A stretch of DNA of 64,000 nucleotides from a bacterium. Its GTDB lineage: Bacteria > Hydrothermota > Tepidihabitantia > Tepidihabitantales > Tepidihabitantaceae. Positions 1 to 64,000 of this stretch are shown piece after piece (position 1 is the first letter of the stretch; each line of letters starts with the position of its first letter). The notes beneath the pieces are model-generated. The model made no database searches, had not been told where the DNA came from, and saw only the letters and a list, made by a program, of their open reading frames with translations. The translations under genes were made by a program, and so were the position numbers. The DNA lies in assembly GCA_035505375.1 (NCBI GenBank), contig DATJQV010000075.1, positions 83,393-147,392 of the forward strand, read 5' to 3'.

Positions 1-204
1 TACTTCGGGCAGCACCGCGACAACTTCACGTCGCCGGACACGCACCAGGTCGCGGGCACGATTCGCAACCGGTTGCTCAACGAGGGACGCGAGAAGCGAA
101 TGCGGGAATACCTTGCCGAGTTGAAGGCAAAGTCGAAGATAGCCGTTAACCAGGCGGCGCTTGCCGCCGTAAGCAATGATGCGAAGGGGAAACCCCAACC
201 GTAA
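1..204 (+). CDS. C-terminal fragment of a SurA-like periplasmic chaperone/PPIase paralog (5' end outside window)
   Basis: Frame-1 translation ends at TAA 202-204. The motif YFGQHRDNFT matches YFNQHKDEFT in the downstream gene, and the C-terminus resembles that of the 1114-2457 protein. Confidence 0.35.
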   Translation, partial: YFGQHRDNFTSPDTHQVAGTIRNRLLNEGREKRMREYLAELKAKSKIAVNQAALAAVSNDAKGKPQP

Positions 205-210
205 GGAGCG

Positions 211-1086
211 ATGATGACCAACCGACATCTGACCATCTCGGCCGCAGTTCTGGCGGCGGCATTCCTGGCCGGCTGCGGCAACAAGCAACAGCCGAAGAGC
301 AGCGCGCCGGCCGTCACGACCGGGCCGGTAATCGCCACCGTGAACGACGACAAACTGACGACCACCGAACTCGACTCGCTCTCACCGGAAGGGTTCCAGA
401 TTACCCGCGACAACCTGCCCAAGATACTCGACAAGTGGGTGTCGAACACGCTCATCTACCAGGAAGCGGTACGCCGCGGCATCGACAAAGAGGCGGCGGT
501 GCAGGCCCACATCGCCCGGCTCCAGCGCGACTACCTGGTCAACGAACTGCTCGACCGGTTGACGACCGGGATCAAAGTCGGCCAGGACCAGGAGATGCAG
601 TACTTCAACCAGCACAAAGACGAATTCACCTATGAAGTGAAAATCTCCCGCATCGTCTTGTCCGACAGCGAAGGGGCGGTGCAGACCCTCGCCGACCTCA
701 AATCCGGGGGCGATTTCACGAAGCTGGCCAAGGAGCGGTCGCAGGACGTGGCGCTCGAGGCCGGGCAGGAGTCGCGCTACTTCGCCCGGAGCATCGGCGA
801 CCCGCGCATGGGCGGCGACCCGTCGGTAGCCGAGGCCATCTTCGCGCTCGGGCCCGGGCAGATTTCCGGCGTGGTGCCGAGCCAGGAAGGCTATCAGATT
901 ATCAAGCTCACGGACAAGAAGAAGGTGAAGGCGAACGTCACCTTCCCCGAGGTCAAGGACCAGATCGATGCGATTCTCTCCTACCGCCGCAGCCAGACGG
1001 TGGTGGACAGCATCCTTACCTCGCTGCGGGGCAAGGCCAAGATCGAGTTGAAGCCGGACTCGTACTTCGGGCCCGCCGGAAAGTAG
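211..1086 (+). CDS. SurA/PpiC (parvulin)-type peptidyl-prolyl cis-trans isomerase lipoprotein
   Basis: AAGGAG RBS precedes ATG 211. The signal peptide carries an LAGC lipobox. A SurA-like N-domain is followed by a parvulin PPIase domain. Confidence 0.7.
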   Translation: MMTNRHLTISAAVLAAAFLAGCGNKQQPKSSAPAVTTGPVIATVNDDKLTTTELDSLSPEGFQITRDNLPKILDKWVSNTLIYQEAVRRGIDKEAAVQAHIARLQRDYLVNELLDRLTTGIKVGQDQEMQYFNQHKDEFTYEVKISRIVLSDSEGAVQTLADLKSGGDFTKLAKERSQDVALEAGQESRYFARSIGDPRMGGDPSVAEAIFALGPGQISGVVPSQEGYQIIKLTDKKKVKANVTFPEVKDQIDAILSYRRSQTVVDSILTSLRGKAKIELKPDSYFGPAGK

Positions 1087-1113
1087 CAAGTTCAAACGAC
1101 TAGGGACAAACCA

Positions 1114-2457
1114 ATGAGGAAGAGCGGAAAGGCAGACGGCGAAACCCGCACGTTTGGCTTGCCGCGCCTTGTCCTTTCCGGCCTGATTGGCCCTTTGTCC
1201 CTGGTCCTTGGTACCTTTCTGGCAACGGTGGCCGCGGCCGCGCCGGCGGACCGCGTCGTCGCCGTGGTTGGTGACCAGCCGATTCTTCTGAGCGAACTAT
1301 CCCAGGCCGCGACCTTCCTGCGGCTGTCACAGCCGGACAGCGCGCTGTCGGACTCGGCGCTGGAGGATGCGGCGTTGGGCCGCCTCATCGACGACCTCGT
1401 GCTCGAGGAACAGGCGCGGCGCGAGTCGGTCGAAGTCGCGCCCTCCGACGTGGCGGCCGACGTCGACGCGGACATGGCCGCCGTCAAGGGCCGGTTCGAG
1501 AACGACGACATGTTCAAGCAGGCCCTCGCCGGCGAAGGCTACACCGAACGGGCGCTGCGCCAGCGGTACGAGACGGACGCCCGGCGCAAGCTCCTCGCCC
1601 GCAAGCTGATGGACAAAGAGGGCCTCACCCAGATCTACGTCTCGCCGGCCGAGGCCGAGCGGTTCTACAACGAGAACCGGGACTCCATCGCCCGCGTGCC
1701 GGGGCGCGTGACGCTGGCCCATGTCCTCATCGCGTTCGCGCCGAGCCCCGCGGCGGATTCTGTCGGCCAGCGCCGGATGGTCGAAGTGCTGGACGTCCTC
1801 ACCCGGGGCGGCGACTTCGCCACCGTGGCCGCCTCATTCTCCGACGACCCGAAGACCGCGGCGCGCGGCGGTGACCGCGGCTGGGTGAATGTCGCGCAAC
1901 TGTCGCCCGGATTGTCGATGGTCCTGTCCCAGCTCAAGCCCGGGCAGACCTCGCCGCCGTTCCCCACGCCCGACGGCTACCTGGTGGTCCAGCTCGAGGC
2001 CAGGACCCCGGACAGCGTCCGCTACCGTCAGGTACTGGTCCGCGTGCCGCTGACGCCGGCCGATTCGGCCCGGGCGAAGAATCTCGCCGCGAGCATTCGA
2101 CGGAAGGCGCTGGCCGGCGTGCCGTTCGACTCGCTCGCCCGCCAGTACTCGCAGGACCCGACGACCGTCGACTCCGGCGGGCGGCTGGGCGAGTTCCTGA
2201 CTGCCGGGCTGGCTCCGCCGTTCAACCAGGTCGTCGCCGGCATGGACTCGGGAGCGGTCAGTGAACCGGTGCTGTCCGAGCACGGCTACCACGTCATCAA
2301 AGTGCTGGCCAAACAGCCCGACCGGACGCTCTCCTACCTCGAACTGCAGGACAATATCCGCAACTACCTGTATCAGAAGACGCTGAACGACCGGCTCACG
2401 AAGTACCTCGATCGCGTCCGGGGCAGCGTGTATGTCCAGCGACTCAGCACGACCTGA
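1114..2457 (+). CDS. SurA-like periplasmic chaperone with two parvulin PPIase domains
   Basis: N-terminal signal peptide/TM segment. Two parvulin-like domains (GDFATVAASFSDD...GWV and GEFLTAG...HVIKV). Same orientation and spacing as the upstream paralog. Confidence 0.7.
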   Translation: MRKSGKADGETRTFGLPRLVLSGLIGPLSLVLGTFLATVAAAAPADRVVAVVGDQPILLSELSQAATFLRLSQPDSALSDSALEDAALGRLIDDLVLEEQARRESVEVAPSDVAADVDADMAAVKGRFENDDMFKQALAGEGYTERALRQRYETDARRKLLARKLMDKEGLTQIYVSPAEAERFYNENRDSIARVPGRVTLAHVLIAFAPSPAADSVGQRRMVEVLDVLTRGGDFATVAASFSDDPKTAARGGDRGWVNVAQLSPGLSMVLSQLKPGQTSPPFPTPDGYLVVQLEARTPDSVRYRQVLVRVPLTPADSARAKNLAASIRRKALAGVPFDSLARQYSQDPTTVDSGGRLGEFLTAGLAPPFNQVVAGMDSGAVSEPVLSEHGYHVIKVLAKQPDRTLSYLELQDNIRNYLYQKTLNDRLTKYLDRVRGSVYVQRLSTT

Positions 2458-2466
2458 CGTCACTCC

Positions 2467-3837
2467 ATGAGCCACGCGAGCCAAAGACAAAGCAGTAAGG
2501 ACAAAGGATCAGGCAAGCCGGCAATGACAAAGGGCGAGAACTGGGTCTTTCTACTTCGGACTTGCTTTGTCCTTTGTACCTTGTCCTTTGGACTTTCACC
2601 GGCGGCGCAGCCGCGGCCGGCCGCGCCGGTGGACACGTTCCCGCGGGCCGACGTAGTGGCGGCGGCAAAGCAGGCGCTCGATGCCGCAAACCGCAGCTTC
2701 GGGCACTGGCTGACGATGATTATCATCGCCGTGCTGTTCGCGGCCGTGCTCGTCGCGTGGCGCATCTGGGCGCTGGGCCGGCGCCTGGCGCGAGTCGATG
2801 AACTGCGGGCGGCGTGGGATACGCGGTTTGCCGGGACGACCGACGAAGTGCTGCGGCTCAAGCGAAAACTGGCCGATGACGAAAGCAGGGCCGAGCGGCT
2901 CGAGATCGACATCGCCTCCCTGCGTCCGGACGGGCCCGACGCCGTGAAAGACCAGGTGGCGGCGGTCCAGTCCGAACTGGCGGCGCTGCGCGAGCGGCTC
3001 GACCGGGCCGAGGAAAAGCTCGATGCGTTCGCCGACCATACCGTGGTGACGCAGCAGGAACGGGCCGCGGTCGAGGAACTGGTCAGGACCGCAGGCCGGT
3101 CGCAAGACGCGGTCGAAGGATTGGTCAAGAGCGCGGGTCAGTCGCAGGCCGCGATTGAGAAGATGGTCCGTACCGCAGGCCAGTCGGAGGCCGCGGCTGA
3201 GAAGATGGCCCGGACCGCGGGCCAGTCGCAGACCGCGGTTGAAAAGATGGCCCGGGCTGCGGGCCAGGCACAAGCCGCGGCCGAGGCCGCAGCCGACCGT
3301 GCCGAGGCCATTGTAAAGCGGGCCGCGGCGAGGGACTCATTGCGCGCCGCCGACGAGAAACTCGCCAAACGGGAGTACCCGGCGGCGGTACGGGCCTACT
3401 CGCTGTGCCTCGAAGCGCTCGAAGGCAGCGGAGTCGAAGACGCGGGACTCCGGTTCCACGCATTCCACAACCGCGCGCTCGCCAACCTCCGGCAGCGTGA
3501 GTTTGATGCGGTGCTGACCGATGCCGCCACGATCGAGGCTTTCGCTTCGGCCGATGCGGGCGACGTCGACGCCGCACGGGCGCAGGGCGCGGCCAAACTC
3601 CTCGCCGGCGTCGCCCGGCTCTGGCAGGGCAAAGTGCCGCAGGCGCTGCAGGACCTTACCGCGGCGGTCGAGCGCGACGAAGGCGCGCGCGCGGCTCTGC
3701 AGCAGGACGAAGACATCGCGGCATGGATGGAGGTCAACACCAAAAAGGCCGCTCCGGTGAAACGGTTCATCCGCGCCGCGGCCAAAGGCCCCAAAGTCCC
3801 AAAGTCCAAGCCCTCCAGCCCCGACTCCGAGTCCTGA
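2467..3837 (+). CDS. membrane-anchored coiled-coil protein with tandem ~17-aa repeats (VRTAGQSQAAxEKMxRTAGQS...)
   Basis: One hydrophobic TM segment (IIIAVLFAAVLVAWRIW). Coiled-coil and Ala/Gln-rich repeats. Directly follows the SurA-like genes. No recognisable catalytic motif. Confidence 0.5.
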   Translation: MSHASQRQSSKDKGSGKPAMTKGENWVFLLRTCFVLCTLSFGLSPAAQPRPAAPVDTFPRADVVAAAKQALDAANRSFGHWLTMIIIAVLFAAVLVAWRIWALGRRLARVDELRAAWDTRFAGTTDEVLRLKRKLADDESRAERLEIDIASLRPDGPDAVKDQVAAVQSELAALRERLDRAEEKLDAFADHTVVTQQERAAVEELVRTAGRSQDAVEGLVKSAGQSQAAIEKMVRTAGQSEAAAEKMARTAGQSQTAVEKMARAAGQAQAAAEAAADRAEAIVKRAAARDSLRAADEKLAKREYPAAVRAYSLCLEALEGSGVEDAGLRFHAFHNRALANLRQREFDAVLTDAATIEAFASADAGDVDAARAQGAAKLLAGVARLWQGKVPQALQDLTAAVERDEGARAALQQDEDIAAWMEVNTKKAAPVKRFIRAAAKGPKVPKSKPSSPDSES

Positions 3838-3952
3838 CCCCCGATCTCTAGTCTCCAGTCCCTCGCCCCTCGTCCCTAATCCCCACCCCCAAGTCCTTCT
3901 TCCCCAACTTCTCGCTTCTCGCATCCAGCTTCTCGCTTCTGACTTCGTCTGC

Positions 3953-4140
3953 CTGCATTCTGGTCTCTGAATTCAGCTCTATCCGATGCCGTATCCGTGT
4001 TCATCAGTGTTCATCCGTGGTTCCCTATTCGAACTTCCCCGGCCGGGCATTCTGAATTCTGGACTCTGGACTCTGAATTCATCTCTATCCGGTGCCGTAT
4101 CCGTGTTCATCTGTGTTCATCTGTGGTTGATTCCCTCGGG
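3953..4140. repeat. MITE-like dispersed repeat, two tandem units; left inverted copy flanking the R-M island
   Basis: Units begin and end with CAGAGACCAGAATTCAGA-type inverted termini. The core ATCCGTGTTCATCNGTGTTCATCCGTGGTT recurs at 17641-17800 (inverted), 60465-60500 and elsewhere. Confidence 0.6.
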
Positions 4141-5181
4141 ACCTTGGTACTTTTGGCTGTCGGCTTTTGGCTTCTGACCTTTGACTTGCGTCCGCCTCCG
4201 CCGTCCGCACTTCTCGCCTCTAGCTTCTCTCTTCTGCTTCACCTGACTGCCGAGAACCATGAAATTCCTTCATTGACTGAGGGATTTTCATGGTGTCGGA
4301 TGTCCGTGGTCCAGCACAGAACCAACGTCCACGTCATCCCCCTGTCCCAACTGGTCGGCGCCAAGTAGTACAACTCCTCGCCGGCTGACCGTCCGCCCGC
4401 CCGATAGCCCCGCTTCTGCTAACCGCTCTCCGCCATCCTTCTCCCACCGTCCGTACTTCTAGCTTCTCGCATCTAGCTTCTGACTTCCGCTGACCGCTCG
4501 CTCGTAACCCGTTACCCGCTCTCCGCTAACCGCCACTCGGCCCCTCGAATCCTGCACTGTCAGACAGGGGTCGCTGCGGCCAATCCTGGGAGCCTCGTCC
4601 TATCAGCTAGCTACCGGTGTCAGGCAATTCGGCGGTCGTGGTTCGGCCTTTGGCGTTTCTATGGCGTCAGGAATGTCTTATCGCGTCCCCGGAATTACCC
4701 CGAAGGACGATACCCGAGGCGTTCTTCCATCTGTCGCGCCAGCCACTCGTAGGCCTGCCGATGTCTCCCTCGAACCCGCCGAGCATCTGCCCGCAATACA
4801 CCGTCCTTCTGCAGCTTGGACCATGCGCCGACCGTTTGAACCGTCCACAGCGTCACTTCTTTCGCGTGCCGCGCGTCTTCCTGACGACGCCGACAGTCAG
4901 CCATCCTCATCGCGGACATCGTAATGGCCGCGACAATGAAGTCAAGGCGGCGGGCGTGTTAAATAGGCGGATCGATCTCTAGTCGCCCTGCGACCAATCT
5001 GCAATCGACGATCTTGGACCCAGAATGAGAGGGTTCACTTAAATGAACCGCGTGGGGCGGGCAGCAGGGATTGGGACTCGGAACCGGAGTCTATGGACCA
5101 AGGACTGATTGACTTGCGCCAAGGGAGCGTGGCGTGTCAAATGGGCGGGCGGACAGGGAATCCTGCGGGCGATCGGCTGAG

Positions 5182-5706
5182 TTACTTGCCTCGCCTCTTC
5201 GTCTTTGGCTTCGCGGACGACGTGGACGCGGCAGGCTTCGTCGGTTGCTCGCACAGCCGTTCTGCCCAGAACCTCAGTGTTTCGTCATCCTGGTCTTCCC
5301 AAGGTTGCCATTGCGGCCAACAGAAGGCGATGAAGGCGTCGACAAACGCCTTCTCGGCGGCATCAGAGTCTGTCTCGATGGTGTAGTCGTCGGCCTCTGC
5401 CTTGTCGTAGTACGTGAAGTAGTATGCCTTTGTCTCGGGGCCGAGTCCCTTTGCCACAAATGCCTTGCGCAACTCGGGCTCGCAATCCTCGTCTATTTCG
5501 GAGAGCGACTTCGGTCCTACGACGCCACCGGTGCCAACGTCAGACTCGTTATCTGCAACGCCTTCCGCACTCGCGAATTGGAACGCTGCCCCGAACATGG
5601 AGACACCTCCACTCTCGTACCCGCTCTTCTCCGTGGACTTCAGGAGCTTGGTCAACTCCTCGCGCGGAATCGACTCGACCCAGCTCTTTTGATCGTTGTC
5701 TGCCAT
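5182..5706 (-). CDS. acidic hypothetical protein (Asp/Glu-rich) adjacent to hsdR
   Basis: Strong CAGGAGG RBS upstream of ATG 5706. 174 aa, highly acidic, no recognisable domain. Confidence 0.5.
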   Translation of the reverse strand: MADNDQKSWVESIPREELTKLLKSTEKSGYESGGVSMFGAAFQFASAEGVADNESDVGTGGVVGPKSLSEIDEDCEPELRKAFVAKGLGPETKAYYFTYYDKAEADDYTIETDSDAAEKAFVDAFIAFCWPQWQPWEDQDDETLRFWAERLCEQPTKPAASTSSAKPKTKRRGK

Positions 5707-5858
5707 CTAGGCCTCCTGTAGTGACCTCTCATCGATGCGGCCCTTCGGAAGAAACCGAGTCATGGGCGGATTCTAGAGAGGGCTGGCGGGCGAGTCAAAT
5801 TCGAGGCCGCGCGTCAGGAATCGCCGGTTGCGTCGCCGGGGACTTGTCCGATGCCCAG

Positions 5859-8800
5859 CTAGGCTGCGTCCTCTTTGTAGGTCAGGCCGAAAACGGTGTC
5901 GGCCAGCCACTTGCGGAAGTCGTCGTTGTCGCTGTACTGCTTGAACAGCTCGGTGTGGTCGGACAGAAGCTCAACCAGCACCCGCTTCAGGGCTTTGTCG
6001 TGCTCGATGCGGGCGTTCTGCTTATCCGAGTTCTTCATTGCATTCTGATACGCCTTATCCGCGCTGACTTTGGCCGGAATCTCCTGTGCTATGACGGCCC
6101 GAATCTTGTCGGCGTCCTTCCAGTCGATGTTGCCGAAGAGGTCGTTGAATGCCTTGAGGATGTTACTCAACTTGTCCATCTCCGGTTCAGGCTTGTGTCC
6201 GCCCTGTTCGACTGGAACCGGGCCGACTTCGCCATCTTGGTCAGGCAGTGCAATGGTCCGCGTCGACTGCATCTCCGCCCTGTAGCTGTCCATATCAACG
6301 GCATCGAGGATACCCTTGGCCAGGTCTTCTTCCTCGGGCGCCGGCAGCTTCGGTATCAGGAAGTTCAGGAATATCGACAGCTTCTCCCACGAAGCATTGG
6401 TATAGGGTAGCACGGTTGCCAGAAATGCGTAGGTGCGGACGAAGCTTTTAGCTCCGCCCTTGAAGCCAACCTGCCCGTCCTCATCCAGGTTCAGCTTGTA
6501 CACGGCGACGCAGGCATCGAGAATCGGGTCGAGCCGGTCGCGCTCAGCCCCGCCAAGGTACAGCTTCACCAAGTCTTCAACCTGGCTCCAATCATAGACC
6601 TGAGCTGCATCCAGCTTTGCCTTCAGATCGTGCAGCTTGTTGGGATCGGTTTCCTCGCTCAGAATCGTCGTCCGGTAGTAGGGCGCGAAGTCGCGCTGGA
6701 TTCCCTCGGTGGTGTTTGTGAAGTCGAGCACAAACGTGTCGTACTTGCCGGGCATCGCCCGGTTCAAACGCGAGAGGGTCTGAACCGACTTCACGCCCGA
6801 CAGAATCTTGTCCACGTACATCGTGTGCAGCAGCGGCTCGTCATAGCCGGTCTGGAACTTCTCGGCGCAGACCAGTAACCGGTACGGGTCTTCGCGGAAC
6901 CGCTCGGCAATCTGACTTCCGGGGGATCCGTTCATGGATGTCTCGCTCAACTTCGCACCCTTGAATTCGTGCTCTCCCGAGAATGCGACCAGAGCCTTGA
7001 ACGGCAGTTTCATCTCGCTGATGTAGCCGGCTATTGCCTGGTAGTACTCGATCGCCCGCACGATGCTGCCCGTGACAACCATCCCCCTTGCCTGCCCGCT
7101 TATCTTGTGCCGTGAGTATACCTGGTTCAGGAAGTGGTCGACGATGATCTCGGCCTTCTTCTCGATGGCATGCTCGTGGGTTTCGATGTAGCGCCTGAGC
7201 TTCTTTGCGGCCTTCCTCACGTCGTACTCGGGGTCGTCCGGCACGGTCTTCACCAAACGGTAGTAGTTGTTCACCGGCGTGTAGCCCTTGAGCACGTCGA
7301 GGATGAAGCCCTCCTGTATCGCCTGCTTCATTGTGTAGCTGTGGAACGGCCGGTGCTTGACCTCCTCGCCCTCGGCGTATGGCACGCCAAACATCTCAAG
7401 AGTCTTATTCTTGGGCGTGGCCGTGAAGGCGAAGTAGCTGGCATTGGAGAGCATCCGGCGCGATTCGATGATGCGGTTGATGGTATCTTCGTACGTCTCC
7501 TCTTCCGGTTCCTCGCCCTCGGGCGAGAGCGCGATGTTCATCTTGGCCGAGGTCCGACCGCCCTGGCTGGAGTGGGCTTCATCAATGATGATGGCGAACC
7601 GGCGGTTGCGATGCTCGCTGCCGATTTCCTCCAACACGAACGGAAACTTCTGCACCGTGGTGATGATTATCTTCTTGCCCGATTCGATGAACTGGCGCAA
7701 CTGCTGCGAACCTTCGGTCACAGCGCCTACGATCGCAGACACCTGCGCGAACTGCCTTATCGTGTCGCGTATCTGCTTGTCGAGCAGACGGCGGTCAGTG
7801 ACCACGATGGTGGAGTCGAAAGCCGGCTTCCCCTCCCGCTCCAGGCCGACAAGTTGGTGGGCCAGCCAGGCAATCGAGTTCGACTTGCCCGAGCCCGCCG
7901 AATGCTGAACCAAGTAGCGCTTGCCGACGCTGTCCGCCAGAGCGGCCGCCAGCAGCTTGCGCACCACATCCAACTGGTGGTATCGCGGGAAGATCTGCTT
8001 GCGCTTCTTCCGGCCAGTCCTTTCATCTTTCTCCTCGACTACCTGTGCGTAGTTCTCAATGATGTTGGTCAGGCCCTCGCGCGTCAGCGCCTCTTCCCAG
8101 AGATAGGCAGTCTTAAGCCCGTTCGGGTTGGGCGGGTTGCCGGCTCCGTCGTTCCAGCCCTTGTTGAACGGGAGGAACCACGAGGCCTCGCCCTTCAGGT
8201 GCGTACACATCATCACCTGCTGGTCGTCCACCGCGAAGTGCACCAGACACCGGCTGAACTCAAACAGCAATTCATGCGGGTTCCGGTCGCGCTGGTACTG
8301 CACGACGGCATCGTCCACGGTCTGTTTGGTCAGGCTGTTCTTCAGCTCGAATGTCGCTATCGGCAGGCCATTGATGAACAGACATAGGTCGAGCGCGCGC
8401 TGCGTCTCGTCGCGGCTGTAGCGCAACTGGCGCGTGACGCTGAAGACATTGGACTCAAACAGCCTCACTGCCTCTCTGTTGCCCAGTGACGGAGTGCCGT
8501 AGAACAGGTTCACCGAAGCAGGACCGTGCTGGATGCCCTTGCGCAAGACATCGATGACGCCGCGCCTGGCGACCTCCCCGCGCAGCCGGTCAAGGAACTT
8601 CAGCCGGTTCGGGCCATCCTCAGCCAGACCCAGCGTCTCAACCGCCTTGGGCTGGGTTGCGTTCAGGAACTCCAGCAAGCGAACAAGGTCAACCGCGTGC
8701 TCGCGGTCATAGTGCGCAGGGTCGCCCTGCACATACCCAGTCCCGCCGATGGTGCCGACCTCGGTAGCAACCAGTTCCCCGCCGGCGTTATCCATGCGCC

Positions 8801-8861
8801 GGCCAGTCATGGCCGCGACAATCAGGCTCTCGAGGCCCTTTTCGCTGGTATCGGTAGGCAT
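5859..8861 (-). CDS. hsdR: type I restriction enzyme R subunit (HsdR), 1000 aa
   Basis: SF2 helicase motifs: Walker A SAGSGKSN and DEAH box IIIDEAHSSQ. The N-terminal nuclease region and the length are typical of HsdR. Confidence 0.9.
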   Translation of the reverse strand: MPTDTSEKGLESLIVAAMTGRRMDNAGGELVATEVGTIGGTGYVQGDPAHYDREHAVDLVRLLEFLNATQPKAVETLGLAEDGPNRLKFLDRLRGEVARRGVIDVLRKGIQHGPASVNLFYGTPSLGNREAVRLFESNVFSVTRQLRYSRDETQRALDLCLFINGLPIATFELKNSLTKQTVDDAVVQYQRDRNPHELLFEFSRCLVHFAVDDQQVMMCTHLKGEASWFLPFNKGWNDGAGNPPNPNGLKTAYLWEEALTREGLTNIIENYAQVVEEKDERTGRKKRKQIFPRYHQLDVVRKLLAAALADSVGKRYLVQHSAGSGKSNSIAWLAHQLVGLEREGKPAFDSTIVVTDRRLLDKQIRDTIRQFAQVSAIVGAVTEGSQQLRQFIESGKKIIITTVQKFPFVLEEIGSEHRNRRFAIIIDEAHSSQGGRTSAKMNIALSPEGEEPEEETYEDTINRIIESRRMLSNASYFAFTATPKNKTLEMFGVPYAEGEEVKHRPFHSYTMKQAIQEGFILDVLKGYTPVNNYYRLVKTVPDDPEYDVRKAAKKLRRYIETHEHAIEKKAEIIVDHFLNQVYSRHKISGQARGMVVTGSIVRAIEYYQAIAGYISEMKLPFKALVAFSGEHEFKGAKLSETSMNGSPGSQIAERFREDPYRLLVCAEKFQTGYDEPLLHTMYVDKILSGVKSVQTLSRLNRAMPGKYDTFVLDFTNTTEGIQRDFAPYYRTTILSEETDPNKLHDLKAKLDAAQVYDWSQVEDLVKLYLGGAERDRLDPILDACVAVYKLNLDEDGQVGFKGGAKSFVRTYAFLATVLPYTNASWEKLSIFLNFLIPKLPAPEEEDLAKGILDAVDMDSYRAEMQSTRTIALPDQDGEVGPVPVEQGGHKPEPEMDKLSNILKAFNDLFGNIDWKDADKIRAVIAQEIPAKVSADKAYQNAMKNSDKQNARIEHDKALKRVLVELLSDHTELFKQYSDNDDFRKWLADTVFGLTYKEDAA

Positions 8862-9161
8862 TAGTACCTCACCATCAAGTGACCATCAAGTAGAGCTAGT
8901 TCAAACCAATGCGTTGACTCATAGACACTCATGGCCATAGACATGCTTCTACAGACTGCCGCCGTCAGGATGAGTATCAAGTTCTGCGTCTGGCTTCGAC
9001 TAGAGTCGCCATCCACTAATCCGGCCTCGCTCAGTCGGGATTGCGTTACCGAATTGCATCCGAATTGCATCCAGAGCACTCGCGCTCGTGGATTGGCTAT
9101 ATGCCGTAACATCCTAAAGCAAGATGACTTACCGAATCGCGGCTGGGCCGCCGTACATGGG

Positions 9162-10819
9162 TCATTGCCGTCCGGATTGCTGTTCGATTGCATCTGGGTC
9201 CGGACCAATGAACCACCGTCCGGATCTGGTCTTGCCCCGGCAATGAACGCGGTTCTCGGCCTTCAACTCGCGGAGCAATGTCTGCATTTGGGCGCGCGAC
9301 AGGCTCGGGTCATTCAGCGCGCCGAGCAACTCGCGGAGCGGGCTGCCCTGCCCCTTGAAGGCCTCCAGATGCTGTAGTACCAGCTCCTTCAACCGCGCCC
9401 GGTCCAGTCCCCGACGCCTTGTGTAGCCGGCCTTATCACCCATTGCCGCGTAGAGCTTCCTTGCCAACAGGTACTTCATGCCCCGGGCGCGTCCTGTAGT
9501 CTCAACCAACCCCATCTCCCTGAGTCCGGCCAGGCGCGGTGCCAGGTTTGCGGGAACCACCTCGCCGCGGCGCAGAAGGTCGAGCACCAACAGATCCTCC
9601 GTCTGGAACGAACGCACACGTTCAGCGCCTACACGTTCCAGAAACCGTAGGAATCCCTCGTCCTGCACTGCACCCTGAAGCGTAAGCATGACCTGGTGCT
9701 CGTCGGTGCCGTTGAAGTCGGGCAGAGGCTTACTCTCGCGGATGGCAGTCTCGTACATAACGTTGGCCCTTGCCCAGAACGTTCGACCAGGCCGCACTTC
9801 GCGAGCACCTCGGCAATGCGTCGGTTGCGTGGACTCTGCCTGTAGAGGATGTTGTCGCGGGTGATGCCGCTGGGAAACCCGCCCGGGCTGACTACTTCCA
9901 GTCGCCGTGGGTATTGTCGCACAAACACCGACTCGGCCATTCGGTAGTCGCGATGACTCACGGCGTTTAGCAGTGCCTCGCGTACCACGCGCTCGCTGAA
10001 CGTCGGAATGTCCCAGATGAACAGCCCGTCTTGGAAGTGCTGGCTGTCGTTACGCAGGTTGATGGTCTTCCACAACTCGTCATCGAACGAGAAGAACCCC
10101 TGTCTGTATTCCTTCCTGTCCTGCGCAGGCCCGGTCGCATCGCTGGAACGATACTCGAAGACAATCTCCGCTTGAGCAAGGTCCCGCCCGAGGGCCATGC
10201 GAGTACCCAGCAGGATCAACGCCGCGTAGGTCACGCGTCCGTCCACCAGAAGCTCCGCGTCCGACAGAAGCTGCCCAGTGGACATGCCAAGCAGGTCGGC
10301 GCGTCCCGACTTCCGGTTCCACCGCTCGCGCAGTCGCTCGATGGCAACCTGGTCGAGCGCGTCCAGCGTCGCCCCGGGGCATATCTCTGCCGAGAAATCC
10401 GGCCCGGTCTCATCGAAGATGCGCCGCAGCATGTCTTCCGTCATGGCGGTCAGGCTATCACCTGAGCGCATCCAGTAGACACCGTCGTACCGCAACGGTA
10501 CGCCGATCGGCCGGGACGGTACATCGAACACGACCACCCGTCCGTGTGGGTGCTGAACCTCGACGCCGTCAATCCGCAGGTGCAGTATCTGAGTCAGGTC
10601 GCACCTGCGGTGCTCCAAGTCGCGGAAAGCATCAGTACCGACCACGCGGCGCGGCTTGAGGTTCGTAACACCAAGGATGAGCTTGCCGCCACGCTCGTTG
10701 GCCAGGGCGCAGCAGTACTTCCGCAGTTTCTCGATGTTGAAGTCGTGCTCGGCCTTCTTGAACTCAAGATGCTCGTCTTCCTCCGTCAGAAGCAACTCGT
10801 TCAACTGCTCAGCGGTCAT
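9162..10819 (-). pseudogene. RecG-like/Schlafen AlbA_2 (divergent AAA) + HATPase-type putative transcriptional regulator, split by a frameshift near 9765-9778
   Basis: ORF 9629-10819 encodes the AlbA_2 N-domain and ATPase-like region and runs out of frame after ...CGLVERSGQG. ORF 9162-9797 (GTG start) continues the same protein family (ANVMYETAIRESKPLPDFNGTD...) in another frame. The junction lies in a GGG/CCC run. Confidence 0.65.
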
Positions 10820-10915
10820 CTACTTCATCTCCGCATACAGCCGCCCGTTCGCAGTTCTCCGGATTCACCAACGTCTCCGCATCCTCGTGGAGGATGTCCC
10901 CGCTAGTGAACTCCA

Positions 10916-12367
10916 TCACTCCTCGCCCTCCGCATCATGGCTTGCGAGAGCTTCCTCGTTCGCCTCCTCCAATTCCTCCGGCGCTTCCGCCTCCGGTTCC
11001 TCAACTTCCTCCGTCTCATCCGGCAGATTCGTGGCGGCTTCGCGCACGTCCAGTTTGCCTGTCACCACGTCCGCCACAAGCCGAGTCCGGTACTCGCGTA
11101 GAAGGAGCACCTCAGCCTCCACTCGGGCTATTGCGGCATCCAGCGCAGCGGTCTGTGCCGCTATGTGCTCAAGCAAGCTCTTCTGTTCCGCAATCCCCGG
11201 CAGCAGAATCGGAAACGCGCGCAAGGTTGTGCTGTTTGTAGAGGCGAGATTCGTGGTCTGCTTAGCTGTCAGTTGGAAGTAGGCACGCCCATGCATGGAC
11301 ACCATGAGGCCTTCAAGGAACTCGGGAATCATGATGTCCTGTCTGCAACGGACGGCGAAAATGTGATTCTGGTGCAGGCAGTTCGGAATCTCGTCATGCC
11401 ACACACAACCGCGGCCGAGCTCGTCGATGTCTCCTCCCTCGGTCATCAGAACGTCTCCAGCACGCAGCGTCGCGCCGGATGCCTCTTTCACAGGGACGCT
11501 GATGTGCTTGATATGTCCGAGGTCAAGGCGGCCGGCTTGAACGTTAGCCACGCGGAGGTAGGGTCGTGACTCAATGGTGACTCCTTCGTAGCGCTTCCCA
11601 AGTGTTAGTCCGGTCTGCACGGTCGCCGCGTCTTTGAGCCGAGCAATTCTCCAATGCTCAGGTATGCCTCCCAGCCAAGCGACCCCGGACGGTTTGTACT
11701 TTGGATACGGCTTCCCAGTGCGGACGTCAATCTGACCGGTCACGGCCTGGTGGATAATGGCTTGCTTCTGCTCGTTCAGCCGCGCAATCAGCCTCTGCTT
11801 CGCCCGGATGTACTTCCGAATCCGCCGGTCAACGTGGTCAAGGTAGCGCACGATGGCGGATTGCTCCGCCAGAGGCGGTTTGCACGATACGATCATCCTG
11901 AAGTGCTCGGGCCTGAGGCTCCACATATCTGACGTGATGCCGTAGGACCAACGTTCCGCCTCCTTGGCGAAAACCGGAGTTCGCATGAGGTAGTGGAAAT
12001 AGCGCGGACTCGATCCCTCGCGCGGGCGCTGCACGACGTATGCAGGGCTAACGATTCCACGTAGGTCGGACACTCCGACCGCACCTTGCCATGCCCGCAT
12101 CTTGTTGTAAGCGATGTCTCCGGGACGAACGAGCTTGTAGGCGGACTTGTCCAGATTCGAGCCGTCCTTCTTCGAGCTATCTGCCAGCAATGCTTGCTGA
12201 CGAATCACGCCCCTCGTGATAGTCACGGACAGCATCGGTTCGTCTGGATGGTCGCGCTCTTTGACTTCGGCGAAGAGGGCGCGGTTAGGCAACACATCCC
12301 AATGCTCCGGCACGTCTCCCAGCCACGGCACGCCGGAAGGCTTGTAGGATGGGTAGGGTGTTTTCAA
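10916..12367 (-). CDS. hsdS: type I restriction-modification specificity subunit (HsdS), two target-recognition domains
   Basis: Duplicated YPSYKPSGVPWLG / YPKYKPSGVAWLG motifs with conserved central and C-terminal coiled-coil spacers typical of HsdS. Confidence 0.85.
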   Translation of the reverse strand: MKTPYPSYKPSGVPWLGDVPEHWDVLPNRALFAEVKERDHPDEPMLSVTITRGVIRQQALLADSSKKDGSNLDKSAYKLVRPGDIAYNKMRAWQGAVGVSDLRGIVSPAYVVQRPREGSSPRYFHYLMRTPVFAKEAERWSYGITSDMWSLRPEHFRMIVSCKPPLAEQSAIVRYLDHVDRRIRKYIRAKQRLIARLNEQKQAIIHQAVTGQIDVRTGKPYPKYKPSGVAWLGGIPEHWRIARLKDAATVQTGLTLGKRYEGVTIESRPYLRVANVQAGRLDLGHIKHISVPVKEASGATLRAGDVLMTEGGDIDELGRGCVWHDEIPNCLHQNHIFAVRCRQDIMIPEFLEGLMVSMHGRAYFQLTAKQTTNLASTNSTTLRAFPILLPGIAEQKSLLEHIAAQTAALDAAIARVEAEVLLLREYRTRLVADVVTGKLDVREAATNLPDETEEVEEPEAEAPEELEEANEEALASHDAEGEE

Positions 12368-12373
12368 GCCTGT

Positions 12374-13312
12374 TTATTTCGCTATCGGAACGCCATACTG
12401 AAGAAGCAGGCTTTCAAGGTGCCGACCATCGATGAGCCTGACCATTTTCATCTCGGGGCGGTTGGCCTCCTTGATGGCCCCCGCGCTGAACTCCCCAGAC
12501 GTAACAACCATGCACTCGGCCGGGCCTGCGGCCCCTCTGATCTTCTGTATATCTGGAGCCTGCACTTTGGCCTTCCAGTGCTTCACCTGCACTTTGACGG
12601 CGACCGTGCCGCCCGAATCCAGCGGACGGTGTCCCTCGACATCTACTCCGCGGTCGTGCGTCGCTGGGGTCACGACGACGCGATCGTAGCCAACTGCCGA
12701 AAGGAGATCTCCCACCAGTTGTTCAAGTTGCGTTGGCGACAGGCTGCGCAATCCGGCCGGAGCCATTGGTGTGGCAGGAGCGCCTGCCTGTGAAGCTGGG
12801 CTGGGCGTGGACATGCCGACCAAACCCACTGCTCCCCCGGCAAGACGCACGAACCGGGGTTTCTCGCCGCGCGCGACGCGGTCTCGGGTGTCCTGATAGA
12901 CGCGCCCAAGAACCATGTTCTCAAACTTCCCGCTCCGCGAGGAGAACAGCTTCTGGCTGGTGATCTCTGCAGCCAACTCCTTCGCCGTCATAGGATGTCC
13001 AACGGACCGCAACACATGTTCTACGGCACCGAGTATCTTCATCGGCCCGCGTGGCACGGTCGTGACCGCCTCCCTGTCGGCAGGCTGCTCTGACGCCAGC
13101 CTGAACAAGCCGCCTCGTGAGCCGTGCCGAAAGCGCGAGGCGGAACCATTGCTCTTCGTGTCCGCGCATAGCCTCGACCCCACGACATGCCCGAAGTCCT
13201 TGGCGGTTGGCAGAAAGAGCTTCTGCGACACAATCCTCTTGGCGATCTCTCGGTAGTGCAGCTCGACTCGCGCTTGGGACAGCACTTCGTGGGCCGCGTC
13301 TAGAATCTCCAT
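12374..13312 (-). CDS. mrr: Mrr-like type IV restriction endonuclease with two N-terminal winged-helix (HARE-HTH / Mrr_N) domains and a C-terminal Mrr_cat PD-(D/E)xK domain
   Basis: Two repeats of a ~90-aa wHTH module. The C-terminal region has the D...(E/D)xK signature (DRGVDVEG...VKVQVKHW). Embedded between hsdS and hsdM, a known arrangement. Confidence 0.65.
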   Translation of the reverse strand: MEILDAAHEVLSQARVELHYREIAKRIVSQKLFLPTAKDFGHVVGSRLCADTKSNGSASRFRHGSRGGLFRLASEQPADREAVTTVPRGPMKILGAVEHVLRSVGHPMTAKELAAEITSQKLFSSRSGKFENMVLGRVYQDTRDRVARGEKPRFVRLAGGAVGLVGMSTPSPASQAGAPATPMAPAGLRSLSPTQLEQLVGDLLSAVGYDRVVVTPATHDRGVDVEGHRPLDSGGTVAVKVQVKHWKAKVQAPDIQKIRGAAGPAECMVVTSGEFSAGAIKEANRPEMKMVRLIDGRHLESLLLQYGVPIAK

Positions 13313-13429
13313 TGCGTTGCCTCCTTCGTCATCTCCGCAATCTCTTCCTCCGCTTTCGGGCTTCGTCTAGCTCATGGGGCGGCGGGCCAGCGTACATTGA
13401 GACCGTGCCTGCAAAGAACCGGCGCGGCG

Positions 13430-15556
13430 TCACTCCAACGCCTCCTTGAGCAATCCTTCGGTCTCCTTCTCCAGTGCCGCGATGTCGGCCTTGATCTCTT
13501 CAAGAGTCCGAAGCGGCTGGGGCTTGTAGAAGTAGCGGTTGAAGCTGATTTCGTAGCCAATCTTGGTCTTGGATTCGTCTATCCAGGCGTCCTTGGCATA
13601 AGGCAGGACCTGGCGTTGGATGAAGGCTTCGATGCCACCGTCTTCAAGCAAAGGCACTTGCTCGGTGTCGCGTAGCTCCGTATCCGGTTCGTACTCGACG
13701 GCATACTGCCTGCCGACAACCATGGCCTCGAACAGACCGCGCAGAGGATCCACCTTCGTCTTGAAGAGCGGGTACGCCTTCTTGACGACAGGCACCCCGT
13801 TCTCATCGCGCTCAGCCAGGTTGTTCTTGAGCAGGTTCTCTCGCTTCACGGGGAAGTAGAAATCTTCCTTCAGTGCTGCCTTGCGTGCTTCTGTCAGGAA
13901 GGCATTGAAGTCCATGTGCGGCCCTGAGCCGAGTGATTCGGCCAGCTTGTCGGCAAAGGCAGGCAGATCCTCGTCCTTGGCCTTGGCGCAGGCAAACTTG
14001 AGCCGCGCTCGGCTGGCGTGGTTGAACTCGACCTTGAGCCTCAGCGGACGCTCGACCGTGACCTTCCAGTAGCCGAAGGCCTCGTTCGGAAAGACCTTGG
14101 ACTGCTCGGTCTCTTTGAACTCAAGGAAGGTGTCGGCGATCCGCCTGATGTCAGCATCCGAGAGCCGGCAGTTCTTCTTGCCGAGGTTCTTTCGCAGAGG
14201 CTCGAACCACTGGGTCGCATCGATAAGCTGAACCTTGCCTTTGCGATGCTCGGGTTTGCGGTTGGAGAGGAGCCAGATGTAAGTGGCGATACCGGTGTTG
14301 TAGAAGATGTTGAGTGGGAGCGCGATTATCGCTTCCAGCCAGTCGTTCTCGATTATCCAACGCCGGATGTTACTCTCGCCCTGTCCCGCGTCGCCGGTGA
14401 AGAGCGACGAACCGTTATGGACCTCGGCGATGCGGCTGCCGAGCCTGGTGCCGACCTTCATCTTGCTGAGCATATTGGCAAGGAACATCATCTGGCCATC
14501 GCTGGAACGGGTCACGAGCGAATACTCCGGGTCGCCTGCGTGAGTGATGATGAATCGCGGGTCCTTGATGCTGTCCTTGCCGCCCATCTTCTCCATGTCG
14601 TTCTTCCAGCTCTTGCCGTAGGGCGGGTTGGAGAGCATGAAATCGAACTTCAGGCTGGCAAACCCGTCATGGGAAAGCGTGGACCCAAAGACGAAGTTGT
14701 CGGCCTCTTCACCCTCGCCCTTGAGCACCAGGTCTGCCTTGCTGATGGCATAGGTCTCGGGTTCGACTTCCTGACCGTAGAGGTGAATCGAGGGGTCCTT
14801 GCCGTGGTCCTTGGCCATATCGAGCAGACGTTGCTCGGACACGGTTAGCATCCCACCGGTCCCGCACGCGCCATCGTACACGAGGTACGCGCCGGACACG
14901 ACCTTGTCCGCCACCGGCTTAAGCACAAGGTCGGCCATGAGCGTTACAATGTCGCGGGGCGTGAAGTGCTCGCCTGCTTCTTCGTTGTTCTCTTCGTTGA
15001 ACCGGCGGATGAGTTCCTCGAAGATGGTGCCCATGCCGTGGTTGTCGAGTCCGGGCAGGCGCTCAGAGCCGTCACTGTTCAGCGCAGGCTTGGGGCTGAG
15101 GTTGATGGACGGGTCGAGGAACTTCTCAATCAGGCCGCCGAGGATGTCGGCTTCCACCAGAGTCGGCACCTGGTTGCGGAACTTGAACTTCTCGATTATC
15201 TCCTGGACGTTAGGCGAGAAGCCGTCGAGGTACGCCTCGAAGTCGGCCTTGAGTGTCTGCGCCCGGCCACGGGAGCGCAAGTCGCGAAGCATGAACGCAG
15301 AGGCGTTGTAGAACGACTGCCCGGCTGCCTGTCGCAGCGGCGCTTCCTGGCTGGAGATCTTCGACTTGTCGAGGCGATCCTTCATGTCGAGCACGGCCTT
15401 CTTGGTTGGCTCCAGCACGGCATCCAGCCGCCTGATGACCGTCATCGGCAGGATGACGTCGCGGTACTTGCCGCGTTTGTAATAGTCGCGGAGCACGTCA
15501 TCGGCGATGCCCCAGATGAAGTTGGCAATCCAGTCCAGTTGTGTCGGTTCCATCAC
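13430..15556 (-). CDS. hsdM: type I restriction-modification DNA methyltransferase subunit (HsdM, N6-adenine)
   Basis: HsdM N-terminal domain (MMEPTQLDWIANFIWGIADDVLRD...). SAM-binding region and catalytic NPPYG motif (LSNPPYGKSW). Confidence 0.9.
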   Translation of the reverse strand: MMEPTQLDWIANFIWGIADDVLRDYYKRGKYRDVILPMTVIRRLDAVLEPTKKAVLDMKDRLDKSKISSQEAPLRQAAGQSFYNASAFMLRDLRSRGRAQTLKADFEAYLDGFSPNVQEIIEKFKFRNQVPTLVEADILGGLIEKFLDPSINLSPKPALNSDGSERLPGLDNHGMGTIFEELIRRFNEENNEEAGEHFTPRDIVTLMADLVLKPVADKVVSGAYLVYDGACGTGGMLTVSEQRLLDMAKDHGKDPSIHLYGQEVEPETYAISKADLVLKGEGEEADNFVFGSTLSHDGFASLKFDFMLSNPPYGKSWKNDMEKMGGKDSIKDPRFIITHAGDPEYSLVTRSSDGQMMFLANMLSKMKVGTRLGSRIAEVHNGSSLFTGDAGQGESNIRRWIIENDWLEAIIALPLNIFYNTGIATYIWLLSNRKPEHRKGKVQLIDATQWFEPLRKNLGKKNCRLSDADIRRIADTFLEFKETEQSKVFPNEAFGYWKVTVERPLRLKVEFNHASRARLKFACAKAKDEDLPAFADKLAESLGSGPHMDFNAFLTEARKAALKEDFYFPVKRENLLKNNLAERDENGVPVVKKAYPLFKTKVDPLRGLFEAMVVGRQYAVEYEPDTELRDTEQVPLLEDGGIEAFIQRQVLPYAKDAWIDESKTKIGYEISFNRYFYKPQPLRTLEEIKADIAALEKETEGLLKEALE

Positions 15557-15715
15557 GAACCCTCTTTCTTACCGATAGGCCAGTCAATCACGCGGAGGTT
15601 ATAGCCGGAAAGCTCGCCGCAGTCAGGCGCGTGCCGTAGAACCTAGCAGTCGTCAGTGCCGCCGGGAGCGGCAGGGCTGTCGCTCTGTGGCAGATTCGTC
15701 GATTAGGCGTCCTCG

Positions 15716-16168
15716 CTAGCGACGTACCACCGGGAGGACAAGCGGCGGAAGGCCCATGCGCACGACAGTGCTTTGTACGTACTCGCGGAAGTATGGCCAA
15801 GTGTTCAGGGGGAGGTTGTTCGTGCAGAAGATCTGGAAGTAGTCCTTGGTCATCGGCTTTGCGACTCGGTATACGACCTCGAATGTGCAGCTGATTCGCA
15901 GTAGAGGTATCTTGGGTTCATCCTTGTACGCCGCCATGAAAACGCAGGTCTGAATAACCTTGCATGTTGCCTCGCCCTCCATCTGGAATGAGACTTTGTC
16001 TTCGATCCCCAGGTCCATCTCACGTTTGAAGTCGACTTTGTCTACGAGAAGCTCTGCGGATAGGGCCCGAGCCGCGATGTTCAGCAGATCGAGCCCCCGA
16101 ATGAACTCGGCATACTCCCTGGGGCTTACTTTCGGGCGTGCGGGCCGCTTGACCGCGGTTGCACTCAT
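15716..16168 (-). CDS. hypothetical protein, translationally coupled downstream of hicB
   Basis: Its start ATG overlaps the hicB stop by 4 nt (ATGA), with an AGGAAGG RBS. 150 aa with no recognisable family. Confidence 0.45.
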   Translation of the reverse strand: MSATAVKRPARPKVSPREYAEFIRGLDLLNIAARALSAELLVDKVDFKREMDLGIEDKVSFQMEGEATCKVIQTCVFMAAYKDEPKIPLLRISCTFEVVYRVAKPMTKDYFQIFCTNNLPLNTWPYFREYVQSTVVRMGLPPLVLPVVRR

Positions 16169-16725
16169 ATTGCCGCCTTCCTGTGGAAACTTATGTTGCC
16201 GGGGTCAGGGAGTGCGAACTCGCTGCCCCCGCATGATACACCGGCCAAACCCCTGAGCTGCTTGCGGGCGTTCCATGGATCACGAAGCACTATCTCTTCG
16301 AGGTCATCTCTCAAACGGTCAGCGGTGGACAGAGTTCTGGACAGACGAACGTCAAGCGCGTGCGTCACTACGCCCTGAGCGAGTACGACAGCCACAAACT
16401 GGTTTAGACTCGTTCCTTGCTCCTCTGCCTGTCTCGCAAGCTGGCGATGCAGAGCGGCCGGCAGGCGAACGACGAACTTGCCCGAGAATTCCCTTGCTTC
16501 CTCGGGCAGTGGTATCTCGATGTTTGACTGGTAGGCTTCCTCCAGCCAGAGTTCTCGCGCTTCCTTGATGTTGGCCATTGCCTCCTCTAGTGTTTCGCCT
16601 TGAGTCATACAGCCGGGCAGGTCCGGCACTGACACGAAGTACCCGCCTTCCTCCTGCTCATGCACCTGCACGGGATACTTCAGGTTCACGTAGTAGGCCA
16701 AGTCCTTCTCATTCCTGCGGTTCAT
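16165..16725 (-). CDS. hicB: HicB-family antitoxin with C-terminal extension
   Basis: N-terminal HicB/UPF0150 domain (YPVQVHEQEEGGYFVSVPDLPGCMTQGETLEEAMANIKEA). This is followed by an RHH-like DNA-binding segment (GKFVVRLPAALHRQLARQAEEQGTSLNQFV). Confidence 0.7.
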   Translation of the reverse strand: MNRRNEKDLAYYVNLKYPVQVHEQEEGGYFVSVPDLPGCMTQGETLEEAMANIKEARELWLEEAYQSNIEIPLPEEAREFSGKFVVRLPAALHRQLARQAEEQGTSLNQFVAVVLAQGVVTHALDVRLSRTLSTADRLRDDLEEIVLRDPWNARKQLRGLAGVSCGGSEFALPDPGNISFHRKAAI

Positions 16726-16957
16726 CTGTTGCCTCCAGGTCCAGCGTCGTGATAATGTCCTTTAAGTACGATTTCTTGTAGGATTTGCTGTGTGTGGCCA
16801 AGACGAGCCGGCGACCATTATCGCCCCAAATCTCGTGACTGCCTTTTGTTCTTCGCAGAGTCCATCCAAAGTGTTTGAGTATCGCTCGTACGTCTTGGCA
16901 TGCCATCTCGGCAGGCCTCGAAAGAAGTCGAGCGACGAGCTTCTTGACGCTGGACAA
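16709..16957 (-). CDS. hicA: HicA-family mRNA interferase toxin
   Basis: 82 aa with the conserved HicA core ...RTKGSHEIW... Overlaps hicB by 17 nt. Confidence 0.8.
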   Translation of the reverse strand: MSSVKKLVARLLSRPAEMACQDVRAILKHFGWTLRRTKGSHEIWGDNGRRLVLATHSKSYKKSYLKDIITTLDLEATDEPQE

Positions 16958-17289
16958 CGTCCCATGATACTACCCTTAGTATTAGATGTCAACATCGGAG
17001 TTGTGGATTCGTGTGGGCCCGCCATGAAATGGCCGGCTAGCCAGGTCCGCTGGTTTGGACACCTTCGCTGATCACGTGGAGTGTACCAGAGTGGTGTAGT
17101 GCCTTAGCCCGCAAGTTGAGCGGAAGCATTGGGCCTGGGGGCTAGCCTCTTCGGAACTCCAGGCAGGACATCTTGCCCAATGCTATGCGCCTCCGCCGGC
17201 CGCTGCGGAAGCACGATGGTCGACGTTGGCGGCTCTCGGTCACCCCCCCCTGCCCGAAGCCTGCAACCTGCGTTTGAGGTTTGCATTTC

Positions 17290-17530
17290 GCAGTTATCCA
17301 CGCGCTTCCGGTACAACAGCAATTATTAGCAAAAGAACCTGTTGCTGCTGTTGGGATGTGGATAATGTGGATAACTCACAATTTCTACCATTAGTAGTAT
17401 CAACCACTGTACACTACCACTAGTGGTTGATTATCCACATAGTTATCCACATCCTGTCCACATTCATCCACCATTTGGCCATTCCGGCCAGATACCACCT
17501 ATTGTATCCACCGAGTTATCCACACCACTA
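17290..17530. promoter_or_regulatory. cluster of DnaA boxes in a locally AT-rich segment (candidate replication origin or DnaA-titration/regulatory locus)
   Basis: Five perfect consensus boxes: TGTGGATAA x2 (17357-17365, 17366-17374) and TTATCCACA x3 (17431-17439, 17443-17451, 17516-17524). At least four 1-2-mismatch boxes (17294, 17454, 17464, 17504). The surrounding ~200 bp is markedly AT-rich relative to the window. A 9-bp inverted repeat TCAACCACT...AGTGGTTGA lies at 17399-17430. Confidence 0.6.
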
Positions 17531-17640
17531 CAGATAGGTGTTGACATTGGAGTCCTGTCCGGCATTGTTGGTTAATGACCGATGAGAAATCCGTTTCAGA
17601 CACCGGGCTATTCCCCGGGCAGTCCCGGGGCCTGCCCCCT

Positions 17641-17800
17641 AGCGAAGGCATGGGAGAAATCAGAATTCAGAGACCAGAAACCAGAATTCAGAATGCCCGG
17701 CCGGGGAAGTTCGAATAGGAAACCACGGATGGACACAGATGAACACGGATACGGCATCGGATAGAGCTGAATTCAGAGACCAGAAACCAGAATTCAGATA
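17641..17800. repeat. MITE-like dispersed repeat, inverted copy (right flank of island)
   Basis: The reverse complement matches 3953-4070 at ~95% over ~115 bp, including both CAGAGACCAGAATTCAGA termini. Confidence 0.6.
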
Positions 17801-17826
17801 CGCTGACGAAGAGCCAGGATGGCGGT

Positions 17827-18429
17827 TCAGCGCCTGCGTCGGCGCCGATCGCGAGCGACGAAGTCCGAGCCTGAGCCGGTGTGGCCGGGTTTGTCGTCGT
17901 CGGTGATGAATCCGATACGTTTCTTCCTTGGCGCAGGCGGCAGCATGAGCTGTTTGATAGTGGCAAAGACCACCTGGAAGTTCCGGTCGTGCGTGGCCAG
18001 CTTGCGTTCAAGTTCGGCGAGCTTGATGGCGAGCTGTCGCTGGTCGGCCAGCATGCGACGCATTCGTATGAACGCCCTCACCACAAAGACGCTGACATCG
18101 ACCGCCCGTTTGGATCGCAGGACGCTCGCGAGCATGACAGTTCCATGTTCCGTGAATGCGTAGGGGCGACTTGACGAGTGCCTGAGCGCCACCAACCGGT
18201 CGCATTTTGCGACCAGTTCATCCTTCTCATCGAGTGTCAACTCGAACATGAAACCTTCGGGGAATCGTTCCCGGTTGCGCCGGACTTGTTCCTTCAGTCG
18301 GCGGGTCGTGACGCCGTAGACTTCGGCCAGGTCGACGTCCAGCATGACACGTTCGCCACGTATCTCCAGAATGGCACTGTCTATTCGCTCGGCGGGGATG
18401 AGGTATCCGGAGTCTTTGGGCGCGGTCAC
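17827..18429 (-). CDS. ORF6N (KilA-N-like) DNA-binding domain protein
   Basis: The N-terminal ~110 aa matches the ORF6N/antirepressor-like fold (LEIRGERVMLDVDLAEVYGVTTRRLKEQVRRNRERFPEGFMFELT). Typical of phage/mobile-element cargo. Confidence 0.65.
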   Translation of the reverse strand: MTAPKDSGYLIPAERIDSAILEIRGERVMLDVDLAEVYGVTTRRLKEQVRRNRERFPEGFMFELTLDEKDELVAKCDRLVALRHSSSRPYAFTEHGTVMLASVLRSKRAVDVSVFVVRAFIRMRRMLADQRQLAIKLAELERKLATHDRNFQVVFATIKQLMLPPAPRKKRIGFITDDDKPGHTGSGSDFVARDRRRRRR

Positions 18430-18570
18430 GGGCCTAGGATACCGGCGAAGGGTGCTGAGTCAAGGCGCGGCGCGGGAATTCCCGGCGACGCAATAGGCGA
18501 TTCCCGCAGAAGGGGGTCCAGGATTCAAGGATCCGAGGAATCTAGTGGCGGGTGGCGGGCACCGGATGGT

Positions 18571-18636
18571 TCAGAAGTCAGAAACCAAAACGCGAGACGG
18601 GGAACAATCCAGAATCCAGAAACCAGAATTCAGAGT
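18571..18636. repeat. partial copy of MITE-like repeat family (terminal module)
   Basis: CAGAAGTCAGAAACC...CCAGAATCCAGAAACCAGAATTCAGAG, near-identical to segments at 20861-20935 and 21056-21100. Confidence 0.5.
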
Positions 18637-18717
18637 TGCCCAGGAAAGGAATCGAGAGATCGAGGGAGAGGGTGCGCGGCTTGCCATCGGAGAGAATCTG
18701 GCTATCATCTGGCCAGA

Positions 18718-19029
18718 ATGAAGTACCGGGTCGCATTCGCGCCCGAAGCCCTCGATGATTACCGCCGCCTCTCGGCCCGAACCAGGGCCGAAGTCAGGGA
18801 TGCCATCAACCGGCACCTGCTGCACCAGCCGACCCGGTTGAGCCGAAGCAGTATCAAGCGGCTGCGTGGGACCCGGAAGCCGCAATACCGCCTGCGCGTC
18901 GGGGACGTGCGCGTCTTCTACGACGTGCGAGAGGATGAGGTGGTGGTGCTGGCTGTTGTTGAGAAATCGCGCGCTGCGGAATGGCTTGAGAAGACTGGAG
19001 AATTCGATGAAGAGAGTAGCGCTGGCTGA
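18718..19029 (+). CDS. RelE/ParE-family type II toxin
   Basis: 103 aa: MKYRVAFAPEALDDYRRL...YRLRVGDVRVFYDVREDEVVVLAVVEKS. Typical RelE/ParE fold signature. Confidence 0.75.
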   Translation: MKYRVAFAPEALDDYRRLSARTRAEVRDAINRHLLHQPTRLSRSSIKRLRGTRKPQYRLRVGDVRVFYDVREDEVVVLAVVEKSRAAEWLEKTGEFDEESSAG

Positions 19030-19330
19030 GGTAAAGGACCACCTTTCCGAGTATCTGAACGAGGCGGCAGAGGAGGAAGTCGTCATCACCCGACATGGCC
19101 GTCCGGCCGGTGTGCTCATCGGCTTCGCCGGCGAGGACGACTGGTTCGACTACCGGCTGGAGAACGATCCGCGGTTTGTCGCACGGATCGCGAGGGCGCG
19201 GGGTAGTGCCCGGGCCGGGAAGGCCATTCCGTGGGAGGACGTGCAAGCGGGCGCGGAGTCGGCCTCGGGCGGGTTCAGCGTTTCAGACCGGCCGGCCACA
19301 CGTTCACCCAGGCGGCGAAGCCGCACTTAG
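19007..19330 (+). CDS. Phd/YefM-family antitoxin (toxin-first arrangement, overlaps toxin by 23 nt)
   Basis: MKRVALAEVKDHLSEYLNEAAEEEVVITRHGRPAGVLIGF... The internal ATG is in the same frame as the listed ORF 18866-19330. Confidence 0.6.
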   Translation: MKRVALAEVKDHLSEYLNEAAEEEVVITRHGRPAGVLIGFAGEDDWFDYRLENDPRFVARIARARGSARAGKAIPWEDVQAGAESASGGFSVSDRPATRSPRRRSRT

Positions 19331-19570
19331 CAGCCGGGCGCTGGCCGCGAGACACTGTCCTTCGTACGTCGTCCATCGTTCTTCGTCCTGAGTCTACTGT
19401 CCACAGTCCATAGTCCGTCCGTCTCCTCGTCCTTCGTCTGAGCTCTCTGCGTCATCTGCGCAATCTGCGGTTAGTCTTCTCCGGCCTGGCGGTTAATCCA
19501 TTTTCGATTGACGATTGCCGATTTCAGATTGCCGGACCGGTATCCGAAGCGGAGAGCGGTCGGCGGACTG

Positions 19571-19700
19571 CTTGACTGATAACTTGACTAATACACGCGG
19601 CTGCGCCGCGAGTTTCCAGTGACCAGTTTGCAGGTGGCGGCTGCGGACCGCGACTTGACCAATAACTTGACTAATACTTGACTGATTATTAGACTTGTCC
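19571..19700 (+). promoter_or_regulatory. iteron-like direct repeats (CTTGACTAATAC / CTTGACTGATAA) immediately upstream of fic
   Basis: Six or more copies of TTGACT(A/G)ATA(A/C) in two blocks (19571-19594, 19653-19700). A second copy of the block lies at 21186-21222. Confidence 0.4.
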
Positions 19701-19701
19701 G

Positions 19702-20709
19702 ATGACATTTGAGCCGAAGTTCACGGTTTCGGCCCGACTGCTGACGCTGGTCGAGGAGGTTGCGGCGCTACGCCAGCAGGTGGTCTCTTCGGCCGTGCAG
19801 GTGGCGTGGATTCCCCGGCTGCAGCAGGAGGCACGGGTGCGCAATACGCACAGCTCGACCGCCATCGAGGGCAATCCGTTGACCCAGGCCCAGGTCCGGG
19901 CGCTGGCTGAGGGCCGCGAGGTCCCGGCGATCGCGGACCGGTCCCGGCAGGAGGTGCTGAACTACTTCGCCGGGCTGCGGTTGATCGAGACGCACGCGAA
20001 GAAGAAGACGGTCACGCGCCGAGACGTGCTGCGGTTGCACGCGATTGCGGCGCACGGCGTGATGGACCAGGGACAATCGGGCGAGTTCCGCCGGATCCAG
20101 GTCTGGGTCGGCGGGCACGTGCCGCCTCCGCCGGAGCGGGTGGAGGAACTCATGGCCGCGCTCCTGGATTGGTGGAACGGGCCGGCGCGTAAGCTGTCTT
20201 CGGTCATTTCCTCCGCGGTCCTTCACTATCGGTTCGAGGAGATCCATCCGTTCGGCGACGGCAACGGCCGGGTCGGACGGCTGCTGGCTTTGTGGGAACT
20301 CTACCGGCGGGGTTTCGACACCCACCATATCTTCGCGGTTGACGAGTACTACTGGCATGACCGTCCGCGCTACTATCGGCAGTTGGCGGACGTGCGCAAG
20401 CACGGCGGCAATCTGACCGGCTGGCTTGAGTACACGGCCGAAGGTCTGCTTAAGGCGCTCGGCAATGCGCGGGACCGGATTCAGGCGATCTCGGCTGAGT
20501 CCGGGAGCGAGCCGATTCTGCTCCGTCCGAGGCAGGAGCAGTTGCTGCGCATGTTGCGCGACGAGGGACAGCTGGCCCCGCGCCGGATATGGGAAGGGCT
20601 GGGCGTCTCCCGGCAGGGCGCGATGGACCTGCTGCGACCGCTGCTTGCGGCCGGGCTGGTGAAGCGCATCGGCACGAGGAAGTCGGGCAAGTACACGCTG
20701 GCGCAGTAG
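19702..20709 (+). CDS. fic: Fic-family protein (AMPylation/adenylyltransferase domain) with C-terminal winged-helix
   Basis: Canonical Fic motif HPFGDGNGRVGR. C-terminal HTH-like region. Confidence 0.85.
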   Translation: MTFEPKFTVSARLLTLVEEVAALRQQVVSSAVQVAWIPRLQQEARVRNTHSSTAIEGNPLTQAQVRALAEGREVPAIADRSRQEVLNYFAGLRLIETHAKKKTVTRRDVLRLHAIAAHGVMDQGQSGEFRRIQVWVGGHVPPPPERVEELMAALLDWWNGPARKLSSVISSAVLHYRFEEIHPFGDGNGRVGRLLALWELYRRGFDTHHIFAVDEYYWHDRPRYYRQLADVRKHGGNLTGWLEYTAEGLLKALGNARDRIQAISAESGSEPILLRPRQEQLLRMLRDEGQLAPRRIWEGLGVSRQGAMDLLRPLLAAGLVKRIGTRKSGKYTLAQ

Positions 20710-20767
20710 GCGCGTCGCCGAAACGCGGGCACGGGACAGGTATTCACCACCAAGACGCGAAGGATCG

Positions 20768-21100
20768 GACAATTCAGAAACCAGAGACAAGAATGCGGGA
20801 GTGGTAGAAGAGGGGTCGAGGAGTCGAGGAGTCGAGGGATCCAGTGGCGGGCACCCGATAGTCCAGAAATCAGAAACCAAAACGCGAGACGGGGAACAAT
20901 CCAGAATTCAGAATCCAGAGACCAGAATTCAGAAGTGGTAGAAGAGGGGTCGGGGGTTCAAGTGGTCTAGTGGTCCAGTGGATGAGTTCGGATCAGGCAG
21001 GCGTCGGAAGCGGGAGAGAAGAAGGGATCGAGGGATAGAGTGGCGGCCACCGGACAACTCAGAAGTCAGAATTCAGAGACCAGAAACCAGAATTCAGAAT
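20768..21100. repeat. cluster of three MITE-like repeat fragments with associated CGAGGGAT..AGTGGCGG leader blocks
   Basis: Copies at 20768-20800, 20861-20935 and 21056-21100. Each is preceded by GTCGAGGGAT(C/A)(C/G)AGTGGCGG(G/C)CACC, as is 18541-18570. Confidence 0.5.
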
Positions 21101-21185
21101 TGCGGGCGGAACTGCAAGACATCCGAACGCAGTAGTCCACTGCCTTGGCGAGCTTGGAGGTTGTTCTGGCTGCGGACGGCGGCCT

Positions 21186-21222
21186 GCTTGACTGATAACT
21201 TGACTAATACTTGACTAATACA
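21186..21222 (+). promoter_or_regulatory. second copy of CTTGACTAATAC direct-repeat block
   Basis: CTTGACTGATAACTTGACTAATACTTGACTAATAC. Preceded by the GGCTGCGGAC motif also seen at 19639. Confidence 0.4.
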
Positions 21223-21670
21223 AACAGGGGTCCAGGATTCGAGGTTGGCCGCGGCGGCCCCTGTCGGACAGCGCTGCCCGGCAATCGGTGTAATCTGTGA
21301 AATCGGTGGATGTCCCTTCCTTGTCCGCCCGTCTCCTCGTCCCCCGTCCTTCGTCTGAGCTATCTGCGACATCTGCGTCATCTGCGGTTTACCCACTCTG
21401 TGCCCTTGTGTTGGACTCCCATGCCGGATTCCGGCGACTGTCTCCCCAGACCCGAGAGTGAAGGCACGAAAGAACGCATCAAACCCGAAGTCCGAAGCTC
21501 GAAGCCCGATTCAAGTGCGAAATCGGGCCTTTTGCACTTCGGGTTTCAATCGTCATTCTACCTTCGAGCTTCGAGCTTGGTACAAAAGTGTCTCCCCGGC
21601 CATCTATTTCGAATTCAGGGTGTCTGCGGCGGCTTGACTGAGGTGGAGAGGCCGGTAGGCTTTAAGGAGT

Positions 21671-23188
21671 ATGTTCGGAGCCCTGTGCGCGGTAGTGTTT
21701 GCCGTGGTGTTCTCCGCACCGCTGCCTGTCTCGGGCCAGGCGGAGAGCCTGCCCGCGCCGGTCCGGCACGGTTATTCGTTCGAGCAGCTCTCCAATAGCC
21801 GGTACTCGGTCCACGCCGGGTTCGACGATTCGCTGCCGGCTCAGGTGATGGCCAACGTCCTGTGGGCGATGAGCCGGGCGCCGCGCGCGGGCAGCGAGTA
21901 CCGTGAGTTCTACGTGGCCACGCCGGAGAATGTGTATCGGTACGACCCTTCGAATCTTCTCCTGACGCTGTACCGCGCCGGGGACCACCGCTACAATTCC
22001 GGCTCGGCGTTCGAGGTCGGTGTCGCCGCCGGCCGGCCGGAGGAGACCGGCATGGCGATTCAGGCCGGGCTGCTCGCCGGAACCGCGTTCCGGAGAATGA
22101 CGAATGACGAAGGTCGAACGTCGAATGGCGGACAATCAGCAATCAACGTGGTGAGCTGCCCGATGGAGTGGGCGGCAGACCACGCCGCGGCCGATTGGAA
22201 TCCCGCCCACCCGATTCGGATGGTGAACGTGTTCGGCAGCGCCCCGGCGGCACCGCTGGATACCGTCTGCGTGGCCCGGTCAACGGACTCGAGCCTGCCG
22301 CTGCCGCACGTGGTCGGGCCCGATACGTTCGAGGCAGTGGTCGCCGACCTGGGTCAGGATTCTTCGTTCAGCCCGGTTGAGCTTTCACAGGAGAACCTGT
22401 CGCAGCTCTGCTGGGCCGCCTACGGAGTGACCCCGCACGCCACCTACAATCGCCGGCAGGGGCTGACCGTGCCGAGCGCGATGGCCGACTATTATCTCAC
22501 GGACCGCATCTATGTGGTCGGGCAGGACGAGGTGGGCCGGTATCATAACCGGCTCGCCGACACCGAAGTGACGACGCGCGACCACCGGCTGGAGCCGGTG
22601 ACTATAGGCGACCGCCGGCCGCAGTTGCGGGCAGCCTCGACCCGGATTCCCGGAAGCGCGCCGACCTATTTCGTGGTCTGCGTGCCGGATACAACATCGG
22701 AATCGGCCTTGATGGAGGCGGGGTTTGCCGGGTTCCAGTTGCTCGCGCAGGCAAGGGCGCTCGGACTTGCCGGGTGTCTCGTGGTGCCGCTCAGCCGGGC
22801 CGAGCGGAGGGACATTGTCACGGCGCTCCAACTGCCCGACGGCCACGTTCCGGCGCTGGTCTTCGCGGTCGGCGAAGCCGGAGCCGGCGCAGCGCAGCGC
22901 GGTCCGGCGGCCGGGGTCGTCACCATCGTCCGGGCGCAGTCGGCGATGCGCCAAAGCAGCCTGCAGGTCGAGTACCGGCTGAGCCAGGCCGGGCAGGTAA
23001 GGGCCCAGGTCTACGACATGCTCGGTCGGCCGGTCAGGCTGCTCGTGAATGAGCAGCAGTCATCCGGCTATCACACGGTAGTCTGGGACGGGACCGGCGA
23101 AGACGGCGCGCGGCAGAAGCGCGGCACGTATCTGCTCGTCATCATCTCCGGCGGAACCGTCGCGCAGCACAAAGTCAACATCGGCTAG
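21671..23188 (+). CDS. secreted SagB-type dehydrogenase/nitroreductase-fold-like protein with C-terminal T9SS/FlgD-Ig-like sorting domain
   Basis: Signal peptide. A central region has weak SagB-like signatures (RRQGLTVPSAMADYYL...GRYHN). The C-terminal ~75 aa match the tail shared by the other T9SS-type proteins here (YRLSQAGQVRAQVYDMLGRPVRLL...GTYLLVI). Confidence 0.4.
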   Translation: MFGALCAVVFAVVFSAPLPVSGQAESLPAPVRHGYSFEQLSNSRYSVHAGFDDSLPAQVMANVLWAMSRAPRAGSEYREFYVATPENVYRYDPSNLLLTLYRAGDHRYNSGSAFEVGVAAGRPEETGMAIQAGLLAGTAFRRMTNDEGRTSNGGQSAINVVSCPMEWAADHAAADWNPAHPIRMVNVFGSAPAAPLDTVCVARSTDSSLPLPHVVGPDTFEAVVADLGQDSSFSPVELSQENLSQLCWAAYGVTPHATYNRRQGLTVPSAMADYYLTDRIYVVGQDEVGRYHNRLADTEVTTRDHRLEPVTIGDRRPQLRAASTRIPGSAPTYFVVCVPDTTSESALMEAGFAGFQLLAQARALGLAGCLVVPLSRAERRDIVTALQLPDGHVPALVFAVGEAGAGAAQRGPAAGVVTIVRAQSAMRQSSLQVEYRLSQAGQVRAQVYDMLGRPVRLLVNEQQSSGYHTVVWDGTGEDGARQKRGTYLLVIISGGTVAQHKVNIG

Positions 23189-23278
23189 CGGCAAGACCCG
23201 CCGCGCCGGAAGAGTGAATAGTGAAGTCAGAACAGTGAAACCCGGATCCGTCTTTCACCCTTCACCCTCTTCTGTTTA

Positions 23279-25042
23279 CTATTCCCGGCCGTAGGCCGGG
23301 GTCGGTCGGCTGACCTGCGTCCCCTGCACGACACTGAGGACGTAGAACTTGGGCGGCGACGTGGTGAAGAGCAGCGACCACAGACCTGGGTTGTCATGGA
23401 GCACGGGCATGAGCAACATGGGAGTGGTTCGGGTCCACTGGAAGTTGTCGGCCAAGACGTACTGGCACCGCCGGAGGGATAACTTGATCTTTGCGCTGTC
23501 CGTCGTGATGGGGTAGCAGTAGGATTGCCGGCCGGAGAGGAGATAGACGAATTCGGGCTTGCGGGCCATCACCACCGCGTCTGCGGGCGTTTGCGCCTTG
23601 ATCCAGTCAATAGCCTCAAAGTAGCGGCGCCAGTCCACTTCGTAGCCGGAGCAGCGATCACCCCGCAGGTATCCGAGGTTGTCGCTCACCGCCTTGCCGG
23701 CCAGCGAGGCCATGTGAACCGTATTGGCAAGCACAAGCGCCCCGATGAATGCGGGCGCGAACCGTCTCCAGCCCAGCTTCGCCCCGAGCCAATCCAACCC
23801 GTAGAACAGGAAAACGATGACCAGCGGCAGGAAGGGCAAGAGAAGCCGTTCACTCACCCAGATATTGGGCCAGCAGAGGAGCAGCGGCGCGGCGAAGACC
23901 GCACAGGACTGGAGTGCGCCGACCCGTCCGACAGGGGCCTTTGAGGCCAACTGTCCGACAGGGGTCTGCGAGGCCGGCTTTCTGAAGCTGCGGAGGAACC
24001 CGATTGCCGCCAGCAGGGACAGGATAATGCCGGAGATGATCTCGTACCAGGAGTCGTCGCGGGTAGGAAAGAGCATTCGGGGGATGACTGTTGCCGCATA
24101 GTCGCGCAGGTTCTGCCACACCCGCAGCGCCCAGTCGGAGATGCCGGCACGTCCCTGTTCAAGCGAATAGGGCTGCCTGGCCAGCAACTGTTCAAGGTAG
24201 GGCTGCGTGTGGCCGGCCCCGGTGTTGTGGAGCTGCCAGGGAAGGGTCGCGGCGGCAAAGAGCAGCACGAGCAGGACAAGCTCGCGGTATCGGCGGCGCA
24301 CGAGAAAAAAGAGGAGCACGCCGAGAACTACCGCCACACCCGCCGTCCGTATGAAGCTGGCTGCGACCGCCAGCCCGCAGGCTCCCACCCGCAGGCGGAC
24401 CGCCGTTGCCCTTGACCGCTGGTCCGCAAGCACGAGGCAGTACAGGGCCGCCACCGTAGCGAGGAGGAATGGCATCTCGGACAGGACCCAGTGGTTGTTC
24501 TCGACCAGTGCGGGCACTGAGGCAAACAACGCCATTATCGGCCAGGCCCTTTTCGGGAAGGTGAGCTCGCAAAGGCGATAGATGAAGAACATCGCCCCGA
24601 TACCGGTGAGGACGACGAAGAGCTTCGCGGCCAGAACGTTGACGCCGCCGCAAAGTAGTGTGATGCCCGCGAGTATGACCGGGAATCCGGGTGGGTACTG
24701 GGTGTGCACGGGCGCGCCCGGCAGGTACAAGTCCCGATAGCCGTTGCCCCCGGCCAGCGACTTGCCGAGTATCAGGTAGATAGCGTTGTCGCCGAACGTC
24801 CCAAGCTTGGGGTCAAACAGCAGGATCGACAACACCACGTAGAGGCCGAGCAGTGCGGGCAGGAGGAAGCGGCCAGGGTCGGCGGTCCGACGTCGCCCGG
24901 CGAGTGAGGCTCCGGACTGCCCGCTGTCGGCTGTCCGGGCGTGACGTCCGTGCTTCGTATCGCCAGGCTTTCTGGTCCCCGAAGCTCTGCCTGAGGAGTA
25001 TCCGGGTCCGGGCAGCCTGCTGGTCGGCGTTGCGGCAGTCAT
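23279..25042 (-). CDS. glycosyltransferase family 39 (ArnT/PMT-like) polytopic membrane protein, paralog 1
   Basis: At least 10 predicted TM helices. N-terminal loop FDPKLGTFGDNAIYLILGKSL..GNGYRDL....HTQYPPGFP resembles the GT39 signature. 60% identical to the upstream paralog. Confidence 0.55.
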   Translation of the reverse strand: MTAATPTSRLPGPGYSSGRASGTRKPGDTKHGRHARTADSGQSGASLAGRRRTADPGRFLLPALLGLYVVLSILLFDPKLGTFGDNAIYLILGKSLAGGNGYRDLYLPGAPVHTQYPPGFPVILAGITLLCGGVNVLAAKLFVVLTGIGAMFFIYRLCELTFPKRAWPIMALFASVPALVENNHWVLSEMPFLLATVAALYCLVLADQRSRATAVRLRVGACGLAVAASFIRTAGVAVVLGVLLFFLVRRRYRELVLLVLLFAAATLPWQLHNTGAGHTQPYLEQLLARQPYSLEQGRAGISDWALRVWQNLRDYAATVIPRMLFPTRDDSWYEIISGIILSLLAAIGFLRSFRKPASQTPVGQLASKAPVGRVGALQSCAVFAAPLLLCWPNIWVSERLLLPFLPLVIVFLFYGLDWLGAKLGWRRFAPAFIGALVLANTVHMASLAGKAVSDNLGYLRGDRCSGYEVDWRRYFEAIDWIKAQTPADAVVMARKPEFVYLLSGRQSYCYPITTDSAKIKLSLRRCQYVLADNFQWTRTTPMLLMPVLHDNPGLWSLLFTTSPPKFYVLSVVQGTQVSRPTPAYGRE

Positions 25043-25060
25043 GGCCGGTTTCTTCGGGGG

Positions 25061-26710
25061 TCAGCGGCCCGCTGACGTCGGTTGGCTTACGGCCGGCGCG
25101 CCAGGTTTGACACTGAGGACGTAGAATTCGGGCGGCGGAGTGGAGAAGATCAGCGACCAGAGGCCCTGGTTTTCCTGGAGCACGGGGCTGAGCAGCATGG
25201 GAGTGGTCTCGGTCCACCGGAAGTTGTCGGCGAGGACGTACTGGGACCGCTCGATGGCGGACTTGACCTTCGCGTGGTCGGGCGTGATGGGGTAGCAGAA
25301 GGAGCGCCGGCCGGAGAGGAGATAGACGAATTCGGGCTTGCGCGCCATCACGACCGCGTCCGGAGGCGTCTGTAACTTGATCCACTCAATGGCTTCGAAG
25401 TAGCGGCGCCAGTCTTCCGGATAGCCGGAGTACCGGTCGCCGCGCAGGTAGCCGAGGTTGTCCCTGACGGCTTTGTGCGCGAGCGAGGTCATCTGGACCG
25501 TGTTGGCGAAGACGAGCACGCCGACGACCGTGGCGCCGAGCCAGCGCCACCGGAGTCTGGCCCCGAACCATTCCACACCCTGGAAAAAGAAGATGACGAT
25601 CAGCGGCAGGAAAGGTAGCAGAAAACGTTCGGACGCCCAGGTGTTGGGCCAGCCGAGCAGCAGCGGTATGGCGCAGAGTGCGCAGGCCGTGAGCGGTCCA
25701 AGCTGTCCGGGCCCCCTCGCCGCCATCCGCCGGACCGCGCGCCCGAACCCGACCGCGGACACGAGCGATACGATGATGCCGCAGACGACCTCGTAGTTGC
25801 TCCCCTCGTAAGTCGGGCAGAGCAGGCGCGGCACGGCCCGGCTCGAGTAGTCTCGCAGGTTCAGCCAGATGCGCGACGCCCAGTCACCGAAACCGGCGCG
25901 GCCCAGTTCCAGAAAGTAGGGGTGCTTGGCCAGCAGCTGCTCAAGGTAGGGCTGGCCGCGCCCGGCCCGCGCGTTGAGGACCTGCCAGGGAACGACCGTG
26001 GCGGCGAACAGGAGCAGCAGGATGACGAGGTCGCGGTACTGGCGGCGTACCAGGAACAGAAGCAGCAGGCTGAGCACCACCGCCAGTCCCGCCGTCCGGA
26101 TGTAGCACGCTGCCACTGCCAGTCCTCCGGCCAGAATCCGCAGCCGGGCCGCGGTCGCTTTCGGCCGTACCTCGGCCAGCACCAGGCAGTACAGGGCCGC
26201 AAAAGTAGCGAGCATGAACGGAAGCTCGGAGAGTACCCAGTGGTTGTTCACGACGAACGCGGGCATCGAGGCGAAAACGGCCATGATCGGCCAGGCTTTC
26301 TCCTGGAAGGTGAGCCGGCAGAGGCGGTAGATGAAGAACATCGCCCCCACGCCGGTGAGGAGGACGAAGAGCTTCGCGAACAGCACGGTGGTCGGGGTGG
26401 CCCCGGTCGGGCTGTGCCTACCCCCGGTGAGGAGCGTGATGCCGGCCAGCATCAGCGGGAATCCGGGCGGGTACTGGGTGTGTACCGGCGCGTCCGGCAG
26501 GTAAAGGTCCCGGTAGCCCTTGCCCGCGGCCAGCGACTTGCCGAGCGTCAGGTAGATGGCGTTATCGCCGAAGGTCGCCGGCTTGGGGTCGAACAAGAGG
26601 AGCGAGAACACCACGTAGATTCCCAGCAGCAACGGCAGGAAAAGGCGATGGTGGCCGGCGACGGCGGTCTGAGTGCGCCGCCCGGTCCCGTCAGGTCGTT
26701 TGCTGCCCAA
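25061..26710 (-). CDS. glycosyltransferase family 39 (ArnT/PMT-like) polytopic membrane protein, paralog 2
   Basis: Same architecture as 23279-25042. Tandem duplicate. Confidence 0.55.
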   Translation of the reverse strand: MGSKRPDGTGRRTQTAVAGHHRLFLPLLLGIYVVFSLLLFDPKPATFGDNAIYLTLGKSLAAGKGYRDLYLPDAPVHTQYPPGFPLMLAGITLLTGGRHSPTGATPTTVLFAKLFVLLTGVGAMFFIYRLCRLTFQEKAWPIMAVFASMPAFVVNNHWVLSELPFMLATFAALYCLVLAEVRPKATAARLRILAGGLAVAACYIRTAGLAVVLSLLLLFLVRRQYRDLVILLLLFAATVVPWQVLNARAGRGQPYLEQLLAKHPYFLELGRAGFGDWASRIWLNLRDYSSRAVPRLLCPTYEGSNYEVVCGIIVSLVSAVGFGRAVRRMAARGPGQLGPLTACALCAIPLLLGWPNTWASERFLLPFLPLIVIFFFQGVEWFGARLRWRWLGATVVGVLVFANTVQMTSLAHKAVRDNLGYLRGDRYSGYPEDWRRYFEAIEWIKLQTPPDAVVMARKPEFVYLLSGRRSFCYPITPDHAKVKSAIERSQYVLADNFRWTETTPMLLSPVLQENQGLWSLIFSTPPPEFYVLSVKPGAPAVSQPTSAGR

Positions 26711-27233
26711 GACTCTGTCTTAGATAGAACTGAGCTCGGGCCGCGTAGTCGGTCGCGTTGCGGCGGATGCGTTCGGTCTCGTCGGGAGTAAGCGGCCGCT
26801 TGACCACGGCCGGCACCCCGGCCACGAGCGAGCCGTCCGGCACCTCGAAGTCCTCGCGAACAACGGCGCCGGCGGCGACGATGCAGTTCCGGCCGACCTT
26901 GGAACGGTTCAGCAGTATTGCGCCCATCCCGATAATGCAGTCGTCGCCGACGGTCGCGCCGTGGATGATGGCGCGATGGCCCACCACGACCCGCTTGCCG
27001 ATGACGGTGGGCGTGTTGTAGTCAACGTGGACCATCGAGAGGTCCTGCACGTTCGTCTCTTCGCCCACGGTTATCGGGGCCATGTCGCCGCGCAGGACGG
27101 TGTTGAACCAGACGCTTGCGCCGCGGCCGAGCGAAACCTGGCCGATAATCGTCGCGCTGGGAGCCACGAAGCAGGTCGGGTCGACCTGCGGAGTCCAGTC
27201 CTGAAGCTTGATGATCATCTGCCCGGAGGCCAT
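26691..27233 (-). CDS. gamma-class carbonic anhydrase / hexapeptide-repeat (YrdA/PaaY-like) protein
   Basis: Left-handed beta-helix hexapeptide repeats and conserved His ligands (VWFNTVLRGD..., VGHRAIIHG). Confidence 0.8.
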   Translation of the reverse strand: MASGQMIIKLQDWTPQVDPTCFVAPSATIIGQVSLGRGASVWFNTVLRGDMAPITVGEETNVQDLSMVHVDYNTPTVIGKRVVVGHRAIIHGATVGDDCIIGMGAILLNRSKVGRNCIVAAGAVVREDFEVPDGSLVAGVPAVVKRPLTPDETERIRRNATDYAARAQFYLRQSLGQQTT

Positions 27234-28384
27234 GATGCCGCGGCCGGACGGGCAATGCGGCAGACCAGGACGTCGTTCGTCTTGTTCTTGACGTTGGCGA
27301 CTACGTATGCGTCGCCGTTGACGACCAGGTCGACGCCTTCCGCATCCGAGCCGGCAGCGTACTGCCGTTCCCAGACCGACAACGCCGTGGGTTTGTACTG
27401 GAACACGAGCAGCTTGCCCGGCTCCTGCTTGCCGGCTACCGGCCTGCCGGCGTAGAGCTTGCCGCAGACGAAGACGTCTGCGTCCCTGGTGACGAAGATG
27501 CCTTTGCCGGTCGCCTGCGCCTGAGCGCCGTAGGCGGCCTTTCTTATCGCGCCGCCGGCAGCGTCATACTCGAGTATCACGCAGCGTACCGAGTCGCCGA
27601 CGGCCGCGGTCGCGGTCGCGAGGATGTTCCCGAACGGGTCGAAGACAATGTCCCCGGGCTCGTCGTCGCCGCCCGAGTCGTAGCGCCTGGACCAGAGCGT
27701 GTCACCATCCGGTTTCAACATCATGAGGGTGACGTCCGCGCCGGCCGCGTTGTCGCTGCGCAGCCCGACCAGCGCGAGGTTGCCCTTCGGGTCGCAGTCA
27801 ATGCGAGCGGCGACGTCGTTGTGGCTCTGGTCGTAGTTCCTGACCCAGTCGGTCCGGCCGTCGCTCCTTTCGAGTTCGGCGACCATGTAGTCGGTGTTCG
27901 TGTCGGAGCCGGCCGCGCCGCAGACTGCAATCTTGTCCCCGGGGACCGGGCAGATGCCCATACCCCAGGTTCTGTCGCCGACGCTCAGCGCCTTCTGCCA
28001 GGCGATATTGCCGTCCGGGGCGTAGCGGCAGACCAGGCAGAGCTGCTTGCCATCCACGCGTGTGCGTCCCACGGCGTATAGGTGTCCGAGGCTGTCGCAC
28101 CAGAGGTCCTGGCATTCCGCCCACGCCGAGCCCTTGTAGTTCTGCGTCCAGACTTCCTGGCCGTTCTTGTCCAGCTTGGTAACATACCAGCCGGCGTGGT
28201 CCGAGCCACCCGGCTTGGTGGCGATGAAGCTGACGTAGTAATTGGAGCCATCACTGGCGATGGCGGTGGCGGTTTCATCTCCGCCGAGGTCGATCAGTTT
28301 CTGCCAGACCACGACGTTCTGACCGCAGCCCAAGAGCACGAGCGCAAGCAGGGCTGCCGTCACGACGCGCACTGCCGTCTTCAT
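27215..28384 (-). CDS. beta-propeller (SBBP-like repeat) lipoprotein
   Basis: Start placed at internal ATG 28384 with an AGGAGG RBS. Signal peptide with LLGC lipobox. About seven ~45-aa repeats with the G.D..W..Y pattern. Confidence 0.5.
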   Translation of the reverse strand: MKTAVRVVTAALLALVLLGCGQNVVVWQKLIDLGGDETATAIASDGSNYYVSFIATKPGGSDHAGWYVTKLDKNGQEVWTQNYKGSAWAECQDLWCDSLGHLYAVGRTRVDGKQLCLVCRYAPDGNIAWQKALSVGDRTWGMGICPVPGDKIAVCGAAGSDTNTDYMVAELERSDGRTDWVRNYDQSHNDVAARIDCDPKGNLALVGLRSDNAAGADVTLMMLKPDGDTLWSRRYDSGGDDEPGDIVFDPFGNILATATAAVGDSVRCVILEYDAAGGAIRKAAYGAQAQATGKGIFVTRDADVFVCGKLYAGRPVAGKQEPGKLLVFQYKPTALSVWERQYAAGSDAEGVDLVVNGDAYVVANVKNKTNDVLVCRIARPAAASWPPGR

Positions 28385-28657
28385 GGGATTCCTCCTGGTA
28401 AGCATGCCTGCCGGTCTATCATCACACTCTGATATTGCCAAATAACCGGAGGGATTCAAGGACATGCGCGCGCAGGAAAAGGCCGAAGCTTGAATACCGA
28501 GGCTCGATTGAAGCTAGAATGGAGGCAAATGACGAAGTCGGATCCCAGTCTTCGAGCTTCGGGTTTTGCCCTCACTCAATCGTCATTCGAACTTCGCACT
28601 TCGAGCTTTGCCCTGCCTTTGCCTTCCGGCTTCACCTGAGGTATTATCCGACTCCAC

Positions 28658-29734
28658 ATGGCCACGGACTTCCTGGGTCGATTCGATAGCCAGGTCGCGC
28701 GGGTATTCAAGTACGCGGCGCGCGCGGCGTGGAATAACCCGAAGCAGGCGCTTTTCTTCGCCCGCACCCAGGCCGCCCAGGCGCGCTCGGCCCGGCGGCG
28801 CGACAAGCAGCGCGAGCGCGGCATTCAGGTGCCGCCGCTCGTCATCGCCAGCATCACCAGCCGCTGCAACCTCCACTGCCGCGGGTGCTATGCTCGAGCC
28901 CGGCACGGCTCGCGCCGGCCCGAGCTCACCGACCAGCAGTGGGCCGACCTTTTCTCGCAGGCGCAGAAGCTGGGTGTCTCGGTCATAATGCTCGCGGGCG
29001 GCGAACCGCTCCTGAAGCCGCAAATCCTCGATGTCACGCGCCAGTTCCCGGACATCACATTCCCGCTCTTCACCAACGGGCTGCTGCAGGACGATGCGAT
29101 TGTCGCCCGGTTCCGAGGCCAGCCGCAGGTCATCCCGGTGTTGAGCATTGAGGGCTGGGAACCGGAAACCGACACGCGGCGGGGCAGCGGCGTGTTTGAG
29201 TCCGTGGCTGCTGCCGCCGGGAAGCTGCGGGCCGCCGGGCTCTTCTTCGGGGTGTCGCTCACGGTCACGCGCCGGAATTTCGAGGCTGTGACGGCCGAAG
29301 GACTGGTCCAAGCGCTCATCGGGAACGGGTGCAGCCTGTTCATCTTCGTCGAGTACACGCCGGCCGAGCCAGGCACTGAAGACCTGACGCTCCTGCCCGC
29401 ACAGCGGCAGCAACTGGTCGAGTTCTCCGAAGGGATGCAGGTGCGGTCGCGTCCGGTATTCATCGTGTTCCCGGGAGACGAAGAGCAGTTCGGCGGCTGC
29501 CTGGCCGCGGGGCGTGGCTTCGTCCACGTCGGGCCGGACGGCAGTCTTGAGCCTTGCCCGTTCGCGCCCTATTCGGACACGAACGTGACCGACATGCCGC
29601 TCGAACAGGCGCTCGCGTCCGGCCTGCTCAAAGCGATTCGCGACAACCACGACGAACTGAAGGAAACCCGCGGCGGCTGCGCCCTGTGGCGCAGGCGGGA
29701 GTGGGTACAGAGCCTTGCACAGACCAGAAAGTAG
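28658..29734 (+). CDS. radical SAM enzyme with C-terminal Cys-rich (twitch/SPASM-like) region
   Basis: CxxxCxxC motif CNLHCRGC near the N-terminus. SAM-binding GGEPLL. C-terminal GGC...PCPF cysteines. Confidence 0.75.
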   Translation: MATDFLGRFDSQVARVFKYAARAAWNNPKQALFFARTQAAQARSARRRDKQRERGIQVPPLVIASITSRCNLHCRGCYARARHGSRRPELTDQQWADLFSQAQKLGVSVIMLAGGEPLLKPQILDVTRQFPDITFPLFTNGLLQDDAIVARFRGQPQVIPVLSIEGWEPETDTRRGSGVFESVAAAAGKLRAAGLFFGVSLTVTRRNFEAVTAEGLVQALIGNGCSLFIFVEYTPAEPGTEDLTLLPAQRQQLVEFSEGMQVRSRPVFIVFPGDEEQFGGCLAAGRGFVHVGPDGSLEPCPFAPYSDTNVTDMPLEQALASGLLKAIRDNHDELKETRGGCALWRRREWVQSLAQTRK

Positions 29735-29913
29735 AGTTGCAGAGGCCGGAACATTGCCGCAAAGGCACAAAGACACGAAGTCAAGAGGAGCGGCGAAGGC
29801 GGAAGCTGGAAGGCAGAGAAGAGGAAAAGGGGAGTGGATTGGGACATGAGGGAGCGGGTGAGCGTGACGGGCTTCGGCCTGTGTCCCGAGAGTGAAGAAG
29901 TACCGGGACCGGG

Positions 29914-30243
29914 CTAGAGGTTTCTGCAGACCTGCCGGAGGGTCAGGACAACAAGCGACCAGTCGCTGGGAGTGAGTCGCCCCAGCTTCCGATCAACGAT
30001 TTTCCGCGGCAGCGTGGCGACCGTGTGAAGACGGACGACCGACGGGACGAGTAATCCGGCCACGTGCCATTCTTCCAGCGTGACGTCCTGCGGGGTGTTC
30101 GAGAGCTGTCCGGTGACTCGCGCGACCACGATGTCGTCGCCGCCGGTGTCCAGTATCACCATCGCCGGCCGCCGTTTGGGATTGGGTGTGTCGAAGAAGG
30201 GAACCCGCAGGAGGACGATGTCGCCCGCCGCGTATTGTGCCAT
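29914..30243 (-). CDS. PemK/MazF-family type II toxin (endoribonuclease)
   Basis: 109 aa: GDIVLLRVPF...RRPAMVIL...DIVVARVTGQ. Typical MazF/PemK SH3-barrel signature. Confidence 0.7.
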   Translation of the reverse strand: MAQYAAGDIVLLRVPFFDTPNPKRRPAMVILDTGGDDIVVARVTGQLSNTPQDVTLEEWHVAGLLVPSVVRLHTVATLPRKIVDRKLGRLTPSDWSLVVLTLRQVCRNL

Positions 30244-30246
30244 GGC

Positions 30247-30465
30247 TTAGTGTTGGTCGTACACCGCATCCGCCGCGGCGTAGCCGGCAAGGAACTGTTC
30301 GGAGGTCAGTTCGTCCCACGCGGCCAGTTCGTCCGCGTCAGGGGTTTCGGGCATCAGGACCAGCAGTCTTGCCGTCTTGTCCGCGGCCAGCAGCCGGCGC
30401 AGCCGCTCGGGCAGTTCGACCTGGCCCTCGGGTGTAACCTTGGCTGAGAATGCGTAGGCCTTCAT
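30247..30465 (-). CDS. MazE/AbrB-like antitoxin (start at internal ATG 30465)
   Basis: 72 aa. N-terminal swapped-hairpin-like MKAYAFSAKVTPEGQVELPERLRRLL. GAGGA RBS. 3-nt gap to the mazF-like gene. Confidence 0.5.
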   Translation of the reverse strand: MKAYAFSAKVTPEGQVELPERLRRLLAADKTARLLVLMPETPDADELAAWDELTSEQFLAGYAAADAVYDQH

Positions 30466-30683
30466 GTATCCTCGTAATAGTATGCTGCTGATGGAGGCAG
30501 GAGTCAACCTCAGCACGGTCAGACTCTGTAGTCCCGGTCGCCGGACTCGGGCTCGGAGGGGAGGCGGGCGGCAGTGACTTGAGATTCCAGGCGCCGGATT
30601 GCGGATTGGCGCGGCGGAACCGGGAGTCCACGCACAGAAACGGCCGGCAGGGAAGCTGCCGGCCGCGTGTAGTCATGGGACTG

Positions 30684-32684
30684 CTACTTGATCGGTTTCC
30701 CCTGGGTGCCCGCTTGTTCCGGCTTAGAGGTCGGTGTGGCGGGCTTAGAATGCTGTAACGTTGGTTCGGGGCGTGTCCGTTCGCTGGTGCGCAGGAAGTA
30801 CACCTCGCGGAGTTGCGGGCGGTTGAGGGCGTCGGCTGCGGACTTGAGTTGCTTGAACTCGGAGAGCGAGTAGTCCGGTTTCATCAGATGCACCGTGTAG
30901 TAGAAGCTCACGCCGTCCGCTGTTTTCGCCCAGCCGCCTTGCGCCGAGATACCGGCCCCAACCGTGGCGACGGTGTCCGGCAGGATATCCACTTTCACGC
31001 CGGGCGGCAGCTTGATGGTGCACGTGTACTCGTAGCCGCGCGCCGGCTTGGTCTCTACCGGGTTCGTGCGCCGTGAGTTCGACGCGATCCCGAACAGCTC
31101 TTCGGTGACCACGGCCGGGGTGGGCGCTCGCATCGAGAGTTCGCCTTTCTGGGTCACGGCGTAGCGCGGTGCCGTGAAGTGGAAGCCCGCGGTCGCCGGT
31201 TCAGTCAGGTCCTCCAGGTTCGAGAACCAGAAGGAGTCGATTCTTGCGCCGGTCTTGATGGACGAGGCGATCCCGGCCATGTCCCGCTTGCGGTCGGTCG
31301 GAGTCAGGTCGCGCCACTCGTCGCGCAGGGAGTTGTCGTAGCAGCCGCCGGTCACTGTCGTCACGGTTCCGCTGAGGTCGCCGTTCAGCTCAAGCGACAT
31401 CTCGGCGGTCGTGACCGCCAGGTCGCTCGGGTTCGGGCCTGCGCCCGGGCATTTGCCAAGCTGCGTGCTGGTTGAGTCGAGGAGCAGCGCGTCATCTCCG
31501 GCGTCGTCGTCCGGGACGCTGCCGTAGATACGGTACTCGGCGAAGGGGTCGAGCAGCATCGGCTTGCCATCAACGGTGGCCAACGTGGCGAGCCCGTCAA
31601 AGGCGTCTGGCGAGGGCACGCCGACGGGCACATCAGTTTTCGTGTTCATGGCGATGGGCGTCGCCGGGATGCCCTGCGCGTCGAGCAGGCTGATGAGGAG
31701 CCGGTTCTTGTCCCGGCAGTCGCCGTATTTCCAGGTGAGAACATCGGCCGCTTTGTGGGTCTCGTAACCGGCGTCGCCGTAGCCGAGATCGACGCCGCGC
31801 ACCTTCTGGGTGACGTAGAGGAAGATGGCCTTGGCCGCTTCGGCCTTTGTCTTGCCCGCGCTCAAGCTGTCCGAGAACTGTTTCACCGCCGGCGAGGCGA
31901 CGCGGCCTTTGTCGAAGTCTTTGCGCAGTTTGGTCGCTACCTGCTTCCAGTCCTTGTACGACGAGTAGCTCAGCATGGGGACGAGCCGCCGGATGTCGGG
32001 CATCGCCCGCTCGTGGAATATCTGCGGGGTGTTGGTCACGGTCCAGGTGAAGCTGTAGCCGGCGGGCAGGGCTTCGACGACCGGCTTGACGCCGTTCTTG
32101 GACCATGCCTGCGAGAACTGGACCCCTTTGGGCACGACCAGCGTGAATGCGCGCTTCAGGATCGGGTTGGACGCGCCGAACATGACGGTTCCGGAAAAGC
32201 CGTCTTCTTTCGTGCTCTTCTTCGGCTTGACCCGCACGTGGTACTCGATGACCGCGCCCGGCTCCAGGGCCGGGAATGATATCACCTTGAGCATCGCGTT
32301 GGTGTAGGCCATCGCGTCGGCCACCTCGGGCGCCGACACGTCGGATATCGCTCTTGCCTCGGGCTTGACGATGGAGCCGTCGGGCCGGTGGGTGCAGGCC
32401 TCCAGCACTTCCACTGTCTGGCCGTCCTTGTTGAACTTCTGGGTGATTTCGCCAAACTCGTCTCTACCCCGGTCCTCGAATATCTTGACGACGAGATAAC
32501 GGTCCAGCGTGGTCGAGTTGTTCTTGTCCACTGTTACGGTCGTGCGGGAAAGCAGGATGAGCGCGCCGGCCTCGGGATAGGCATCATGGCCCGGCGCCGC
32601 CTTGATGATACTGTCAATCTCGCTGCCGAAGGACAAAGTGATAAGGACTAAGGACAAAACGGCAAGCCATTTTGCACCTTGCAT
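30684..32684 (-). CDS. DUF3857 + transglutaminase-like cysteine-protease domain protein (secreted), paralog 1
   Basis: Transglutaminase-core motif KYGDCRDKN with downstream His/Asp. The start is placed at ATG 32684, because the ORF-track N-terminus MQARIIQNSETRIQSAECK is encoded by a MITE fragment. Confidence 0.65.
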   Translation of the reverse strand: MQGAKWLAVLSLVLITLSFGSEIDSIIKAAPGHDAYPEAGALILLSRTTVTVDKNNSTTLDRYLVVKIFEDRGRDEFGEITQKFNKDGQTVEVLEACTHRPDGSIVKPEARAISDVSAPEVADAMAYTNAMLKVISFPALEPGAVIEYHVRVKPKKSTKEDGFSGTVMFGASNPILKRAFTLVVPKGVQFSQAWSKNGVKPVVEALPAGYSFTWTVTNTPQIFHERAMPDIRRLVPMLSYSSYKDWKQVATKLRKDFDKGRVASPAVKQFSDSLSAGKTKAEAAKAIFLYVTQKVRGVDLGYGDAGYETHKAADVLTWKYGDCRDKNRLLISLLDAQGIPATPIAMNTKTDVPVGVPSPDAFDGLATLATVDGKPMLLDPFAEYRIYGSVPDDDAGDDALLLDSTSTQLGKCPGAGPNPSDLAVTTAEMSLELNGDLSGTVTTVTGGCYDNSLRDEWRDLTPTDRKRDMAGIASSIKTGARIDSFWFSNLEDLTEPATAGFHFTAPRYAVTQKGELSMRAPTPAVVTEELFGIASNSRRTNPVETKPARGYEYTCTIKLPPGVKVDILPDTVATVGAGISAQGGWAKTADGVSFYYTVHLMKPDYSLSEFKQLKSAADALNRPQLREVYFLRTSERTRPEPTLQHSKPATPTSKPEQAGTQGKPIK

Positions 32685-32689
32685 CTTGC

Positions 32690-32735
32690 ATTCGGCACTC
32701 TGGATTCTGGTCTCTGAATTCTGGATTATCCGGGC
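32690..32735. repeat. MITE-like repeat fragment in the 60-bp spacer between the two DUF3857 paralogs
   Basis: CTGGATTCTGGTCTCTGAATTCTGGATTATCC is the reverse complement of the CAGAATTCAGAGACCAGAATCCAG module. Confidence 0.5.
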
Positions 32736-32744
32736 TTGCATTGC

Positions 32745-34685
32745 CTACTCCTCTACCGGCTTCAGCATCACGTGCTGCCGCTCAATCTCCTCGGTCGCGG
32801 CCAGGAGACTGCGCAGGCTCTGGTATTCGGCCACCCGCACCAGCGGGTCTTTGAGCCGGAACCAGGCTTCGTTGGTAAGCTGGTTGCCTTTGACCTTGGT
32901 CTCGGACTTCGCCTCGAACTTGTCGGACGCCTGCTCCAACGAGTCGGGCACGAGCACGGTCTTGAAGCTCTTGGGCAGGGTCAGCTGGTGAACCATGTGC
33001 CAGGTATAGGTGGAGTGGAAATCGATGTCGTACTTCCGTGCCGGCATCGACGAGGCCCAGGCGAAGGCGTTCGAGGTGAACATGCCGTTGCCCGCCTTGG
33101 GCAGGGTGAAGCGGATCGTAGATTTGCGATTGCCGGTTTTCGATTTGAGAACGGTGGCGAAGTCAGGCACCGAGAAGTGGAGCTTCACGACGAGCGGCTG
33201 GTTCAGGTCGCGCGGGTCGGTCATCGCCAGCGTGTCGAGATGTGCGTCGGGCCCGAGCACGTGGAGATAGTTTTCGTAGCGCTGCTTTTGCTGCTGCGGC
33301 GGCAGATACTGGGCGAGCGAGCGCAGGCCGAATTCCTGCTCACCGATCGGGACAAGAACGGCGACGCCGGAGAGCGAACCGTCAGGCGCGAGCGTGTCGT
33401 CGATGCGCACGTCGAGCCGGTTCGAGTCCGCCGGGATGAACGGCGTGTAGCGCAGGCCGTCACCCGCTTTGGTCGCGACCAGCACCCCGCGGTTCATCTC
33501 CGAGGCTGCGTAATACTGGCGCGAATTCTCGGCCGTCGGGTCGAGGTAGTAGATGCTCCCGTCAGCCCGCTTCACCGCCACGGTCGAGTGGTTGAACTGG
33601 TCCACCGGCAGTTCGGAGTCGGTCTGGGTCTCGCCGTTGGTCAGGGTGATGTAGGCGTCGACGCCGGCGTGGCGCAGCATGCCGGTGAGCAGCGCGGCCT
33701 TGTCGCGGCACACGCCGTAGCGCTTCTGATACGTCAGGCTTATCTTCTCCGGCTGATACCCGGCCTTCTTACCCGAGTAGGATGTTTCCACGTAACGGAT
33801 GCGCTGGTTCACGAAGTTGTAGAGCGCGCGGACTTTCGCATCCTCGGTCTTCGCGCCGGCAGTGAGCGAGTCTATGGCGCGGCCTAAGGCCGAATCCACA
33901 TCGTACTGGGTGGAGGAGAGGTTGTAGAACCAGCGGGACCAGGTCTGCCAGTCCGGCTGGGTGCAGATGAACAGCCGCGTCATCGACTCGCCGTACGGCA
34001 TCATCGGCTCGTAGACCAATTTGGGAACGTCGTGCGCCGACCACGTCAGGCGCTGGCGCTTGCCATTCACCGTGAAGTTCGTGTCCACGCTGCCGGCCTT
34101 GACCAGCCAACGCAGCTTCAAAGTGGTCGGAGCGTCGAGGGTATACGCCACGGACAGCAACGGGTCGCCCCCGCTGAAATACTCCTCGTTGTCGTACTGG
34201 CCGTCCATTACCGGGTTGAACGTGACGTCCTCGGTTATCCACTCGACCGACGAGCCGAGCGCGAGTCCGGGGAACTGGATGGACTTCACCCGCACGTTGG
34301 GCAGCACGAATTTCGACCCTTCCTCCAGCGGCATCGGCACGTCCACGATGTCGGACTTCGCGACATTCGTGACCTTGCCGTCGGGCGCTATCACCCGGGC
34401 CAGCTTTACGTCGGCCGTCGAATAGGTCAGGCAGTACCCATCCTCGGGCGTGGCGTATTCCTGCTTGCCCTGCTCGGTCAATATCTTCACCAGCCGGTGC
34501 TCGCGGGTCACGTTCCGGCCGTCGGCCTGGAGCGTGACGAGCGTGGAATCGAACACGATGACCGCGTTCGCGTCCGGGTATTTCGCAAGCGTGATGCCTT
34601 TCAGCAGCGCCACCGGCGGCGCGGCTGCGGCCGCGATGCTTGCGAGGAGCGCAAGAGCCGATACGAGCTTGTTGATTCGAGTCAT
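32745..34685 (-). CDS. DUF3857 + transglutaminase-like cysteine-protease domain protein (secreted), paralog 2
   Basis: Signal peptide MTRINKLVSALALLASIAAAAA. Transglutaminase-core motif RYGVCRDKAALL. Confidence 0.65.
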   Translation of the reverse strand: MTRINKLVSALALLASIAAAAAPPVALLKGITLAKYPDANAVIVFDSTLVTLQADGRNVTREHRLVKILTEQGKQEYATPEDGYCLTYSTADVKLARVIAPDGKVTNVAKSDIVDVPMPLEEGSKFVLPNVRVKSIQFPGLALGSSVEWITEDVTFNPVMDGQYDNEEYFSGGDPLLSVAYTLDAPTTLKLRWLVKAGSVDTNFTVNGKRQRLTWSAHDVPKLVYEPMMPYGESMTRLFICTQPDWQTWSRWFYNLSSTQYDVDSALGRAIDSLTAGAKTEDAKVRALYNFVNQRIRYVETSYSGKKAGYQPEKISLTYQKRYGVCRDKAALLTGMLRHAGVDAYITLTNGETQTDSELPVDQFNHSTVAVKRADGSIYYLDPTAENSRQYYAASEMNRGVLVATKAGDGLRYTPFIPADSNRLDVRIDDTLAPDGSLSGVAVLVPIGEQEFGLRSLAQYLPPQQQKQRYENYLHVLGPDAHLDTLAMTDPRDLNQPLVVKLHFSVPDFATVLKSKTGNRKSTIRFTLPKAGNGMFTSNAFAWASSMPARKYDIDFHSTYTWHMVHQLTLPKSFKTVLVPDSLEQASDKFEAKSETKVKGNQLTNEAWFRLKDPLVRVAEYQSLRSLLAATEEIERQHVMLKPVEE

Positions 34686-35153
34686 GATTTTCTCCGTTTA
34701 ACCTAGGGTGAATATACGGAATTTCCCGACAAGGTCAAAAGCGTGCTGCACAGCGAAGATGGGCCGCGCCGGTAGCGACCCTGATTTTCCCGCAGGGCCG
34801 GGGACGCAGGACGGGAGAGTCGAAGGCGGCAGTTCACCGCTTCCCGCCCTTCCATCTCCGGCTCCGACCCTTTTGACTTCCGGCTTCTCGCCTCTAAGTC
34901 TGCCAGTTGCCGGCTGGTTTGCGGGCCTTCCGGCTTCTTCGTGCGCCAGCCCGCCGGAACACCGGCAAATCAGACCGCTCTACTAAGCTTGACAGACACG
35001 ACCTTTCCCGCTATAACGTCCGCGTGCGAGACTGCATAATGGACGAGCAAACCACCGGCCGACCGCGTCCACTGACCGGAATGGAATACGGCTGTCCCGA
35101 CCGCATGGCATCCAGATGAAGCAGGCGGGAACCCGCCACGGGGGATTCAGAAC

Positions 35154-37976
35154 ATGACAGAATATCTTGACGGATTGATGAACTCCCTGCCGACGGTCAG
35201 GTCCCCGTTCGAGCTGGGCCGGGCCGCGATGAAGGCTTACAAGTGGGACAATGCCATTTTGCTCTTCAGGGTGGCGGCGAAGCAAGGGGCCGGCACCGAA
35301 CTTGTGGCGCTCGCAAACCTGGTCGGGTTGTGCCACGAGCCGCCCGGCAGGTGGCAGGATGCCAAGGAGAGTCACGAGGAATCGGCCAAGCTGGCGGAGC
35401 AGTTTGCCGACCGGTCGGGGAAGGCCGCGGCCTTCACCAATCTCGGGCGGCTGTGCTACGCCAAAGGCGAGCCCGACAAGGCCCTGAAGTACCACGAAGA
35501 GGCCCTGGTCTTGGCGAGCACGCCTCCGAATCCGCAACTGCAGGCCGACAACCTTTGCTGCATCGGCCGCATTGCCCTGTCCAAGGGCGAGCCCGACAAG
35601 GCCCTGAAGAACTTCGAGCAGGCGCTGACGGCGTACCGTGCGGCGAAGTACTGGCACGGCGAAGCAGCCGCCCTCAACGACATCGGGCTGGTTTGCCGCG
35701 CCACCGGCGAGCCCGACAAGGCCCTGAAGCTGCACGAGCAAGCCCTGGCGATTTACCGCGAGATTCACTACCAGCCGGGTGTGGCCGTAACCCTCGGCAA
35801 CATCGGCAATGCGTGCCAGGAGACGGGCAAGGCCGACCGTGCGCTGGAGTCCTTCGAGAAATCGTTGACGATGTCGCGCGATATCGCAAATCTGCAGATT
35901 CAGGCCGACAGCCTCAGCAATCTCGGCCGGGCTTACCTGATCCGACTCGACAACGCCAAGGCACAGGCCAACTTCGAGCAGGCGCTGAAACTGCAGCGCG
36001 GCATGGGCTACCAGACGGGCGTGGCGGCAAGCCTGAACGATTTCGGGCAGCTCTATTTGGCCCTGCGTCAACTCGACAAGGCACTGACGAATTTCGAGCA
36101 GGGGCTGGCGATTGGACGCACGCTGGCAAACCCGCAGTTGCTGGCAGCCAGTCTCACCGGCATCGGCACGGTCTCCCAGGACCGGGGCGAAAACGCCAAG
36201 GCGCTCAAGCACTTTGTACAAGCCCTGCAATTGTTCACTAACATCGGCGCCCGGTCGGGTGTGGAGCAGACTATCAAGCGGCTCAGGCCGCTGACAGCAC
36301 AGATGGGCGTCGACCGATTCCTGGCCGGGTGCGTCGAGGCCGGCATGCCGAAGCCGGAAGCCGAGAAGCTGCTCAGGCAATTGTCGCCAAGGGCCCCGGA
36401 GAAGCCGGCGGCCGCACCCGAGACGCCGGCGCGGCCCGCCAGGGAGGAAGCCGAGGCCAAGGCCCGCGCCGAGGCCGAGCGGGCCAGGCAGGAGGCCGAA
36501 GCCAAGGCGCGCGCCGAAGCCGAGCGCAGGCGGAAAGAAGAAGAACAGCGAATGGCCGCGCAGCGCGCCAAGGAAGAGGCCGAGGCCAGAACGCTGAGCG
36601 ATGCCGAGCGCAAGCGGCGGGAGGAAGAGGAGCGCAAGCGGAGAGAGGAAGAAGCGCGAGCTGCCGCGCAGCGCTCCAAGGAAGAAGCCGAAGCCAGAGC
36701 CCGGGCGGAAGTCGAGCGGAAGAAGAGAGAAGAAGAAGCGCGGATTGCAGCCCAGCGTGCCAGGGAAGAGGCCGAGGCCAAAGCCAAGGCCGAAGCCGAG
36801 CGCCGGCGGAAAGAGGAAGAGCGGAGACTCGCCGAGCAGCGTGCCAGGGAAGAGGCCGAGACCAGGCTCCGCGCCGAAGCCGAGCGCAAGCGGAAAGAGG
36901 ATGAAGCCCGCCGGGTCGCCGAGCAGCGCGCACGCGATGAGGCCGAGGCCAGACTGCGCGCCGAGACGGAGATCAAGCGACTGGCGGAACAGGAACAGCG
37001 GCTCGCCCAGCAACGCATCAAGGAAGAAACCAAGGTCAAGACTCGCCTCGATGGTGAACGCCGGAAAGTCGAGGAAGAAGAACGCCGGCTGGTTGAGGCG
37101 GAACGCAAACTCGTGGAGCGGCGGGGGCAATTGGAGGCCGAGGCCAAGGCCTACGCCGACGCGGAACCCAAGCGTAAGGAAGAGGAGCGCAGGCTCGCGG
37201 AGAGGCGGGCTCAGCTTGAGGCCGAGGTCAAAGCCTACGTCGAAGCCGAGCGTAAGCGGAAAGAGGAAGAAGCGCGGATTGCCGCGCAGCGCGCCAAGGA
37301 AGAAGCCGAGGCCCGAGCCCGTGCCGAGGCCGAACGCAAGCGGCGAGAGGAAGAGGAACGTAGGAAGCGCGAAGAGGAACAGCGCGCGCGGGAAGAGGCC
37401 GAAGCCAGAGCACGGGTCGAGGCCGAACGCAAACGACTCGAGGAAGAGGAACGCAACCTGAAGGAGAAGCGAGCCCGGCGGCAGGCCGAGGCCAAGGCCC
37501 GCGCCGAAGAGGAACGCAAGCTCGCGGAGCAACTCGCCAAAGAGGAAGCCGACGCCAAAGCCCGCGCCGAAGAAGAGCGCAAGAAGCTCGAGGAAACGGA
37601 GCGGAGGTTCGCCGAGCGCCGCGCCAAGGAAGAGGCGGAGGCCAAGGCCCGAGCCGAGGCCGAACGCAGGCTGGCCGAACTTCGCGCCAAAGAGGAAGCC
37701 GAGGCCAAAGCCCGCGCCGAGGCCGAACGCAAGCTGAGCGAACTGCGTGCCGAAGAGGAACGCAAGATCGCCGAGCACCGTGCCCAGTTGCAGGCCCAGT
37801 CCCAGGCCCGTGCCGACAAGGAACGCAGGCGTGCCCAGTTGGAGGCGGAGGCCAAGGCCCGAGCTGAGGCCGAGCGTAAGGAAGAAGAGGAAGAGGAGCG
37901 CCGCCTCGCCGAACGGCGCGCAAAGCTGGAGGCGGAGGCCAAGGCCCGCGCTGAACGCAAGACGACGCGCGGATAA
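35154..37976 (+). CDS. TPR-repeat protein with ~520-aa C-terminal E/R/K/A-rich single-alpha-helix-like domain
   Basis: Eight or more TPR units in the N-terminal 400 aa (GEPDKALKxxEQAL periodicity). From ~36400 there are quasi-periodic EAEAKARAEAERKRKEEE repeats. The antiparallel 1026-aa ORF is a shadow. Confidence 0.75.
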   Translation: MTEYLDGLMNSLPTVRSPFELGRAAMKAYKWDNAILLFRVAAKQGAGTELVALANLVGLCHEPPGRWQDAKESHEESAKLAEQFADRSGKAAAFTNLGRLCYAKGEPDKALKYHEEALVLASTPPNPQLQADNLCCIGRIALSKGEPDKALKNFEQALTAYRAAKYWHGEAAALNDIGLVCRATGEPDKALKLHEQALAIYREIHYQPGVAVTLGNIGNACQETGKADRALESFEKSLTMSRDIANLQIQADSLSNLGRAYLIRLDNAKAQANFEQALKLQRGMGYQTGVAASLNDFGQLYLALRQLDKALTNFEQGLAIGRTLANPQLLAASLTGIGTVSQDRGENAKALKHFVQALQLFTNIGARSGVEQTIKRLRPLTAQMGVDRFLAGCVEAGMPKPEAEKLLRQLSPRAPEKPAAAPETPARPAREEAEAKARAEAERARQEAEAKARAEAERRRKEEEQRMAAQRAKEEAEARTLSDAERKRREEEERKRREEEARAAAQRSKEEAEARARAEVERKKREEEARIAAQRAREEAEAKAKAEAERRRKEEERRLAEQRAREEAETRLRAEAERKRKEDEARRVAEQRARDEAEARLRAETEIKRLAEQEQRLAQQRIKEETKVKTRLDGERRKVEEEERRLVEAERKLVERRGQLEAEAKAYADAEPKRKEEERRLAERRAQLEAEVKAYVEAERKRKEEEARIAAQRAKEEAEARARAEAERKRREEEERRKREEEQRAREEAEARARVEAERKRLEEEERNLKEKRARRQAEAKARAEEERKLAEQLAKEEADAKARAEEERKKLEETERRFAERRAKEEAEAKARAEAERRLAELRAKEEAEAKARAEAERKLSELRAEEERKIAEHRAQLQAQSQARADKERRRAQLEAEAKARAEAERKEEEEEERRLAERRAKLEAEAKARAERKTTRG

Positions 37977-38078
37977 GAGCGCCCGGAGCGCAATCTCCGG
38001 TCCATAGTCGAGACATTTGTCCTGCGGCCGCTGGCCGCGGAAAACGGGCAGTGTCCACATCATAAAAGGTGGCTGAGC

Positions 38079-38240
38079 TTGACACGTGAGGGAGAATCGT
38101 GTCTAATCAGAAGGTCGGACACGAGCCCGGTGGTTGAGATGGCCGTGCGAGCTCGAAGCCGACGTCCGGCTGCAAGGGGAGGCCGGTCGGACGCCACATA
38201 AGCGATGAAGCCTCCAACTGGTTCTCTATGAGGAGGAAAG
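38079..38240 (+). promoter_or_regulatory. promoter (TTGACA-17-TCTAAT) plus conserved ~125-nt leader of paralog A
   Basis: The leader shares the core GCCGAC(A/G)TCCGGC(T/C)GCAA(G/C)(A/G)GGAGGCCG...CGCCTCC with the four downstream paralog leaders. Confidence 0.55.
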
Positions 38241-41078
38241 ATGCGCAAGACTGTGATGGCTATCATGCTCTCAATGGCGATGCTGGCAACAGCAGGCCTC
38301 GCGAACACCGCGACCGGCACAGCCGGAATGCCCAATCGGAGCCCGGTCATTCGGCCGATCCCGAAGCCGATCCCGGTGGTGCAGGCGCACGCTCCGGCCC
38401 TTTCCATCGCCAACACCACACTCATCCACTGGGACAAGTTCTATGACCGGCACGGCAACCCACTGCCGGCGGGCGCGCCGGAGGACGTCAGCCCAGACTC
38501 GCTCTACTGGAAGGACCTTAACAGCTCCATCTATCTGAAGTCGTCGGCGAAGGTCGCTAGTCCTTCCCCGGCCAACCGTTCAGCCATGTCGTTCCCGGAC
38601 GGTCAGTCCACGGTGTGCATGGACCCGGTCGGCAACTATGTCTACGAGGCAGATGGGGACACACTGTATCGGTTCAGCACGGTTGACGGTTCGATGACGA
38701 CATACACCCTGGCAGATAGCGGTGGATCCGGATGCGCGACCGACGGCCAGTACATTTACTGTCCGAACGGCACGACCATGTACAAGTACACGATGAACGG
38801 GAACTACGTCAGCTCAACCACCACGGACTACACCTGCGATGCTTACTCGATATCCTGCTGCCGGGATACGGTCTGGTTCACCAACGACCGGTACAACGGA
38901 GTGACCCTCTACGGCTATGCCTGCTCGAAGTTCACCGGCGGCAGCATCACGCACGACGCCACCTGGAACGTCGGCACCGGCACCGACGGAGTGGGCAATG
39001 TCGCCTGGGACGGCGTCTACTACTACCTCCCCTGGATTGGCACGAGGCCCATCACGTTCAAGAGATTCTATGCGGACCGGACACTCTACTCGAGCGGCAC
39101 CGTGAGCATCGACTCGCGCGGGGTGATGTGCTCGGTGCAGGGAGCGCGGTCGACGGCGCAGGATTCGCTCTACTGGAAGCTGAATTCCAGCACGACTAAC
39201 CTCTACTCGTCGCCCAAGGCGCAGGAAGTAACCGCGGCCCAGGCCTCGCCGTTTGCCTGGCAGAACAGCCAGACGATATCCTGCATGACCCCGGACGGGC
39301 TGTACATGTTCGAGGTCTACGCCAACAACATGCGCCGGACCAATCTCGCTACCGGCGAGGTAATCAATTACGCCCTTGCCGACTCCAGCGGCGGCGCGTG
39401 CGGAACCGACGGCCAGTATGTCTACGTCCCGAAGGGCACGATGACACGCAAGTACAATTTGACCGGCTCGCTCATCAGCACGACCACTACTGATTACGCA
39501 CCGGTGTTACTTGCCAGCACCTTCGGCTTTGGCGTAGCCAACGACACGGTGTGGCTGACACCAGTGGATACGGGCAAGACCTGGTACGGCTATGCGTGCT
39601 CGAAGTTCACTGGCGGCAGCATTACCCACGATGCGATGTGGTCCACTGTTGGCGGCGCTGTGACTGCGATGACCGTGACTTGGGACGGACAATACTACTA
39701 CATGTGCTGGGGCGGCCACCCCGCTGATACGCTCCTGCGCTTCTACCGCGACCGCACGCTCTACTCGACCGGTACGGTAACCGGCGACGCTCGCAGCGTC
39801 ATGTGCAAGGCGGGGAGCTACCCAGTGATGCTCTGCGAGGCCACCTCCTATCCGGATCACGTCGCGAGTTTCAGCCTGATGCTCGTGGACTCCTCCGGTG
39901 GCAAGTTCGCGGCGGCTGACACGTACCACATCGGCACCAGCGGGCATGACGCGTTCCCGGCTACTGATTGGTACAACCACGGCTACCGCGCGATAATGAC
40001 TTTCACCGACCAGACCCCTACGGATCCGTCCGGTCTGGGCGACAGCATGGCACGGTTCATCCAACTGGGCGGTGGCGTTGTTGAGGCCACATTCTCGGAC
40101 TGCACGAACTGGCAGATAACCGGTAACTGGCGCTTGATGTACGCCCCATTCACAGTGCAGAGCGCGTCCTTCTCTTCGGGCACCATGGGAACGGTGCACC
40201 AGCCGCTCCATCCGGTCATGCTCGGCGTGTCCGCGCTCAGTGTAGGCGACTACCGCAGCGGCAACACCGACAGCACTCTGCGCGGCCAGCATTCAGTCTG
40301 TCTCTCCGAGTATACTGACGGCAACATATGCCTTGCCGCGTGCTTCGATAGCGCGGGTCAGCGTGCGCTCTCGATCGGCATGGACCCCATGGATTACTGG
40401 ATCACGCCCACCACCGGCCAGTGGTGCAGGCTGATGGTGAACGCACTTGACTGGGTTGCGGTCGGGCCCAGCGTGGGCGTGACCGCGCCGAATGGCGGCG
40501 AGACCTGGGATGTCGGCTCGGTCCACAATATCACCTGGACCCAGACCGCCAACGGCGTCAGTGATTCTATCTACTACTCGACCGACGGCGGTGCGAGCTG
40601 GACCGGCGTGACCTGGTTCGCCGCTCCGCCGAGTCCGCTCCAATACGCCTGGACCGTTCCCAACGATACCACCAAGCAGGCCCAGGTGAAGCTTGTGACC
40701 TGGAATTCGGACGGCGGCAGGGTCGAGGACGCAAGCGACGCCGACTTCACGATCGCGCCGCCGATGGCAGTCGAACAGCCTCGGAACAGCGCCTTGCCGC
40801 TGGTGTTCGCGCTGCATCAGCCCCAGCCGAACCCGGCAACGTCAGGCGCAACAGTCCGCTACGACCTGCCGCGACCGGCGCAGGTCGAGCTGAGCATCTA
40901 CGATGTGTCCGGCGCGCTGGTGCGGCGGCTCGTGCGCGGAGCGCAGACCGCCGGTTACCGGAGCGCGTACTGGAACGGGACCGACAGTCGCGGCCGTGCC
41001 ATCGCGCCCGGCGTGTACTACTGCCGGTTCACGGCCGGCGACTCTCATGCGACACAGAAGCTGGTCGTGCGGAGATAG
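38241..41078 (+). CDS. large secreted T9SS-sorted surface protein, paralog A (internally duplicated N-module)
   Basis: Signal peptide. Two copies of the WDKFYDRHGNPLP...CSKFTGGSITHDA module. A GPI-anchor-like/Ig module (TAPNGGETWD...SIYYSTDGGASWTG). C-terminal sorting domain (RYDLPRPAQVELSIYDVSGALVRRL...GVYYCRF). Confidence 0.7.
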   Translation: MRKTVMAIMLSMAMLATAGLANTATGTAGMPNRSPVIRPIPKPIPVVQAHAPALSIANTTLIHWDKFYDRHGNPLPAGAPEDVSPDSLYWKDLNSSIYLKSSAKVASPSPANRSAMSFPDGQSTVCMDPVGNYVYEADGDTLYRFSTVDGSMTTYTLADSGGSGCATDGQYIYCPNGTTMYKYTMNGNYVSSTTTDYTCDAYSISCCRDTVWFTNDRYNGVTLYGYACSKFTGGSITHDATWNVGTGTDGVGNVAWDGVYYYLPWIGTRPITFKRFYADRTLYSSGTVSIDSRGVMCSVQGARSTAQDSLYWKLNSSTTNLYSSPKAQEVTAAQASPFAWQNSQTISCMTPDGLYMFEVYANNMRRTNLATGEVINYALADSSGGACGTDGQYVYVPKGTMTRKYNLTGSLISTTTTDYAPVLLASTFGFGVANDTVWLTPVDTGKTWYGYACSKFTGGSITHDAMWSTVGGAVTAMTVTWDGQYYYMCWGGHPADTLLRFYRDRTLYSTGTVTGDARSVMCKAGSYPVMLCEATSYPDHVASFSLMLVDSSGGKFAAADTYHIGTSGHDAFPATDWYNHGYRAIMTFTDQTPTDPSGLGDSMARFIQLGGGVVEATFSDCTNWQITGNWRLMYAPFTVQSASFSSGTMGTVHQPLHPVMLGVSALSVGDYRSGNTDSTLRGQHSVCLSEYTDGNICLAACFDSAGQRALSIGMDPMDYWITPTTGQWCRLMVNALDWVAVGPSVGVTAPNGGETWDVGSVHNITWTQTANGVSDSIYYSTDGGASWTGVTWFAAPPSPLQYAWTVPNDTTKQAQVKLVTWNSDGGRVEDASDADFTIAPPMAVEQPRNSALPLVFALHQPQPNPATSGATVRYDLPRPAQVELSIYDVSGALVRRLVRGAQTAGYRSAYWNGTDSRGRAIAPGVYYCRFTAGDSHATQKLVVRR

Positions 41079-41124
41079 CGGGCGTGTAGACAGCAGACAG
41101 TAGACAGGATACAGCACAACGGTC

Positions 41125-41153
41125 GGGGCGAGCTTCGGCTCGCCCCTTGGTTT
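41125..41153 (+). terminator. GC hairpin + T-tract terminator after paralog A
   Basis: GGGGCGAGC-TTCG-GCTCGCCCC followed by TTGGTTT. Confidence 0.55.
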
Positions 41154-41203
41154 GACACCGGCCGCGCGAGGCGTGCAGAGCCCGAATCACCGACTGGTCT
41201 GGC

Positions 41204-41366
41204 TTGACAGCATAGGGACGCGAGTGTTTAATGAGACACGCTCGCACGAGCTCGGTGGTCGAGATTGGCCACCGCTGGTCTGCAGCCGGCGTCCGGCTGC
41301 AAGAGGAGGCCGACCGGACGTCGCACAGGCGTTGTCGCCTCCAGTTCGGTTCGCCAAGGAGGAAGA
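41204..41366 (+). promoter_or_regulatory. promoter (TTGACA-17/18-TTTAAT) plus conserved leader of paralog B
   Basis: Near-identical to the other four leaders. Confidence 0.55.
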
Positions 41367-43517
41367 ATGCCCAAGACGGTGATAGCTCTGATGCTACTAG
41401 TCGTGACGCTCGCCCCGACCGGGTTGGCGGCTACGACCGGACTGACCGCGAACCCGGTTTCGGAAGCTTCAGTTCAGTCTACCACTGGCCCGACCTGCCA
41501 GGCCGCAAGGCAGGCATTGGCCTCAGCACCCGCGCGCGCAGTTGTTCACTGGGAAAGGTCCTACGACCGACACGGCAACCCGCTGCCGGGTGGGCCGCAG
41601 GAGAACGTCGGCACCGACTCGCTCTACTTCAAGAACTACTACTCGCTGACGGCCCTGTTGGGTAGCCCTAAGTCGGAGGTCCCGAATCCAACCCCGGAGA
41701 GCTGCGGGCCGGCGTTCGCATGGCAGCTCAACCAGACCTCGGTCGGGATGGACCCGTTCGGCAACTACTGCTACGAGGTGTACAGCACCACGCTGCGCCG
41801 GACCAGCACGGCTGACGGCAGCCACACGGACTATACTATCGGACACGGTTACTGGGCGTGCGGCACTGATGGCAGCTACGTCTATGCACCGGTCGGCGAT
41901 ACAGTCTTCAAGTACACGCTGACCGGCACGTTGGTGAGCTCGACACTGCTCGACGTTACTCCGACATGGTACGAGTTCTCGGTGGCGAACGACACCGTCT
42001 GGTGCGCCCCCGGAGACAGCATACTGCATGGCTACGCCTGCTCGAAGTTCAGCGGCGGTTCGATAACGACCGACGCGACCTGGAACGTCGGTGCCGGCAC
42101 CAATACTCCGGCGCTGGTGGGGTGGGATGGCCGCTACTACTACGTATCCTGGGACGGGCAGACGTCAAATACCTTCAAGCGGTTCAACGCCGACCGGACC
42201 CTCTCGGCCAGCGGGATGATCAGCATCGACACGCGGGGCGTGATGTGCAAGCGGGGTAGCTACGGGGTGAAGGTCTGCCATGGCTCGTGGCATCCTTCCT
42301 ATCTGGCGAGTCTGCGTCAGATGCTCCTCGACTCCTGCGGCGGGAAGTTCGCAGCGGTCGACACGTACGACATTAGCTTAGGAGCCCACGCCACGTTCCC
42401 GGCGACCGAGTGGTATGACGGTGGCTATCGGGCGATACTGGTGTTCACCGACGACAATCCCCAGGATTCCATCGCGCTGGGCGATTCCCTCGCGCGGTTC
42501 ATACAGCTCGGCGGCGGCGTGGTTGAGGCCGTATTTGCGGACCAGCCCAAAAACGACGTCCGGGGTGAGTGGCGTTCCGTGTATGCTCCATTCAGCATCG
42601 AGAGCACGTCCTACTCTGCCGGGTCCATGGGCACGGTACATCAACCGCTACACCCGATAATGACGGGAGTCTCCGCACTGACGGTCGGCAGCTTCCGCAC
42701 TGGCAACAAGCCCGGCACGCTGCGTAGCGCCAACTGCGTGAGCCTGGCGGAGTACACGGACAACAACTGTGTCGCCACCTGCTTTGACAGCGCGGGCCAG
42801 CGGGCCGTCTCCCTTGGCACAAACCCGGAGGTGTACTGGCTCTCGTCGGCTTCCGGCCAGTGGTGTCGGCTGATGGTGAACGCGCTCAACTGGACTGCGG
42901 TCGGGCCCAGCGTGGGCGTGACGGCGCCGAACGGCGGCGAGACCTGGGATGCCGGCACGGTCCACAACATCACCTGGACCCAGACCGCCAACGGCGTCAG
43001 CGACTCGATTTACTACTCGACCGATGGCGGTTCATCCTGGATTGGTGTGACTTGGTTCGCCGCACCGCCGAGCCCGCTCCAGTATGCCTGGACAGTCCCG
43101 AATACACCGAGCACACAGGCTCGGGTCAAGGTTGTGACTCGGGACGCGGACGGCGGCAGGGTCGAGGACGCAAGCGACGCCGACTTCACGATCGCGCCGC
43201 CGATGGCACTCGAACAGCCTCGGAACAGCGCCTTGCCGCTGGTGTTCGCGCTGCATCAGCCGCACCCCAACCCGCTGGCGTCGGGTGCACAAATCCGTTA
43301 TGACCTGCCGCGCCCAACGCAGGTCGAGCTGAGGATCTACGACGTGTCGGGTACGCTCGTGCGGCGGCTGGCGGGCGGAGCGCAGACCGCCGGTTACCGG
43401 AGCGCGTACTGGAACGGGACCGACAGCCGCGGCCGGACGGTCGCGCCTGGTGTGTACTACTGCCGGTTCACGGCCGGCGACTTCCGCGCGACACAGAAGC
43501 TGGCCGTGCGGCGGTAA
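41367..43517 (+). CDS. large secreted T9SS-sorted surface protein, paralog B
   Basis: Start at ATG 41367 after an AAGGAGG RBS, where the signal peptide MPKTVIALMLLVVTLAP begins. Same domain order as A, D and E. Confidence 0.7.
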   Translation: MPKTVIALMLLVVTLAPTGLAATTGLTANPVSEASVQSTTGPTCQAARQALASAPARAVVHWERSYDRHGNPLPGGPQENVGTDSLYFKNYYSLTALLGSPKSEVPNPTPESCGPAFAWQLNQTSVGMDPFGNYCYEVYSTTLRRTSTADGSHTDYTIGHGYWACGTDGSYVYAPVGDTVFKYTLTGTLVSSTLLDVTPTWYEFSVANDTVWCAPGDSILHGYACSKFSGGSITTDATWNVGAGTNTPALVGWDGRYYYVSWDGQTSNTFKRFNADRTLSASGMISIDTRGVMCKRGSYGVKVCHGSWHPSYLASLRQMLLDSCGGKFAAVDTYDISLGAHATFPATEWYDGGYRAILVFTDDNPQDSIALGDSLARFIQLGGGVVEAVFADQPKNDVRGEWRSVYAPFSIESTSYSAGSMGTVHQPLHPIMTGVSALTVGSFRTGNKPGTLRSANCVSLAEYTDNNCVATCFDSAGQRAVSLGTNPEVYWLSSASGQWCRLMVNALNWTAVGPSVGVTAPNGGETWDAGTVHNITWTQTANGVSDSIYYSTDGGSSWIGVTWFAAPPSPLQYAWTVPNTPSTQARVKVVTRDADGGRVEDASDADFTIAPPMALEQPRNSALPLVFALHQPHPNPLASGAQIRYDLPRPTQVELRIYDVSGTLVRRLAGGAQTAGYRSAYWNGTDSRGRTVAPGVYYCRFTAGDFRATQKLAVRR

Positions 43518-43556
43518 GCAGACAGCATTCAGTAGGCAGTAGACAGGATACAGGTC

Positions 43557-43579
43557 GGGGCGGCCTGCGGGCCGCCCCT
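43557..43579 (+). terminator. GC hairpin terminator after paralog B
   Basis: GGGGCGGCC-TGCG-GGCCGCCCC, preceded by a TAGACAG repeat array. Confidence 0.5.
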
Positions 43580-43707
43580 GACCGTCATGGCGGCGTTGAT
43601 AAGAAGGGAGCGGTGCACGGTCCACGGTGTACGGTTCACGGATAGCGGCCTGAGGCTTGAGCTTGTGCTTGAGCTGCGACGCAGTCGCCATGGCGGGGCT
43701 GGCTTTG

Positions 43708-43865
43708 CTTGACAGCTTGTCGTGCTGGGTGTTTAATGAGGCGGCTTTGCACGAGCGCAGCGGTAGGAATCGTCTGCTACCGGCTCGCAGCCGACATCCG
43801 GCCGCAACAGGAGGCCGGCCGGACGCCGCAAGAGGAGTTCCGCCTCCGGTCATCGGGGAGGATAT
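43708..43865 (+). promoter_or_regulatory. promoter (TTGACAGC...TGTTTAATGAG) plus conserved leader of paralog C
   Basis: Shares the SD-like GGAGGC, the anti-SD-like GCCTCC and the true SD GGGGAGG triad. Confidence 0.55.
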
Positions 43866-46322
43866 ATGCTCAGAGTGAGGATGTTCCTTGTGGCAGTGCT
43901 CGCTGCCGTCGGGTTCGCGGCAACGACCGGGTTGACCGCAAGGCCGGTTTCAAGCACGGCCATTCAGCCTAATCCGACGTCCGTGATGCACGGCGTGGTC
44001 GCGGGAGGTGAGCGTCCGGTTGTTCACTGGGACAGGTTCTACGACCGGCCCGGCGGCCCGCTGCCCGCCGGCCTGCCGAGGAACGTCAGCACGGACTCGC
44101 TCTACTGGAAGCTGTACAGCAGCACCACATACCTCTATTCATCACCCAAGGCGGATAGCGTGACCCCGGGCGACTCAACGGCGTTAGCCTGGCAGAACGA
44201 GCAGACCATACCGTGCATGACCCCGGACGGCCACTACGTCTTTGAGGTGTACGCCTTGACCATGCTGCGCACCAATCTGACTACCGGCGCGGTGGATACC
44301 TTTGCCCTCGCCGATGCAAGCGGCGGCGCGTGCGGCACCGACGGTCACTACGTTTACGTCCCGAAGGGTACCACGACGCGCAAGTACACACTTGACGGAG
44401 CCCTGGTGAGCGCTACCACGACCGACGACTCGTGCTGGGTCGCCGCCAGCACCTTCGGCTTTGGTGTGGCCAACGACACGGTGTGGCTTACCCCGTCCAG
44501 CGCGGGCACGACCTGGTACGGCTATGCCTGCGCCAAGTTCGTCGGCGGCAGTATCACCCACGACGCGACGTGGCCCACGATTGGCGGCTCGGGTGATGCG
44601 ATGTCCTTGACCTTCGACGGCCAGTATTACTTCATGACCTGGGGCGGCTACGCCAAGGATACGCTCCTGTGCTTCTACAAAGACCGTACACTCCACTCGA
44701 CCGGCACGGTGCACGCCGACGCCCGGAGTGTGATGTGCAAGACGGTTGGCTACGGAGTCATGATCTGCCACGGCTCGGGAAACCCCTCATACGTCGGCGG
44801 ACTGGGTCAGATGCTTGAGGATTCATCCGGCGGGAGGTTCGCGGCGGTCGACACCTACTTCATCGGCACCGGTGGACACGCCACGTTTCCGGCCACGGAC
44901 TGGTATGACCTCGGCTATCGGGCGATACTGACGTTCACAGACTACTCTCCCGAAGATGCGGCCACGCTGGGCGACAGCCTCGCCCGATTCATTCAACTGG
45001 GCGGCGGCGTTGTGGAGGCCACATTCGCGGATGCCTCCGGCTATCAAATCGCCGGGAATTGGCGCTCCACGTATGCGCCTTTCACCGTCCAGAGCGCCTC
45101 CCTCACTCCCGGCACGATGGGCACGATCCACCAACCGCTCCACCCGGTGATATCGGGTGTGTCGGCAATCACCATGGACAACTTCCGCACCGGCAATACA
45201 CCCGGCACCCTGCGCAGCACCAGCTGCGTCGGCCTGGCTGAGTACACGGATAGCCACTGCCTCGTGGCATATTTCGACAGCGCCGGCCAGCGTGCCGCCT
45301 CCCTGGGCATGTTCCCGCTGACGTACTGGCAGGATACGGCCGCCGGTCAGTGGTGCCGGCTGATGGTGAACGCGCTCAACTGGGCTGCAGTCGGGCCCAG
45401 CGTGGGCGTAACCGCGCCGAACGGCGGCGAGAGCCTGTATGCCGGCACGGTCCACAACATTACCTGGACCCAGACCGCCAACGGAGCCAGTGATTCAATC
45501 TACTACTCGACCGATGGCGGTGCGAGCTGGACCGGCGTAGCCTGGTGCGCCACTCCGCCGACGCCGCTCCAGTACGCCTGGACCGTTCCGTTCGCGCCGA
45601 CCACGCAGGCCCGGGTCAAGGTTGTGACCTGGGATGGCGACGGCGGCAGAGTCGAGGACAAGAGCGACGCCGACTTCACCATCGTGGTGCCGTCCCACGA
45701 CGTCGGCGTGACCCAGATAATCCAGCCGGTAGACACGGTTGACTCGGGCATGGTCGTCGTGCCGACTGCGGTGGTGAAGAACTTCGGCGGCGTACAAGAG
45801 ACTTTCCCGGTGCGATTCAGCATCGGTGGCAGCTACACGCACGACACGACGGTGACAGTCGGCTCGGGCGTGACCGACACCGTCGCCTTCCCCCAGTGGG
45901 TGGCCGGTCCGGTCGGCACGTTCGAGGTCCGCTGTTCGACCCGGCTGGGGTCGGACGTAAACAATGCCAACGACCGGGCCACGGACACGGTTGTGGTGAA
46001 GCCGTCAGGCGGCATTGAGCAGTCGAAGAACAACGCTTTGCCTCGGGCGTTCGCCCTGCACCAGCCGTACCCTAACCCGCTGGCGTCGAGTGCGCTAATT
46101 CGATACGACCTGCCGTGCCCAACGCAGGTCGAGCTCAGGATCTACGACGTGTCGGGTACGCTCGTGCGGCGGCTGGTCGGCGGAGCGCAGACGGCCGGTT
46201 ACCGGAGCACGTACTGGAACGGGTGCGATGACCGTGGCCGGATGGTCGCGCCCGGCGTTTACTACTGCCGGTTTGCAGTAAGCGACTTCCGCGCGACACA
46301 GAAGCTCGTCGTGCGGAGATAG
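43866..46322 (+). CDS. large secreted T9SS-sorted surface protein, paralog C (with CARDB-like domain)
   Basis: Signal peptide. Conserved family modules. A CARDB-like domain (HDVGVTQIIQPVDTVDSG...NNANDRATDTVVV). C-terminal sorting domain. Confidence 0.7.
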   Translation: MLRVRMFLVAVLAAVGFAATTGLTARPVSSTAIQPNPTSVMHGVVAGGERPVVHWDRFYDRPGGPLPAGLPRNVSTDSLYWKLYSSTTYLYSSPKADSVTPGDSTALAWQNEQTIPCMTPDGHYVFEVYALTMLRTNLTTGAVDTFALADASGGACGTDGHYVYVPKGTTTRKYTLDGALVSATTTDDSCWVAASTFGFGVANDTVWLTPSSAGTTWYGYACAKFVGGSITHDATWPTIGGSGDAMSLTFDGQYYFMTWGGYAKDTLLCFYKDRTLHSTGTVHADARSVMCKTVGYGVMICHGSGNPSYVGGLGQMLEDSSGGRFAAVDTYFIGTGGHATFPATDWYDLGYRAILTFTDYSPEDAATLGDSLARFIQLGGGVVEATFADASGYQIAGNWRSTYAPFTVQSASLTPGTMGTIHQPLHPVISGVSAITMDNFRTGNTPGTLRSTSCVGLAEYTDSHCLVAYFDSAGQRAASLGMFPLTYWQDTAAGQWCRLMVNALNWAAVGPSVGVTAPNGGESLYAGTVHNITWTQTANGASDSIYYSTDGGASWTGVAWCATPPTPLQYAWTVPFAPTTQARVKVVTWDGDGGRVEDKSDADFTIVVPSHDVGVTQIIQPVDTVDSGMVVVPTAVVKNFGGVQETFPVRFSIGGSYTHDTTVTVGSGVTDTVAFPQWVAGPVGTFEVRCSTRLGSDVNNANDRATDTVVVKPSGGIEQSKNNALPRAFALHQPYPNPLASSALIRYDLPCPTQVELRIYDVSGTLVRRLVGGAQTAGYRSTYWNGCDDRGRMVAPGVYYCRFAVSDFRATQKLVVRR

Positions 46323-46366
46323 TAGGGAGTAGACAGCAGACCGTAGACAGTAGACAGGATACAGGT

Positions 46367-46389
46367 CGGGGCGGGCTTCGGGCCGCCCC
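46367..46389 (+). terminator. GC hairpin terminator after paralog C
   Basis: GGGGCGGGC-TTCG-GGCCGCCCC. Confidence 0.5.
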
Positions 46390-46505
46390 TGACCGTCATG
46401 GCGGCGTTGATAAGAAGGGAGCGGTGTACGGTTCACGGATGAAGGCCTGAGGCTTGAGCTTGTGCTTGAGATGCGACGCGGTCGCTATGGCGGGGCTGGC
46501 TTTGC

Positions 46506-46663
46506 TTGACAGCGTATGGACGCGGGTGTTTAATGAGGCGGCCTTGGACGAACGCGGTGATCGGAATTGTCTGCCACCGGTTCGCAGCCGACATCCGGCC
46601 GCAACAGGAGGCCGACCGGGCGTCGCGCAAAGAATCCCGCCTCCGGCTAATCAGAGAGGGAAG
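46506..46663 (+). promoter_or_regulatory. promoter plus conserved leader of paralog D
   Basis: TTGACAGCGTATGGACGCGGGTGTTTAATGAG, then the same leader core. Confidence 0.55.
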
Positions 46664-49162
46664 ATGCCCAGAGTTGTGATAGTTCTGGTATTCAGTGCCG
46701 CGATGTTGGCCACGGCCGGATTCGCCAGCAACAATAGTCTCACCGCGGCGGGCGCCAGCCCGCTTGCTCGGTCGACCCCCGCGCCAAACCCGGCGTCTGC
46801 GGCGTGGGCCGCGCTTCCCGGGAACGCGGGTCCGACGACCATTCACTGGGACAAGTTCTACGACCGGTCCGGGAAAATGCTGTCCGGCGGCCGGGGAGAG
46901 GCGGTTGGCGCCGAATCGCTCTACTGGAAAGACTACAACGACTCTGCCCACCTGAAGTCGTCGCCGAAGGTCCAGAATCCGTCTCCGACCAATCGGACGG
47001 CGATGGCGTTCCACGACCAGCAGTCCACCACGTGCATGGACCCGACCGGCGACTATGTCTATGAGGTAGGCGGCACCAGCCTGTACCGGTACAGCACGGT
47101 TGACGGTTCAATGATGACCTACACCCTTGCATACACGGGCGGGATTGGCTGCGCGACCGACGGCCAGTACATTTACCGGCCGCGCGGCGCCAGCAGCAAG
47201 ACCATCGACAAGTACACGATGACCGGGACCTTCGTCGACTCGACCACAACTGACGTGAGCTGTGACGCATACTCGATATCCTGCTGCCGGGACACGGTCT
47301 GGTTCACCAACAATCGGTCCAGTCCCGTGACTCTTTACGGCTACGCCTGCTCCCGGTTTGCCGGCGACAGCATCAACTACGATGCCACGTGGGACGTCGG
47401 CTCCGGTAACTCCAGCGTCGGCCCGGTTACGTGGGACGGTTACTACTTCTATCTGACCTGGATCGGCACGACCAACGCTACGTTGAAGCGGTTCTACGCC
47501 GACCGGACGCTCTATTCGACCGGCACGGTAAGCATCGACCCGCGCGCCGTGATGTGCAGGAAGAGCGCGTCGTTCAAGGTGCTGTTCGCCGGGACCGAGG
47601 GCGACAATCCTACCCTTCAGGCCCAAATCGTGAGCGCTTCGGGCGGCCAGATAACCTCGGTCGACTACTTCGCCGCGCGCAACGGGCCCCTGCCGGCGTA
47701 TGCTCTCTACCAGCAGGGCTACCGGGTGATAATAACCTTTGGCGGCAACTACCTCTGGGGCAGCGGCGACATATTCGGCGACAGCCTGGCGGCGTTCGTT
47801 GACCTGGGTGGTGGGGCGCTGAATATGACCTATACGACATGCGCCGGTGGCGACTGGTGTATCGGCGGCCGGTACAAGGACCAGTACATGCCGGTGCCGA
47901 CCGTGACCTATGACAACGTCCACTGTCCTTCAATTACCATCCTTGATTCGCTACACCCGATAATGAACGGGGTCACGGCAATCGGCAACTTCACGTGCGA
48001 GCCCTACACGATGGACGTTCGCTCTCCGACATACTCCGTGCGGCTTGCGAACTGGGACGTCACCAATTCCTACATCGAGTGTGCTGCGTTCGATTCCGGC
48101 GGCAGGCGCACCGTGTTCCTCGGCTACCACCCGAACTACAACCCGGGCGGGACCGGCCAGTGGCTCACCCAGCTCGTCAACGCCCTGATTTGGATGGGCA
48201 ATCCGGTTCTCGACGCGAATGTGACCGTGCCGAATGGCGGCGAGAACTGGGTGACCGGTTCGGTCCACAACATCGCGTGGAGCCAGACCAGCAATGGCAT
48301 CAAGGACTCGATCTACTACTCGACCGACGCCGGCGCGAGCTGGACCGGCGTGGCCTACTATGACCCGCCGCCGGCACCACTCCAGCATGTCTGGACCGTT
48401 CCGTCCACGCTGACCTCGCAGGCGCGGGTGAAGGTAGTGACCTGGGACACCGCCGGCGTCAGAGTCGAGGACGCGAGCGACTCCGACTTCACTATCGCGG
48501 CGCTGGTCCACGATGTCAGTGTCCTGCAGGTTATCCAGCCGGTGGACACGGTGGACTCCGGTACGACCGTGGTGCCGACTGCGGCGGTGAAGAACTTCGG
48601 CCAAGTGCAGGAGACCTTCCCGCTCCGGTTCAGCATCGGCGGTTTCTACACAGCCGACACATCGGTTACAATCGACCCCGGCATGACCGACACCGTCGCC
48701 TTCCTCCAGTGGGTGGCCGGTCCGGTCGGCGCGCACGCGGTCCGTTGCTCAACACGCCTGGATTCAGACCAGAACAGTGACAACGACTATACAGCGGGCA
48801 TGGTCGTTGTCGTGCCGCCGCCGCCCGGCATCGAGCAGTCCAAGAGCAGTGCATTGCCGCGAGTGTTCGCGCTGCATCAGCCCCGGCCGAACCCGTCAAC
48901 GTCGGGGGCGCAAATCCGCTACGACCTGCCGCGGTCGGCGCACGTCGAGCTGAACATCTACGGCGTGTCGGGTACGCTCGTGCGGCGGCTGGTCGGCGGA
49001 GCGCAGACGGCCGGTTACCGGAGCGCCAACTGGAACGGGTGCGATGACCGTGGCCGGATGGTCGCGCCCGGCGTGTACTACTGCCGGTTCACGACCGGCG
49101 ACTTCCGGGCCGGGCAGAAACTGGTCGTGGGAGATAGTAGGGAAGTAGACAGCAGACGGTAG
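46664..49162 (+). CDS. large secreted T9SS-sorted surface protein, paralog D (with CARDB-like domain)
   Basis: Start at ATG 46664, where the signal peptide MPRVVIVLVFSAAMLATAG begins. The N-module is closest to paralog A. Confidence 0.7.
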   Translation: MPRVVIVLVFSAAMLATAGFASNNSLTAAGASPLARSTPAPNPASAAWAALPGNAGPTTIHWDKFYDRSGKMLSGGRGEAVGAESLYWKDYNDSAHLKSSPKVQNPSPTNRTAMAFHDQQSTTCMDPTGDYVYEVGGTSLYRYSTVDGSMMTYTLAYTGGIGCATDGQYIYRPRGASSKTIDKYTMTGTFVDSTTTDVSCDAYSISCCRDTVWFTNNRSSPVTLYGYACSRFAGDSINYDATWDVGSGNSSVGPVTWDGYYFYLTWIGTTNATLKRFYADRTLYSTGTVSIDPRAVMCRKSASFKVLFAGTEGDNPTLQAQIVSASGGQITSVDYFAARNGPLPAYALYQQGYRVIITFGGNYLWGSGDIFGDSLAAFVDLGGGALNMTYTTCAGGDWCIGGRYKDQYMPVPTVTYDNVHCPSITILDSLHPIMNGVTAIGNFTCEPYTMDVRSPTYSVRLANWDVTNSYIECAAFDSGGRRTVFLGYHPNYNPGGTGQWLTQLVNALIWMGNPVLDANVTVPNGGENWVTGSVHNIAWSQTSNGIKDSIYYSTDAGASWTGVAYYDPPPAPLQHVWTVPSTLTSQARVKVVTWDTAGVRVEDASDSDFTIAALVHDVSVLQVIQPVDTVDSGTTVVPTAAVKNFGQVQETFPLRFSIGGFYTADTSVTIDPGMTDTVAFLQWVAGPVGAHAVRCSTRLDSDQNSDNDYTAGMVVVVPPPPGIEQSKSSALPRVFALHQPRPNPSTSGAQIRYDLPRSAHVELNIYGVSGTLVRRLVGGAQTAGYRSANWNGCDDRGRMVAPGVYYCRFTTGDFRAGQKLVVGDSREVDSRR

Positions 49163-49183
49163 ACAGTAGACAGGATACAGGTC

Positions 49184-49205
49184 GGGGCGGCCTCCGGGCC
49201 GCCCC
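49184..49205 (+). terminator. GC hairpin terminator after paralog D
   Basis: GGGGCGGCC-TCCG-GGCCGCCCC. Confidence 0.5.
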
Positions 49206-49327
49206 TGACCGTCATGGCGGCGTTGATAAGAAGGGAGCGGTACTCGGTCCACGGTGTACGGTTCACGGACAGCGGCTTGAGCTTGTGCTTGAGCTGCGAC
49301 GCAGTCGCTATGGCGGGGCTGGCTTTG

Positions 49328-49486
49328 CTTGACAGCGTATGGAGGCGCGTGTTTAATGAGGCGGTCTCGCGCGAGCGCGGTGGTCGGAATTGTCTGTCAC
49401 CGGCCCGCAGCCGACATCCGGCCGCAACGGGAGGCCGACCGGACGCCGCGAGATGAGTTCCGCCCCCAGTCCAGCAGGGAGGATGT
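49328..49486 (+). promoter_or_regulatory. promoter plus conserved leader of paralog E
   Basis: TTGACAGCGTATGGAGGCGCGTGTTTAATGAG, then the same leader core. Confidence 0.55.
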
Positions 49487-51922
49487 ATGCGCAGAATGCC
49501 CGTGTTTCTTGTCTCGGTGCTCGCCTTGACTCCGCTCGCGACCGGCCTGATCGCAAAGCCGGTTTTAAGCACAGCCATTCAGTCTGCTCCGAGGCCCGCA
49601 GGGCAGGCGGTGGTCGTAGAACCAGCGCGTACTGTTGTTCAATGGGACAGGTTCTACGACCGACATGGGAACCCGCTGCCGGAAGGGTCACAGGAAGACG
49701 TCGGCACCGACTCGCTCTACTTCAAGCAGTACAACGTGACCGATATCCTCTACGGGTGCCCCAAGTCACAGGCCCCGAATCCGACTCCGGCCGACTGCCG
49801 GCCGGCGTTTGCGTGGCAGAATAGCCAAACGGTGGCCTGTATGGACACGGCGGGCGTCTATGCCTACGAGGTCTACAACACCAACCTGCGGCGGACCAAA
49901 ACGGATGACGGGACGTACACCGATTACACAATCGCCAACGGATACTGGAACTGCGCGACCGACGGTGACAACCTTTACGTCCCGGTCAGCAACGTCGTGT
50001 ATAAGTACACGTTCACCGGGACCCTGGTTGATTCCACGGCCCTCGACATTACTCCGGCGTACTACGAATTCTCGGTAGCAAACGACACTGTCTGGTGCGG
50101 GACCGGTTCCGACACGATCCTCAAAGGTTACGCCTGCTCGAAGTTCACCGGCGGTTCGCTAACGCCGGACGCCACGTGGGACGTGGGCGCCGGCACCGCA
50201 TCCCCGGCCCAAGTCGCCTGGGACGGCCAGTACTACTACGTTTCCTGGGCGGGGTACGCCTCCAACACCTTCAAGCGGTTCAACCCTGACCGAACCCTCT
50301 CGGCCAGCGGGACGATAAGCATCGACACGCGCGGCGTGATGTGCAGGAAGAGCGGTTACACGGTCATGATTTGCTTCGCCGACCCGTACTTCTACGATGT
50401 TGACAGTCTGGGGCAGATGCTGGCGGACTCATCCGGCGGGAAGTTCACAGCGGTTGACACATACAACATCGCCACGCATGCCACTTTCCCGGCCACGGAC
50501 TGGTACAACAGCGGCTGTCGGGCGATACTGGCGTTCACAAACTACTCTCCCGCGGATTCGGCCGCGTTCGGCGACAGCCTCGCCCGGTTCATTCAACTGG
50601 GCGGCGGCGTTGTGGAAGCACCGTTCGCATCCGACCATGGATCTGAGATCACGGGAGCATGGCGCTCGACGTATGCGCCCTTCACTCTTCAGAACGACGT
50701 CCTGGCTCCCGGCACGATGGGCACCATCCACCAGCCGCTCCACCCGATAATGTCGGACGTGACGGCCCTCTATTTGAGCGACTGGCGCGCGGGCAACACT
50801 CCCGGTACGCTGCGCAGCGCTAACTGCGTGAGCCTGGCCGAATACACCGATAGTTTCTGCGTCGCCGCTTGCTTCGACAGCGCGGGCCAGCGTGCCGCCT
50901 CCCTGGGTTTCTATCCACTGGACTACTGGCGTTCAACTGCCACCGGGCAGTGGTGCCGGCTATTGGTGAACGCGCTCAACTGGACCGCGGTCGGGCCCAG
51001 CGTGGGTGTGACCGCACCGAATGGCGGCGAGAGTTGGGATGCCGGCACGATCCACAACATCACCTGGACCCAGACGGCCAATGGGGTCAGCGATTCAATC
51101 TACTACTCGACCGACGGCGGTGCGAGCTGGACCGGCGTGACCTGGTTCGCCACTCCTCCGGCCCCGCTCCAATACGCCTGGACCGTTCCGTTCACGCCGA
51201 CCACGCAGGCCCGGGTCAAGGTCGTTACCTGGGATGGCGACGGCGGCAGAGTCGAGGACAAGAGCGACGCCAACTTCACCATCGTGGCGCAGGCCCACGA
51301 CGTCGGACTACTGAGTATTATCCAGCCGGTAGACACGGTCGACTCGGGCACGGCCGTCGTGCCGACCGCGGTGGTGAAGAACTTCGGCGGTGTCCAGGAG
51401 ACCTTCCCGGTGCGGTTCAGCATCGGCATGCTCTACACGCATGACACCACGGTGACAATCGCTTCGGGCGTGACCGACACCGTCGCCTTCACGCAGTGGA
51501 TAGCCGGTCCGGTCGGAGTGTTCGTTGTTCGGTGCTCGACCCGGCTGGACGCCGACACCAGCCATGCCAACGACCGCGCCATGGACACGGTCGTGGTGAA
51601 ATCGTCCTCCGGCATTGCTCAGGCCGGGAACGGTGCCCTGCCGCTCGTGTTCGCTCTGCACCAGCCGCACCCGAACCCGCTGGCCACGGGCGCTCATATC
51701 CGCTACGACTTACCGCGGCCGACACAGGTTGAGCTGCGAATCTACGGCGTGTCGGGTACGCTCGTGCGGCGGCTGGTCGGCGGAGCGCAGACGGCCGGTT
51801 ACCGGAGCGCGTACTGGAATGGGTGCGATGACCGTGGCCGGATGGTCGCGCCCGGTGTGTACTACTGCCGGTTTGCAGCTAGCGACTTCCGCGCGACACA
51901 GAAGCTCGTCGTGCGGAGATAA
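49487..51922 (+). CDS. large secreted T9SS-sorted surface protein, paralog E (with CARDB-like domain)
   Basis: AGGGAGG RBS. Signal peptide. The N-module is closest to paralog B. Confidence 0.7.
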   Translation: MRRMPVFLVSVLALTPLATGLIAKPVLSTAIQSAPRPAGQAVVVEPARTVVQWDRFYDRHGNPLPEGSQEDVGTDSLYFKQYNVTDILYGCPKSQAPNPTPADCRPAFAWQNSQTVACMDTAGVYAYEVYNTNLRRTKTDDGTYTDYTIANGYWNCATDGDNLYVPVSNVVYKYTFTGTLVDSTALDITPAYYEFSVANDTVWCGTGSDTILKGYACSKFTGGSLTPDATWDVGAGTASPAQVAWDGQYYYVSWAGYASNTFKRFNPDRTLSASGTISIDTRGVMCRKSGYTVMICFADPYFYDVDSLGQMLADSSGGKFTAVDTYNIATHATFPATDWYNSGCRAILAFTNYSPADSAAFGDSLARFIQLGGGVVEAPFASDHGSEITGAWRSTYAPFTLQNDVLAPGTMGTIHQPLHPIMSDVTALYLSDWRAGNTPGTLRSANCVSLAEYTDSFCVAACFDSAGQRAASLGFYPLDYWRSTATGQWCRLLVNALNWTAVGPSVGVTAPNGGESWDAGTIHNITWTQTANGVSDSIYYSTDGGASWTGVTWFATPPAPLQYAWTVPFTPTTQARVKVVTWDGDGGRVEDKSDANFTIVAQAHDVGLLSIIQPVDTVDSGTAVVPTAVVKNFGGVQETFPVRFSIGMLYTHDTTVTIASGVTDTVAFTQWIAGPVGVFVVRCSTRLDADTSHANDRAMDTVVVKSSSGIAQAGNGALPLVFALHQPHPNPLATGAHIRYDLPRPTQVELRIYGVSGTLVRRLVGGAQTAGYRSAYWNGCDDRGRMVAPGVYYCRFAASDFRATQKLVVRR

Positions 51923-51942
51923 TCAGCAGCCCGTAGTTTGAG

Positions 51943-51978
51943 GGGCGGGACGTCGGCGTCCCGCCCCTTCTTGGTTCG
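51943..51978 (+). terminator. GC hairpin + T-tract terminator after paralog E
   Basis: GGGGCGGGACG-TCGG-CGTCCCGCCCC followed by TTCTTGGTT. Confidence 0.6.
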
Positions 51979-52017
51979 CGTTGGCGTCAGGTCAGTCGGC
52001 CGGACAAACGCACGGCG

Positions 52018-52953
52018 TCACTCGTCTGCCGGTGTGGAGTCGGTCGGGGTTCTTACGATGTACGGTATTCCCCATGCGGCTGCGACATACGGCTTCGTGG
52101 AGTCGCCCCAGAGCGTGCCCCAACCGATGGCGTCGTGGATGCTCGGTCGCACAACCGGTTGGTTGTAAGTCTCGTCGCTCACAAGCCAGGTTCGCTCGAA
52201 TGTCCATGTGCCGGTTTTCCACATCGGCCGGCGCCAGATATGCGGCACGCCGAGTCGGCCGTGATGGAGGAACACCCAGCTCGAATCACCGTCGCTCTGC
52301 ACTGTGACGTCGACCGTGACGGTGTCGTGGGGCGCAAACCACGGCAACTGGGACTTGGTGAGCATGGTGTCGGTTGTGGAAAGGTCAAACGTGTCGTGGG
52401 AGATGCGGCTGACAGCGTGGATGTTCGTGATGTTCAGGTGATAGGCCGGATTCTGAGTGGCGGTTGCGAGCGGCGACAGCTTCACGATGTGCCACTTGCC
52501 GTCGTACTTCTCAAGGTAGACCTTTCGGGTTGCCACGTCGGTAAACGGCTTACGCCAGACATAGATGGGATGGGTGGTCGTGTCGAAACACGTGCGGAGT
52601 TCGCCGGTGATGGTCCAGGTAATGGTAGCCAGCGCGGTGCTGTCCGGACCACCGGAGTCGGCGGGTATTTGGACCACCACCTTGCGCTGCACGCCGCTGG
52701 CCGGGATGTAACGGCGGAACCGGACAAAGGGTGGTATGAACTGGATGGACGCGGCGGTGCCCGTCATCGAATCGGGCCGCTCGAGCGTCGTGTCATTGGC
52801 GCCGTAGTTGACGGCGTGGGGGTCGTCGGTGTAGCCGGACGCGGCAAGCAGGCTGGTTATCGTCGCGCTCTCGTCGCCATTCGACTTGGCGCAGCCGACA
52901 AGGACGACCGCCGCAAGCGCGACCGCGACTGCGTACAGAGCTGCTCTCTTCAC
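52018..52953 (-). CDS. hypothetical lipoprotein
   Basis: Signal peptide with LVGC lipobox. No recognisable domain. Confidence 0.5.
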   Translation of the reverse strand: MKRAALYAVAVALAAVVLVGCAKSNGDESATITSLLAASGYTDDPHAVNYGANDTTLERPDSMTGTAASIQFIPPFVRFRRYIPASGVQRKVVVQIPADSGGPDSTALATITWTITGELRTCFDTTTHPIYVWRKPFTDVATRKVYLEKYDGKWHIVKLSPLATATQNPAYHLNITNIHAVSRISHDTFDLSTTDTMLTKSQLPWFAPHDTVTVDVTVQSDGDSSWVFLHHGRLGVPHIWRRPMWKTGTWTFERTWLVSDETYNQPVVRPSIHDAIGWGTLWGDSTKPYVAAAWGIPYIVRTPTDSTPADE

Positions 52954-53320
52954 GTATACCTCCCTGTGTTGTTATGGGCCAATCCGCCTTTTGCGGAAGG
53001 CTGAAGACATACGACGGACTTCATTTGAAGACCTTAGACACAGTATTCCCCAGTATCCCTTCGCCTGTCTCTCCCGGGCGACAAGCTCTGCGACGTCGCG
53101 CGGCTCCGGGCCCTGTCCGAAATCCTCATGAGCGACACCTTGCCTGCTCGGTCAAGCCCACCGTCCTGCCTTCCCGCGTCGCGGCTGTAAGACATGGGCC
53201 GCAAGCCGTCGGCTGTCAGCATCGGCTCGACCAGACCTACCATCTTCTCATGCCGCGCCGGATTCCCCGTCCTTTGTCTCCGGGGCCGCGCGATCGGCGG
53301 CAGCCTCGATGATGCGTTCT

Positions 53321-54724
53321 CTATCTCGCCTTCACAACGCGCAGGGAACCACCACGTTCATCGCCCGACCTGATGAAGTACACCGCCGGCAAAAGTCCTT
53401 CGCCGATTCGATTGCCCCGGTACGCTCCAACCATCTTTCCGGAAGCGTCGTAGACCTCGAACCGGTCGCCGTCGTGTCCGGGAATTCTGGTAGAAGAGAC
53501 GAACGGGTTTGGCACGGCCACGATTCTGGTCGCGCCTCTCATCTCTCGGCTCACGGCTGGCTCAGCCACGCCCGCATGTCCGTTCGCATCCGTCTTGATG
53601 AGCCAGACATCACACCAGTCGGTCTCAGATGACGTGGTCCCTGCGACGATGTAGCCGCCGTCCGAGGTTTGCCGGACAGAGGTGCTCCAATCGTCGCCCG
53701 TCGTACCCCAGGTTCTGGTCCAGAGGGTGTCCCCGAGGCTATCCGTTTTGACGAGGTAGACATCCTCGACGCCCGCCCCGAAGGAGCTTGTGTACCCTGT
53801 GACGATGTAGCCGCGGTCCGAGGTCTGCTGGACACAGTAACCCCCATCCGAGGAACTCCCTCCATAGGTCCTGGTCCAGGCGGTATCCCCCGAAGCTCTG
53901 GTCTTGACGAGATAGACGTCATCTCTGCCTGCTCCATAGGAGTTAGTGGATCCCGCGACGACATAGCCTCCGTCCGAAGTCTGCTGGACTGAGTAGACAT
54001 ACTCAACGCTGCTTCCTCCATAAGTCCTGGTCCAGACGGTATCCCCCGAGGCATTCGTCTTGACAAGGTAAGCATCATCCTCACCTGCTCCGAAGGAGGA
54101 CGTGGACCCCGCGACGATATAGCCTCCGTCCGAGGTCTGCTGGACGGAGTAACCGTAATCATCGCCATTCCCTCCGTATGTCCTGGTCCAGAGAGTATCT
54201 CCGAAGCTATCCGTCTTGACAAGGTAGAAGTCATATTCGCGTAGCCCGGCGGCCCAGGTGTATCCCGCGATGATGTAGCCGCGGTCCGACGTCTGCTGGA
54301 CGGAGTAGCCCTCGTCGTCGCCCGTCCCGCCATAGGTTCTGGTCCAAAGGGTATCCCCGGAGGCATTTGTCTTGATCAGGTAGACATCATTGCTGTCTGC
54401 GCCAAAGGAGTTGGTGTATCCCGCGACGATGAAGCCCCCATCCGAGGTCTGCTGAACAGAGTAGCCGAAATCACCGCCCGACCCTCCGTAGGTCCTGGTC
54501 CAGAGGGTATCCCCGGTGTCTTTGGTCTTGATCAGGTACACAGCAGTATCGTGTCCACCGGATGAAGTCGTCCATCCCGTTGCGATGTAGCCCCCGTCCG
54601 ATGTTTGCCGGACGGCCTCGCCGATGTTCGCTTCCGGCCCTCCGTAGGTCTTGGTCCAATTCTGCTGGGCCTGGCCGAACGACGCAAGGAGCAAGACAAG
54701 AAGGACAGCACTTACGGTTCTCAT
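53321..54724 (-). CDS. SBBP beta-propeller repeat protein with C-terminal T9SS sorting domain
   Basis: Signal peptide. Eight tandem ~48-aa repeats (TYGGxxxDxGYSVQQTSDGGYIVAGYTxSFGAGxxDVYLIKTxxxGDTLWTR). C-terminal tail RFEVYDASGKMV...AVYFIRSG. Confidence 0.7.
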   Translation of the reverse strand: MRTVSAVLLVLLLASFGQAQQNWTKTYGGPEANIGEAVRQTSDGGYIATGWTTSSGGHDTAVYLIKTKDTGDTLWTRTYGGSGGDFGYSVQQTSDGGFIVAGYTNSFGADSNDVYLIKTNASGDTLWTRTYGGTGDDEGYSVQQTSDRGYIIAGYTWAAGLREYDFYLVKTDSFGDTLWTRTYGGNGDDYGYSVQQTSDGGYIVAGSTSSFGAGEDDAYLVKTNASGDTVWTRTYGGSSVEYVYSVQQTSDGGYVVAGSTNSYGAGRDDVYLVKTRASGDTAWTRTYGGSSSDGGYCVQQTSDRGYIVTGYTSSFGAGVEDVYLVKTDSLGDTLWTRTWGTTGDDWSTSVRQTSDGGYIVAGTTSSETDWCDVWLIKTDANGHAGVAEPAVSREMRGATRIVAVPNPFVSSTRIPGHDGDRFEVYDASGKMVGAYRGNRIGEGLLPAVYFIRSGDERGGSLRVVKAR

Positions 54725-55318
54725 CTGAAAACCTTCCTTTCATTTGCGGACGGTTGTGAAGATGCCTTACTCGACACTCTACATGGCCACCACGCGGACT
54801 TTAGAATCTTGCCCGGAAACGCAGGCTGTGTCAATTCCTTTCCCGGGATTGTCGCTGCGGAGCGGGGATTTCCTGGCTTGGTGCAGAAAGGAGGGAAGGC
54901 ACCTTGGCCGGACTGCGGGCTCTCCTGGCTCACCTCGTTCCTTCCACAACTCGGACTTCGTCACCCGAGGTCCGTACAGTCCATGCACCGGTATGTCCAA
55001 GGCGCCGTCGGCGGTCATCATCGTCTCGACCTGCCACGTTGGCCCGGATGATTGTACAACGTTGACCTCTGAGGTCCCTGTCGGACGGCGCATCGCCTGC
55101 CGGCGCTGGACTCTTTCCTTCCGGGGAACGAATAACGATGTACGATGCAACGATGAACGATACACGCCGCGCCGCGCTCTTGCCAGCAGGCCACGCGCCC
55201 GCCCACGTTCCTGTTAGTGCAACACGGGTTTGATGCGTGCTTTCGTGGTTTCAATATCGGTTCTGGGGATGCGATGGAGGGCTTGCCTTGCGCTGCGGCG
55301 TGCATACACTCACACACG

Positions 55319-56122
55319 ATGCCGGTGGCCCATGGACTCGCACGCCTGAGCGCGACCATCGCTCTGGCGGCATCGCTCGCGCTCGCCTACTCGGACTACG
55401 AAGGCTACTCGGGAGCACCCGGGACGCTCGGGGCGTGCGCGGGCTCCTGCCACGGCACCCTCGACGGCAGCATGACTGTCACCGGATTCCCCGTGCAGTA
55501 CGTGCCCGGACAAGCCTATACAATCCGGCTGGGACACGACAGTGGCCCGGCGATCTGGAACTTCAATGCCTCGGCCCGAATTGGGACCGGCTCGCAGACC
55601 GCGGGCGTGATTTCGGCCGGCCTTTACACCGAAACCTACTCAGTCCCGACCGAATCGAACGGCGTGCACATGCCGACCTACGGCTACGACACGTGCAGCT
55701 TCGTCTGGACCGCGCCGTCTCCGGGCGTCGGCGACGTCCGGCTATATGTCGCCGGACATCAGGACCACACCACCGGCCCGAACACCACGCTCGTCCTCTT
55801 ATCGAACGAGGCTGCCGGGGTCAGGAGTCGGGCCGAGCCGCTACCGGTCGTGCGTTTCCGGGTGGAACCGACCGTCACGTCCGGGCCGGTCTCCTTCCAT
55901 TTCAGCAGCCCGAAGCCGGGTCCGGTTGTCATCCACGTCACCGATGCAACGGGTCGCATCCTGGCCTCATTCTCGACGGACCGGTGCGCCGCGGGCGAGC
56001 AGCTCCTGGTCTGGCCTGCCCTGGACTCAAGGGGAAGGCGGCTGCCGGCAGGATCCTACCTGGTCCGCGCGAGATTCGGCGGCCAATTGCTTGTCAGAAA
56101 TATCGTGCTCAAAGGTCGCTGA
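55319..56122 (+). CDS. secreted hypothetical protein with C-terminal T9SS sorting domain
   Basis: Start at ATG 55319 with a signal peptide. C-terminal tail PVVIHVTDATGRILASF...GSYLVRARFG. A CX3CH motif (CAGSCHG) of unknown significance. Confidence 0.5.
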   Translation: MPVAHGLARLSATIALAASLALAYSDYEGYSGAPGTLGACAGSCHGTLDGSMTVTGFPVQYVPGQAYTIRLGHDSGPAIWNFNASARIGTGSQTAGVISAGLYTETYSVPTESNGVHMPTYGYDTCSFVWTAPSPGVGDVRLYVAGHQDHTTGPNTTLVLLSNEAAGVRSRAEPLPVVRFRVEPTVTSGPVSFHFSSPKPGPVVIHVTDATGRILASFSTDRCAAGEQLLVWPALDSRGRRLPAGSYLVRARFGGQLLVRNIVLKGR

Positions 56123-56296
56123 ACGCCCTTCGCGGCAGCACCGTCGCCGCACCACAAGCGACAGCTTTAGCGGAATGCCCTCAGCGAGAAGGCGCAGCCG
56201 CGTCAATCGCGGACCTTGGGTTCTGGCTGCCTGCACTGCGACGTATCGCTCAACTGGCCGGGCGGAATTGAGTTCTGCCTTGCCGGAACCCGTTCG

Positions 56297-58816
56297 TTAC
56301 TGCCCTGACACCACCAGTTTCTTGTGGATGCGGTCGGACTTGTCACCGTGCACATAGTCGAGCACGTACTCGTACGTGCCGGGCGCTACGTGCCGGCCAT
56401 TGTCATTGGTTCCGTCCCACGGCACGATATGAACTCCGGCTGCCATGTCCTTTGTCGCCTGCACCCGACACACTCGCTCACCTGCTCGCGTGTAAACAGT
56501 CAGACTCACTTTGCCATCGTCCGGCAGGCCGATGACAAACGAGGTGCTGGTGCTGAATGGATTCGGGAAGTTGTGGACGGAGAAGCCCGGCACGAGGGTC
56601 AGGTTCAAGACGGCTGTGTCAGCTACAAGCGTGTCATTGCCCAGGTGCCCGGCTATCAGGAATGTCCTTTGAGCAAGCGAGGCCGTGTCGCCAATCAAAC
56701 CAGAGGGCGCCGTCACGTCGAGCGAGAACCAGCATGACTCGCCCGGCGCTACGTAGCCAAGGTCAGGTATTCCGTCACCATCCGTATCGGTCAGGTCGTT
56801 CGCACCGGTCGCGTTGCAGAGCCGAACGTCCCAGCCCGCCGGCGCAGATGGCCGTGCCAGCTCCACGATGCCTCCGGCATCCCCCTCCCTTCTGTTCCCT
56901 CCCCCTACAAGGGGGAGGGAGAGGGTGAGGGTGTCGCCTTGAACCAGAGCATAGAACCTATACGTCTTCTCTTGTCCGGCCTTGAGCTGGTCAGACTGGT
57001 CCGGCCCAACCTGTAACGACTGCGGGAACGTCCGCACCGAGGAGATGACCTTGTCGTTGGCACGATTCATGTCATTCGCCAGCATCGTCGAGCAACTGAC
57101 CGCCCATTGGCCCGGCGGCGCTATCCATTCTGAGAATGTCAGGTCCATGGTGGAGTCAGGCGAGAGCGCCTGCGTTACAGTCACCGTCTTGCTGTAGCTC
57201 GTACCGATGCGAAACTGTACGCCGAAGAGTCGCTCGGCGGTGTTTCCGAAGTTCTTGATTCTCACCTTCGGCATCACGGTGTCGCCGGCTCGCAGTATGC
57301 CGGGTGGTGCAAGAATCGCGACCGCCCCGACATCATGCCTCGGCGGGCCTTTCACCTGAATCGAGGTCCTGATGGTATCGTTGGCCGGTATTTGGTCACC
57401 CGCCAGCGATGTGAAACACGTCACTGGAAGGGAACCTACAGTACCTGCAGTCCACGCCGGAAACGTTAACGTGTCCTGCGGTACGGAGTTCAGTGTTTCC
57501 TGCACTGTCTGGGAGTAGTCCGAGCCAATCGTCATGGTCACCTGCAATACCGACCCCGAAGTCAGGCCGTAGTTGCGGACTACCACGCGCGGTGAATACG
57601 AGTTGCCGGAGTCCGCGACTGCGGGCGGGGACAGAAGCGCGGCCGGGCCAACGTCAAGCTCGCCATTGGTCTTGATGAGGTAGAATTCAGCGCCCGCATC
57701 GAAAGGCTTGGTATAGCCTGTGACCACGAAGCCGCCGTCAGAAGTCAGCTGGATGGAGTAGCCCTTTTCGTTGCTTCTTCCCCCGCCGTAAGTTCTGGTC
57801 CAGAGCGTATCGCCTTGAGCGTCAGTCTTGATGAGATAGACATCAATAGTCCTGGCAGCATAGAAGGTCTGGGTGAAGCCGGCGACGATGTAGCCGCCGT
57901 CAGCGGTCTGTCGGGCCGAGTAGCCCATTGCCTGGCCCGAGTCGGCATAGACCCTGGTCCAAAGCGTGTCGCCAAGGGCGTTGGTCTTGATGAGATAGAC
58001 AGCAGCTGCGCCAAACGAACTCGTCCTCCCGCCTACGATGTAGCCACCATCCGACGTTTGCTGGACCGAGTGGCCCTGTTCGACGCTCCCCCCGCCGTAG
58101 GTTCTGGTCCAAAGCGTATCACCTTGAGCGTCAGTTTTGATGAGCCAGACATCATCAGCGCCTGCACCAAACGAATAGGTTCGCGCACAGACGACATAGC
58201 CACCGTCGGTAGTCTGCTGGACAGCGTAACCCTCGTCCGCATTCGATCCTCCATAGGTTCTGGTCCAGAGCGTATCGCCTCGAGCATTCGTTTTGATGAG
58301 ATAGACATCATTATCTCCCGCACCGAACGACTGGGTGACGCCTGCGAGGACATAGCCCCCATCAGTGGTCTGTTGGACCGAGAGGCCCATTTCAGGCCAT
58401 GGCCCGCCGTAGGTTCTGGTCCAGAGCGTATCGCCCTGAGCGTCGGTCTTCACGAGATAGCAGTCACCACGACCTGCACCGAAGGATTCGGTAAAGCCCG
58501 TGATGATGTAGCCGCCGTCATTGGTCTGCTCGACTGAGTAGCCTTCTTCTCTGCCTGTCCCACCGTAGGTTCTGGTCCAAAGTGTATCGCCCTGAGCGTT
58601 GGTCTTGATGAGGTAGAAATCCTCATCCCCAGCGCCGAAGGAATTAGTGGTCCCAGCTATGATATACCCGCCCTCCGAAGTCTGTTGGACCGAACTGACA
58701 AAGTCAACAATAGCCCCGCCGTAGGTTCTTGCCCAGTTCGTCTGGGCAGAGGCAATTGAAGCGAGGCAGCCAGCGGACAGCAGGACGCTGACCACCAGCA
58801 AGACGCCGGTCCTCAT
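56297..58816 (-). CDS. SBBP beta-propeller repeats + CARDB-like domains + C-terminal T9SS sorting domain protein
   Basis: Start placed at ATG 58816, where the signal peptide MRTGVLLVVSVLLSAG begins. Seven SBBP repeats, then two CARDB-like modules, then a sorting tail. Confidence 0.65.
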   Translation of the reverse strand: MRTGVLLVVSVLLSAGCLASIASAQTNWARTYGGAIVDFVSSVQQTSEGGYIIAGTTNSFGAGDEDFYLIKTNAQGDTLWTRTYGGTGREEGYSVEQTNDGGYIITGFTESFGAGRGDCYLVKTDAQGDTLWTRTYGGPWPEMGLSVQQTTDGGYVLAGVTQSFGAGDNDVYLIKTNARGDTLWTRTYGGSNADEGYAVQQTTDGGYVVCARTYSFGAGADDVWLIKTDAQGDTLWTRTYGGGSVEQGHSVQQTSDGGYIVGGRTSSFGAAAVYLIKTNALGDTLWTRVYADSGQAMGYSARQTADGGYIVAGFTQTFYAARTIDVYLIKTDAQGDTLWTRTYGGGRSNEKGYSIQLTSDGGFVVTGYTKPFDAGAEFYLIKTNGELDVGPAALLSPPAVADSGNSYSPRVVVRNYGLTSGSVLQVTMTIGSDYSQTVQETLNSVPQDTLTFPAWTAGTVGSLPVTCFTSLAGDQIPANDTIRTSIQVKGPPRHDVGAVAILAPPGILRAGDTVMPKVRIKNFGNTAERLFGVQFRIGTSYSKTVTVTQALSPDSTMDLTFSEWIAPPGQWAVSCSTMLANDMNRANDKVISSVRTFPQSLQVGPDQSDQLKAGQEKTYRFYALVQGDTLTLSLPLVGGGNRREGDAGGIVELARPSAPAGWDVRLCNATGANDLTDTDGDGIPDLGYVAPGESCWFSLDVTAPSGLIGDTASLAQRTFLIAGHLGNDTLVADTAVLNLTLVPGFSVHNFPNPFSTSTSFVIGLPDDGKVSLTVYTRAGERVCRVQATKDMAAGVHIVPWDGTNDNGRHVAPGTYEYVLDYVHGDKSDRIHKKLVVSGQ

Positions 58817-59289
58817 AGCGTGATTGTAAGATTCATGGGCGGCCATGTCAAATCGGCGGGTCGGACGGCCAACAGCTAACGGCTCACGTCCGGAGGCTTC
58901 GGCGGCAGTTACATCTGATGCAAGTAAAAGGCCAGAAACCAAGAGCCGGCAATAATAGGGACGCTACCCATTTTCGGGACGTCCCGGCGACGTGGCAGGT
59001 GATTCCTGACGCGCGGGCGCGCGAATCGCCGATAGTGGCCAACAGGTTACAGCCGACGAGAGGCAGCCATCGGCGGGCGTGAACTCACGTCCGTGCGGAT
59101 GAGACGAATTCGTATCATTCATCAGGAGCGGGTCCTTGAGGTTATCTGCTTGCGGTCTCAGGCGTTAGGCTTGTAGCTCACGAATCGATTCCCCCGCCCG
59201 GGGGATAGTAGACAGGATTCAGTAGACAGTAGACAGGGAGGTTACCTCCACCGCAATTCTGGGATGAACCTCCACCGGAATTCGACGGG

Positions 59290-59470
59290 TTGGTCTACCG
59301 GTTGCTCTCCGGTTAGCTTCCCCGGTTAGTCTACCCGTTGCTCCACCGGTTCCTCTCCGGGTTGGTCGGAGCGTTGCGGCCCGAGTAGCTCCGCGGGTTG
59401 CTCTCCGCGTTGGTCCCGGAGTAGCTCAGGCCGTTGCTCGCCGAATTGCTCGGAGAATTGCCTCCGGAGT
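59290..59470. repeat. imperfect tandem repeat, ~12-nt unit (CCGGTTGCTCTC-like), ~15 copies
   Basis: Periodic (c)cggttgctc(t/c)cc variants. No spacer-like unique inserts, so not CRISPR. Confidence 0.5.
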
Positions 59471-59620
59471 TCCTCTGTCCGCCGACGCATCGTGAGGCCC
59501 GAGAGTCGGGGTCGAACCATCAGGGAGCGCGCCGGACGCATTCAGAATGCAGAATTGCCAACAACTGTGAACGAGCGTGGCGGCTGAAGCCAGGTTCGCG
59601 ACACACCGTCTGGGCGCGGC

Positions 59621-60391
59621 TTGACGCAGAGCGGAGAAATCTCTAGTCTTAGCGCCATGAATCGCCGCCAGCGGGTCCGCAGCGGGCTCTTAATCGTCTC
59701 TTTCTTTCTGTTCCCGGTGACGTTCTATTATCTGTCGCCGGCTATCTCGACTTTCGGGGCGTTTCAGGGCGTCGTTACGGGCGCGCTCTTGCTCTTCGGC
59801 CTGCAGTTCGTCTCCGCGTTCGTGCTGGGCCGGGCGTGGTGCGGCTGGGCATGCCCGAGCGGCGGCATGCAGGAGGCTTGTTTCCGCGCACGCGACCGGC
59901 GTGTTGCCGGTGGGCGCTGGAACTGGATGAAGTTCTTCATCTGGGTGCCCTGGCTCGGCAACCTCGTCTTCACCTTTGCCCGCTTCGGCTTGAAGCGCGT
60001 GGACCCGTTCTTCATGACCACGCACGGGTTCTCGCTGGGCAGCCTGCCGGGGATTGTCACTTATGTTCCCACCCTGGGCTTTCTGGTCCTGCTGCCTGCA
60101 CTGGTCATCGGCCGGCGCGCGTTCTGCCACTACGAATGCTGGATGGCGCCGTTCATGATCATCGGTCGCAGTCTCGGTCGTGTCCTTCGCATTCCGACGC
60201 TGCACATGAAGGCCGACTCCGCGAAGTGCGCCGGTTGCGGGACGTGCACGCGCGTATGCCCGATGAGCCTCGAAGTCCAGCCGATGGTGGCGCGCGGCAA
60301 GATTATCTCGAGCGAGTGCATCAATTGCGGCGTTTGCGCGGACAACTGTCCGAACAAGGCAATCGCCTTCACGTTCGGGCGAGAGAAGTAA
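59621..60391 (+). CDS. NapH/MauN-family membrane-bound 4Fe-4S ferredoxin (polyferredoxin)
   Basis: Four TM helices. Conserved CGWACP motif. Two C-terminal CxxCxxCxxxCP clusters (CAGCGTCTRVCP, CINCGVCADNCP). Confidence 0.8.
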   Translation: MTQSGEISSLSAMNRRQRVRSGLLIVSFFLFPVTFYYLSPAISTFGAFQGVVTGALLLFGLQFVSAFVLGRAWCGWACPSGGMQEACFRARDRRVAGGRWNWMKFFIWVPWLGNLVFTFARFGLKRVDPFFMTTHGFSLGSLPGIVTYVPTLGFLVLLPALVIGRRAFCHYECWMAPFMIIGRSLGRVLRIPTLHMKADSAKCAGCGTCTRVCPMSLEVQPMVARGKIISSECINCGVCADNCPNKAIAFTFGREK

Positions 60392-60396
60392 CAACC

Positions 60397-60500
60397 GGGG
60401 CCCGGACAATTCAGAGTCCAGAGACCAGAATCCAGAATGCAGAATTGGGATGGCGAAGCCGGAGCATCTGTGTTTATCCGTGTTCATCTGTGGTCAATCC
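60397..60500. repeat. MITE-like repeat copy between the napH-like gene and the downstream gene
   Basis: CAATTCAGAGTCCAGAGACCAGAATCCAGAATGCAGAATTGG ... ATCCGTGTTCATCTGTGGTCAATCC. The same modules occur at 3953-4140. Confidence 0.55.
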
Positions 60501-60635
60501 TGGTTGTGCTGCCTCGGGTTGACGACCGGAAACGGCCATCTACAATTATCCATGGCTGAGGCGCCGACGCCGAATTCTCCGGCGCAGCCGGCGCGCCATC
60601 AGCGACGTTGGTCTTACCGAAACAGAGGAGGCAGA

Positions 60636-62417
60636 GTGAAGAGTCTGTGTTTGCTTGCGCTGCTGGTCCCGGCGATGGTGCTCGGCACCCAGCGCGTGAT
60701 GGTGGTCGAGGAGCTGACCCGGGCCGGGGGCTGACCGTACTGTCCAGGCGCGGCCCGTGGGGTCTGCGAACTCGCGTCAGCGGCGTTCGATTCGGTAGTG
60801 TGCATCGCCTATCACTCCGGTGATGCGTATGCGAATACGGCGGCGGCGGCCCGGTACTCCTACTATGGCGAAAGCGGCACGCCGTACGTTCACCTGGACG
60901 GCGACTCCGAGGTCGTCGGCGGCATTACCAACGGCACGATGTACCCGGTGTACCGGGCGTACTTCGATACGCGCAAGAGCGTACCCAGTCCGCTCGAAAT
61001 CGACCTGACCTGCACTTACGATTCTGCTTCGCGGCAGGGGAACCTCGGGATAAAGCTGAAGAACACGACCGGCACAGCGGTGACCGGGCAGTTGCAGGTC
61101 GCGCTCTGCGAGAGCCACATCCACTACGTCTGGTACGGGCTCGACAGCCTGTACCACGTAGAGCGCAACATGCTTCCCGATGCCAACGGCGAGGCGGTGA
61201 CAATCCCGGCCAACGACTCGATAACGAAGGCCAGGAATTTCACCATCGACGCGGCGTGGGTGGCGCGGAACTGCAACCTCGTCGTCTTCGTGCAGGACAA
61301 TTCGACCAAGGCGATGTACCAGGGCGCGAGCATCGGCGTCTACCAGGTGCCGGCGCTGGACTATCGCGGGTATCAGGCCGCGTACGCCGAGCCGGGAGCG
61401 AACGTCAACCTCACGGTCGGGCTCGTGAACCGTGGCACGGGACTGGCGGACTCGGTGAGCGCGGTGCTCTCGACAACCGACCCGGATATCAACGTGACCG
61501 CGCCGAACGCGCTGTTCGGCTCGATTACGCTCGGAAAGGACGGCTATTCGCTGACGCCGTTCATCATCCATGTCGACAGCTCGCATGCGGACAACAGCCT
61601 GGTGACGATGAATCTCGCGGTCTCCGGTGCGAACGGCTACGCGGGCAGCGTGAGTTTCCCGCTGCTGGTCACGACCAACCGCGGGTTCTCGGACGACATG
61701 GAGCGTGGAACGAACGGCTGGACCCACTCGGGAACAAGTGACAACTGGCATCAAACCACACATCGGAGCCAGTCGCCGTCGTCGAGCTGGTACTGCGGTG
61801 CGGAGGGTTCGTGGCAGTACACCATCGAGAACGACGCGCGGCTGGTGACTCCGTACTTCGTGTCGGGCGATTCGGCCCGGCTTTCGTTCGACCACTGGTA
61901 TGACGTCGAGCAGGACTACGATTTCTGCATGCCGGAAATCAACAACGGCTCGCAGTTCTGGGTCCCGCTGGCGAGCTACACCGGAACGAGTACGAACTGG
62001 CAACACGTGCAGATCCCGCTCGCTGCCTGGTCGGGCCAGACCGTCAGGGTCGGGTTCAGATTCCTGTCCGACGGCGGCGTGAACGGAGAGGGTTGGTACC
62101 TCGACAACCTGCTGTTCGAGCCCTACCACGCGGGCGTGACCGAACCGGCACCGGGCGAGCCGGTCCGTAGCGCGAAGCTCGAAGTCCGAAGCCCGGCCCA
62201 ACGAACGGCGACGGTCAGCTATGCGATTCCGCCCGGAGCTTACGCGCGGCTTGCCGTCTACGACGTGAACGGCAGGCTGCTGTCGGTGATAGCCAACCGG
62301 CTCACCGGCTCGGGACGGGCGAATTGGAGTCTGGCCGGAGTTGAAGCCGGTGCGTACTTCATCCGTCTGACAGATGGCAAGTCGAGCAAGGTCGCCAAGG
62401 TCGTAGTGGCGAGATAG
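60636..62417 (+). CDS. candidate selenoprotein: signal peptide - thioredoxin-fold-like U-P-Y-C motif (in-frame UGA at 60732-60734) - CARDB/MAM-like domains - C-terminal T9SS sorting domain
   Basis: GAGGAG RBS, 5-nt spacer, then GTG 60636. The N-terminus MKSLCLLALLVPAMVLG is a signal peptide. The in-frame TGA is followed by P-Y-C, giving a CPYC-type redox motif with Sec in place of the first Cys. The reading frame then continues unbroken into the 539-aa ORF 60798-62417. That ORF lacks any signal peptide of its own but ends in a Sec-dependent T9SS sorting domain. A hairpin at 60749-60768 lies 15 nt downstream of the UGA. Confidence 0.45.
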
Positions 62418-62441
62418 CGAGCAGAGGTTCTAGACAGTGCA

Positions 62442-62470
62442 GGGGCGCGATTCCGCGCCCCTGTCGCTTT
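62442..62470 (+). terminator. GC hairpin + T-rich terminator
   Basis: GGGGCGCG-ATTC-CGCGCCCC followed by TGTCGCTTT. Confidence 0.55.
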
Positions 62471-62485
62471 ATGGCCCGGCCGTGG

Positions 62486-63058
62486 TCAGTCCGTCGTCTC
62501 CGCAGGCAGTGCGTTGAGCGAGTCGATGTAAGCCTGAGTCAGGCCGGTCGAGTCGGTGACCATGTACACCGCCCGCTGGACAATCCACATGTTGCTTCCG
62601 CTTGAGATGTCTTTGTGCTGGACCAGGCCGACGATTTGCAGCAGGTCGGAGTTGTCGGTCACCGGGCCGATGTCGAAGGTGTCGCCGGCGTCGGGCGACG
62701 GCCGGTTCTTGTTACAGCAGAAGACGCCGAGCAGCACGGTGCTCCCGGCAGTGTCGGCGGCGACCGACTGCGGTTTCAGCAGCAGCATATGCTGGGTGTT
62801 GTTGACCCGGCGCTTGAGCAGGAGCCCGGCCGGCAGCACATCGGTCGCGGTGCCCGAAGACCGCGACGCGATGGTCATGCCCATCGTGAACGGCCCGTAT
62901 GGGCTCAGGTCCGGGCTGCCGGTAATCGAGATGACGTTGATATTCGAATTGATGTTGAACTGGGTGCCGGACGGCTGGAACTCGTTCGTCAGCAGTTGGT
63001 CACAGGCAAGAAACAGCAGAGCCAGCGCAATCGCGCTGCGGAAAACAAGGTTCTTCAT
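62486..63058 (-). CDS. hypothetical lipoprotein
   Basis: Start at internal ATG 63058. Signal peptide MKNLVFRSAIALALLFLAC with lipobox. Confidence 0.45.
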   Translation of the reverse strand: MKNLVFRSAIALALLFLACDQLLTNEFQPSGTQFNINSNINVISITGSPDLSPYGPFTMGMTIASRSSGTATDVLPAGLLLKRRVNNTQHMLLLKPQSVAADTAGSTVLLGVFCCNKNRPSPDAGDTFDIGPVTDNSDLLQIVGLVQHKDISSGSNMWIVQRAVYMVTDSTGLTQAYIDSLNALPAETTD

Positions 63059-63128
63059 AGCGTCCTTTCGACGGGAGGAATGGGACGAACCGGACATATA
63101 GGACTTATAGGACATACAGGGCGGATTG

Positions 63129-64000
63129 TCAAGCGGAGACGCGGCCCGGGCTTCCCGGACGCAGCAGTGGCTTCAGGGCCTGAAGTCGTCGGAGAAGGTC
63201 GTGTCGGCCGAGCTTCTGGAGCGCGCGTTGCGCGTAGATGTAGTTCCCGGGTTCGTGGAGCTGGAGCAGCGCACGCTGGAGCTTCATCTCTTTCGGGTCG
63301 CGGGGAACGTACAGCGGCTGGTCGGTGAACGGGTCTTTGCCGGTGTGCCAGGCGGCAGCGGCCGCGGTCATCGGCAGCGGCGTGAACTGCTGGACCTGGC
63401 GGATGAAAAGCCGCTCGGTGCGCACGAGGTACTCGGCAAGCTCGATCGCGTCGTCAACCGTCGAGCCCGGGTGGCCGGAGATGAGATAAGGAATCAGGTA
63501 CTGCTTCTTGCCGAGGCGCCGGTTCGTCTCGGCAAAGCGGCGGCGGAAGGCCAGGTAGGAGGCGTGGGATGGCTTGTGCATGGCGGCAAGCACGCGCGGT
63601 GAGACATGCTCGGGCGCGACCCGGAGCTGGCCCGACACGTAGCGGCGGCAGAGCTGTTCGAGATAGCCCAGACCCGGTTGGTCGTCGATGAGGTCGAACC
63701 GGAACCCGGTGCCGACCGATGCCTTCTTCACGCCGGGTAGAGTGCGGACGGCTTCGAGCACCGCCAGTTCCTCTTTCGGCGCGAGACGCAGGCGCGGGCA
63801 ACGCTGGGGCCACGTACACTCGCGGTCCGGGCAGACACGGCCCGACGACATCTTCGCGCAGGTAGCCGCGTACATGTTGGCGGTCGGACCGCCGATGTCG
63901 GTGATGTGCCCCTTGAAGCCTTCGAGCCGCGTAATCCGCGCCGCCTCCCTCAGAATGGATTGCCGGCTCCGCCACTGGATGATGCGGCCCTGGTGCGCGG
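63129..64000 (-). CDS. YgiQ-family (UPF0313) radical SAM protein, C-terminal part (5' end beyond window)
   Basis: Collinear similarity to the YgiQ C-terminal region (GGPTANMY..., QYLIPYLISGHPG..., FIRQVQQFTPLP). The reading frame remains open upstream to the window edge (HQGRIIQWRSRQSILREA...). Confidence 0.7.
   Translation of the reverse strand, partial: AHQGRIIQWRSRQSILREAARITRLEGFKGHITDIGGPTANMYAATCAKMSSGRVCPDRECTWPQRCPRLRLAPKEELAVLEAVRTLPGVKKASVGTGFRFDLIDDQPGLGYLEQLCRRYVSGQLRVAPEHVSPRVLAAMHKPSHASYLAFRRRFAETNRRLGKKQYLIPYLISGHPGSTVDDAIELAEYLVRTERLFIRQVQQFTPLPMTAAAAAWHTGKDPFTDQPLYVPRDPKEMKLQRALLQLHEPGNYIYAQRALQKLGRHDLLRRLQALKPLLRPGSPGRVSA

Follow-up and report, generated by a model that had tools for sequence, protein, structure and literature searches.

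A putative defence island in a lineage-specific hotspot of an uncultivated bacterium, with inverted repeats that probably flip a 13.6-kb block

Introduction

Core defence hotspots, located between conserved core genes, are known from the cDHS of Pseudomonas (PMC10250203) and from the defence-island repertoire of E. coli (PMC10121019), and the route of transfer proposed for the cDHS is recombination via the conserved flanks (PMC10250203). Variation can also arise within a defence locus: programmed inversions of type I hsdS have been reported (PMC9881135, PMC7672463). Toxin-antitoxin-chaperone (TAC) systems have been described for the HicAB type (PMC5105189) and for CmdTAC, with CmdC/PD-T4-9 (PMC9519451).

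Here, we analysed a 64,000-nucleotide stretch of bacterial DNA, hereafter the window, that carries a putative defence island. Like the core defence hotspots, this locus occupies a fixed site between conserved genes, is empty or differently filled in relatives and carries no integrase scars. It differs from them in belonging to an uncultivated lineage, in having no tRNA or tmRNA at its border (a tRNA scan of the window returned neither), and in that its cassettes are separated by heptad/decamer arrays. Known restriction-modification (R-M) invertons reportedly flip hsdS half-genes or promoters, usually with a dedicated invertase adjacent. As in invertons, inverted repeats flank a segment of a type I R-M locus, which here probably occurs in both orientations, the second one represented by contig L136 and partly by contig L143; unlike in R-M invertons, the whole 13.6-kb operon set would flip here, with no recombinase nearby.

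Results

A variable site between two conserved genes

The following features define the site.
211-1086 and 1114-2457: PPIase/SurA genes, preceding the coiled-coil gene
2467-3837, plus strand: coiled-coil protein gene, left conserved flank (NCBI protein P0001, locus tag VMH22_11975)
3838-~21625: whole variable region, the putative defence island; 17.8 kb, defined against the empty site in relatives
21671-23188, plus strand: nitroreductase/FlgD_ig gene, right conserved flank, 75% identical to the L124 orthologue

SurA(x3)-P0001 synteny holds in every relative compared, with SurA 73-77% identical to its counterparts, and a TTGAC..TTTAA..ATG block is conserved in relatives in the promoter-like region (~21630-21670) before the nitroreductase/FlgD_ig gene. 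Between these flanks, three lineages are empty and two carry other fillings. At the empty sites, which are those of the P0008 contig, of L124 and of L125/L126, 105-151 bp separate the P0001 homologue from the nitroreductase/FlgD_ig gene, and since the two genes adjoin each other in these relatives, the acquired region spans about 3838-21625. At the same site, L121-L123 carry a ParE toxin-antitoxin (TA) module and an unrelated type I R-M system (HsdR 25% identical), separated in L121 by a block of heptad repeats (H block, see below), while L127 carries YagJ, SNF2, YhcG and AlbA_2 genes. L127 and L121 share 94-96% identity in their flanks, yet the cargo is wholly different, and a strain-level rearrangement between L121 and L122 breaks inside module-rich spacer DNA. 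These unrelated defence genes at one site in other relatives identify it as a hotspot. One distant homologue came from a candidate division WOR-3 MAG; the lineage is uncultivated and poorly sampled.

Base composition also sets the region apart. Island GC content is 0.594, against 0.637 in the rest of the window and 0.617 in the lowest 13.5-kb segment elsewhere, and GC3 is likewise below that of the rest. Several recognised defence systems are clustered within it, namely type I R-M, Mrr, TAC, PDC-S05 (ORF6N), SoFic and ParE/Phd. We conclude that 3838-~21625 is, as judged from sequence comparison, a defence island in a lineage-specific variable hotspot between two conserved genes. The initial annotation had described a mobilisable or recently acquired island bounded by the inverted repeats. 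Horizontal acquisition is supported by GC, GC3 and the empty sites; mobilisation by the repeats is not supported, and the repeats are not the limits of the insertion, which runs from 3838 to ~21625 with the ORF6N, ParE/Phd and Fic genes inside. Relatives do have an empty site, but it lacks 17.8 kb and not the repeat-bounded 13.8 kb.

Gene content of the island

The repeat-bounded block holds the following features.
4695-4919, minus strand: DUF3841 N-terminal fragment (Pfam DUF3841 E=7e-6, profile positions 1-54 of 178 only)
5182-5706, minus strand: acidic 174-aa protein (34 D+E, 21 K+R), downstream of hsdR
5859-8861, minus strand: hsdR, type I restriction subunit (Pfam HSDR_N, SWI2_SNF2, ResIII, T1R_D3; PADLOC REase_I 3e-45)
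9162-9689, minus strand: 175-aa ORF, overlapping the AlbA_2 gene out of frame (gene calls of contig L135)
9629-10819, minus strand: AlbA_2 (Schlafen-type)/HATPase_c_4 gene (Pfam; HATPase_c_4 carries the Pfam name 'recG C-terminal')
10916-12367, minus strand: hsdS, specificity subunit (PADLOC Specificity_I 1e-99)
12374-13312, minus strand: Mrr-type restriction endonuclease (HARE-HTH and Mrr_cat; type IV-like/PDC-S02), embedded in the R-M operon
13430-15556, minus strand: hsdM, type I methyltransferase (Pfam N6_Mtase, HsdM_N; PADLOC MTase_I 9e-253)
15716-16168, minus strand: SecB-like chaperone ORF (PADLOC PD-T4-9_C 6e-7; Pfam SecB 0.007; PDB 5mtw, SecB-like Rv1957, 0.085)
16165-16725, minus strand: hicB (HicB 1.7e-16)
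16709-16957, minus strand: hicA (HicA_toxin 7e-10)
16964-16992, minus strand: sigma-70-like promoter TTGACA-17-TATCAT just upstream of hicA, an 11/12 consensus match only
17290-17560: origin-like element with five perfect and one near-perfect DnaA box, the most AT-rich 270 nt of the window

Beyond the right repeat follow four further genes.
17827-18345, minus strand: ORF6N-domain protein (PADLOC candidate defence gene PDC-S05)
18718-19029, plus strand: ParE-family toxin (Pfam, gene calls)
19007-19330, plus strand: Phd/YefM antitoxin (Pfam, gene calls)
19702-20709, plus strand: Fic-domain protein (Pfam Fic 2e-20; PADLOC SoFic 4e-57)

Gene and profile matches thus bear out the content first assigned to the block (a type I R-M system, an acidic protein, hicAB with a third ORF, and DnaA boxes) and the ORF6N, toxin/phd and fic genes placed beyond the right repeat, the toxin belonging to the ParE family. 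The DUF3841 fragment is probably a gene remnant, and the AlbA_2 gene with its overlapping ORF (9162-10819) is possibly frameshifted. The acidic protein had no match in Pfam, NCBIfam, PADLOC or PDB, and searches of NCBIfam, PDB and Pfam gave no assignment for the 175-aa ORF or for a 115-aa ORF.

The segment 15716-16957 is predicted to be a HicAB-SecB-like TAC operon, with weak SecB similarity. It shares with HicAB-type TAC systems and CmdTAC the order hicA-hicB-SecB-like and the overlap of neighbouring genes, which at the third ORF is translational. It differs from them in the weakness of the SecB match, for which the PADLOC hit is accompanied by marginal Pfam and PDB hits. The Pfam domains of HicB stop near residue 122 of 186, leaving a C-terminal extension of roughly 60 aa at the position where a chaperone-addiction segment would sit.

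Anatomy and copy number of the inverted repeats

The repeats are composed of a heptad module CAGAnnn (H), the sequence AGCTCTATCCGATG (x) and a decamer module ATCCGTGTTC (P), and are arranged as follows.
3953-4128, plus strand: left repeat arm, H - x - P - spacer - H - x - P', 1.7 tandem units, the second unit ending in P'
17647-17798, minus strand: right repeat arm, H - x - P - spacer - H, read on the minus strand
3958-4005: 48-nt tract TTCTGGTCTCTGAATTCAGCTCTATCCGATGCCGTATCCGTGTTCATC, identical in both arms (arm alignment, mismatch lists)
composite arm, about 110 nt: core TTCGAACTTCCCCGGCCGGGC
20771-21389: repeat-rich spacer, with further H blocks and module copies as at 18552-18643 and 19413-19677

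The near-identical inverted pair reported at the outset is genuine: by BLAST, 3958-4080 matches 17785-17663 with 95.1% identity over 123 nt. An inverted-repeat search of the window paired 3953-4096 with 17647-17790 (144 nt, 90% complementary, 13,550 nt between) and, secondarily, 4051-4128 with 17721-17798 (78 nt, 91%); none of 100 shuffled sequences gave any match. A 32-nt core, TTCGAACTTCCCCGGCCGGGCATTCTGAATTC, is identical in the two arms and has no further occurrence in the window. Within the arms, only the palindromic CTGAATTCAG core is self-complementary. An Rfam scan of the window returned nothing, leaving the arms without a known RNA family, and a literature search by repeat sequence retrieved only unrelated primers.

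By contrast with the composite, its modules recur. H blocks occupy eight sites in the window, six of them inside the island at cassette junctions, and are also present in relatives L121 and L124. Outside the arms, the P module was found at 60465, in relatives and in other phyla; in a genome-collection scan with a 17-mer of this module, the matches listed included several phyla, mixed with chance coding matches. The full composite arm exists in two copies only across the window, JGI metagenomes and viral contigs; the arm-specific spacer returned only unrelated coding matches from the latter two collections, and no non-coding copy. The arms therefore look like paralogous copies of a composite built from the lineage's ordinary modular intergenic repeats, the heptad and decamer arrays. 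REP/REPIN elements, reportedly described by Bertels and Rainey in 2011, are said to be short, highly repeated intergenic sequences, and the cyanobacterial STRR repeats of Mazel et al. (reportedly 1990) to be tandem heptamers. The modules studied here resemble the former in being short and highly repeated between genes, with P modules of other genomes often forming inverted doublets among the matches listed, and the latter in that H blocks are tandem heptamers. Unlike with REP/REPIN, no RAYT gene was seen here, the P copies of the window are not local doublets, and the 17-mer spans several phyla.

The initial annotation had taken the arms for MITEs, through which a transposase acting in trans would move the 13.6-kb block as a composite transposon. 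The resemblance is real, as a short non-coding repeat (123-144 nt, with a unique shared core) stands in inverted orientation on either side of self-contained cargo whose composition differs from the rest of the window. However, at its two ends each arm carries H blocks in direct orientation and not terminal inverted repeats, and a Pfam scan of ORFs across the 64 kb matched no transposase or recombinase. There is no target-site duplication either: direct matches of the outer flanks to each other reach 5 nt at most, the longest not being flush with the arm ends, and no match of at least 6 nt fits the inverted geometry expected from intramolecular transposition. JGI metagenomes and viral contigs yielded no other copy of the composite, and the empty sites do not coincide with the repeat boundaries; the H and P modules from which the arms are built moreover occur at other intergenic sites. 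Finally, the best non-self Mrr homologue is just 47% identical, and the homologue search brought up nothing elsewhere that is near-identical to the block, hence no sign of its recent spread. We conclude that nothing shows the arms to be transposon ends, and give the composite-transposon reading very little credence. The only longer match, an inverted 7-nt CTTCGTC shared by the outer flanks, resembles decayed repeat homology and not a target-site duplication.

Probable inversion of the repeat-bounded block

A possibility absent from the initial annotation is that the arms invert the block. The window and ENA contig L134 carry one orientation (A). In JGI contig L136, window positions 3082-3957 are followed by a repeat of the right-arm type and this by the window from 17785 back to 11506, with 100% identity, so that the left flank is joined through the repeat to the DnaA-box/hicA end, which is the inverted orientation (B). 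L136 is an exact single-crossover product, with a crossover interval corresponding to the 48-nt identical tract 3958-4005, which contains the palindromic CTGAATTCAG; its private SNP at 3116 marks it as a distinct haplotype. In addition, Logan contig L143 (k=31), which ends inside the repeat, has the left flank followed by T4006 and C4011, both of them right-arm variants. In the arm alignment, all arm variant positions travel with the block.

Orientation B is represented by one 7-kb contig of a fragmented assembly and by the partial L143, raising the question of whether L136 is an assembly chimera and the inverted pair a neutral accident of repeat-rich intergenic DNA, around a block that never inverts. 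H and P modules are indeed common in intergenic DNA, and the JGI and Logan assemblies are fragmented at the locus, with breaks at 3038-3122, inside the arms and inside hsdS, where three independent contigs end (11496, 11506 and 11950). The 48-nt identical tract exceeds small assembly k-mers, a low-coverage mis-join across it is conceivable, and the reciprocal junction, from the ORF6N flank to the DUF3841/hsdR end, was not recovered: contigs found through ORF6N and the acidic protein end short of the arms. Yet an orientation-A genome would need two separate coverage gaps, one per arm, to yield a chimera, and a genuine orientation B would require no gap at all; right-type variants follow the left flank in the output of two assemblers, which may have worked on different data; and L136 combines an exact single-crossover structure with a SNP of its own. 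We thus regard a chimera as rather unlikely, and consider it likely that the repeats mediate inversion of the block.

Under inversion, recombination between the arms would flip the 13.6-kb R-M/TAC/DnaA-box block, the window representing one orientation and a separate metagenome contig, from the same strain-level population, the other; the alternative junction would then be a real inversion and not a mis-assembly. The island ORFs gave no Pfam or PADLOC match to an integrase, invertase or resolvase domain, and because no recombinase is encoded nearby, the inversion would proceed through general homologous recombination. Alternatively, the heptad/decamer arrays could be the recombination sites of an integron-like cassette system, its recombinase encoded elsewhere, that flips the block and shuffles defence cassettes into and out of the hotspot. 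The hints for this are the position of six of the eight H blocks at cassette junctions of the island, the H block between the L121 TA and R-M cassettes, the presence of CTGAATTCAG in the crossover tract, and the L121-L122 break in module-rich spacer; we consider such a system quite improbable. Inversion would rewire no coding sequence or obvious promoter. A reading of the arms as an invertible promoter finds no support, as the promoter scan found no sigma-70-like site inside them.

A DnaA-box cluster next to the right arm

The DnaA-box cluster sits just inside the right arm, with five perfect TTATCCACA boxes at 17357-17524 and a one-mismatch box at 17294, all within 230 bp and in the lowest-GC 270 nt of the window, an origin-like arrangement. 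None of the ORFs scanned is a dnaA/dnaN or rep neighbour, and the cluster was not found at the relatives' loci. Cumulative GC skew reaches its minimum at ~14-17 kb, beside the boxes. As an oriC signal this minimum was rejected: GC3 skew has the same sign for plus- and minus-strand native genes and on both sides, and the left flank has no switch, so that the V shape is accounted for by gene orientation together with the island's composition.

R-M and TA modules are typical of the cargo that stabilises plasmids. The block might accordingly be the remnant of an integrated plasmid or chromid-type replicon, with the DnaA element as its origin, the R-M and TAC systems as addiction modules and the arms as sites for a recombinase encoded elsewhere. 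Besides such cargo, this reading draws on the five perfect boxes in the lowest-GC stretch of the window and on the arm variants, all of which move together with the block, as expected for a fixed crossover site. The latter pattern is, however, explained equally well by one homologous crossover in the longest identical tract; the block has no rep, par, integrase or invertase gene, and blastn of the DnaA-box region against PLSDB plasmids gave no match. The chance that the block derives from such a replicon seems slim.

Discussion

As a joint explanation, we consider it fairly probable that this is a hotspot island whose arms are built of ordinary modules and whose R-M/TAC/DnaA-box block inverts. 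Turnover of the island itself may occur by recombination through the conserved flanks, by analogy with the proposal for core defence hotspots. These data record a hotspot whose cargo turns over quickly, in a bacterial lineage that has hardly been sampled. They also correct a tempting reading, in that an inverted repeat pair around cargo does not by itself make a transposon. Two separate, testable questions concern the DnaA-box/AT-rich element within the island and the ATCCGTGTTC repeat shared across phyla. If the inversion is confirmed, an entire type I R-M operon would flip as a unit with a TAC system and an origin-like DnaA-box element, without a local recombinase and on a scale unusual for R-M-associated inversion; one may then ask whether the expression of the defence genes is tuned by how the block is oriented towards the converging flank genes.

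Defence genes occupy a variable site between core genes

We compared the locus, which lies on a 212-kb MAG contig, with its relatives, using the following features (window positions):
2467-3837, coiled-coil gene of the left flank
3953-4128, left arm of the inverted repeat
4695-4919, N-terminal fragment of a DUF3841 gene
9162-10819 region, AlbA_2/HATPase_c_4 ORF (396 aa), followed with ~60 nt overlap, in another frame, by a 175-aa ORF
16964-16992, promoter-like site of hicA
~17290-17560, DnaA-box element
17647-17798, right arm of the inverted repeat
21671-23188, nitroreductase/FlgD_ig gene

Domain matches bore out the gene content of the initial annotation: hsdR, the AlbA_2/HATPase_c_4 gene, hsdS, mrr, hsdM, hicA-hicB with an overlapping third ORF and an acidic 174-aa ORF, and, right of the right arm, ORF6N, ParE/Phd and Fic. 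The AlbA_2/HATPase_c_4 Pfam name includes 'recG C-terminal', and this ORF and the overlapping out-of-frame ORF that follows may be one frameshifted gene. For the third hic ORF, PADLOC gave PD-T4-9_C (6e-7), with weak matches to Pfam SecB and to Rv1957, a SecB-like chaperone; HicB has a ~60-residue tail past its domains. [quoted passage not shown] The PADLOC models hit by Fic and ORF6N are SoFic and PDC-S05, respectively, and those hit by Mrr are PDC-S02 and type IV. Earlier cargo is the likely source of the DUF3841 fragment, which sits between the left arm and the gene for the acidic protein.

Three lineages (the JGI contig with protein P0008, contig L124, and contigs L125/L126) have an empty site: 105-151 bp separate the coiled-coil gene from the nitroreductase/FlgD_ig gene next to it. 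The latter is 75% identical between L124 and the window, and the region immediately upstream of it is conserved. Homologues of the coiled-coil protein reach at most ~60% identity, and the adjacent SurA is 73-77% identical to relatives. Because these relatives place the two genes side by side, the extra DNA in the window extends from 3838 to ~21625 (17.8 kb), taking in ORF6N, ParE/Phd and Fic besides the repeat-bounded block. At the same site, relatives L121-L123 carry a ParE toxin-antitoxin and a type I R-M system accompanied by Abi_C, YaaC and DUF1828 genes, with an HsdR just 25% identical to the window's, and L127 carries YagJ, SNF2 fragment, YhcG and AlbA_2 genes; the flanks of L121 and L127 are 94-96% identical and their cargo is unrelated. 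By these comparisons the locus behaves as a defence hotspot, resembling those described between core genes in Pseudomonas (PMC10250203) and E. coli (PMC10121019) in its variable or absent cargo between core genes. The GC content of 0.594, versus 0.637 (the lowest 13.5-kb window elsewhere has 0.617), and the lower GC3 of the island agree with acquisition. Of the acquired, mobile-type island proposed initially, the acquisition of defence DNA is thus upheld by composition and empty sites, whereas its boundaries at the repeats are wrong, the insert running from flank gene to flank gene. There is no sign that the block is spreading at present, since the closest non-self Mrr homologue is only 47% identical.

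The inverted arms are composites of ordinary repeats

An inverted-repeat search of the window paired 3953-4096 with 17647-17790 (144 nt, 90%, 13.55 kb apart) and 4051-4128 with 17721-17798 (78 nt, 91%), and BLAST gave 95.1% over 123 nt (3958-4080 versus 17785-17663). A 32-nt core is identical between the arms and present nowhere else within the window, and 100 shuffles gave no match. The near-identical inverted pair reported earlier is therefore genuine, far above chance. Each arm comprises a heptad block, H (CAGAnnn in right-arm sense), a short linker, a decamer block, P (~10-nt periodic ATCCGTGTTC, terminating in GTGGTT), a spacer containing the palindrome CCCGGCCGGG, and a second H; a second linker and P unit extend the left arm into a 1.7-unit tandem.

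Mobilisation of the block as a composite transposon through paired MITEs, as had been suggested, is unsupported. No target-site duplication was found flush outside the repeats (no direct repeat of at least 6 nt; the best, CTGAC, is offset), each arm has direct, not inverted, repeats at its two ends, and no transposase, integrase or invertase domain was present in any ORF scanned in the 64-kb window. Neither were inverted target duplicates, as from intramolecular replicative transposition, found at the arms. The sole longer match, an inverted 7-mer (CTTCGTC) immediately outside both arms, looks like a degraded extension of the repeat homology and not a target-site duplication. Scans of the window for tRNA/tmRNA and Rfam families returned nothing.

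The modules of the arms recur widely. The window contains 12 matches to CTGGTCTCTGAATTC at no more than 2 mismatches, where 0.12 would be expected, and at least three consecutive CAGAnnn heptads are found at eight sites, six inside the island (4048, 17661, 17774, 18610, 20902, 21060) and two in native intergenic DNA (32696, 60412); another P block lies at 60465-60494. Spacers right of the arm share repeat families (18552-18637 with 20844-20929, 19413-19472 with 21323-21389, 19556-19594 with 21172-21210), and arrays of the same types are present at relatives' loci. A P-type 17-mer, CCGTATCCGTGTTCATC, was scanned across one genome per species; among the matches listed, which include chance coding ones, are intergenic copies from MAGs labelled Opitutaceae, Verrucomicrobiota, Planctomycetota, Gemmatimonadaceae, Binatia and proteobacteria, with decamer-periodic continuation and frequently arranged as inverted doublets that resemble REPINs. 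Examples among loci L001-L120 are L009 (2930-2978), L031, L023, L070, L079 and L093, and, from Brocadiaceae MAGs, L001, L030, L042, L073, L084, L085 and L117. No match to this module was found in the literature or Rfam. Since H and P are found elsewhere in the window and in relatives' loci, and P also in MAGs of other phyla, both count as generic. What just the two arm sites share, in the sequences searched, is their combination around a unique spacer, and no further non-coding copy of this composite was found in JGI metagenomes or viral contigs.

The lineage's intergenic DNA consists of short periodic 'word' arrays recurring across sites and in relatives, such as CAGAnnn heptads, ATCCGTGTTC and ATCTGCG decamers, CTTGACTAATA, GTCGAGGA and CTTCTCGC/CTTCTGAC (window 3838-4560, 17647-17800, 18500-18680, 19410-19680, 20760-21400, 32690-32735 and 60400-60500; relative L121, 11300-12700). 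Five tandem paralogues of 750-945 aa (38241-51922) form long direct-repeat families at 2.4-2.8-kb spacing; the two scanned (38241-41078, 41265-43517) have a C-terminal FlgD_ig, one also a T9SS sorting domain. On the minus strand, two genes have 156-nt periodic internal repeats (53321-54724, 56297-58942), one matching a DUF5122 beta-propeller and one FlgD_ig/CHU_C sorting domains. A 1026-aa ORF (34983-38063), in a region of extreme AT skew (+0.5 to +0.64) with 63-108-nt periodic repeats, has no Pfam match.

The block is probably present in both orientations

Other assemblies of the same population were retrieved by exact Mrr, HicB, ORF6N, acidic-protein and SurA sequences. ENA contig k141_1844497 (L134/L138/L141, 24 kb) is 100% identical to the window from 23312 down to 11496, and therefore supports its right junction. 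The first 876 nt of JGI contig Ga0335069_10031624 (L136, 7,156 bp) equal window 3082-3957, where the coiled-coil gene ends and the left spacer follows. From 877, this contig is 100% identical to the reverse complement of the window from 17785 down to 11506, carrying the right-type arm, DnaA boxes, hicA, hicB, the chaperone, hsdM, mrr and part of hsdS. This is exactly the left junction predicted for a 13.6-kb inversion by one crossover within a 48-nt tract identical in both arms (3958-4005), downstream of which L136 is right-type at 6/6 discriminating positions. A SNP at 3116 indicates that L136 is another haplotype. In Logan contig L143 (SRR8879134), the left flank is joined to right-type T4006 and C4011 before the contig ends inside the arm, which we count as weak support because the 48-nt tract exceeds the assembly k of 31. 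No contig with the reciprocal junction was recovered, the candidates ending at 4613 or within the arms.

L136 might instead be a chimera, falsely joined in a genome of the window's orientation, and the JGI assembly is indeed fragmented at the locus. However, such a join requires coverage to drop out at complementary positions of the two arms, whereas a truly flipped block requires no gap. We therefore regard a real inversion, with the block existing in both orientations, as probable, and go no higher because of that fragmentation. No recombinase lies near the arms, and the simplest mechanism would be general homologous recombination over the 48 + 39 nt of perfect identity within the 123-nt, 95% repeat. 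As the flanking genes converge on the block, flipping would swap which of them is co-directional with hic and hsd. A consensus scan found no sigma-70-like promoter in the arms, and hicA has its own promoter-like site.

ENA and JGI contigs also break within the coiled-coil gene (L145 ends at 3038, L136 begins at 3082, L144 ends at 3122), which together with the SNP at 3116 points to more than one haplotype at 3038-3122. Three independent contigs, L134, L136 and L137, end within hsdS (contig ends at 11496, 11506 and 11950) and L135 passes through it, a pattern suggesting that strains differ in its second target-recognition half. Relatives L121 and L122 are 99.97% identical from position 6080 on, with wholly different DNA upstream; the breakpoint (~6080-6088), in module-rich spacer DNA just ahead of the SurA cluster, marks a second strain-level rearrangement at such repeats.

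An origin-like element lies inward of the right arm

The DnaA-box cluster noted initially was recovered as five perfect TTATCCACA boxes and one 1-mismatch box (17294-17524). They occupy the 270 nt with the lowest GC of the window (0.43-0.45 vs 0.63), at 100-350 bp inward of the right arm and, relative to the hicA promoter-like site, 300-550 bp upstream. The element looks like an origin and belongs to the acquired block; it could be what is left of a plasmid-type origin, or a site bound by DnaA for regulation or titration. Several findings oppose a simple assignment: the ORFs scanned include no dnaA, dnaN or rep gene, the cluster is absent from relatives' loci, no plasmid match to the region was found, and a GC-skew minimum, considered as an origin signal, disappears once GC3 skew is computed for each strand. 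A chromosomal oriC seems unlikely, since the site is empty in relatives.

In conclusion, the best-supported reading of these comparisons is a defence hotspot island with an inner 13.6-kb block that lies between paralogous copies of ordinary modular repeats and can probably invert by way of them. Defence hotspots and inverted-repeat-mediated inversion are both known kinds of system.

Follow-up and report, generated by a model that had tools for sequence, protein, structure and literature searches.

Tandem heptad and decamer arms form a dispersed repeat family in the intergenic spacers of a bacterial genome and its relatives

We analysed a 64,000-nucleotide stretch of bacterial DNA (the window), in which short tandem repeats recur in the spacers between genes. 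The neighbouring genes include two DUF3857/transglutaminase genes, a ParE gene and a 4Fe-4S gene followed by an Omp28-like gene, and copies lie both within and outside a TA/defence island. A Pfam scan of the window proteins detected Por_Secre_tail and FlgD_ig domains, and the best named orthologue of one window protein came from candidate division WOR-3; the organism is an uncultured WOR-3-like bacterium. Window positions 11671-33188 recur with 100% identity in an independent ENA contig, so the repeat-rich stretch is not an assembly artefact.

The repeats were recovered by several searches. With up to three mismatches allowed, CAGAGACCAGAATTCAGA matched the window 16 times (0.02 expected), and the 30-mer core ATCCGTGTTCATCNGTGTTCATCCGTGGTT occurred three times (0 expected) plus once in a rearranged fourth copy at 60465-60495, which confirms the shared core proposed in an earlier, sequence-only reading of this DNA. 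Self-BLAST with four units as queries connected all sites listed in that reading. We then searched the window, with filters off, using a sequence-only model (R1) that was derived from an alignment of 27 arms, all from non-window genomes. R1 detected 12 window arms with E values between 5e-17 and 5.5e-5, and it also matched the weak trace suspected near 59.5 kb (59541-59559, E 0.0065). As our tract detector is itself based on CAGA, its evidence on the core positions is circular; independent support comes from the content-blind TRF variant tally and from the R1 search only. The family is present at every coordinate previously given for it, and its description as dispersed, multi-copy, non-coding and located in intergenic spacers is supported.

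The basic unit, an arm, measures about 50 nt and comprises, when viewed in the CAGAAT orientation, the head CCGGA(T/C)A(G/A)(T/C) (CCGGAYARY), about five tandem heptads and the tail TGC(C/G)GG (TGCSGG). Each heptad has the form N-CAGA-NN, that is, an invariant CAGA core and three free positions, with the composition Y-C-A-G-A-R-W in the window, where three to six heptads make up an arm. TRF reported head-to-tail units of period 7 at every site, as in heptanucleotide simple sequence repeats. A second type of arm consists of exactly three decamers (CATCNGTGTT x3) and ends in GTGGTT. Whatever the period, arms span about 30–35 bp (5x7, 3x10 or 3.5x8). Short CCGG-rich linkers join the arms, and a non-periodic linker connects heptad and decamer modules. 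Arms follow each other in direct order in the window and often in inverted order in relatives. The modules (heptad arms, decamer arms, linkers and a further conserved block) thus combine in direct and inverted order, in the manner of REP/BIME/REPIN mosaics.

Direct arrays of the order heptads-linker-decamers-head-heptads were found at 3950-4128 and 17660-17800. The outermost part of the first array is a three-heptad arm on the minus strand (3950-3970, TCAGAGA CCAGAAT GCAGGCA; tract detector; R1 3936-3986, E 9.3e-8), adjoined by the head or junction CGGCATCGGATAGAGCTGAAT (3971-3991, minus strand), which by sequence is the same junction as at 17752-17772. A decamer arm, TATCCGTGTT CATCAGTGTT CATCCGTGGTT in plus-strand letters, was located by its core match at 3992-4022 (plus strand). 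It is followed by the non-periodic linker GCCCGGCCGGGGAAGTTCGAATAGGG (4023-4048, minus strand), which equals 17695-17719 exactly save one extra terminal G, by an arm of four heptads (4049-4076, minus strand; tract detector; R1 4042-4090, E 1.3e-12), and by the head CGGCACCGGATAGAGATGAAT (4077-4097) with a second decamer arm (4098-4128), both on the minus strand. In the second array, five heptads on the plus strand (17660-17694; tract detector; R1 17652-17701, E 5.1e-17) lead into the linker GCCCGGCCGGGGAAGTTCGAATAGG (17695-17719, plus strand) and a minus-strand decamer arm that reads AACCACGGATGGACACAGATGAACACGGATA on the plus strand (17721-17751). The array closes with the head CGGCATCGGATAGAGCTGAAT and a four-heptad arm (17752-17800, heptads from 17773 to 17800, plus strand; R1 17757-17798, E 7.6e-12).

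Three sites, all on the plus strand, carry the second conserved block that had been proposed to precede several copies. The block, AGTGGCGG(G/C)CACC, was found at 18544-18563, 20843-20855 and 21039-21051, each time ahead of a head. The composite at 18544-18636 consists of the block AGTGGCGGGTGGCGGGCACC, the head CGGATGGT, three heptads (18571-18591), the insert GCGAGACGGGGAACAAT and four heptads (18609-18636), with R1 matches at 18561-18587 and 18606-18640. It is homologous (81% identity) to the composite at 20843-20935, in which the block AGTGGCGGGCACC and the head CGATAGT are followed by three heptads, an insert and five heptads (20901-20935; R1 20854-20879 and 20894-20936). The latter block is itself preceded by an octamer tract, (GAGGAGTC) x3.5, reported by TRF at 20810-20837 (plus strand), and further upstream by the head CGGACAAT with three heptads (20766-20794, plus strand; tract detector; R1 20765-20796, E 6.1e-6). 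At the third site (21039-21100), the block AGTGGCGGCCACC and the head CGGACAAC introduce six heptads (21059-21100; tract detector; R1 21061-21107, E 2e-16).

Two more sites lie at gene junctions. On the minus strand, the head CCCGGATAAT and five heptads (32690-32734; tract detector; R1 32688-32735, E 6.4e-13) fill the 60-nt spacer that separates the two DUF3857/transglutaminase genes, from the stop codon of one (32745-32747) to the true start of the other (32684). On the plus strand, the head CCCGGACAAT and five heptads (60401-60445; R1 60400-60447, E 4.3e-15) begin 10 nt past the stop codon of the 4Fe-4S gene. The decamer arm that follows (60465-60495, plus strand; CATCTGTGTT TATCCGTGTT CATCTGTGGTC) is flipped, having the opposite relative orientation within 60401-60495, and is conserved in the relatives L048 and L049. 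About 23 nt separate its end from the -35 hexamer of a sigma-70-like promoter of the downstream Omp28-like gene (TTGACG-16-TACAAT, 60519-60546, plus strand), which lies outside the repeat and is conserved in the same two relatives. The trace at 59541-59559 (plus strand) is a remnant of two heptads and a tail (TCAGAAT GCAGAAT TGCC).

Copies had been proposed to sit no more than 60 bp from start codons, which is true of just one, the copy at 32690, located 5 nt ahead of the ATG at 32684. The window copies are more regularly found next to stop codons. The head at 60401 comes after the stop at 60389-60391, the head at 32734 comes, in window numbering, before the stop at 32745-32747, and a tract lies 27 nt downstream of the stop at 17827. 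The first array sits between a stop codon and a terminator-like hairpin (4256-4294). In relatives, elements begin 0–15 nt after stop codons and fit tightly between genes, filling the spacers of co-directional and convergent genes. The window copies are of mixed orientation relative to transcription; among the single arms of relatives, about 10 of 13 were in sense orientation by our own count.

The demonstrable effect of the single arms in the window is on ORF calling and assembly. Because sense tracts are open in all three frames, gene callers extend real genes through them. As the sequence-only reading had noticed, this affects the ORFs at 32741 and 60450, and we found a third case at 18178-19029. 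The ORF 30684-32741 reads through the tract (MQARIIQNSETRIQSAECK-MQGAKWLAVL...) and appears in public gene calls as a 685-aa product; its orthologues contain no such tract, and their signal peptides start near the equivalent of 32684. The ORF 60450-60734 starts in the linker and continues into the true N-terminus of the downstream gene; the gene affected by this false-start artefact is the one that starts at 60636. The ORF 18178-19029 extends ParE, the real ATG of which is at 18718. A coding reading of the repeats was rejected because no reading frame can be maintained over a 7-nt period and the tract is missing from orthologues. False starts of this kind, one of which (the 685-aa product) is already in public databases, represent a practical cost for annotation. 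Short-read assemblies are also broken by the tracts: one contig ends inside the repeat at window position 4020, and another begins at 21360, 260 nt beyond the last arm (21100).

The family had been taken for genome-specific, but it is present in other genomes. A scan of GTDB species representatives for CCAGARACCAGAATTCAGA yielded 39 loci. By calculation about nine chance matches were expected, and about that many were isolated and located in coding DNA; the other loci extend into heptad tracts. About 22 of the loci stem from WOR-3-like or unnamed MAGs with 59–66% G+C and show the same head and tail, and several of these continue into the same decamer module. Loci from Bacteroidota, Alphaproteobacteria, Ignavibacteria, Acidobacteriota and Anaerolineae contain the same heptads without the head. 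The family is common to WOR-3-like genomes. The commonest form in relatives is the inverted pair CCGGATAGT-(heptad)5-TGCCGGCA-(heptad')5-ACTATCCGG, and five is the modal number of heptads (12 of the 20 arms not selected by the search pattern). Across 423 kb of other loci R1 gave only four matches, all in close relatives, and in about 330 kb of unrelated metagenome contigs it gave none. Arm abundance is lineage-dependent, since the window contains about one arm per 5 kb and the relatives L043 and L044 none in 40 kb (R1). A literature search for the exact sequence strings returned nothing relevant.

Within one genome, copies are homogenised or amplified. Positions 17668-17790 and 4075-3953, at loci 13 kb apart, are 93.5% identical over 123 nt, and their non-periodic linker is identical; between genomes, the match is limited to the periodic arms. 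At orthologous sites, tracts are gained, lost, replaced or resized. The tract at the DUF3857/transglutaminase junction is absent from the orthologous L043, L044 and L045; these three junctions carry (GAGGATTC)n, (AGGGTCCA)3.5 or a one-heptad vestige. At the site downstream of the 4Fe-4S gene, the family is represented by six heptads in L049 versus five in the window; L048 has (CAGTTTG)4 there, and L047 a different 9–10-mer tract. The CAGA cores and the decamer arm nevertheless persist across species: in the orthologous tract of L049 the cores are kept and most free positions differ, and the decamer arm of L048, where the neighbouring protein is 89% identical, matches the window copy at 3992-4022 save for one position.

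Taken together, we see about an even chance that the repeats are a REP/BIME-type modular interspersed mosaic of short-period tandem tracts, rather than derivatives of a transposon, with the arms acting as putative recognition arrays. A factor acting in trans may read such arrays, be it a nucleic-acid-binding protein of the host or an enzyme dedicated to copying, and they would spread through duplicative copying or gene conversion together with heptad slippage. Where arms are paired, their hairpins might serve to terminate or stabilise transcripts between cistrons or at 3' ends. The window's single arms would then be mostly passengers, located in 3' UTRs and in DNA upstream of promoters. The rapid turnover observed at orthologous sites is as compatible with neutral or selfish DNA as it is with function.

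It is unlikely that the family consists of RNA-level cis elements, either 3'-UTR or intercistronic hairpins (terminators, exonuclease barriers or RNase III sites) or single-stranded sites for an oligomeric RNA-binding protein. Periodic recognition in the style of HutP or TRAP would be an example of the latter, as would the S1, Csp and CsrA proteins proposed as binders of TAACTGA repeats (MacGregor 2015, PMC4679880). The placement directly past stop codons, the filled co-directional and convergent spacers, the predominance of sense single arms in relatives and the position of the first array ahead of a terminator-like hairpin all speak for the idea. Arms form strong hairpins when they are paired (fold z about -7 for the paired elements of relatives), and the unpaired window arms do not fold in this way: with z between -1.8 and +1.8 they fold no better than shuffled sequence, and a structured RNA was therefore rejected for the window copies. 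Sense tracts had less structure than their shuffled counterparts (z +1.4 to +1.8), a point in favour of the idea. The helix of paired arms is built of CAGA:UCUG blocks split by often mismatched positions. In a partner-swap control (n = 11), complementarity was 0.693 within elements versus 0.685 between elements; the covariation term of the alifold consensus was positive, and compensatory change of any kind was seen in 3 of 34 pairs. Because within-pair complementarity is not raised and the covariation term is positive, a precisely selected hairpin is not demonstrated, and the partner-swap and alifold analyses, which show no compensatory evolution, led us to reject it for the paired elements. 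Against RNA-level elements count also the hairpins themselves, which are not followed by a T-run, and the comparison with Rfam 15, in which the window had no match at gathering score and only chance-level matches at E <= 5, while the paired-element loci matched tRNAs only. Since the window copies lie in both orientations to transcription, a single RNA-level role cannot cover all of them.

Equally unlikely in our judgement is a DNA-level role of the arms as putative binding arrays for a nucleoid-associated protein or global regulator, in the sense in which Aklujkar et al. proposed IHF/HU for the Geobacter sites. Both this and the RNA-level reading are specific versions of how the repeats would work. 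An invariant core with a free spacer is typical of reiterated protein sites, arm length is about the same whatever the period, and the arms of a pair evolve independently, all of which speaks for the idea. The decamers have the period of the DNA helix and lie upstream of a conserved promoter (that of the Omp28-like gene), and the composite at 18544-18636 lies 45 nt upstream of a promoter-like site (18681-18708), itself located before the ParE start at 18718. However, a 7-bp period is not helically phased, many copies are far from any promoter, and conservation at the level of individual sites is poor.

That the tracts are neutral microsatellite-type DNA appears quite unlikely; in that case polymerase slippage would favour 7-nt units, and tracts would form and erode where they stand, with neither function nor copying. 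The slippage idea itself has been published (Mrazek 2007, as cited in PMC4692102). In its favour, self-match at lag 7 in the spacers reached 0.321, with echoes at lags 14 and 21; adjacent lags gave about 0.265, and coding DNA 0.262. Since 0.310 remained when the family was masked, 7-base periodicity is a general property of the spacers in this genome. TRF found tracts of many unrelated heptads, and perfect heptad runs occur within DNA that codes for signal peptides and linkers. Some of the other tracts share the GATAG head, as does the (AGACAGN)5 that follows each member of a set of five paralogous genes.

Such slippage does not account for the constraint within the family. In its content-blind TRF tracts all variant cells fall into the three positions between CAGA cores, that is, variation is limited to three of seven positions. 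When all heptad families of the window were subjected to a test for non-uniform decay, the excess of invariant columns was weak (106 versus 99.4), and the argument is therefore limited to the CAGA family and does not extend to every tract. Plain slippage debris is disfavoured because head and tail are conserved, cores are constrained, distant loci share identical linkers and decamers are conserved across species; the modal number of five heptads likewise counts against it. Of the two properties of a microsatellite, frequent copy-number change and unconstrained decay, neither was found, although the number of heptads does change over longer times (5 versus 6 between orthologues). The 32.7-kb tract was 100% identical across assemblies from three samples, and a hypermutable contingency locus is accordingly unsupported.

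That the repeats are MITEs, as the sequence-only reading had it, is very unlikely. MITEs (such as Correia, RUP and ERIC) have terminal inverted repeats (TIRs), target-site duplications (TSDs) and a parent IS. As non-autonomous deletion derivatives of a transposon they would be moved in trans by a transposase that recognises the TIRs. The present elements resemble them in size (about 50–190 nt), multiple copies, intergenic location and effects on annotation; copies are near-identical within the genome, the element is missing from some orthologous sites, and copy density differs strongly among related genomes. But we saw no TIR, TSD or parent IS. Inverted termini had been described, yet within each copy the tract matches all lie on one strand; in the 17.7-kb copy, a 25-nt sequence recurs in direct orientation at the two ends (17668-17692 and 17774-17798), and a scan of the window for inverted repeats with arms up to 150 nt apart returned no pair of the heptad family. 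The impression of inversion arises because CTGAATTCAG (GAATTC) is a palindrome formed where ...CAGAAT meets TCAGA.... The boundaries are fuzzy, and a check for target-site duplications found none in the window flanks; among the paired elements of relatives, a 6-nt flank repeat was present in one of eight (L037), which is compatible with chance. No transposase was detected among about 30 window proteins scanned with Pfam, and the DDE_3 gene of L044 is not flanked by arms. Clean empty sites were found at neither of two orthologous spacers, which hold other short-period tracts, a different number of heptads or a vestige. Finally, the 19-mer pattern had no match in viral contigs, by which a phage origin was rejected as well. 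An integron, in which each cassette is followed by an attC site (an imperfect palindrome with R/L boxes) and which encodes intI, was also rejected as a reading of the TA-gene array, given direct arrays without a hairpin, no integrase among the scanned proteins and further copies beyond the island.

We also considered a wider interpretation, which we regard as possible but on the unlikely side: the arm and its decamer partner may represent a widespread, uncharacterised class of cis-elements, read by an oligomeric nucleic-acid-binding protein in the HutP/TRAP manner or by a nucleoid protein that covers about 35 bp, or copied by a dedicated enzyme. If true, it would explain the recurrence of the heptad array from WOR-3 to Geobacter, Bacteroidota, Ignavibacteria and Acidobacteriota. 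The element now has a precise sequence definition and a search model, which makes phylogenetic profiling for a cognate protein and mapping of metatranscriptomes feasible. With heptad hairpins occurring in several other phyla too, the family gives a well-defined handle on an old and widespread puzzle.

Among known systems, REP/BIME/REPIN elements of Enterobacteria and Pseudomonas are short interspersed intergenic mosaics of few module types in alternating orientation. Located between cistrons and at 3' ends, they have neither TIRs nor TSDs, fold into hairpins if units are paired and are homogeneous within a genome. The REP unit is a single imperfect palindrome with a GTAG head that is recognised by RAYT transposases. 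In contrast, each arm of the present family is a tandem array and not a palindrome, and its head, CCGGATAGT, is only loosely like the GTAG head of REP.

Like the cyanobacterial STRR heptanucleotides, which are comparable repeats, the present tracts are intergenic and built of tandem heptanucleotides, with inverted pairs for some. In Xanthomonas (GGGAATC) and Nostoc (GGGGAYT), heptameric simple sequence repeats are over-represented in intergenic DNA; some form inverted pairs, and the same genes flank them in related species while length and sequence vary (Rehm et al. 2015, PMC4692102). Those repeats share the same features, but they are G-rich, quadruplex-forming and up to dozens of copies long, whereas the window tracts are A-rich, have modally five units and possess a conserved head and tail.

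TAACTGA direct repeats occur in Beggiatoaceae, Cyanobacteria and Bacteroidetes with a patchy spread across phyla (MacGregor 2015, PMC4679880). They likewise are intergenic direct repeats of a heptamer in two to six copies, with a mechanism that is not known. However, start codons follow the TAACTGA sets within a few nucleotides, and inverted sets are extremely rare, whereas the present arms more often follow stop codons and are frequently paired in relatives.

The heptad itself has a counterpart in Geobacter metallireducens, which contains eight pairs of sites with five tandem MTYCTGA heptads each, on opposite strands (Aklujkar et al. 2009, PMC2700814). The authors named them 'class 3 predicted global regulator binding sites' and put forward IHF/HU (PMC2700814, Additional file 9), a function that is conjectured only. 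MTYCTGA is the reverse complement of TCAGRAK and thus the same heptad as in the window, and both are intergenic, multi-copy arrays of five tandem heptads. The Geobacter pairs, about 85–115 bp apart on opposite strands, resemble the paired arms of WOR-3-like relatives; opposite-strand pairing of this type was found in the relatives and not in the window. The Geobacter alignment lacks the CCGGATAGT head, and that genome has only eight pairs, whereas window arms are unpaired or in direct arrays and are coupled to the decamer arm and the AGTGGCGGGCACC block. None of the heptad repeats of Geobacter, Xanthomonas/Nostoc or the TAACTGA type is explained experimentally. The heptad array as such is therefore already known, published for Geobacter in 2009 and still unexplained; new are the definition of head and tail, the decamer partner, the direct-array architecture, the occurrence in WOR-3 and the demonstration that paired arms do not co-evolve as hairpins.

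A period of 7 nt is a general property of the spacers in the window: across all intergenic spacers, self-match at lag 7 reaches 0.321 versus about 0.265 at neighbouring lags, and it amounts to 0.310 with the main CAGA-heptad family masked. The coding DNA of the window has a 3-nt period only. Following paralogous FlgD_ig/T9SS genes, we found a second heptad family, (AGACAGN)x5 with the head GAGATAG, at 41076-41150, 43517-43600, 46310-46400, 49135-49215 and 59196-59236. Of the five paralogues read, those ending at 41078, 46322 and 49162 use the TAG within this head as their own stop codon; the gene ending at 43517 stops with TAA. A GC-rich hairpin (tcggggcggcc...ggccgcccc) comes after the (AGACAGN)x5 tract, and three of the paralogues then have a (CGGTNCA)x4 tract (43611-43641, about 46425 and about 49240) that terminates in CGGATAG, CGGATGA or CGGACAG.

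Heptad tracts were also observed inside long ORFs, both in the window and in the related contig L044. In the window, they lie in a nitroreductase-like ORF (22095-22127) and in the signal-peptide region of gene 30684-32684 (32629-32655). The L044 orthologue of the latter gene carries a perfect (TTTTGGC)x3.7 run in its signal peptide (L044 11997-12022), and (GAGGAGA)+(TCAGTCC)x6 occurs within a called metH gene (L044 16563-16632). The presence of such tracts within long ORFs suggests that tolerant coding segments are an additional place where they arise. Long tandem repeats within coding DNA were detected as well. Units of 156 nt occur in two secreted beta-propeller/FlgD_ig proteins (53631-54658 and 57782-58644), and units of 42-108 nt (36438-37760) encode Glu/Ala/Lys/Arg-rich sequence in the TPR protein 35154-37976; these coding repeats are unrelated to the intergenic heptad family.

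The majority of the main-family copies in the window are located between the small genes of a defence/TA island (5859-20709), which comprises type I R-M HsdR (5859-8861), a Schlafen/AlbA_2 protein (9629-10819), Mrr (12374-13312), type I R-M HsdM (13430-15556), HicB (16165-16725), ORF6N (17827-18429), ParE/Phd (18718-19330) and Fic (19702-20709). Tandem 11-12-mers (CTTGACTAATA) at 19571-19593, 19653-19683 and 21187-21221 reiterate a -35-like TTGACT, and one tract supplies a promoter-like site, TTGACT-17-TAGACT, immediately ahead of the Fic gene at 19702.

The site-1 array, a direct array of repeat arms and linkers, is followed downstream (4256-4294) by an inverted repeat of 17 nt that has a T-run and resembles a terminator; the array would then serve gene 2467-3837 as a 3' UTR some 430 nt long. 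Two short-read contigs of the same organism break near repeats: L040, from a different sample, ends within the repeat at 4020, and L131 starts at 21360, 260 nt beyond the last arm (21100). Both breaks are consistent with a main family that is multi-copy genome-wide.

Finally, the Omp28-like T9SS gene (60636-62417) contains an in-frame TGA (60732-60734) and was cut in two by the automatic ORF list (60450-60734 and 60798-62417). The TGA sits in the motif GG-*-PYCPGAARG and is kept in the orthologue of the relative L048 (L048 1103-1342; TW-*-PYCPGAARG). It probably encodes the selenocysteine of a U-x-x-C redox motif.

Follow-up and report, generated by a model that had tools for sequence, protein, structure and literature searches.

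A Schlafen-GHKL-winged-helix gene, most likely a very recent pseudogene, beside a Macro-gene remnant in a complete Type I restriction-modification operon

Introduction

The 64,000-nucleotide stretch of DNA analysed here (the window) contains a Type I restriction-modification (R-M) operon in which one gene, lying between hsdS and hsdR, is split over two reading frames. The locus raises the question of whether the split is a sequencing error, a functional arrangement or genuine decay, and of what the intact gene would contribute to a restriction operon. Our preferred answer, which we hold to be likely, is that a complete Type I R-M operon with an intact Mrr-type accessory nuclease carries a decaying Macro-Schlafen module that may ancestrally have served as a back-up effector.

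Results

The Type I operon is complete and includes an Mrr-type nuclease

A preliminary description of this DNA gave the operon order and placed all genes on one strand, and coordinates, Pfam and PADLOC bear this out. The minus-strand order is hsdM, a nuclease gene with two HARE-HTH domains and an Mrr domain, hsdS, the split AlbA_2/HATPase_c_4 gene and hsdR, with intergenic gaps of 117, 6, 96 and 300 nt from hsdM to hsdR:

13430..15556, minus strand: hsdM, Type I methyltransferase subunit, 708 aa, intact (Pfam N6_Mtase 5.2e-54 and HsdM_N 2.4e-22; PADLOC MTase_I 8.8e-253, full profile)
12374..13312, minus strand: accessory nuclease, 312 aa, two HARE-HTH domains and an Mrr_cat PD-(D/E)xK domain (Pfam Mrr_cat 7.9e-21; PADLOC PDC-S02 and mREase_IV)
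10916..12367, minus strand: hsdS, Type I specificity subunit, 483 aa, intact (PADLOC Specificity_I 1.1e-99)
9162..10819, minus strand: Schlafen(AlbA_2)-GHKL ATPase-tandem winged-helix (wHTH) gene ("Schlatpase-HTH"), 552 codons if repaired, with a 1-nt deletion
5859..8861, minus strand: hsdR, Type I restriction/translocase subunit, 1000 aa, intact (Pfam HSDR_N, SWI2_SNF2, ResIII and T1R_D3-like)

The three hsd genes are co-directional and encode full-length products, with the HsdM and HsdS profiles covered almost end to end. HsdS residues 5–444 align with positions 7–440 of the 448-position Specificity_I profile in PADLOC and match Pfam weakly, and HsdR aligns over residues 1–1000 with the 996-aa HsdR of two related loci, L001 and L087. 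The C-terminus of HsdS is an acidic tail of ∼40 aa. A scan of the operon for promoters and terminators gave no signal exceeding shuffled expectation. We also asked whether the 300 nt separating the Schlafen gene from hsdR might hold a small gene, and rejected this: the similarity of the spacer to an 89-aa ORF of a third related locus, L086, is weak and switches frame, and probably reflects non-coding conservation.

The Mrr endonuclease reported between hsdM and hsdS is confirmed by the two HARE-HTH stretches and by an Mrr_cat domain at residues 188–303, which spans profile positions 1–115 of 115 in Pfam. A GVD...QVK motif, the D...QxK signature of the Type IV Mrr family, is readable in the translation; NCBIfam holds no model for the protein. 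In a word-based search, P0133 (47% identity) was the sole relative found with both HARE-HTH and Mrr_cat, and it too is encoded directly upstream of an hsdS. In the immigration control region of E. coli K-12, the Type IV nuclease Mrr adjoins the Type I hsd genes. Both arrangements link an Mrr-family PD-(D/E)xK nuclease with hsd genes, but the nuclease in the window lies within the operon, in the hsdM/hsdS interval, and has two N-terminal HARE-HTH domains in place of the N-terminal winged helix of Mrr.

The split gene encodes a prokaryotic Schlafen

The domains and the lesion of the split gene map as follows:

10442..10780, minus strand: SLFN_AlbA_2 nuclease domain, residues 14–126, with the motif E14-x4-E19-x-K21 (Pfam 1.1e-12)
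9678..9931, minus strand: GHKL ATPase core (PF13749), residues 297–381 of the repaired protein (Pfam profile)
9165..9659, minus strand: C-terminal tandem winged-helix region, residues 388–552 of the repaired protein, out of frame with the start (AF2 model and Foldseek)
9767..9769, minus strand (CCC on the plus strand): frameshift site, one base missing, GGG versus GGGG in intact relatives (DNA alignment)
9629..9631, minus strand: early stop that ends frame A once 45 codons have been read out of frame

The nuclease domain scores above the Pfam gathering score for SLFN_AlbA_2 (PF04326). Its motif reads E14-DEHL-E19-F-K21 in the window, and none of 55 homologues deviates at E14, E19 or K21, or at the GHKL residues E281, N285, S311, P312, G313, G349, Q350 and G351. 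For structure searches we used an AF2 model (pLDDT 84) of P0001, a protein 93% identical to that of the window. In Foldseek, its Schlafen part matches the folds of SLFN11/14/5/13, its ATPase part matches PDK/histidine-kinase ATP domains, and residues 388–552 form two winged helices matching MarR-type proteins and RPC39; in the window, frame B encodes these helices at 100%. NCBIfam has no model for the Schlafen protein, and no second copy or repeat of its gene, which might have explained contig breaks, was found within the 64-kb window. The label "RecG-like" in the preliminary description has to be dropped, as it reflects only the historical Pfam name of PF13749, whose domain is a GHKL ATPase and no helicase.

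The protein is thus a prokaryotic Schlafen of the class described in 2026 as "Schlatpase-HTH" or pSlfn-HisKinase-HTH, with which it shares the order PF04326, PF13749 and C-terminal HTH as well as the Ex4ExK motif. Taboada et al. (Nat Microbiol 2026, PMC13056530) describe pSlfn tRNases with an Ex4(E/D)xK motif, HisKinase-HTH fusions accounting for 19.2%. Kuzmenko et al. (bioRxiv 10.64898/2026.05.29.728809) name the Schlatpase supradomain, report tetramerisation driven by ATP and place a stand-alone Schlatpase in Type I operons, and Weickert et al. (Nat Commun 2026, PMC13462974) describe Schlafens that combine an ATPase with a DNA-binding part (cluster 7) as tightly linked to R-M. Set against these published proteins, the window copy stands apart by its frameshift, and its close relatives have a Macro-domain gene next to it.

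Two further proteins share its architecture in whole or in part. DIP2311 of Corynebacterium diphtheriae (PDB 3LMM), an uncharacterised structural genomics target, is a full-length structural match (Foldseek E 1.6e-25, ∼20% identity) with a sequence-profile match of 4e-19. PADLOC gives weak matches to pAgo-associated models because SLFN-pAgo (RzAgo) has the same Schlafen and PF13749 module; RzAgo shows ATP-driven tetramerisation and tRNA cleavage, whereas the window protein has no Argonaute core, and winged helices, presumably together with the restriction system, replace the sensor part.

A single missing base disrupts the gene

Alignment to intact homologues places the split, previously put near 9765–9778 in a GGG/CCC run, at 9767–9769. 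Four intact relatives (L001, L086, L087 and L088; ∼92% DNA identity) carry GGGG at the site that is GGG in the window, and this is the sole gap across 1,659 aligned nucleotides. Frame A (10819..9629, 396 aa) carries SLFN_AlbA_2 and a partial HATPase_c_4 domain covering positions 3–60 of the 89-position profile; once ...ERSGQG is joined to ANVMYE..., the match extends over positions 3–89, and the one-base repair yields a colinear 552-aa protein. Frame B is the continuation that had been expected, both halves belonging to one family, as thousands of uninterrupted ∼545-aa proteins align colinearly over the junction. The break falls inside the GHKL fold, just past the G349-Q-G351 box, leaving no complete GHKL domain in either frame, and the gene as sequenced is a disrupted member of the family. 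The base loss, immediately after the G2 box of the ATP-binding site, would truncate the ATPase fold and remove the DNA-binding tail. Annotation pipelines list two products here, a "hypothetical protein" and an "RNA-binding domain-containing protein."

Before the shift dN/dS is 0.106 and after it 0.105 (dS 0.28), and the 603 nt of frame B contain no further stops or indels. Equal constraint on both sides indicates that the lesion is very recent. The Schlafen gene is most likely a very recent pseudogene, and its truncated 396-aa product is most likely inactive.

The adjoining Macro gene carries a second lesion

Between hsdS and the Schlafen gene lies the remnant of a further gene, a lesion absent from the preliminary description:

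10809..10916, minus strand: Macro-domain gene remnant, 35-aa ORF (tblastn of the L001 Macro protein)

Only codons 1–22 of this ORF (10916..10851) are homologous to Macro, matching residues 1–22 of the L001 protein at 77% identity (tblastn, E 2e-7). The deletion junction is at 10849/10850, where the DNA alignment jumps from 246 to 733 in L001 and from 6704 to 7188 in L086, so that ∼485 bp have been lost in the window. The Macro gene is intact in the relatives, and its damage in the window gives the module a second, independent lesion. The start ATG of the remnant overlaps the hsdS stop (TGATG). In our preferred reading, the original hsdS-hsdR module comprised a Macro gene translationally coupled to hsdS followed by the Schlafen-GHKL-wHTH gene, and this module is decaying in the window lineage through the ∼485-bp Macro deletion and the loss of one G from GGGG.

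The pairing with Macro was found only in the closest relatives of the window gene. As general partners of the family, we rejected both Macro and the ∼155–160-aa proteins encoded upstream in loci L095 and L096, since the immediate upstream neighbour varies.

The Macro and Schlafen-GHKL-wHTH genes could also be read as a two-gene unit coupled to hsdS, in which Macro, an ADP-ribose binder or hydrolase, would restrain the Schlafen tRNase in an antitoxin-like manner or as DarG restrains DarT; losing most of the Macro gene would then have left the cell with a harmful nuclease, and selection would at once have favoured the 1-nt deletion that inactivates it. If this highly unlikely scenario were true, the locus would preserve in nature the trace of a tRNase that is gated by ADP-ribose and stands behind Type I restriction.

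The frameshift is probably real

The shift recurs in other assemblies: a contig of ENA ERZ27256505 (184,714 bp) and a Logan contig of SRR8879134 both match the window at 100% identity and share its shift, and NCBI, JGI, ENA and Logan all have entries for the truncated 396-aa protein. Contigs in ENA ERZ27256510 and JGI 3300032893 break off at 9623, for which a polymorphic population would be one possible explanation. Were the missing G a sequencing or consensus error, the gene would be intact and the finding would reduce to operon architecture. The lesion is indeed one base in a homopolymer, dN/dS is the same on either side of it, frame B has no other lesion, and the assemblies that share it could stem from the same reads or sequencing run. 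We nevertheless regard an error as rather unlikely: three differently built assemblies (212-kb TPA, 185-kb MEGAHIT k141 and Logan) agree at 100%, a G run of 3 or 4 nt is not error-prone in short-read data, the other 280 G/C runs of at least 4 nt in the window break no gene, and a ∼485-bp deletion cannot be a homopolymer error. A genuine pseudogene is favoured because the neighbouring Macro gene is also damaged.

No other split gene was found in the 64-kb window despite its 281 G/C runs of at least 4 nt; two candidates for a second frameshifted gene, which would have pointed to an error-prone assembly (53034–54739 and 26691–28513), proved to be intact separate genes. We looked in vain for an intact allele identical to the window (the nearest intact protein has 96.7% identity), and a scan of JGI metagenomes with a pattern allowing GGG or GGGG returned only the contig of an intact relative and none from the window's own lineage.

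A real frameshift might also be functional, through programmed −1 frameshifting, phase variation or two separate working polypeptides, one with the Schlafen domain and part of GHKL and the other with the wHTH region. Frame B is fully open with possible internal starts (GTG at 9797 and ATG at 9689), and gene callers annotate a downstream product of 141 or 175 aa. This explanation is nonetheless extremely unlikely. The sequence TCT GGG CAA GGG CCA offers no heptamer of the form X XXY YYZ, and the 83 nt that follow form a less stable fold than their shuffled versions (z = +1.7). Slipped-strand phase variation would need a much longer run than G3. Every relative, close or distant, is uninterrupted and in frame, and the break lies within the GHKL fold and not at a domain boundary. 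On these grounds we rejected a programmed −1 site, in agreement with the earlier preference for an indel over recoding.

Intact relatives recur in restriction operons

In related genomes an intact copy occupies the equivalent place between hsdS and hsdR: the L086 locus reads hsdM-...-hsdS-254 aa-Macro-SLFN(552 aa)-89 aa-hsdR, and L001, L087 and L088 each contain Macro-SLFN-hsdR. The gene had been said to interrupt the Type I operon; its location stands, but there is nothing odd about it, as this is a recurrent position for the Schlafen family. Among 80 genome loci of the family, neighbours include SNF2+NOV_C helicases (27), DUF1156 methyltransferases (17), HEPN-DUF499 (14), hsdR, hsdS and hsdM (11, 9 and 8), and Type III mod and res (9 and 4), with relatives embedded in Type I, Type III and SNF2/DUF1156/DUF499 operons. 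Flanking sequence of at least 4 kb on either side was available for 41 loci, and 24 of these have a co-directional restriction-type system. The remaining 17, many of them in Nitrospira with housekeeping neighbours, have none, and the family is therefore not obligately linked to R-M. The clade is conserved at about 57–60% identity across more than 12 bacterial phyla and at least one archaeal bin, and the published accounts of the Schlafen-GHKL-HTH family describe wide spread by horizontal transfer. Published members likewise lie co-directionally inside restriction operons, including a stand-alone Type I copy drawn for Poribacteria. The intact copies in the same position, the counts over 80 loci and the 2026 literature together uphold the earlier suggestion of coupled restriction functions.

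Could the intact protein instead be a DNA-binding regulator of the restriction operon? Its C-terminal tandem winged-helix domains would fit, as would the database names "transcriptional regulator" and "putative DNA-binding domain-containing protein" on homologues and the many homologues away from defence genes. We give this reading little credence: all 55 homologues compared, drawn from many phyla, keep the E-x4-E-x-K motif, the three kinds of restriction operon that harbour the gene are unrelated and would not share operators, and the prokaryotic Schlafens characterised in the published accounts are tRNases whose role in defence depends on the Ex4ExK motif (PMC13056530, PMC13462974, 10.64898/2026.05.29.728809).

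Discussion

Our preferred reading of the intact protein as a nuclease effector draws on analogy with characterised systems. It may be a latent tRNA-cleaving Schlafen nuclease, which its GHKL domain would drive into the active form by ATP-dependent oligomerisation; the trigger could come from the winged helices or from contacts with the restriction complex. The demonstrations of tRNA cleavage and ATP-dependent oligomerisation come from other Schlafen classes only (RorSlfn5, CbCash and RzAgo).

Such a protein would stand behind restriction as a second line of defence that works by abortive infection, by analogy with PrrC in EcoprrI. In the EcoprrI operon, prrC lies between hsdS and hsdR. PrrC, the anticodon nuclease of that Type Ic operon (PMC1484252, citing Linder et al. 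1990), is an NTPase-regulated tRNA nuclease encoded within an hsd operon, and the window gene would encode a comparable enzyme. The folds are unrelated, PrrC combining an ABC-type NTPase with its own nuclease domain and the window protein combining Schlafen, GHKL and wHTH domains. Pfam, NCBIfam and PADLOC gave no match to the ABC-type NTPase and nuclease domains of PrrC/RloC, and the likeness is one of operon position and presumed logic.

The locus adds little new biology, since the domain make-up, the defence role and the restriction linkage were already published in 2025–2026. Its correct annotation is a single disrupted Schlafen-GHKL-HTH gene beside a Macro-gene remnant, which can replace the split pipeline calls. 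Because the clade is very conserved and occurs with restriction machineries of three ATP-dependent kinds (Type I, Type III and SNF2/DUF1156/DUF499), it offers a good system for learning what triggers R-M-linked Schlafens.

The split gene lies within a Type I restriction operon

The restriction operon comprises five co-directional genes on the minus strand (15556 to 5859), and gene calls, Pfam and PADLOC all agree with the gene order and coordinates of the preliminary description. The features are as follows.

13430-15556, minus: hsdM, 708 aa; Pfam N6_Mtase and HsdM_N; PADLOC Type I methyltransferase model, end to end
12374-13312, minus: HARE-HTH/Mrr protein, 312 aa; two HARE-HTH stretches and a full Mrr_cat
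10916-12367, minus: hsdS, 483 aa; Pfam weak, PADLOC Specificity_I 1.1e-99
10809-10916, minus: Macro-domain gene remnant; start overlaps the hsdS stop (TGATG)
10819..9629, minus: Schlafen-gene ORF (frame A), 396 aa; SLFN_AlbA_2 at aa 14-126, HATPase_c_4 profile positions 3-60 of 89
9797..9162, minus: second Schlafen-gene ORF, overlapping the frame A ORF in a different frame
5859-8861, minus: hsdR, 1000 aa; HSDR_N, SWI2_SNF2, ResIII, T1R_D3-like

By itself, the second Schlafen-gene ORF has no Pfam match. The only other relative found to combine HARE-HTH with Mrr_cat (P0133, 47% identity) is likewise encoded immediately upstream of an hsdS gene. Beyond the region that the specificity-subunit profiles cover, HsdS has a strongly acidic C-terminal stretch of about 40 aa (…EEVEEPEAEAPEELEEANEEALASHDAEGEE; 10916-11040, minus).

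A missing G splits a Schlafen-GHKL-HTH gene

Joining ...CGLVERSGQG to ANVMYETAIRE... yields a 552-aa protein in which the HATPase_c_4 match extends to positions 3-89; the earlier observation of a split gene was therefore correct. A search with the repaired protein returned 6,504 proteins with E ≤ 1e-3 among 8,000 candidates scored, and the best 120 of these, nearly all uninterrupted and about 531-567 aa long, include one that is 93% identical and exactly 552 aa. Twelve of the 120 were aligned and run colinearly through the junction, placing both halves in one family; R-S-G-Q-G is invariant there, and the next residue is hydrophobic, with N usually after it. The gene shares about 92% DNA identity with four intact relatives, with one gap per alignment, at which GGGCAAGGGGCCAAC in the relatives corresponds to GGGCAAGGGCCAAC in the window. 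A G4 run has therefore lost one G (9767-9769), within the 9765-9778 segment where the split had been placed. Past the shift, frame A reads 45 incorrect codons before it meets a stop (9629-9631).

The AlphaFold2 model of P0001, an intact 93%-identical protein (pLDDT 84), divides into four parts: a Schlafen-type domain at the N-terminus, a helical linker, a GHKL core (about aa 276-382) and two winged helices (aa 388-552; numbering of the repaired protein). Foldseek against the PDB aligned the full length with the uncharacterised DIP2311 (3LMM; E 1.6e-25), the N-terminus with human SLFN11/14/5 and SLFN13, the middle with pyruvate-dehydrogenase and histidine-kinase ATP domains, and the tail with MarR-type winged helices. 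The Schlafen catalytic motif E-x4-E-x-K (E14, E19, K21) and the GHKL residues E281, N285, S311-P312-G313 and G349-Q350-G351 are invariant among 55 homologues. The description of this gene as RecG-like does not hold: it goes back to a former name of PF13749, which is a GHKL (Bergerat-fold) ATPase domain, and the protein contains no helicase domain. The shift comes directly after G351; in the truncated product the nuclease domain is retained, whereas the ATPase fold lacks its final helix and strand and the DNA-binding tail is missing altogether.

The frameshift is very probably a real inactivation

The preliminary description left open an indel error or a genuine pseudogene. The indel stands, and we consider a real, recent inactivation very probable. 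The 396-aa product is recorded in NCBI (HTW92415.1, from the 212,375-bp contig of a third-party MAG), JGI, ENA and Logan, and two contigs, MEGAHIT contig ERZ27256505 (184,714 bp) and Logan contig SRR8879134, show 100% identity with the window through the shift site. Less probably, the G was lost in sequencing or assembly and the gene is intact in the organism; the assemblies carrying the shift may share the same reads. Frame B shows no further defect, and dN/dS against the gene of L001, a relative's contig, has values of 0.106 ahead of the shift and 0.105 past it (dS 0.28), which implies a very recent or an artefactual event, and no more than that. Against an error, no other gene is split despite 281 G/C runs of at least 4 nt in the window, and the neighbouring Macro gene carries a lesion of its own. 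In relatives this gene lies between hsdS and the Schlafen gene, and in the closest ones it immediately precedes the latter. The window retains only its first 22 codons (10916..10851; 77% identity, E 2e-7), after which the alignments to L001 and L086 skip about 485 bp and resume shortly before the Schlafen start. A homopolymer miscall is impossible for a lesion that large; the remnant is a second lesion of the accessory module, independent of the first, and counts toward real mutation.

Programmed recoding, which had been judged less likely, was rejected: there is no slippery heptamer at the shift, the downstream RNA fold is less stable than shuffled controls (z = +1.7), and all relatives are in frame. 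Phase variation was likewise rejected because the G3 run is too short.

Two further samples yielded contigs (ERZ27256510 from ENA and JGI 3300032893; L083 and L084) that are 99.98-100% identical to the window and share exactly the same end point, 9623. This position falls in the 3' portion of the Schlafen gene, about 145 nt before the shift is reached. A contig would not break at that point over a simple G3/G4 bubble; the likeliest cause is that a variant form of the gene's 5' part co-occurs.

Homologues recur in restriction operons

Intact copies occupy the same operon position in relatives. Logan contig L086 carries hsdM, four small accessory genes (DUF4145 included), hsdS, a 254-aa gene, Macro, a 552-aa Schlafen gene, an 89-aa ORF and hsdR; three JGI contigs carry Macro (cut by the contig end in L087), the Schlafen gene and hsdR. 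In a scan of one genome per species, 523 relatives were encoded. The 80 best are 55-63% identical and come from Nitrospirota, Chloroflexota, several Desulfobacterota lineages, Planctomycetota, Elusimicrobiota, Bacillota, Bacteroidota, Actinomycetota, a Chlamydiae bin and a Methanosarcinales bin. Their neighbours were clustered and cluster representatives annotated. At these 80 loci we found an SNF2 helicase with NOV_C (27, usually directly upstream), DUF1156 methyltransferase (17), HEPN_Swt1-DUF499 (14), hsdR, hsdS and hsdM (11, 9 and 8), Type III mod and res (9 and 4), DUF4391 (5) and Fic (5). Among the 41 loci whose two flanks each extend at least 4 kb, 24 have a same-strand restriction-type system and 17 show none, many of the latter being Nitrospira loci with housekeeping neighbours. 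Inside Type I operons, the gene occupies either the hsdS-hsdR or the hsdM-hsdS gap. These recurrent neighbours support the earlier suggestion of coupled restriction functions, which is not new.

A regular order of SNF2+NOV_C helicase, Schlafen-GHKL-HTH gene, DUF1156 methyltransferase and HEPN_Swt1-DUF499 was seen at loci L015, L021, L024, L066, L068, L072, L073 and others, with fixed, short gaps, the helicase ORF ending about 60 nt before the Schlafen match. At L095 (4407-4889) and L096 (4022-4489), a protein of ~155-160 aa abuts the Schlafen start (relatives at 70-75% identity). These two proteins are 34% identical to one another, have no Pfam match and show by eye a GIY-YIG-like 'LYVV…YVGRT' motif; the L096 pair lies within a Type III-like operon.

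The locus is mosaic

Compared with L001 and L087, hsdR has only about 71% DNA (67% protein) identity, versus 90-92% DNA identity for the adjoining Schlafen gene. The two genes therefore have different histories and appear to have been exchanged separately (5859-10845), which fits the inter-system module exchange described by Kuzmenko et al. (10.64898/2026.05.29.728809).

Directly upstream of hsdM, a HicB-like antitoxin gene (16165-16725, minus; HicB_lk_antitox 1.7e-16) overlaps that of a 150-aa SecB-like protein (15716-16168, minus; PADLOC PD-T4-9_C 6e-7). The pair (15716-16725, minus) may be a toxin-antitoxin-chaperone or PD-T4-9-type module; in L095, a HicB-like gene and, after it, one of 147 aa also lie near the Schlafen homologue. 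With genes for an ORF6N-domain protein (17827-18429, minus) and a Fic/DOC protein (19702-20709, plus), the defence-island character extends from about 5.8 to 20.7 kb. Elsewhere, five tandem genes (38232-51922, plus; 760-948 aa) and two further genes (56297-58963, minus; 21659-23188, plus) encode FlgD_ig-type C-terminal domains; they have no Pfam match outside that domain and look like a family of secreted or surface proteins. Two tandem paralogues (30684-34697, minus) combine DUF3857 with a transglutaminase-like core.

Published relatives and implications

The architecture is already described, and the window copy is a damaged member. According to Taboada et al. (PMC13056530), pSlfn-HisKinase (34.0%) and pSlfn-HisKinase-HTH (19.2%) are the commonest prokaryotic Schlafen architectures, and Ex4(E/D)xK is required for tRNA cleavage and defence in another Schlafen class. 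Kuzmenko et al. count 60,692 "Schlatpases" (Schlafen plus PF13749), mostly small with a C-terminal HTH, demonstrate ATP-driven tetramerisation and tRNA cleavage for an Argonaute-fused one, and report one stand-alone gene and one HsdS fusion in Poribacteria Type I operons. Weickert et al. (PMC13462974) tightly associate Schlafens bearing ATPase and DNA-binding domains with BREX, R-M and type I CRISPR, and call their activation mechanism unknown. Functionally, the nearest parallel is PrrC, an NTPase-regulated anticodon nuclease encoded within the EcoprrI hsd region and silenced by EcoprrI (PMC1484252); the folds are unrelated, so the likeness is one of working, not of membership.

Genomic context suggests that the trigger could come from the winged helices or the restriction complex, and that the protein would act as a second-line effector once restriction is engaged or blocked. 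A Macro-gated Schlafen tRNase, with the window recording a paired loss of both genes, strikes us as improbable. In the window, hsdMSR and the HARE-HTH/Mrr nuclease are still intact, and the Schlafen/Macro module is most likely dead.
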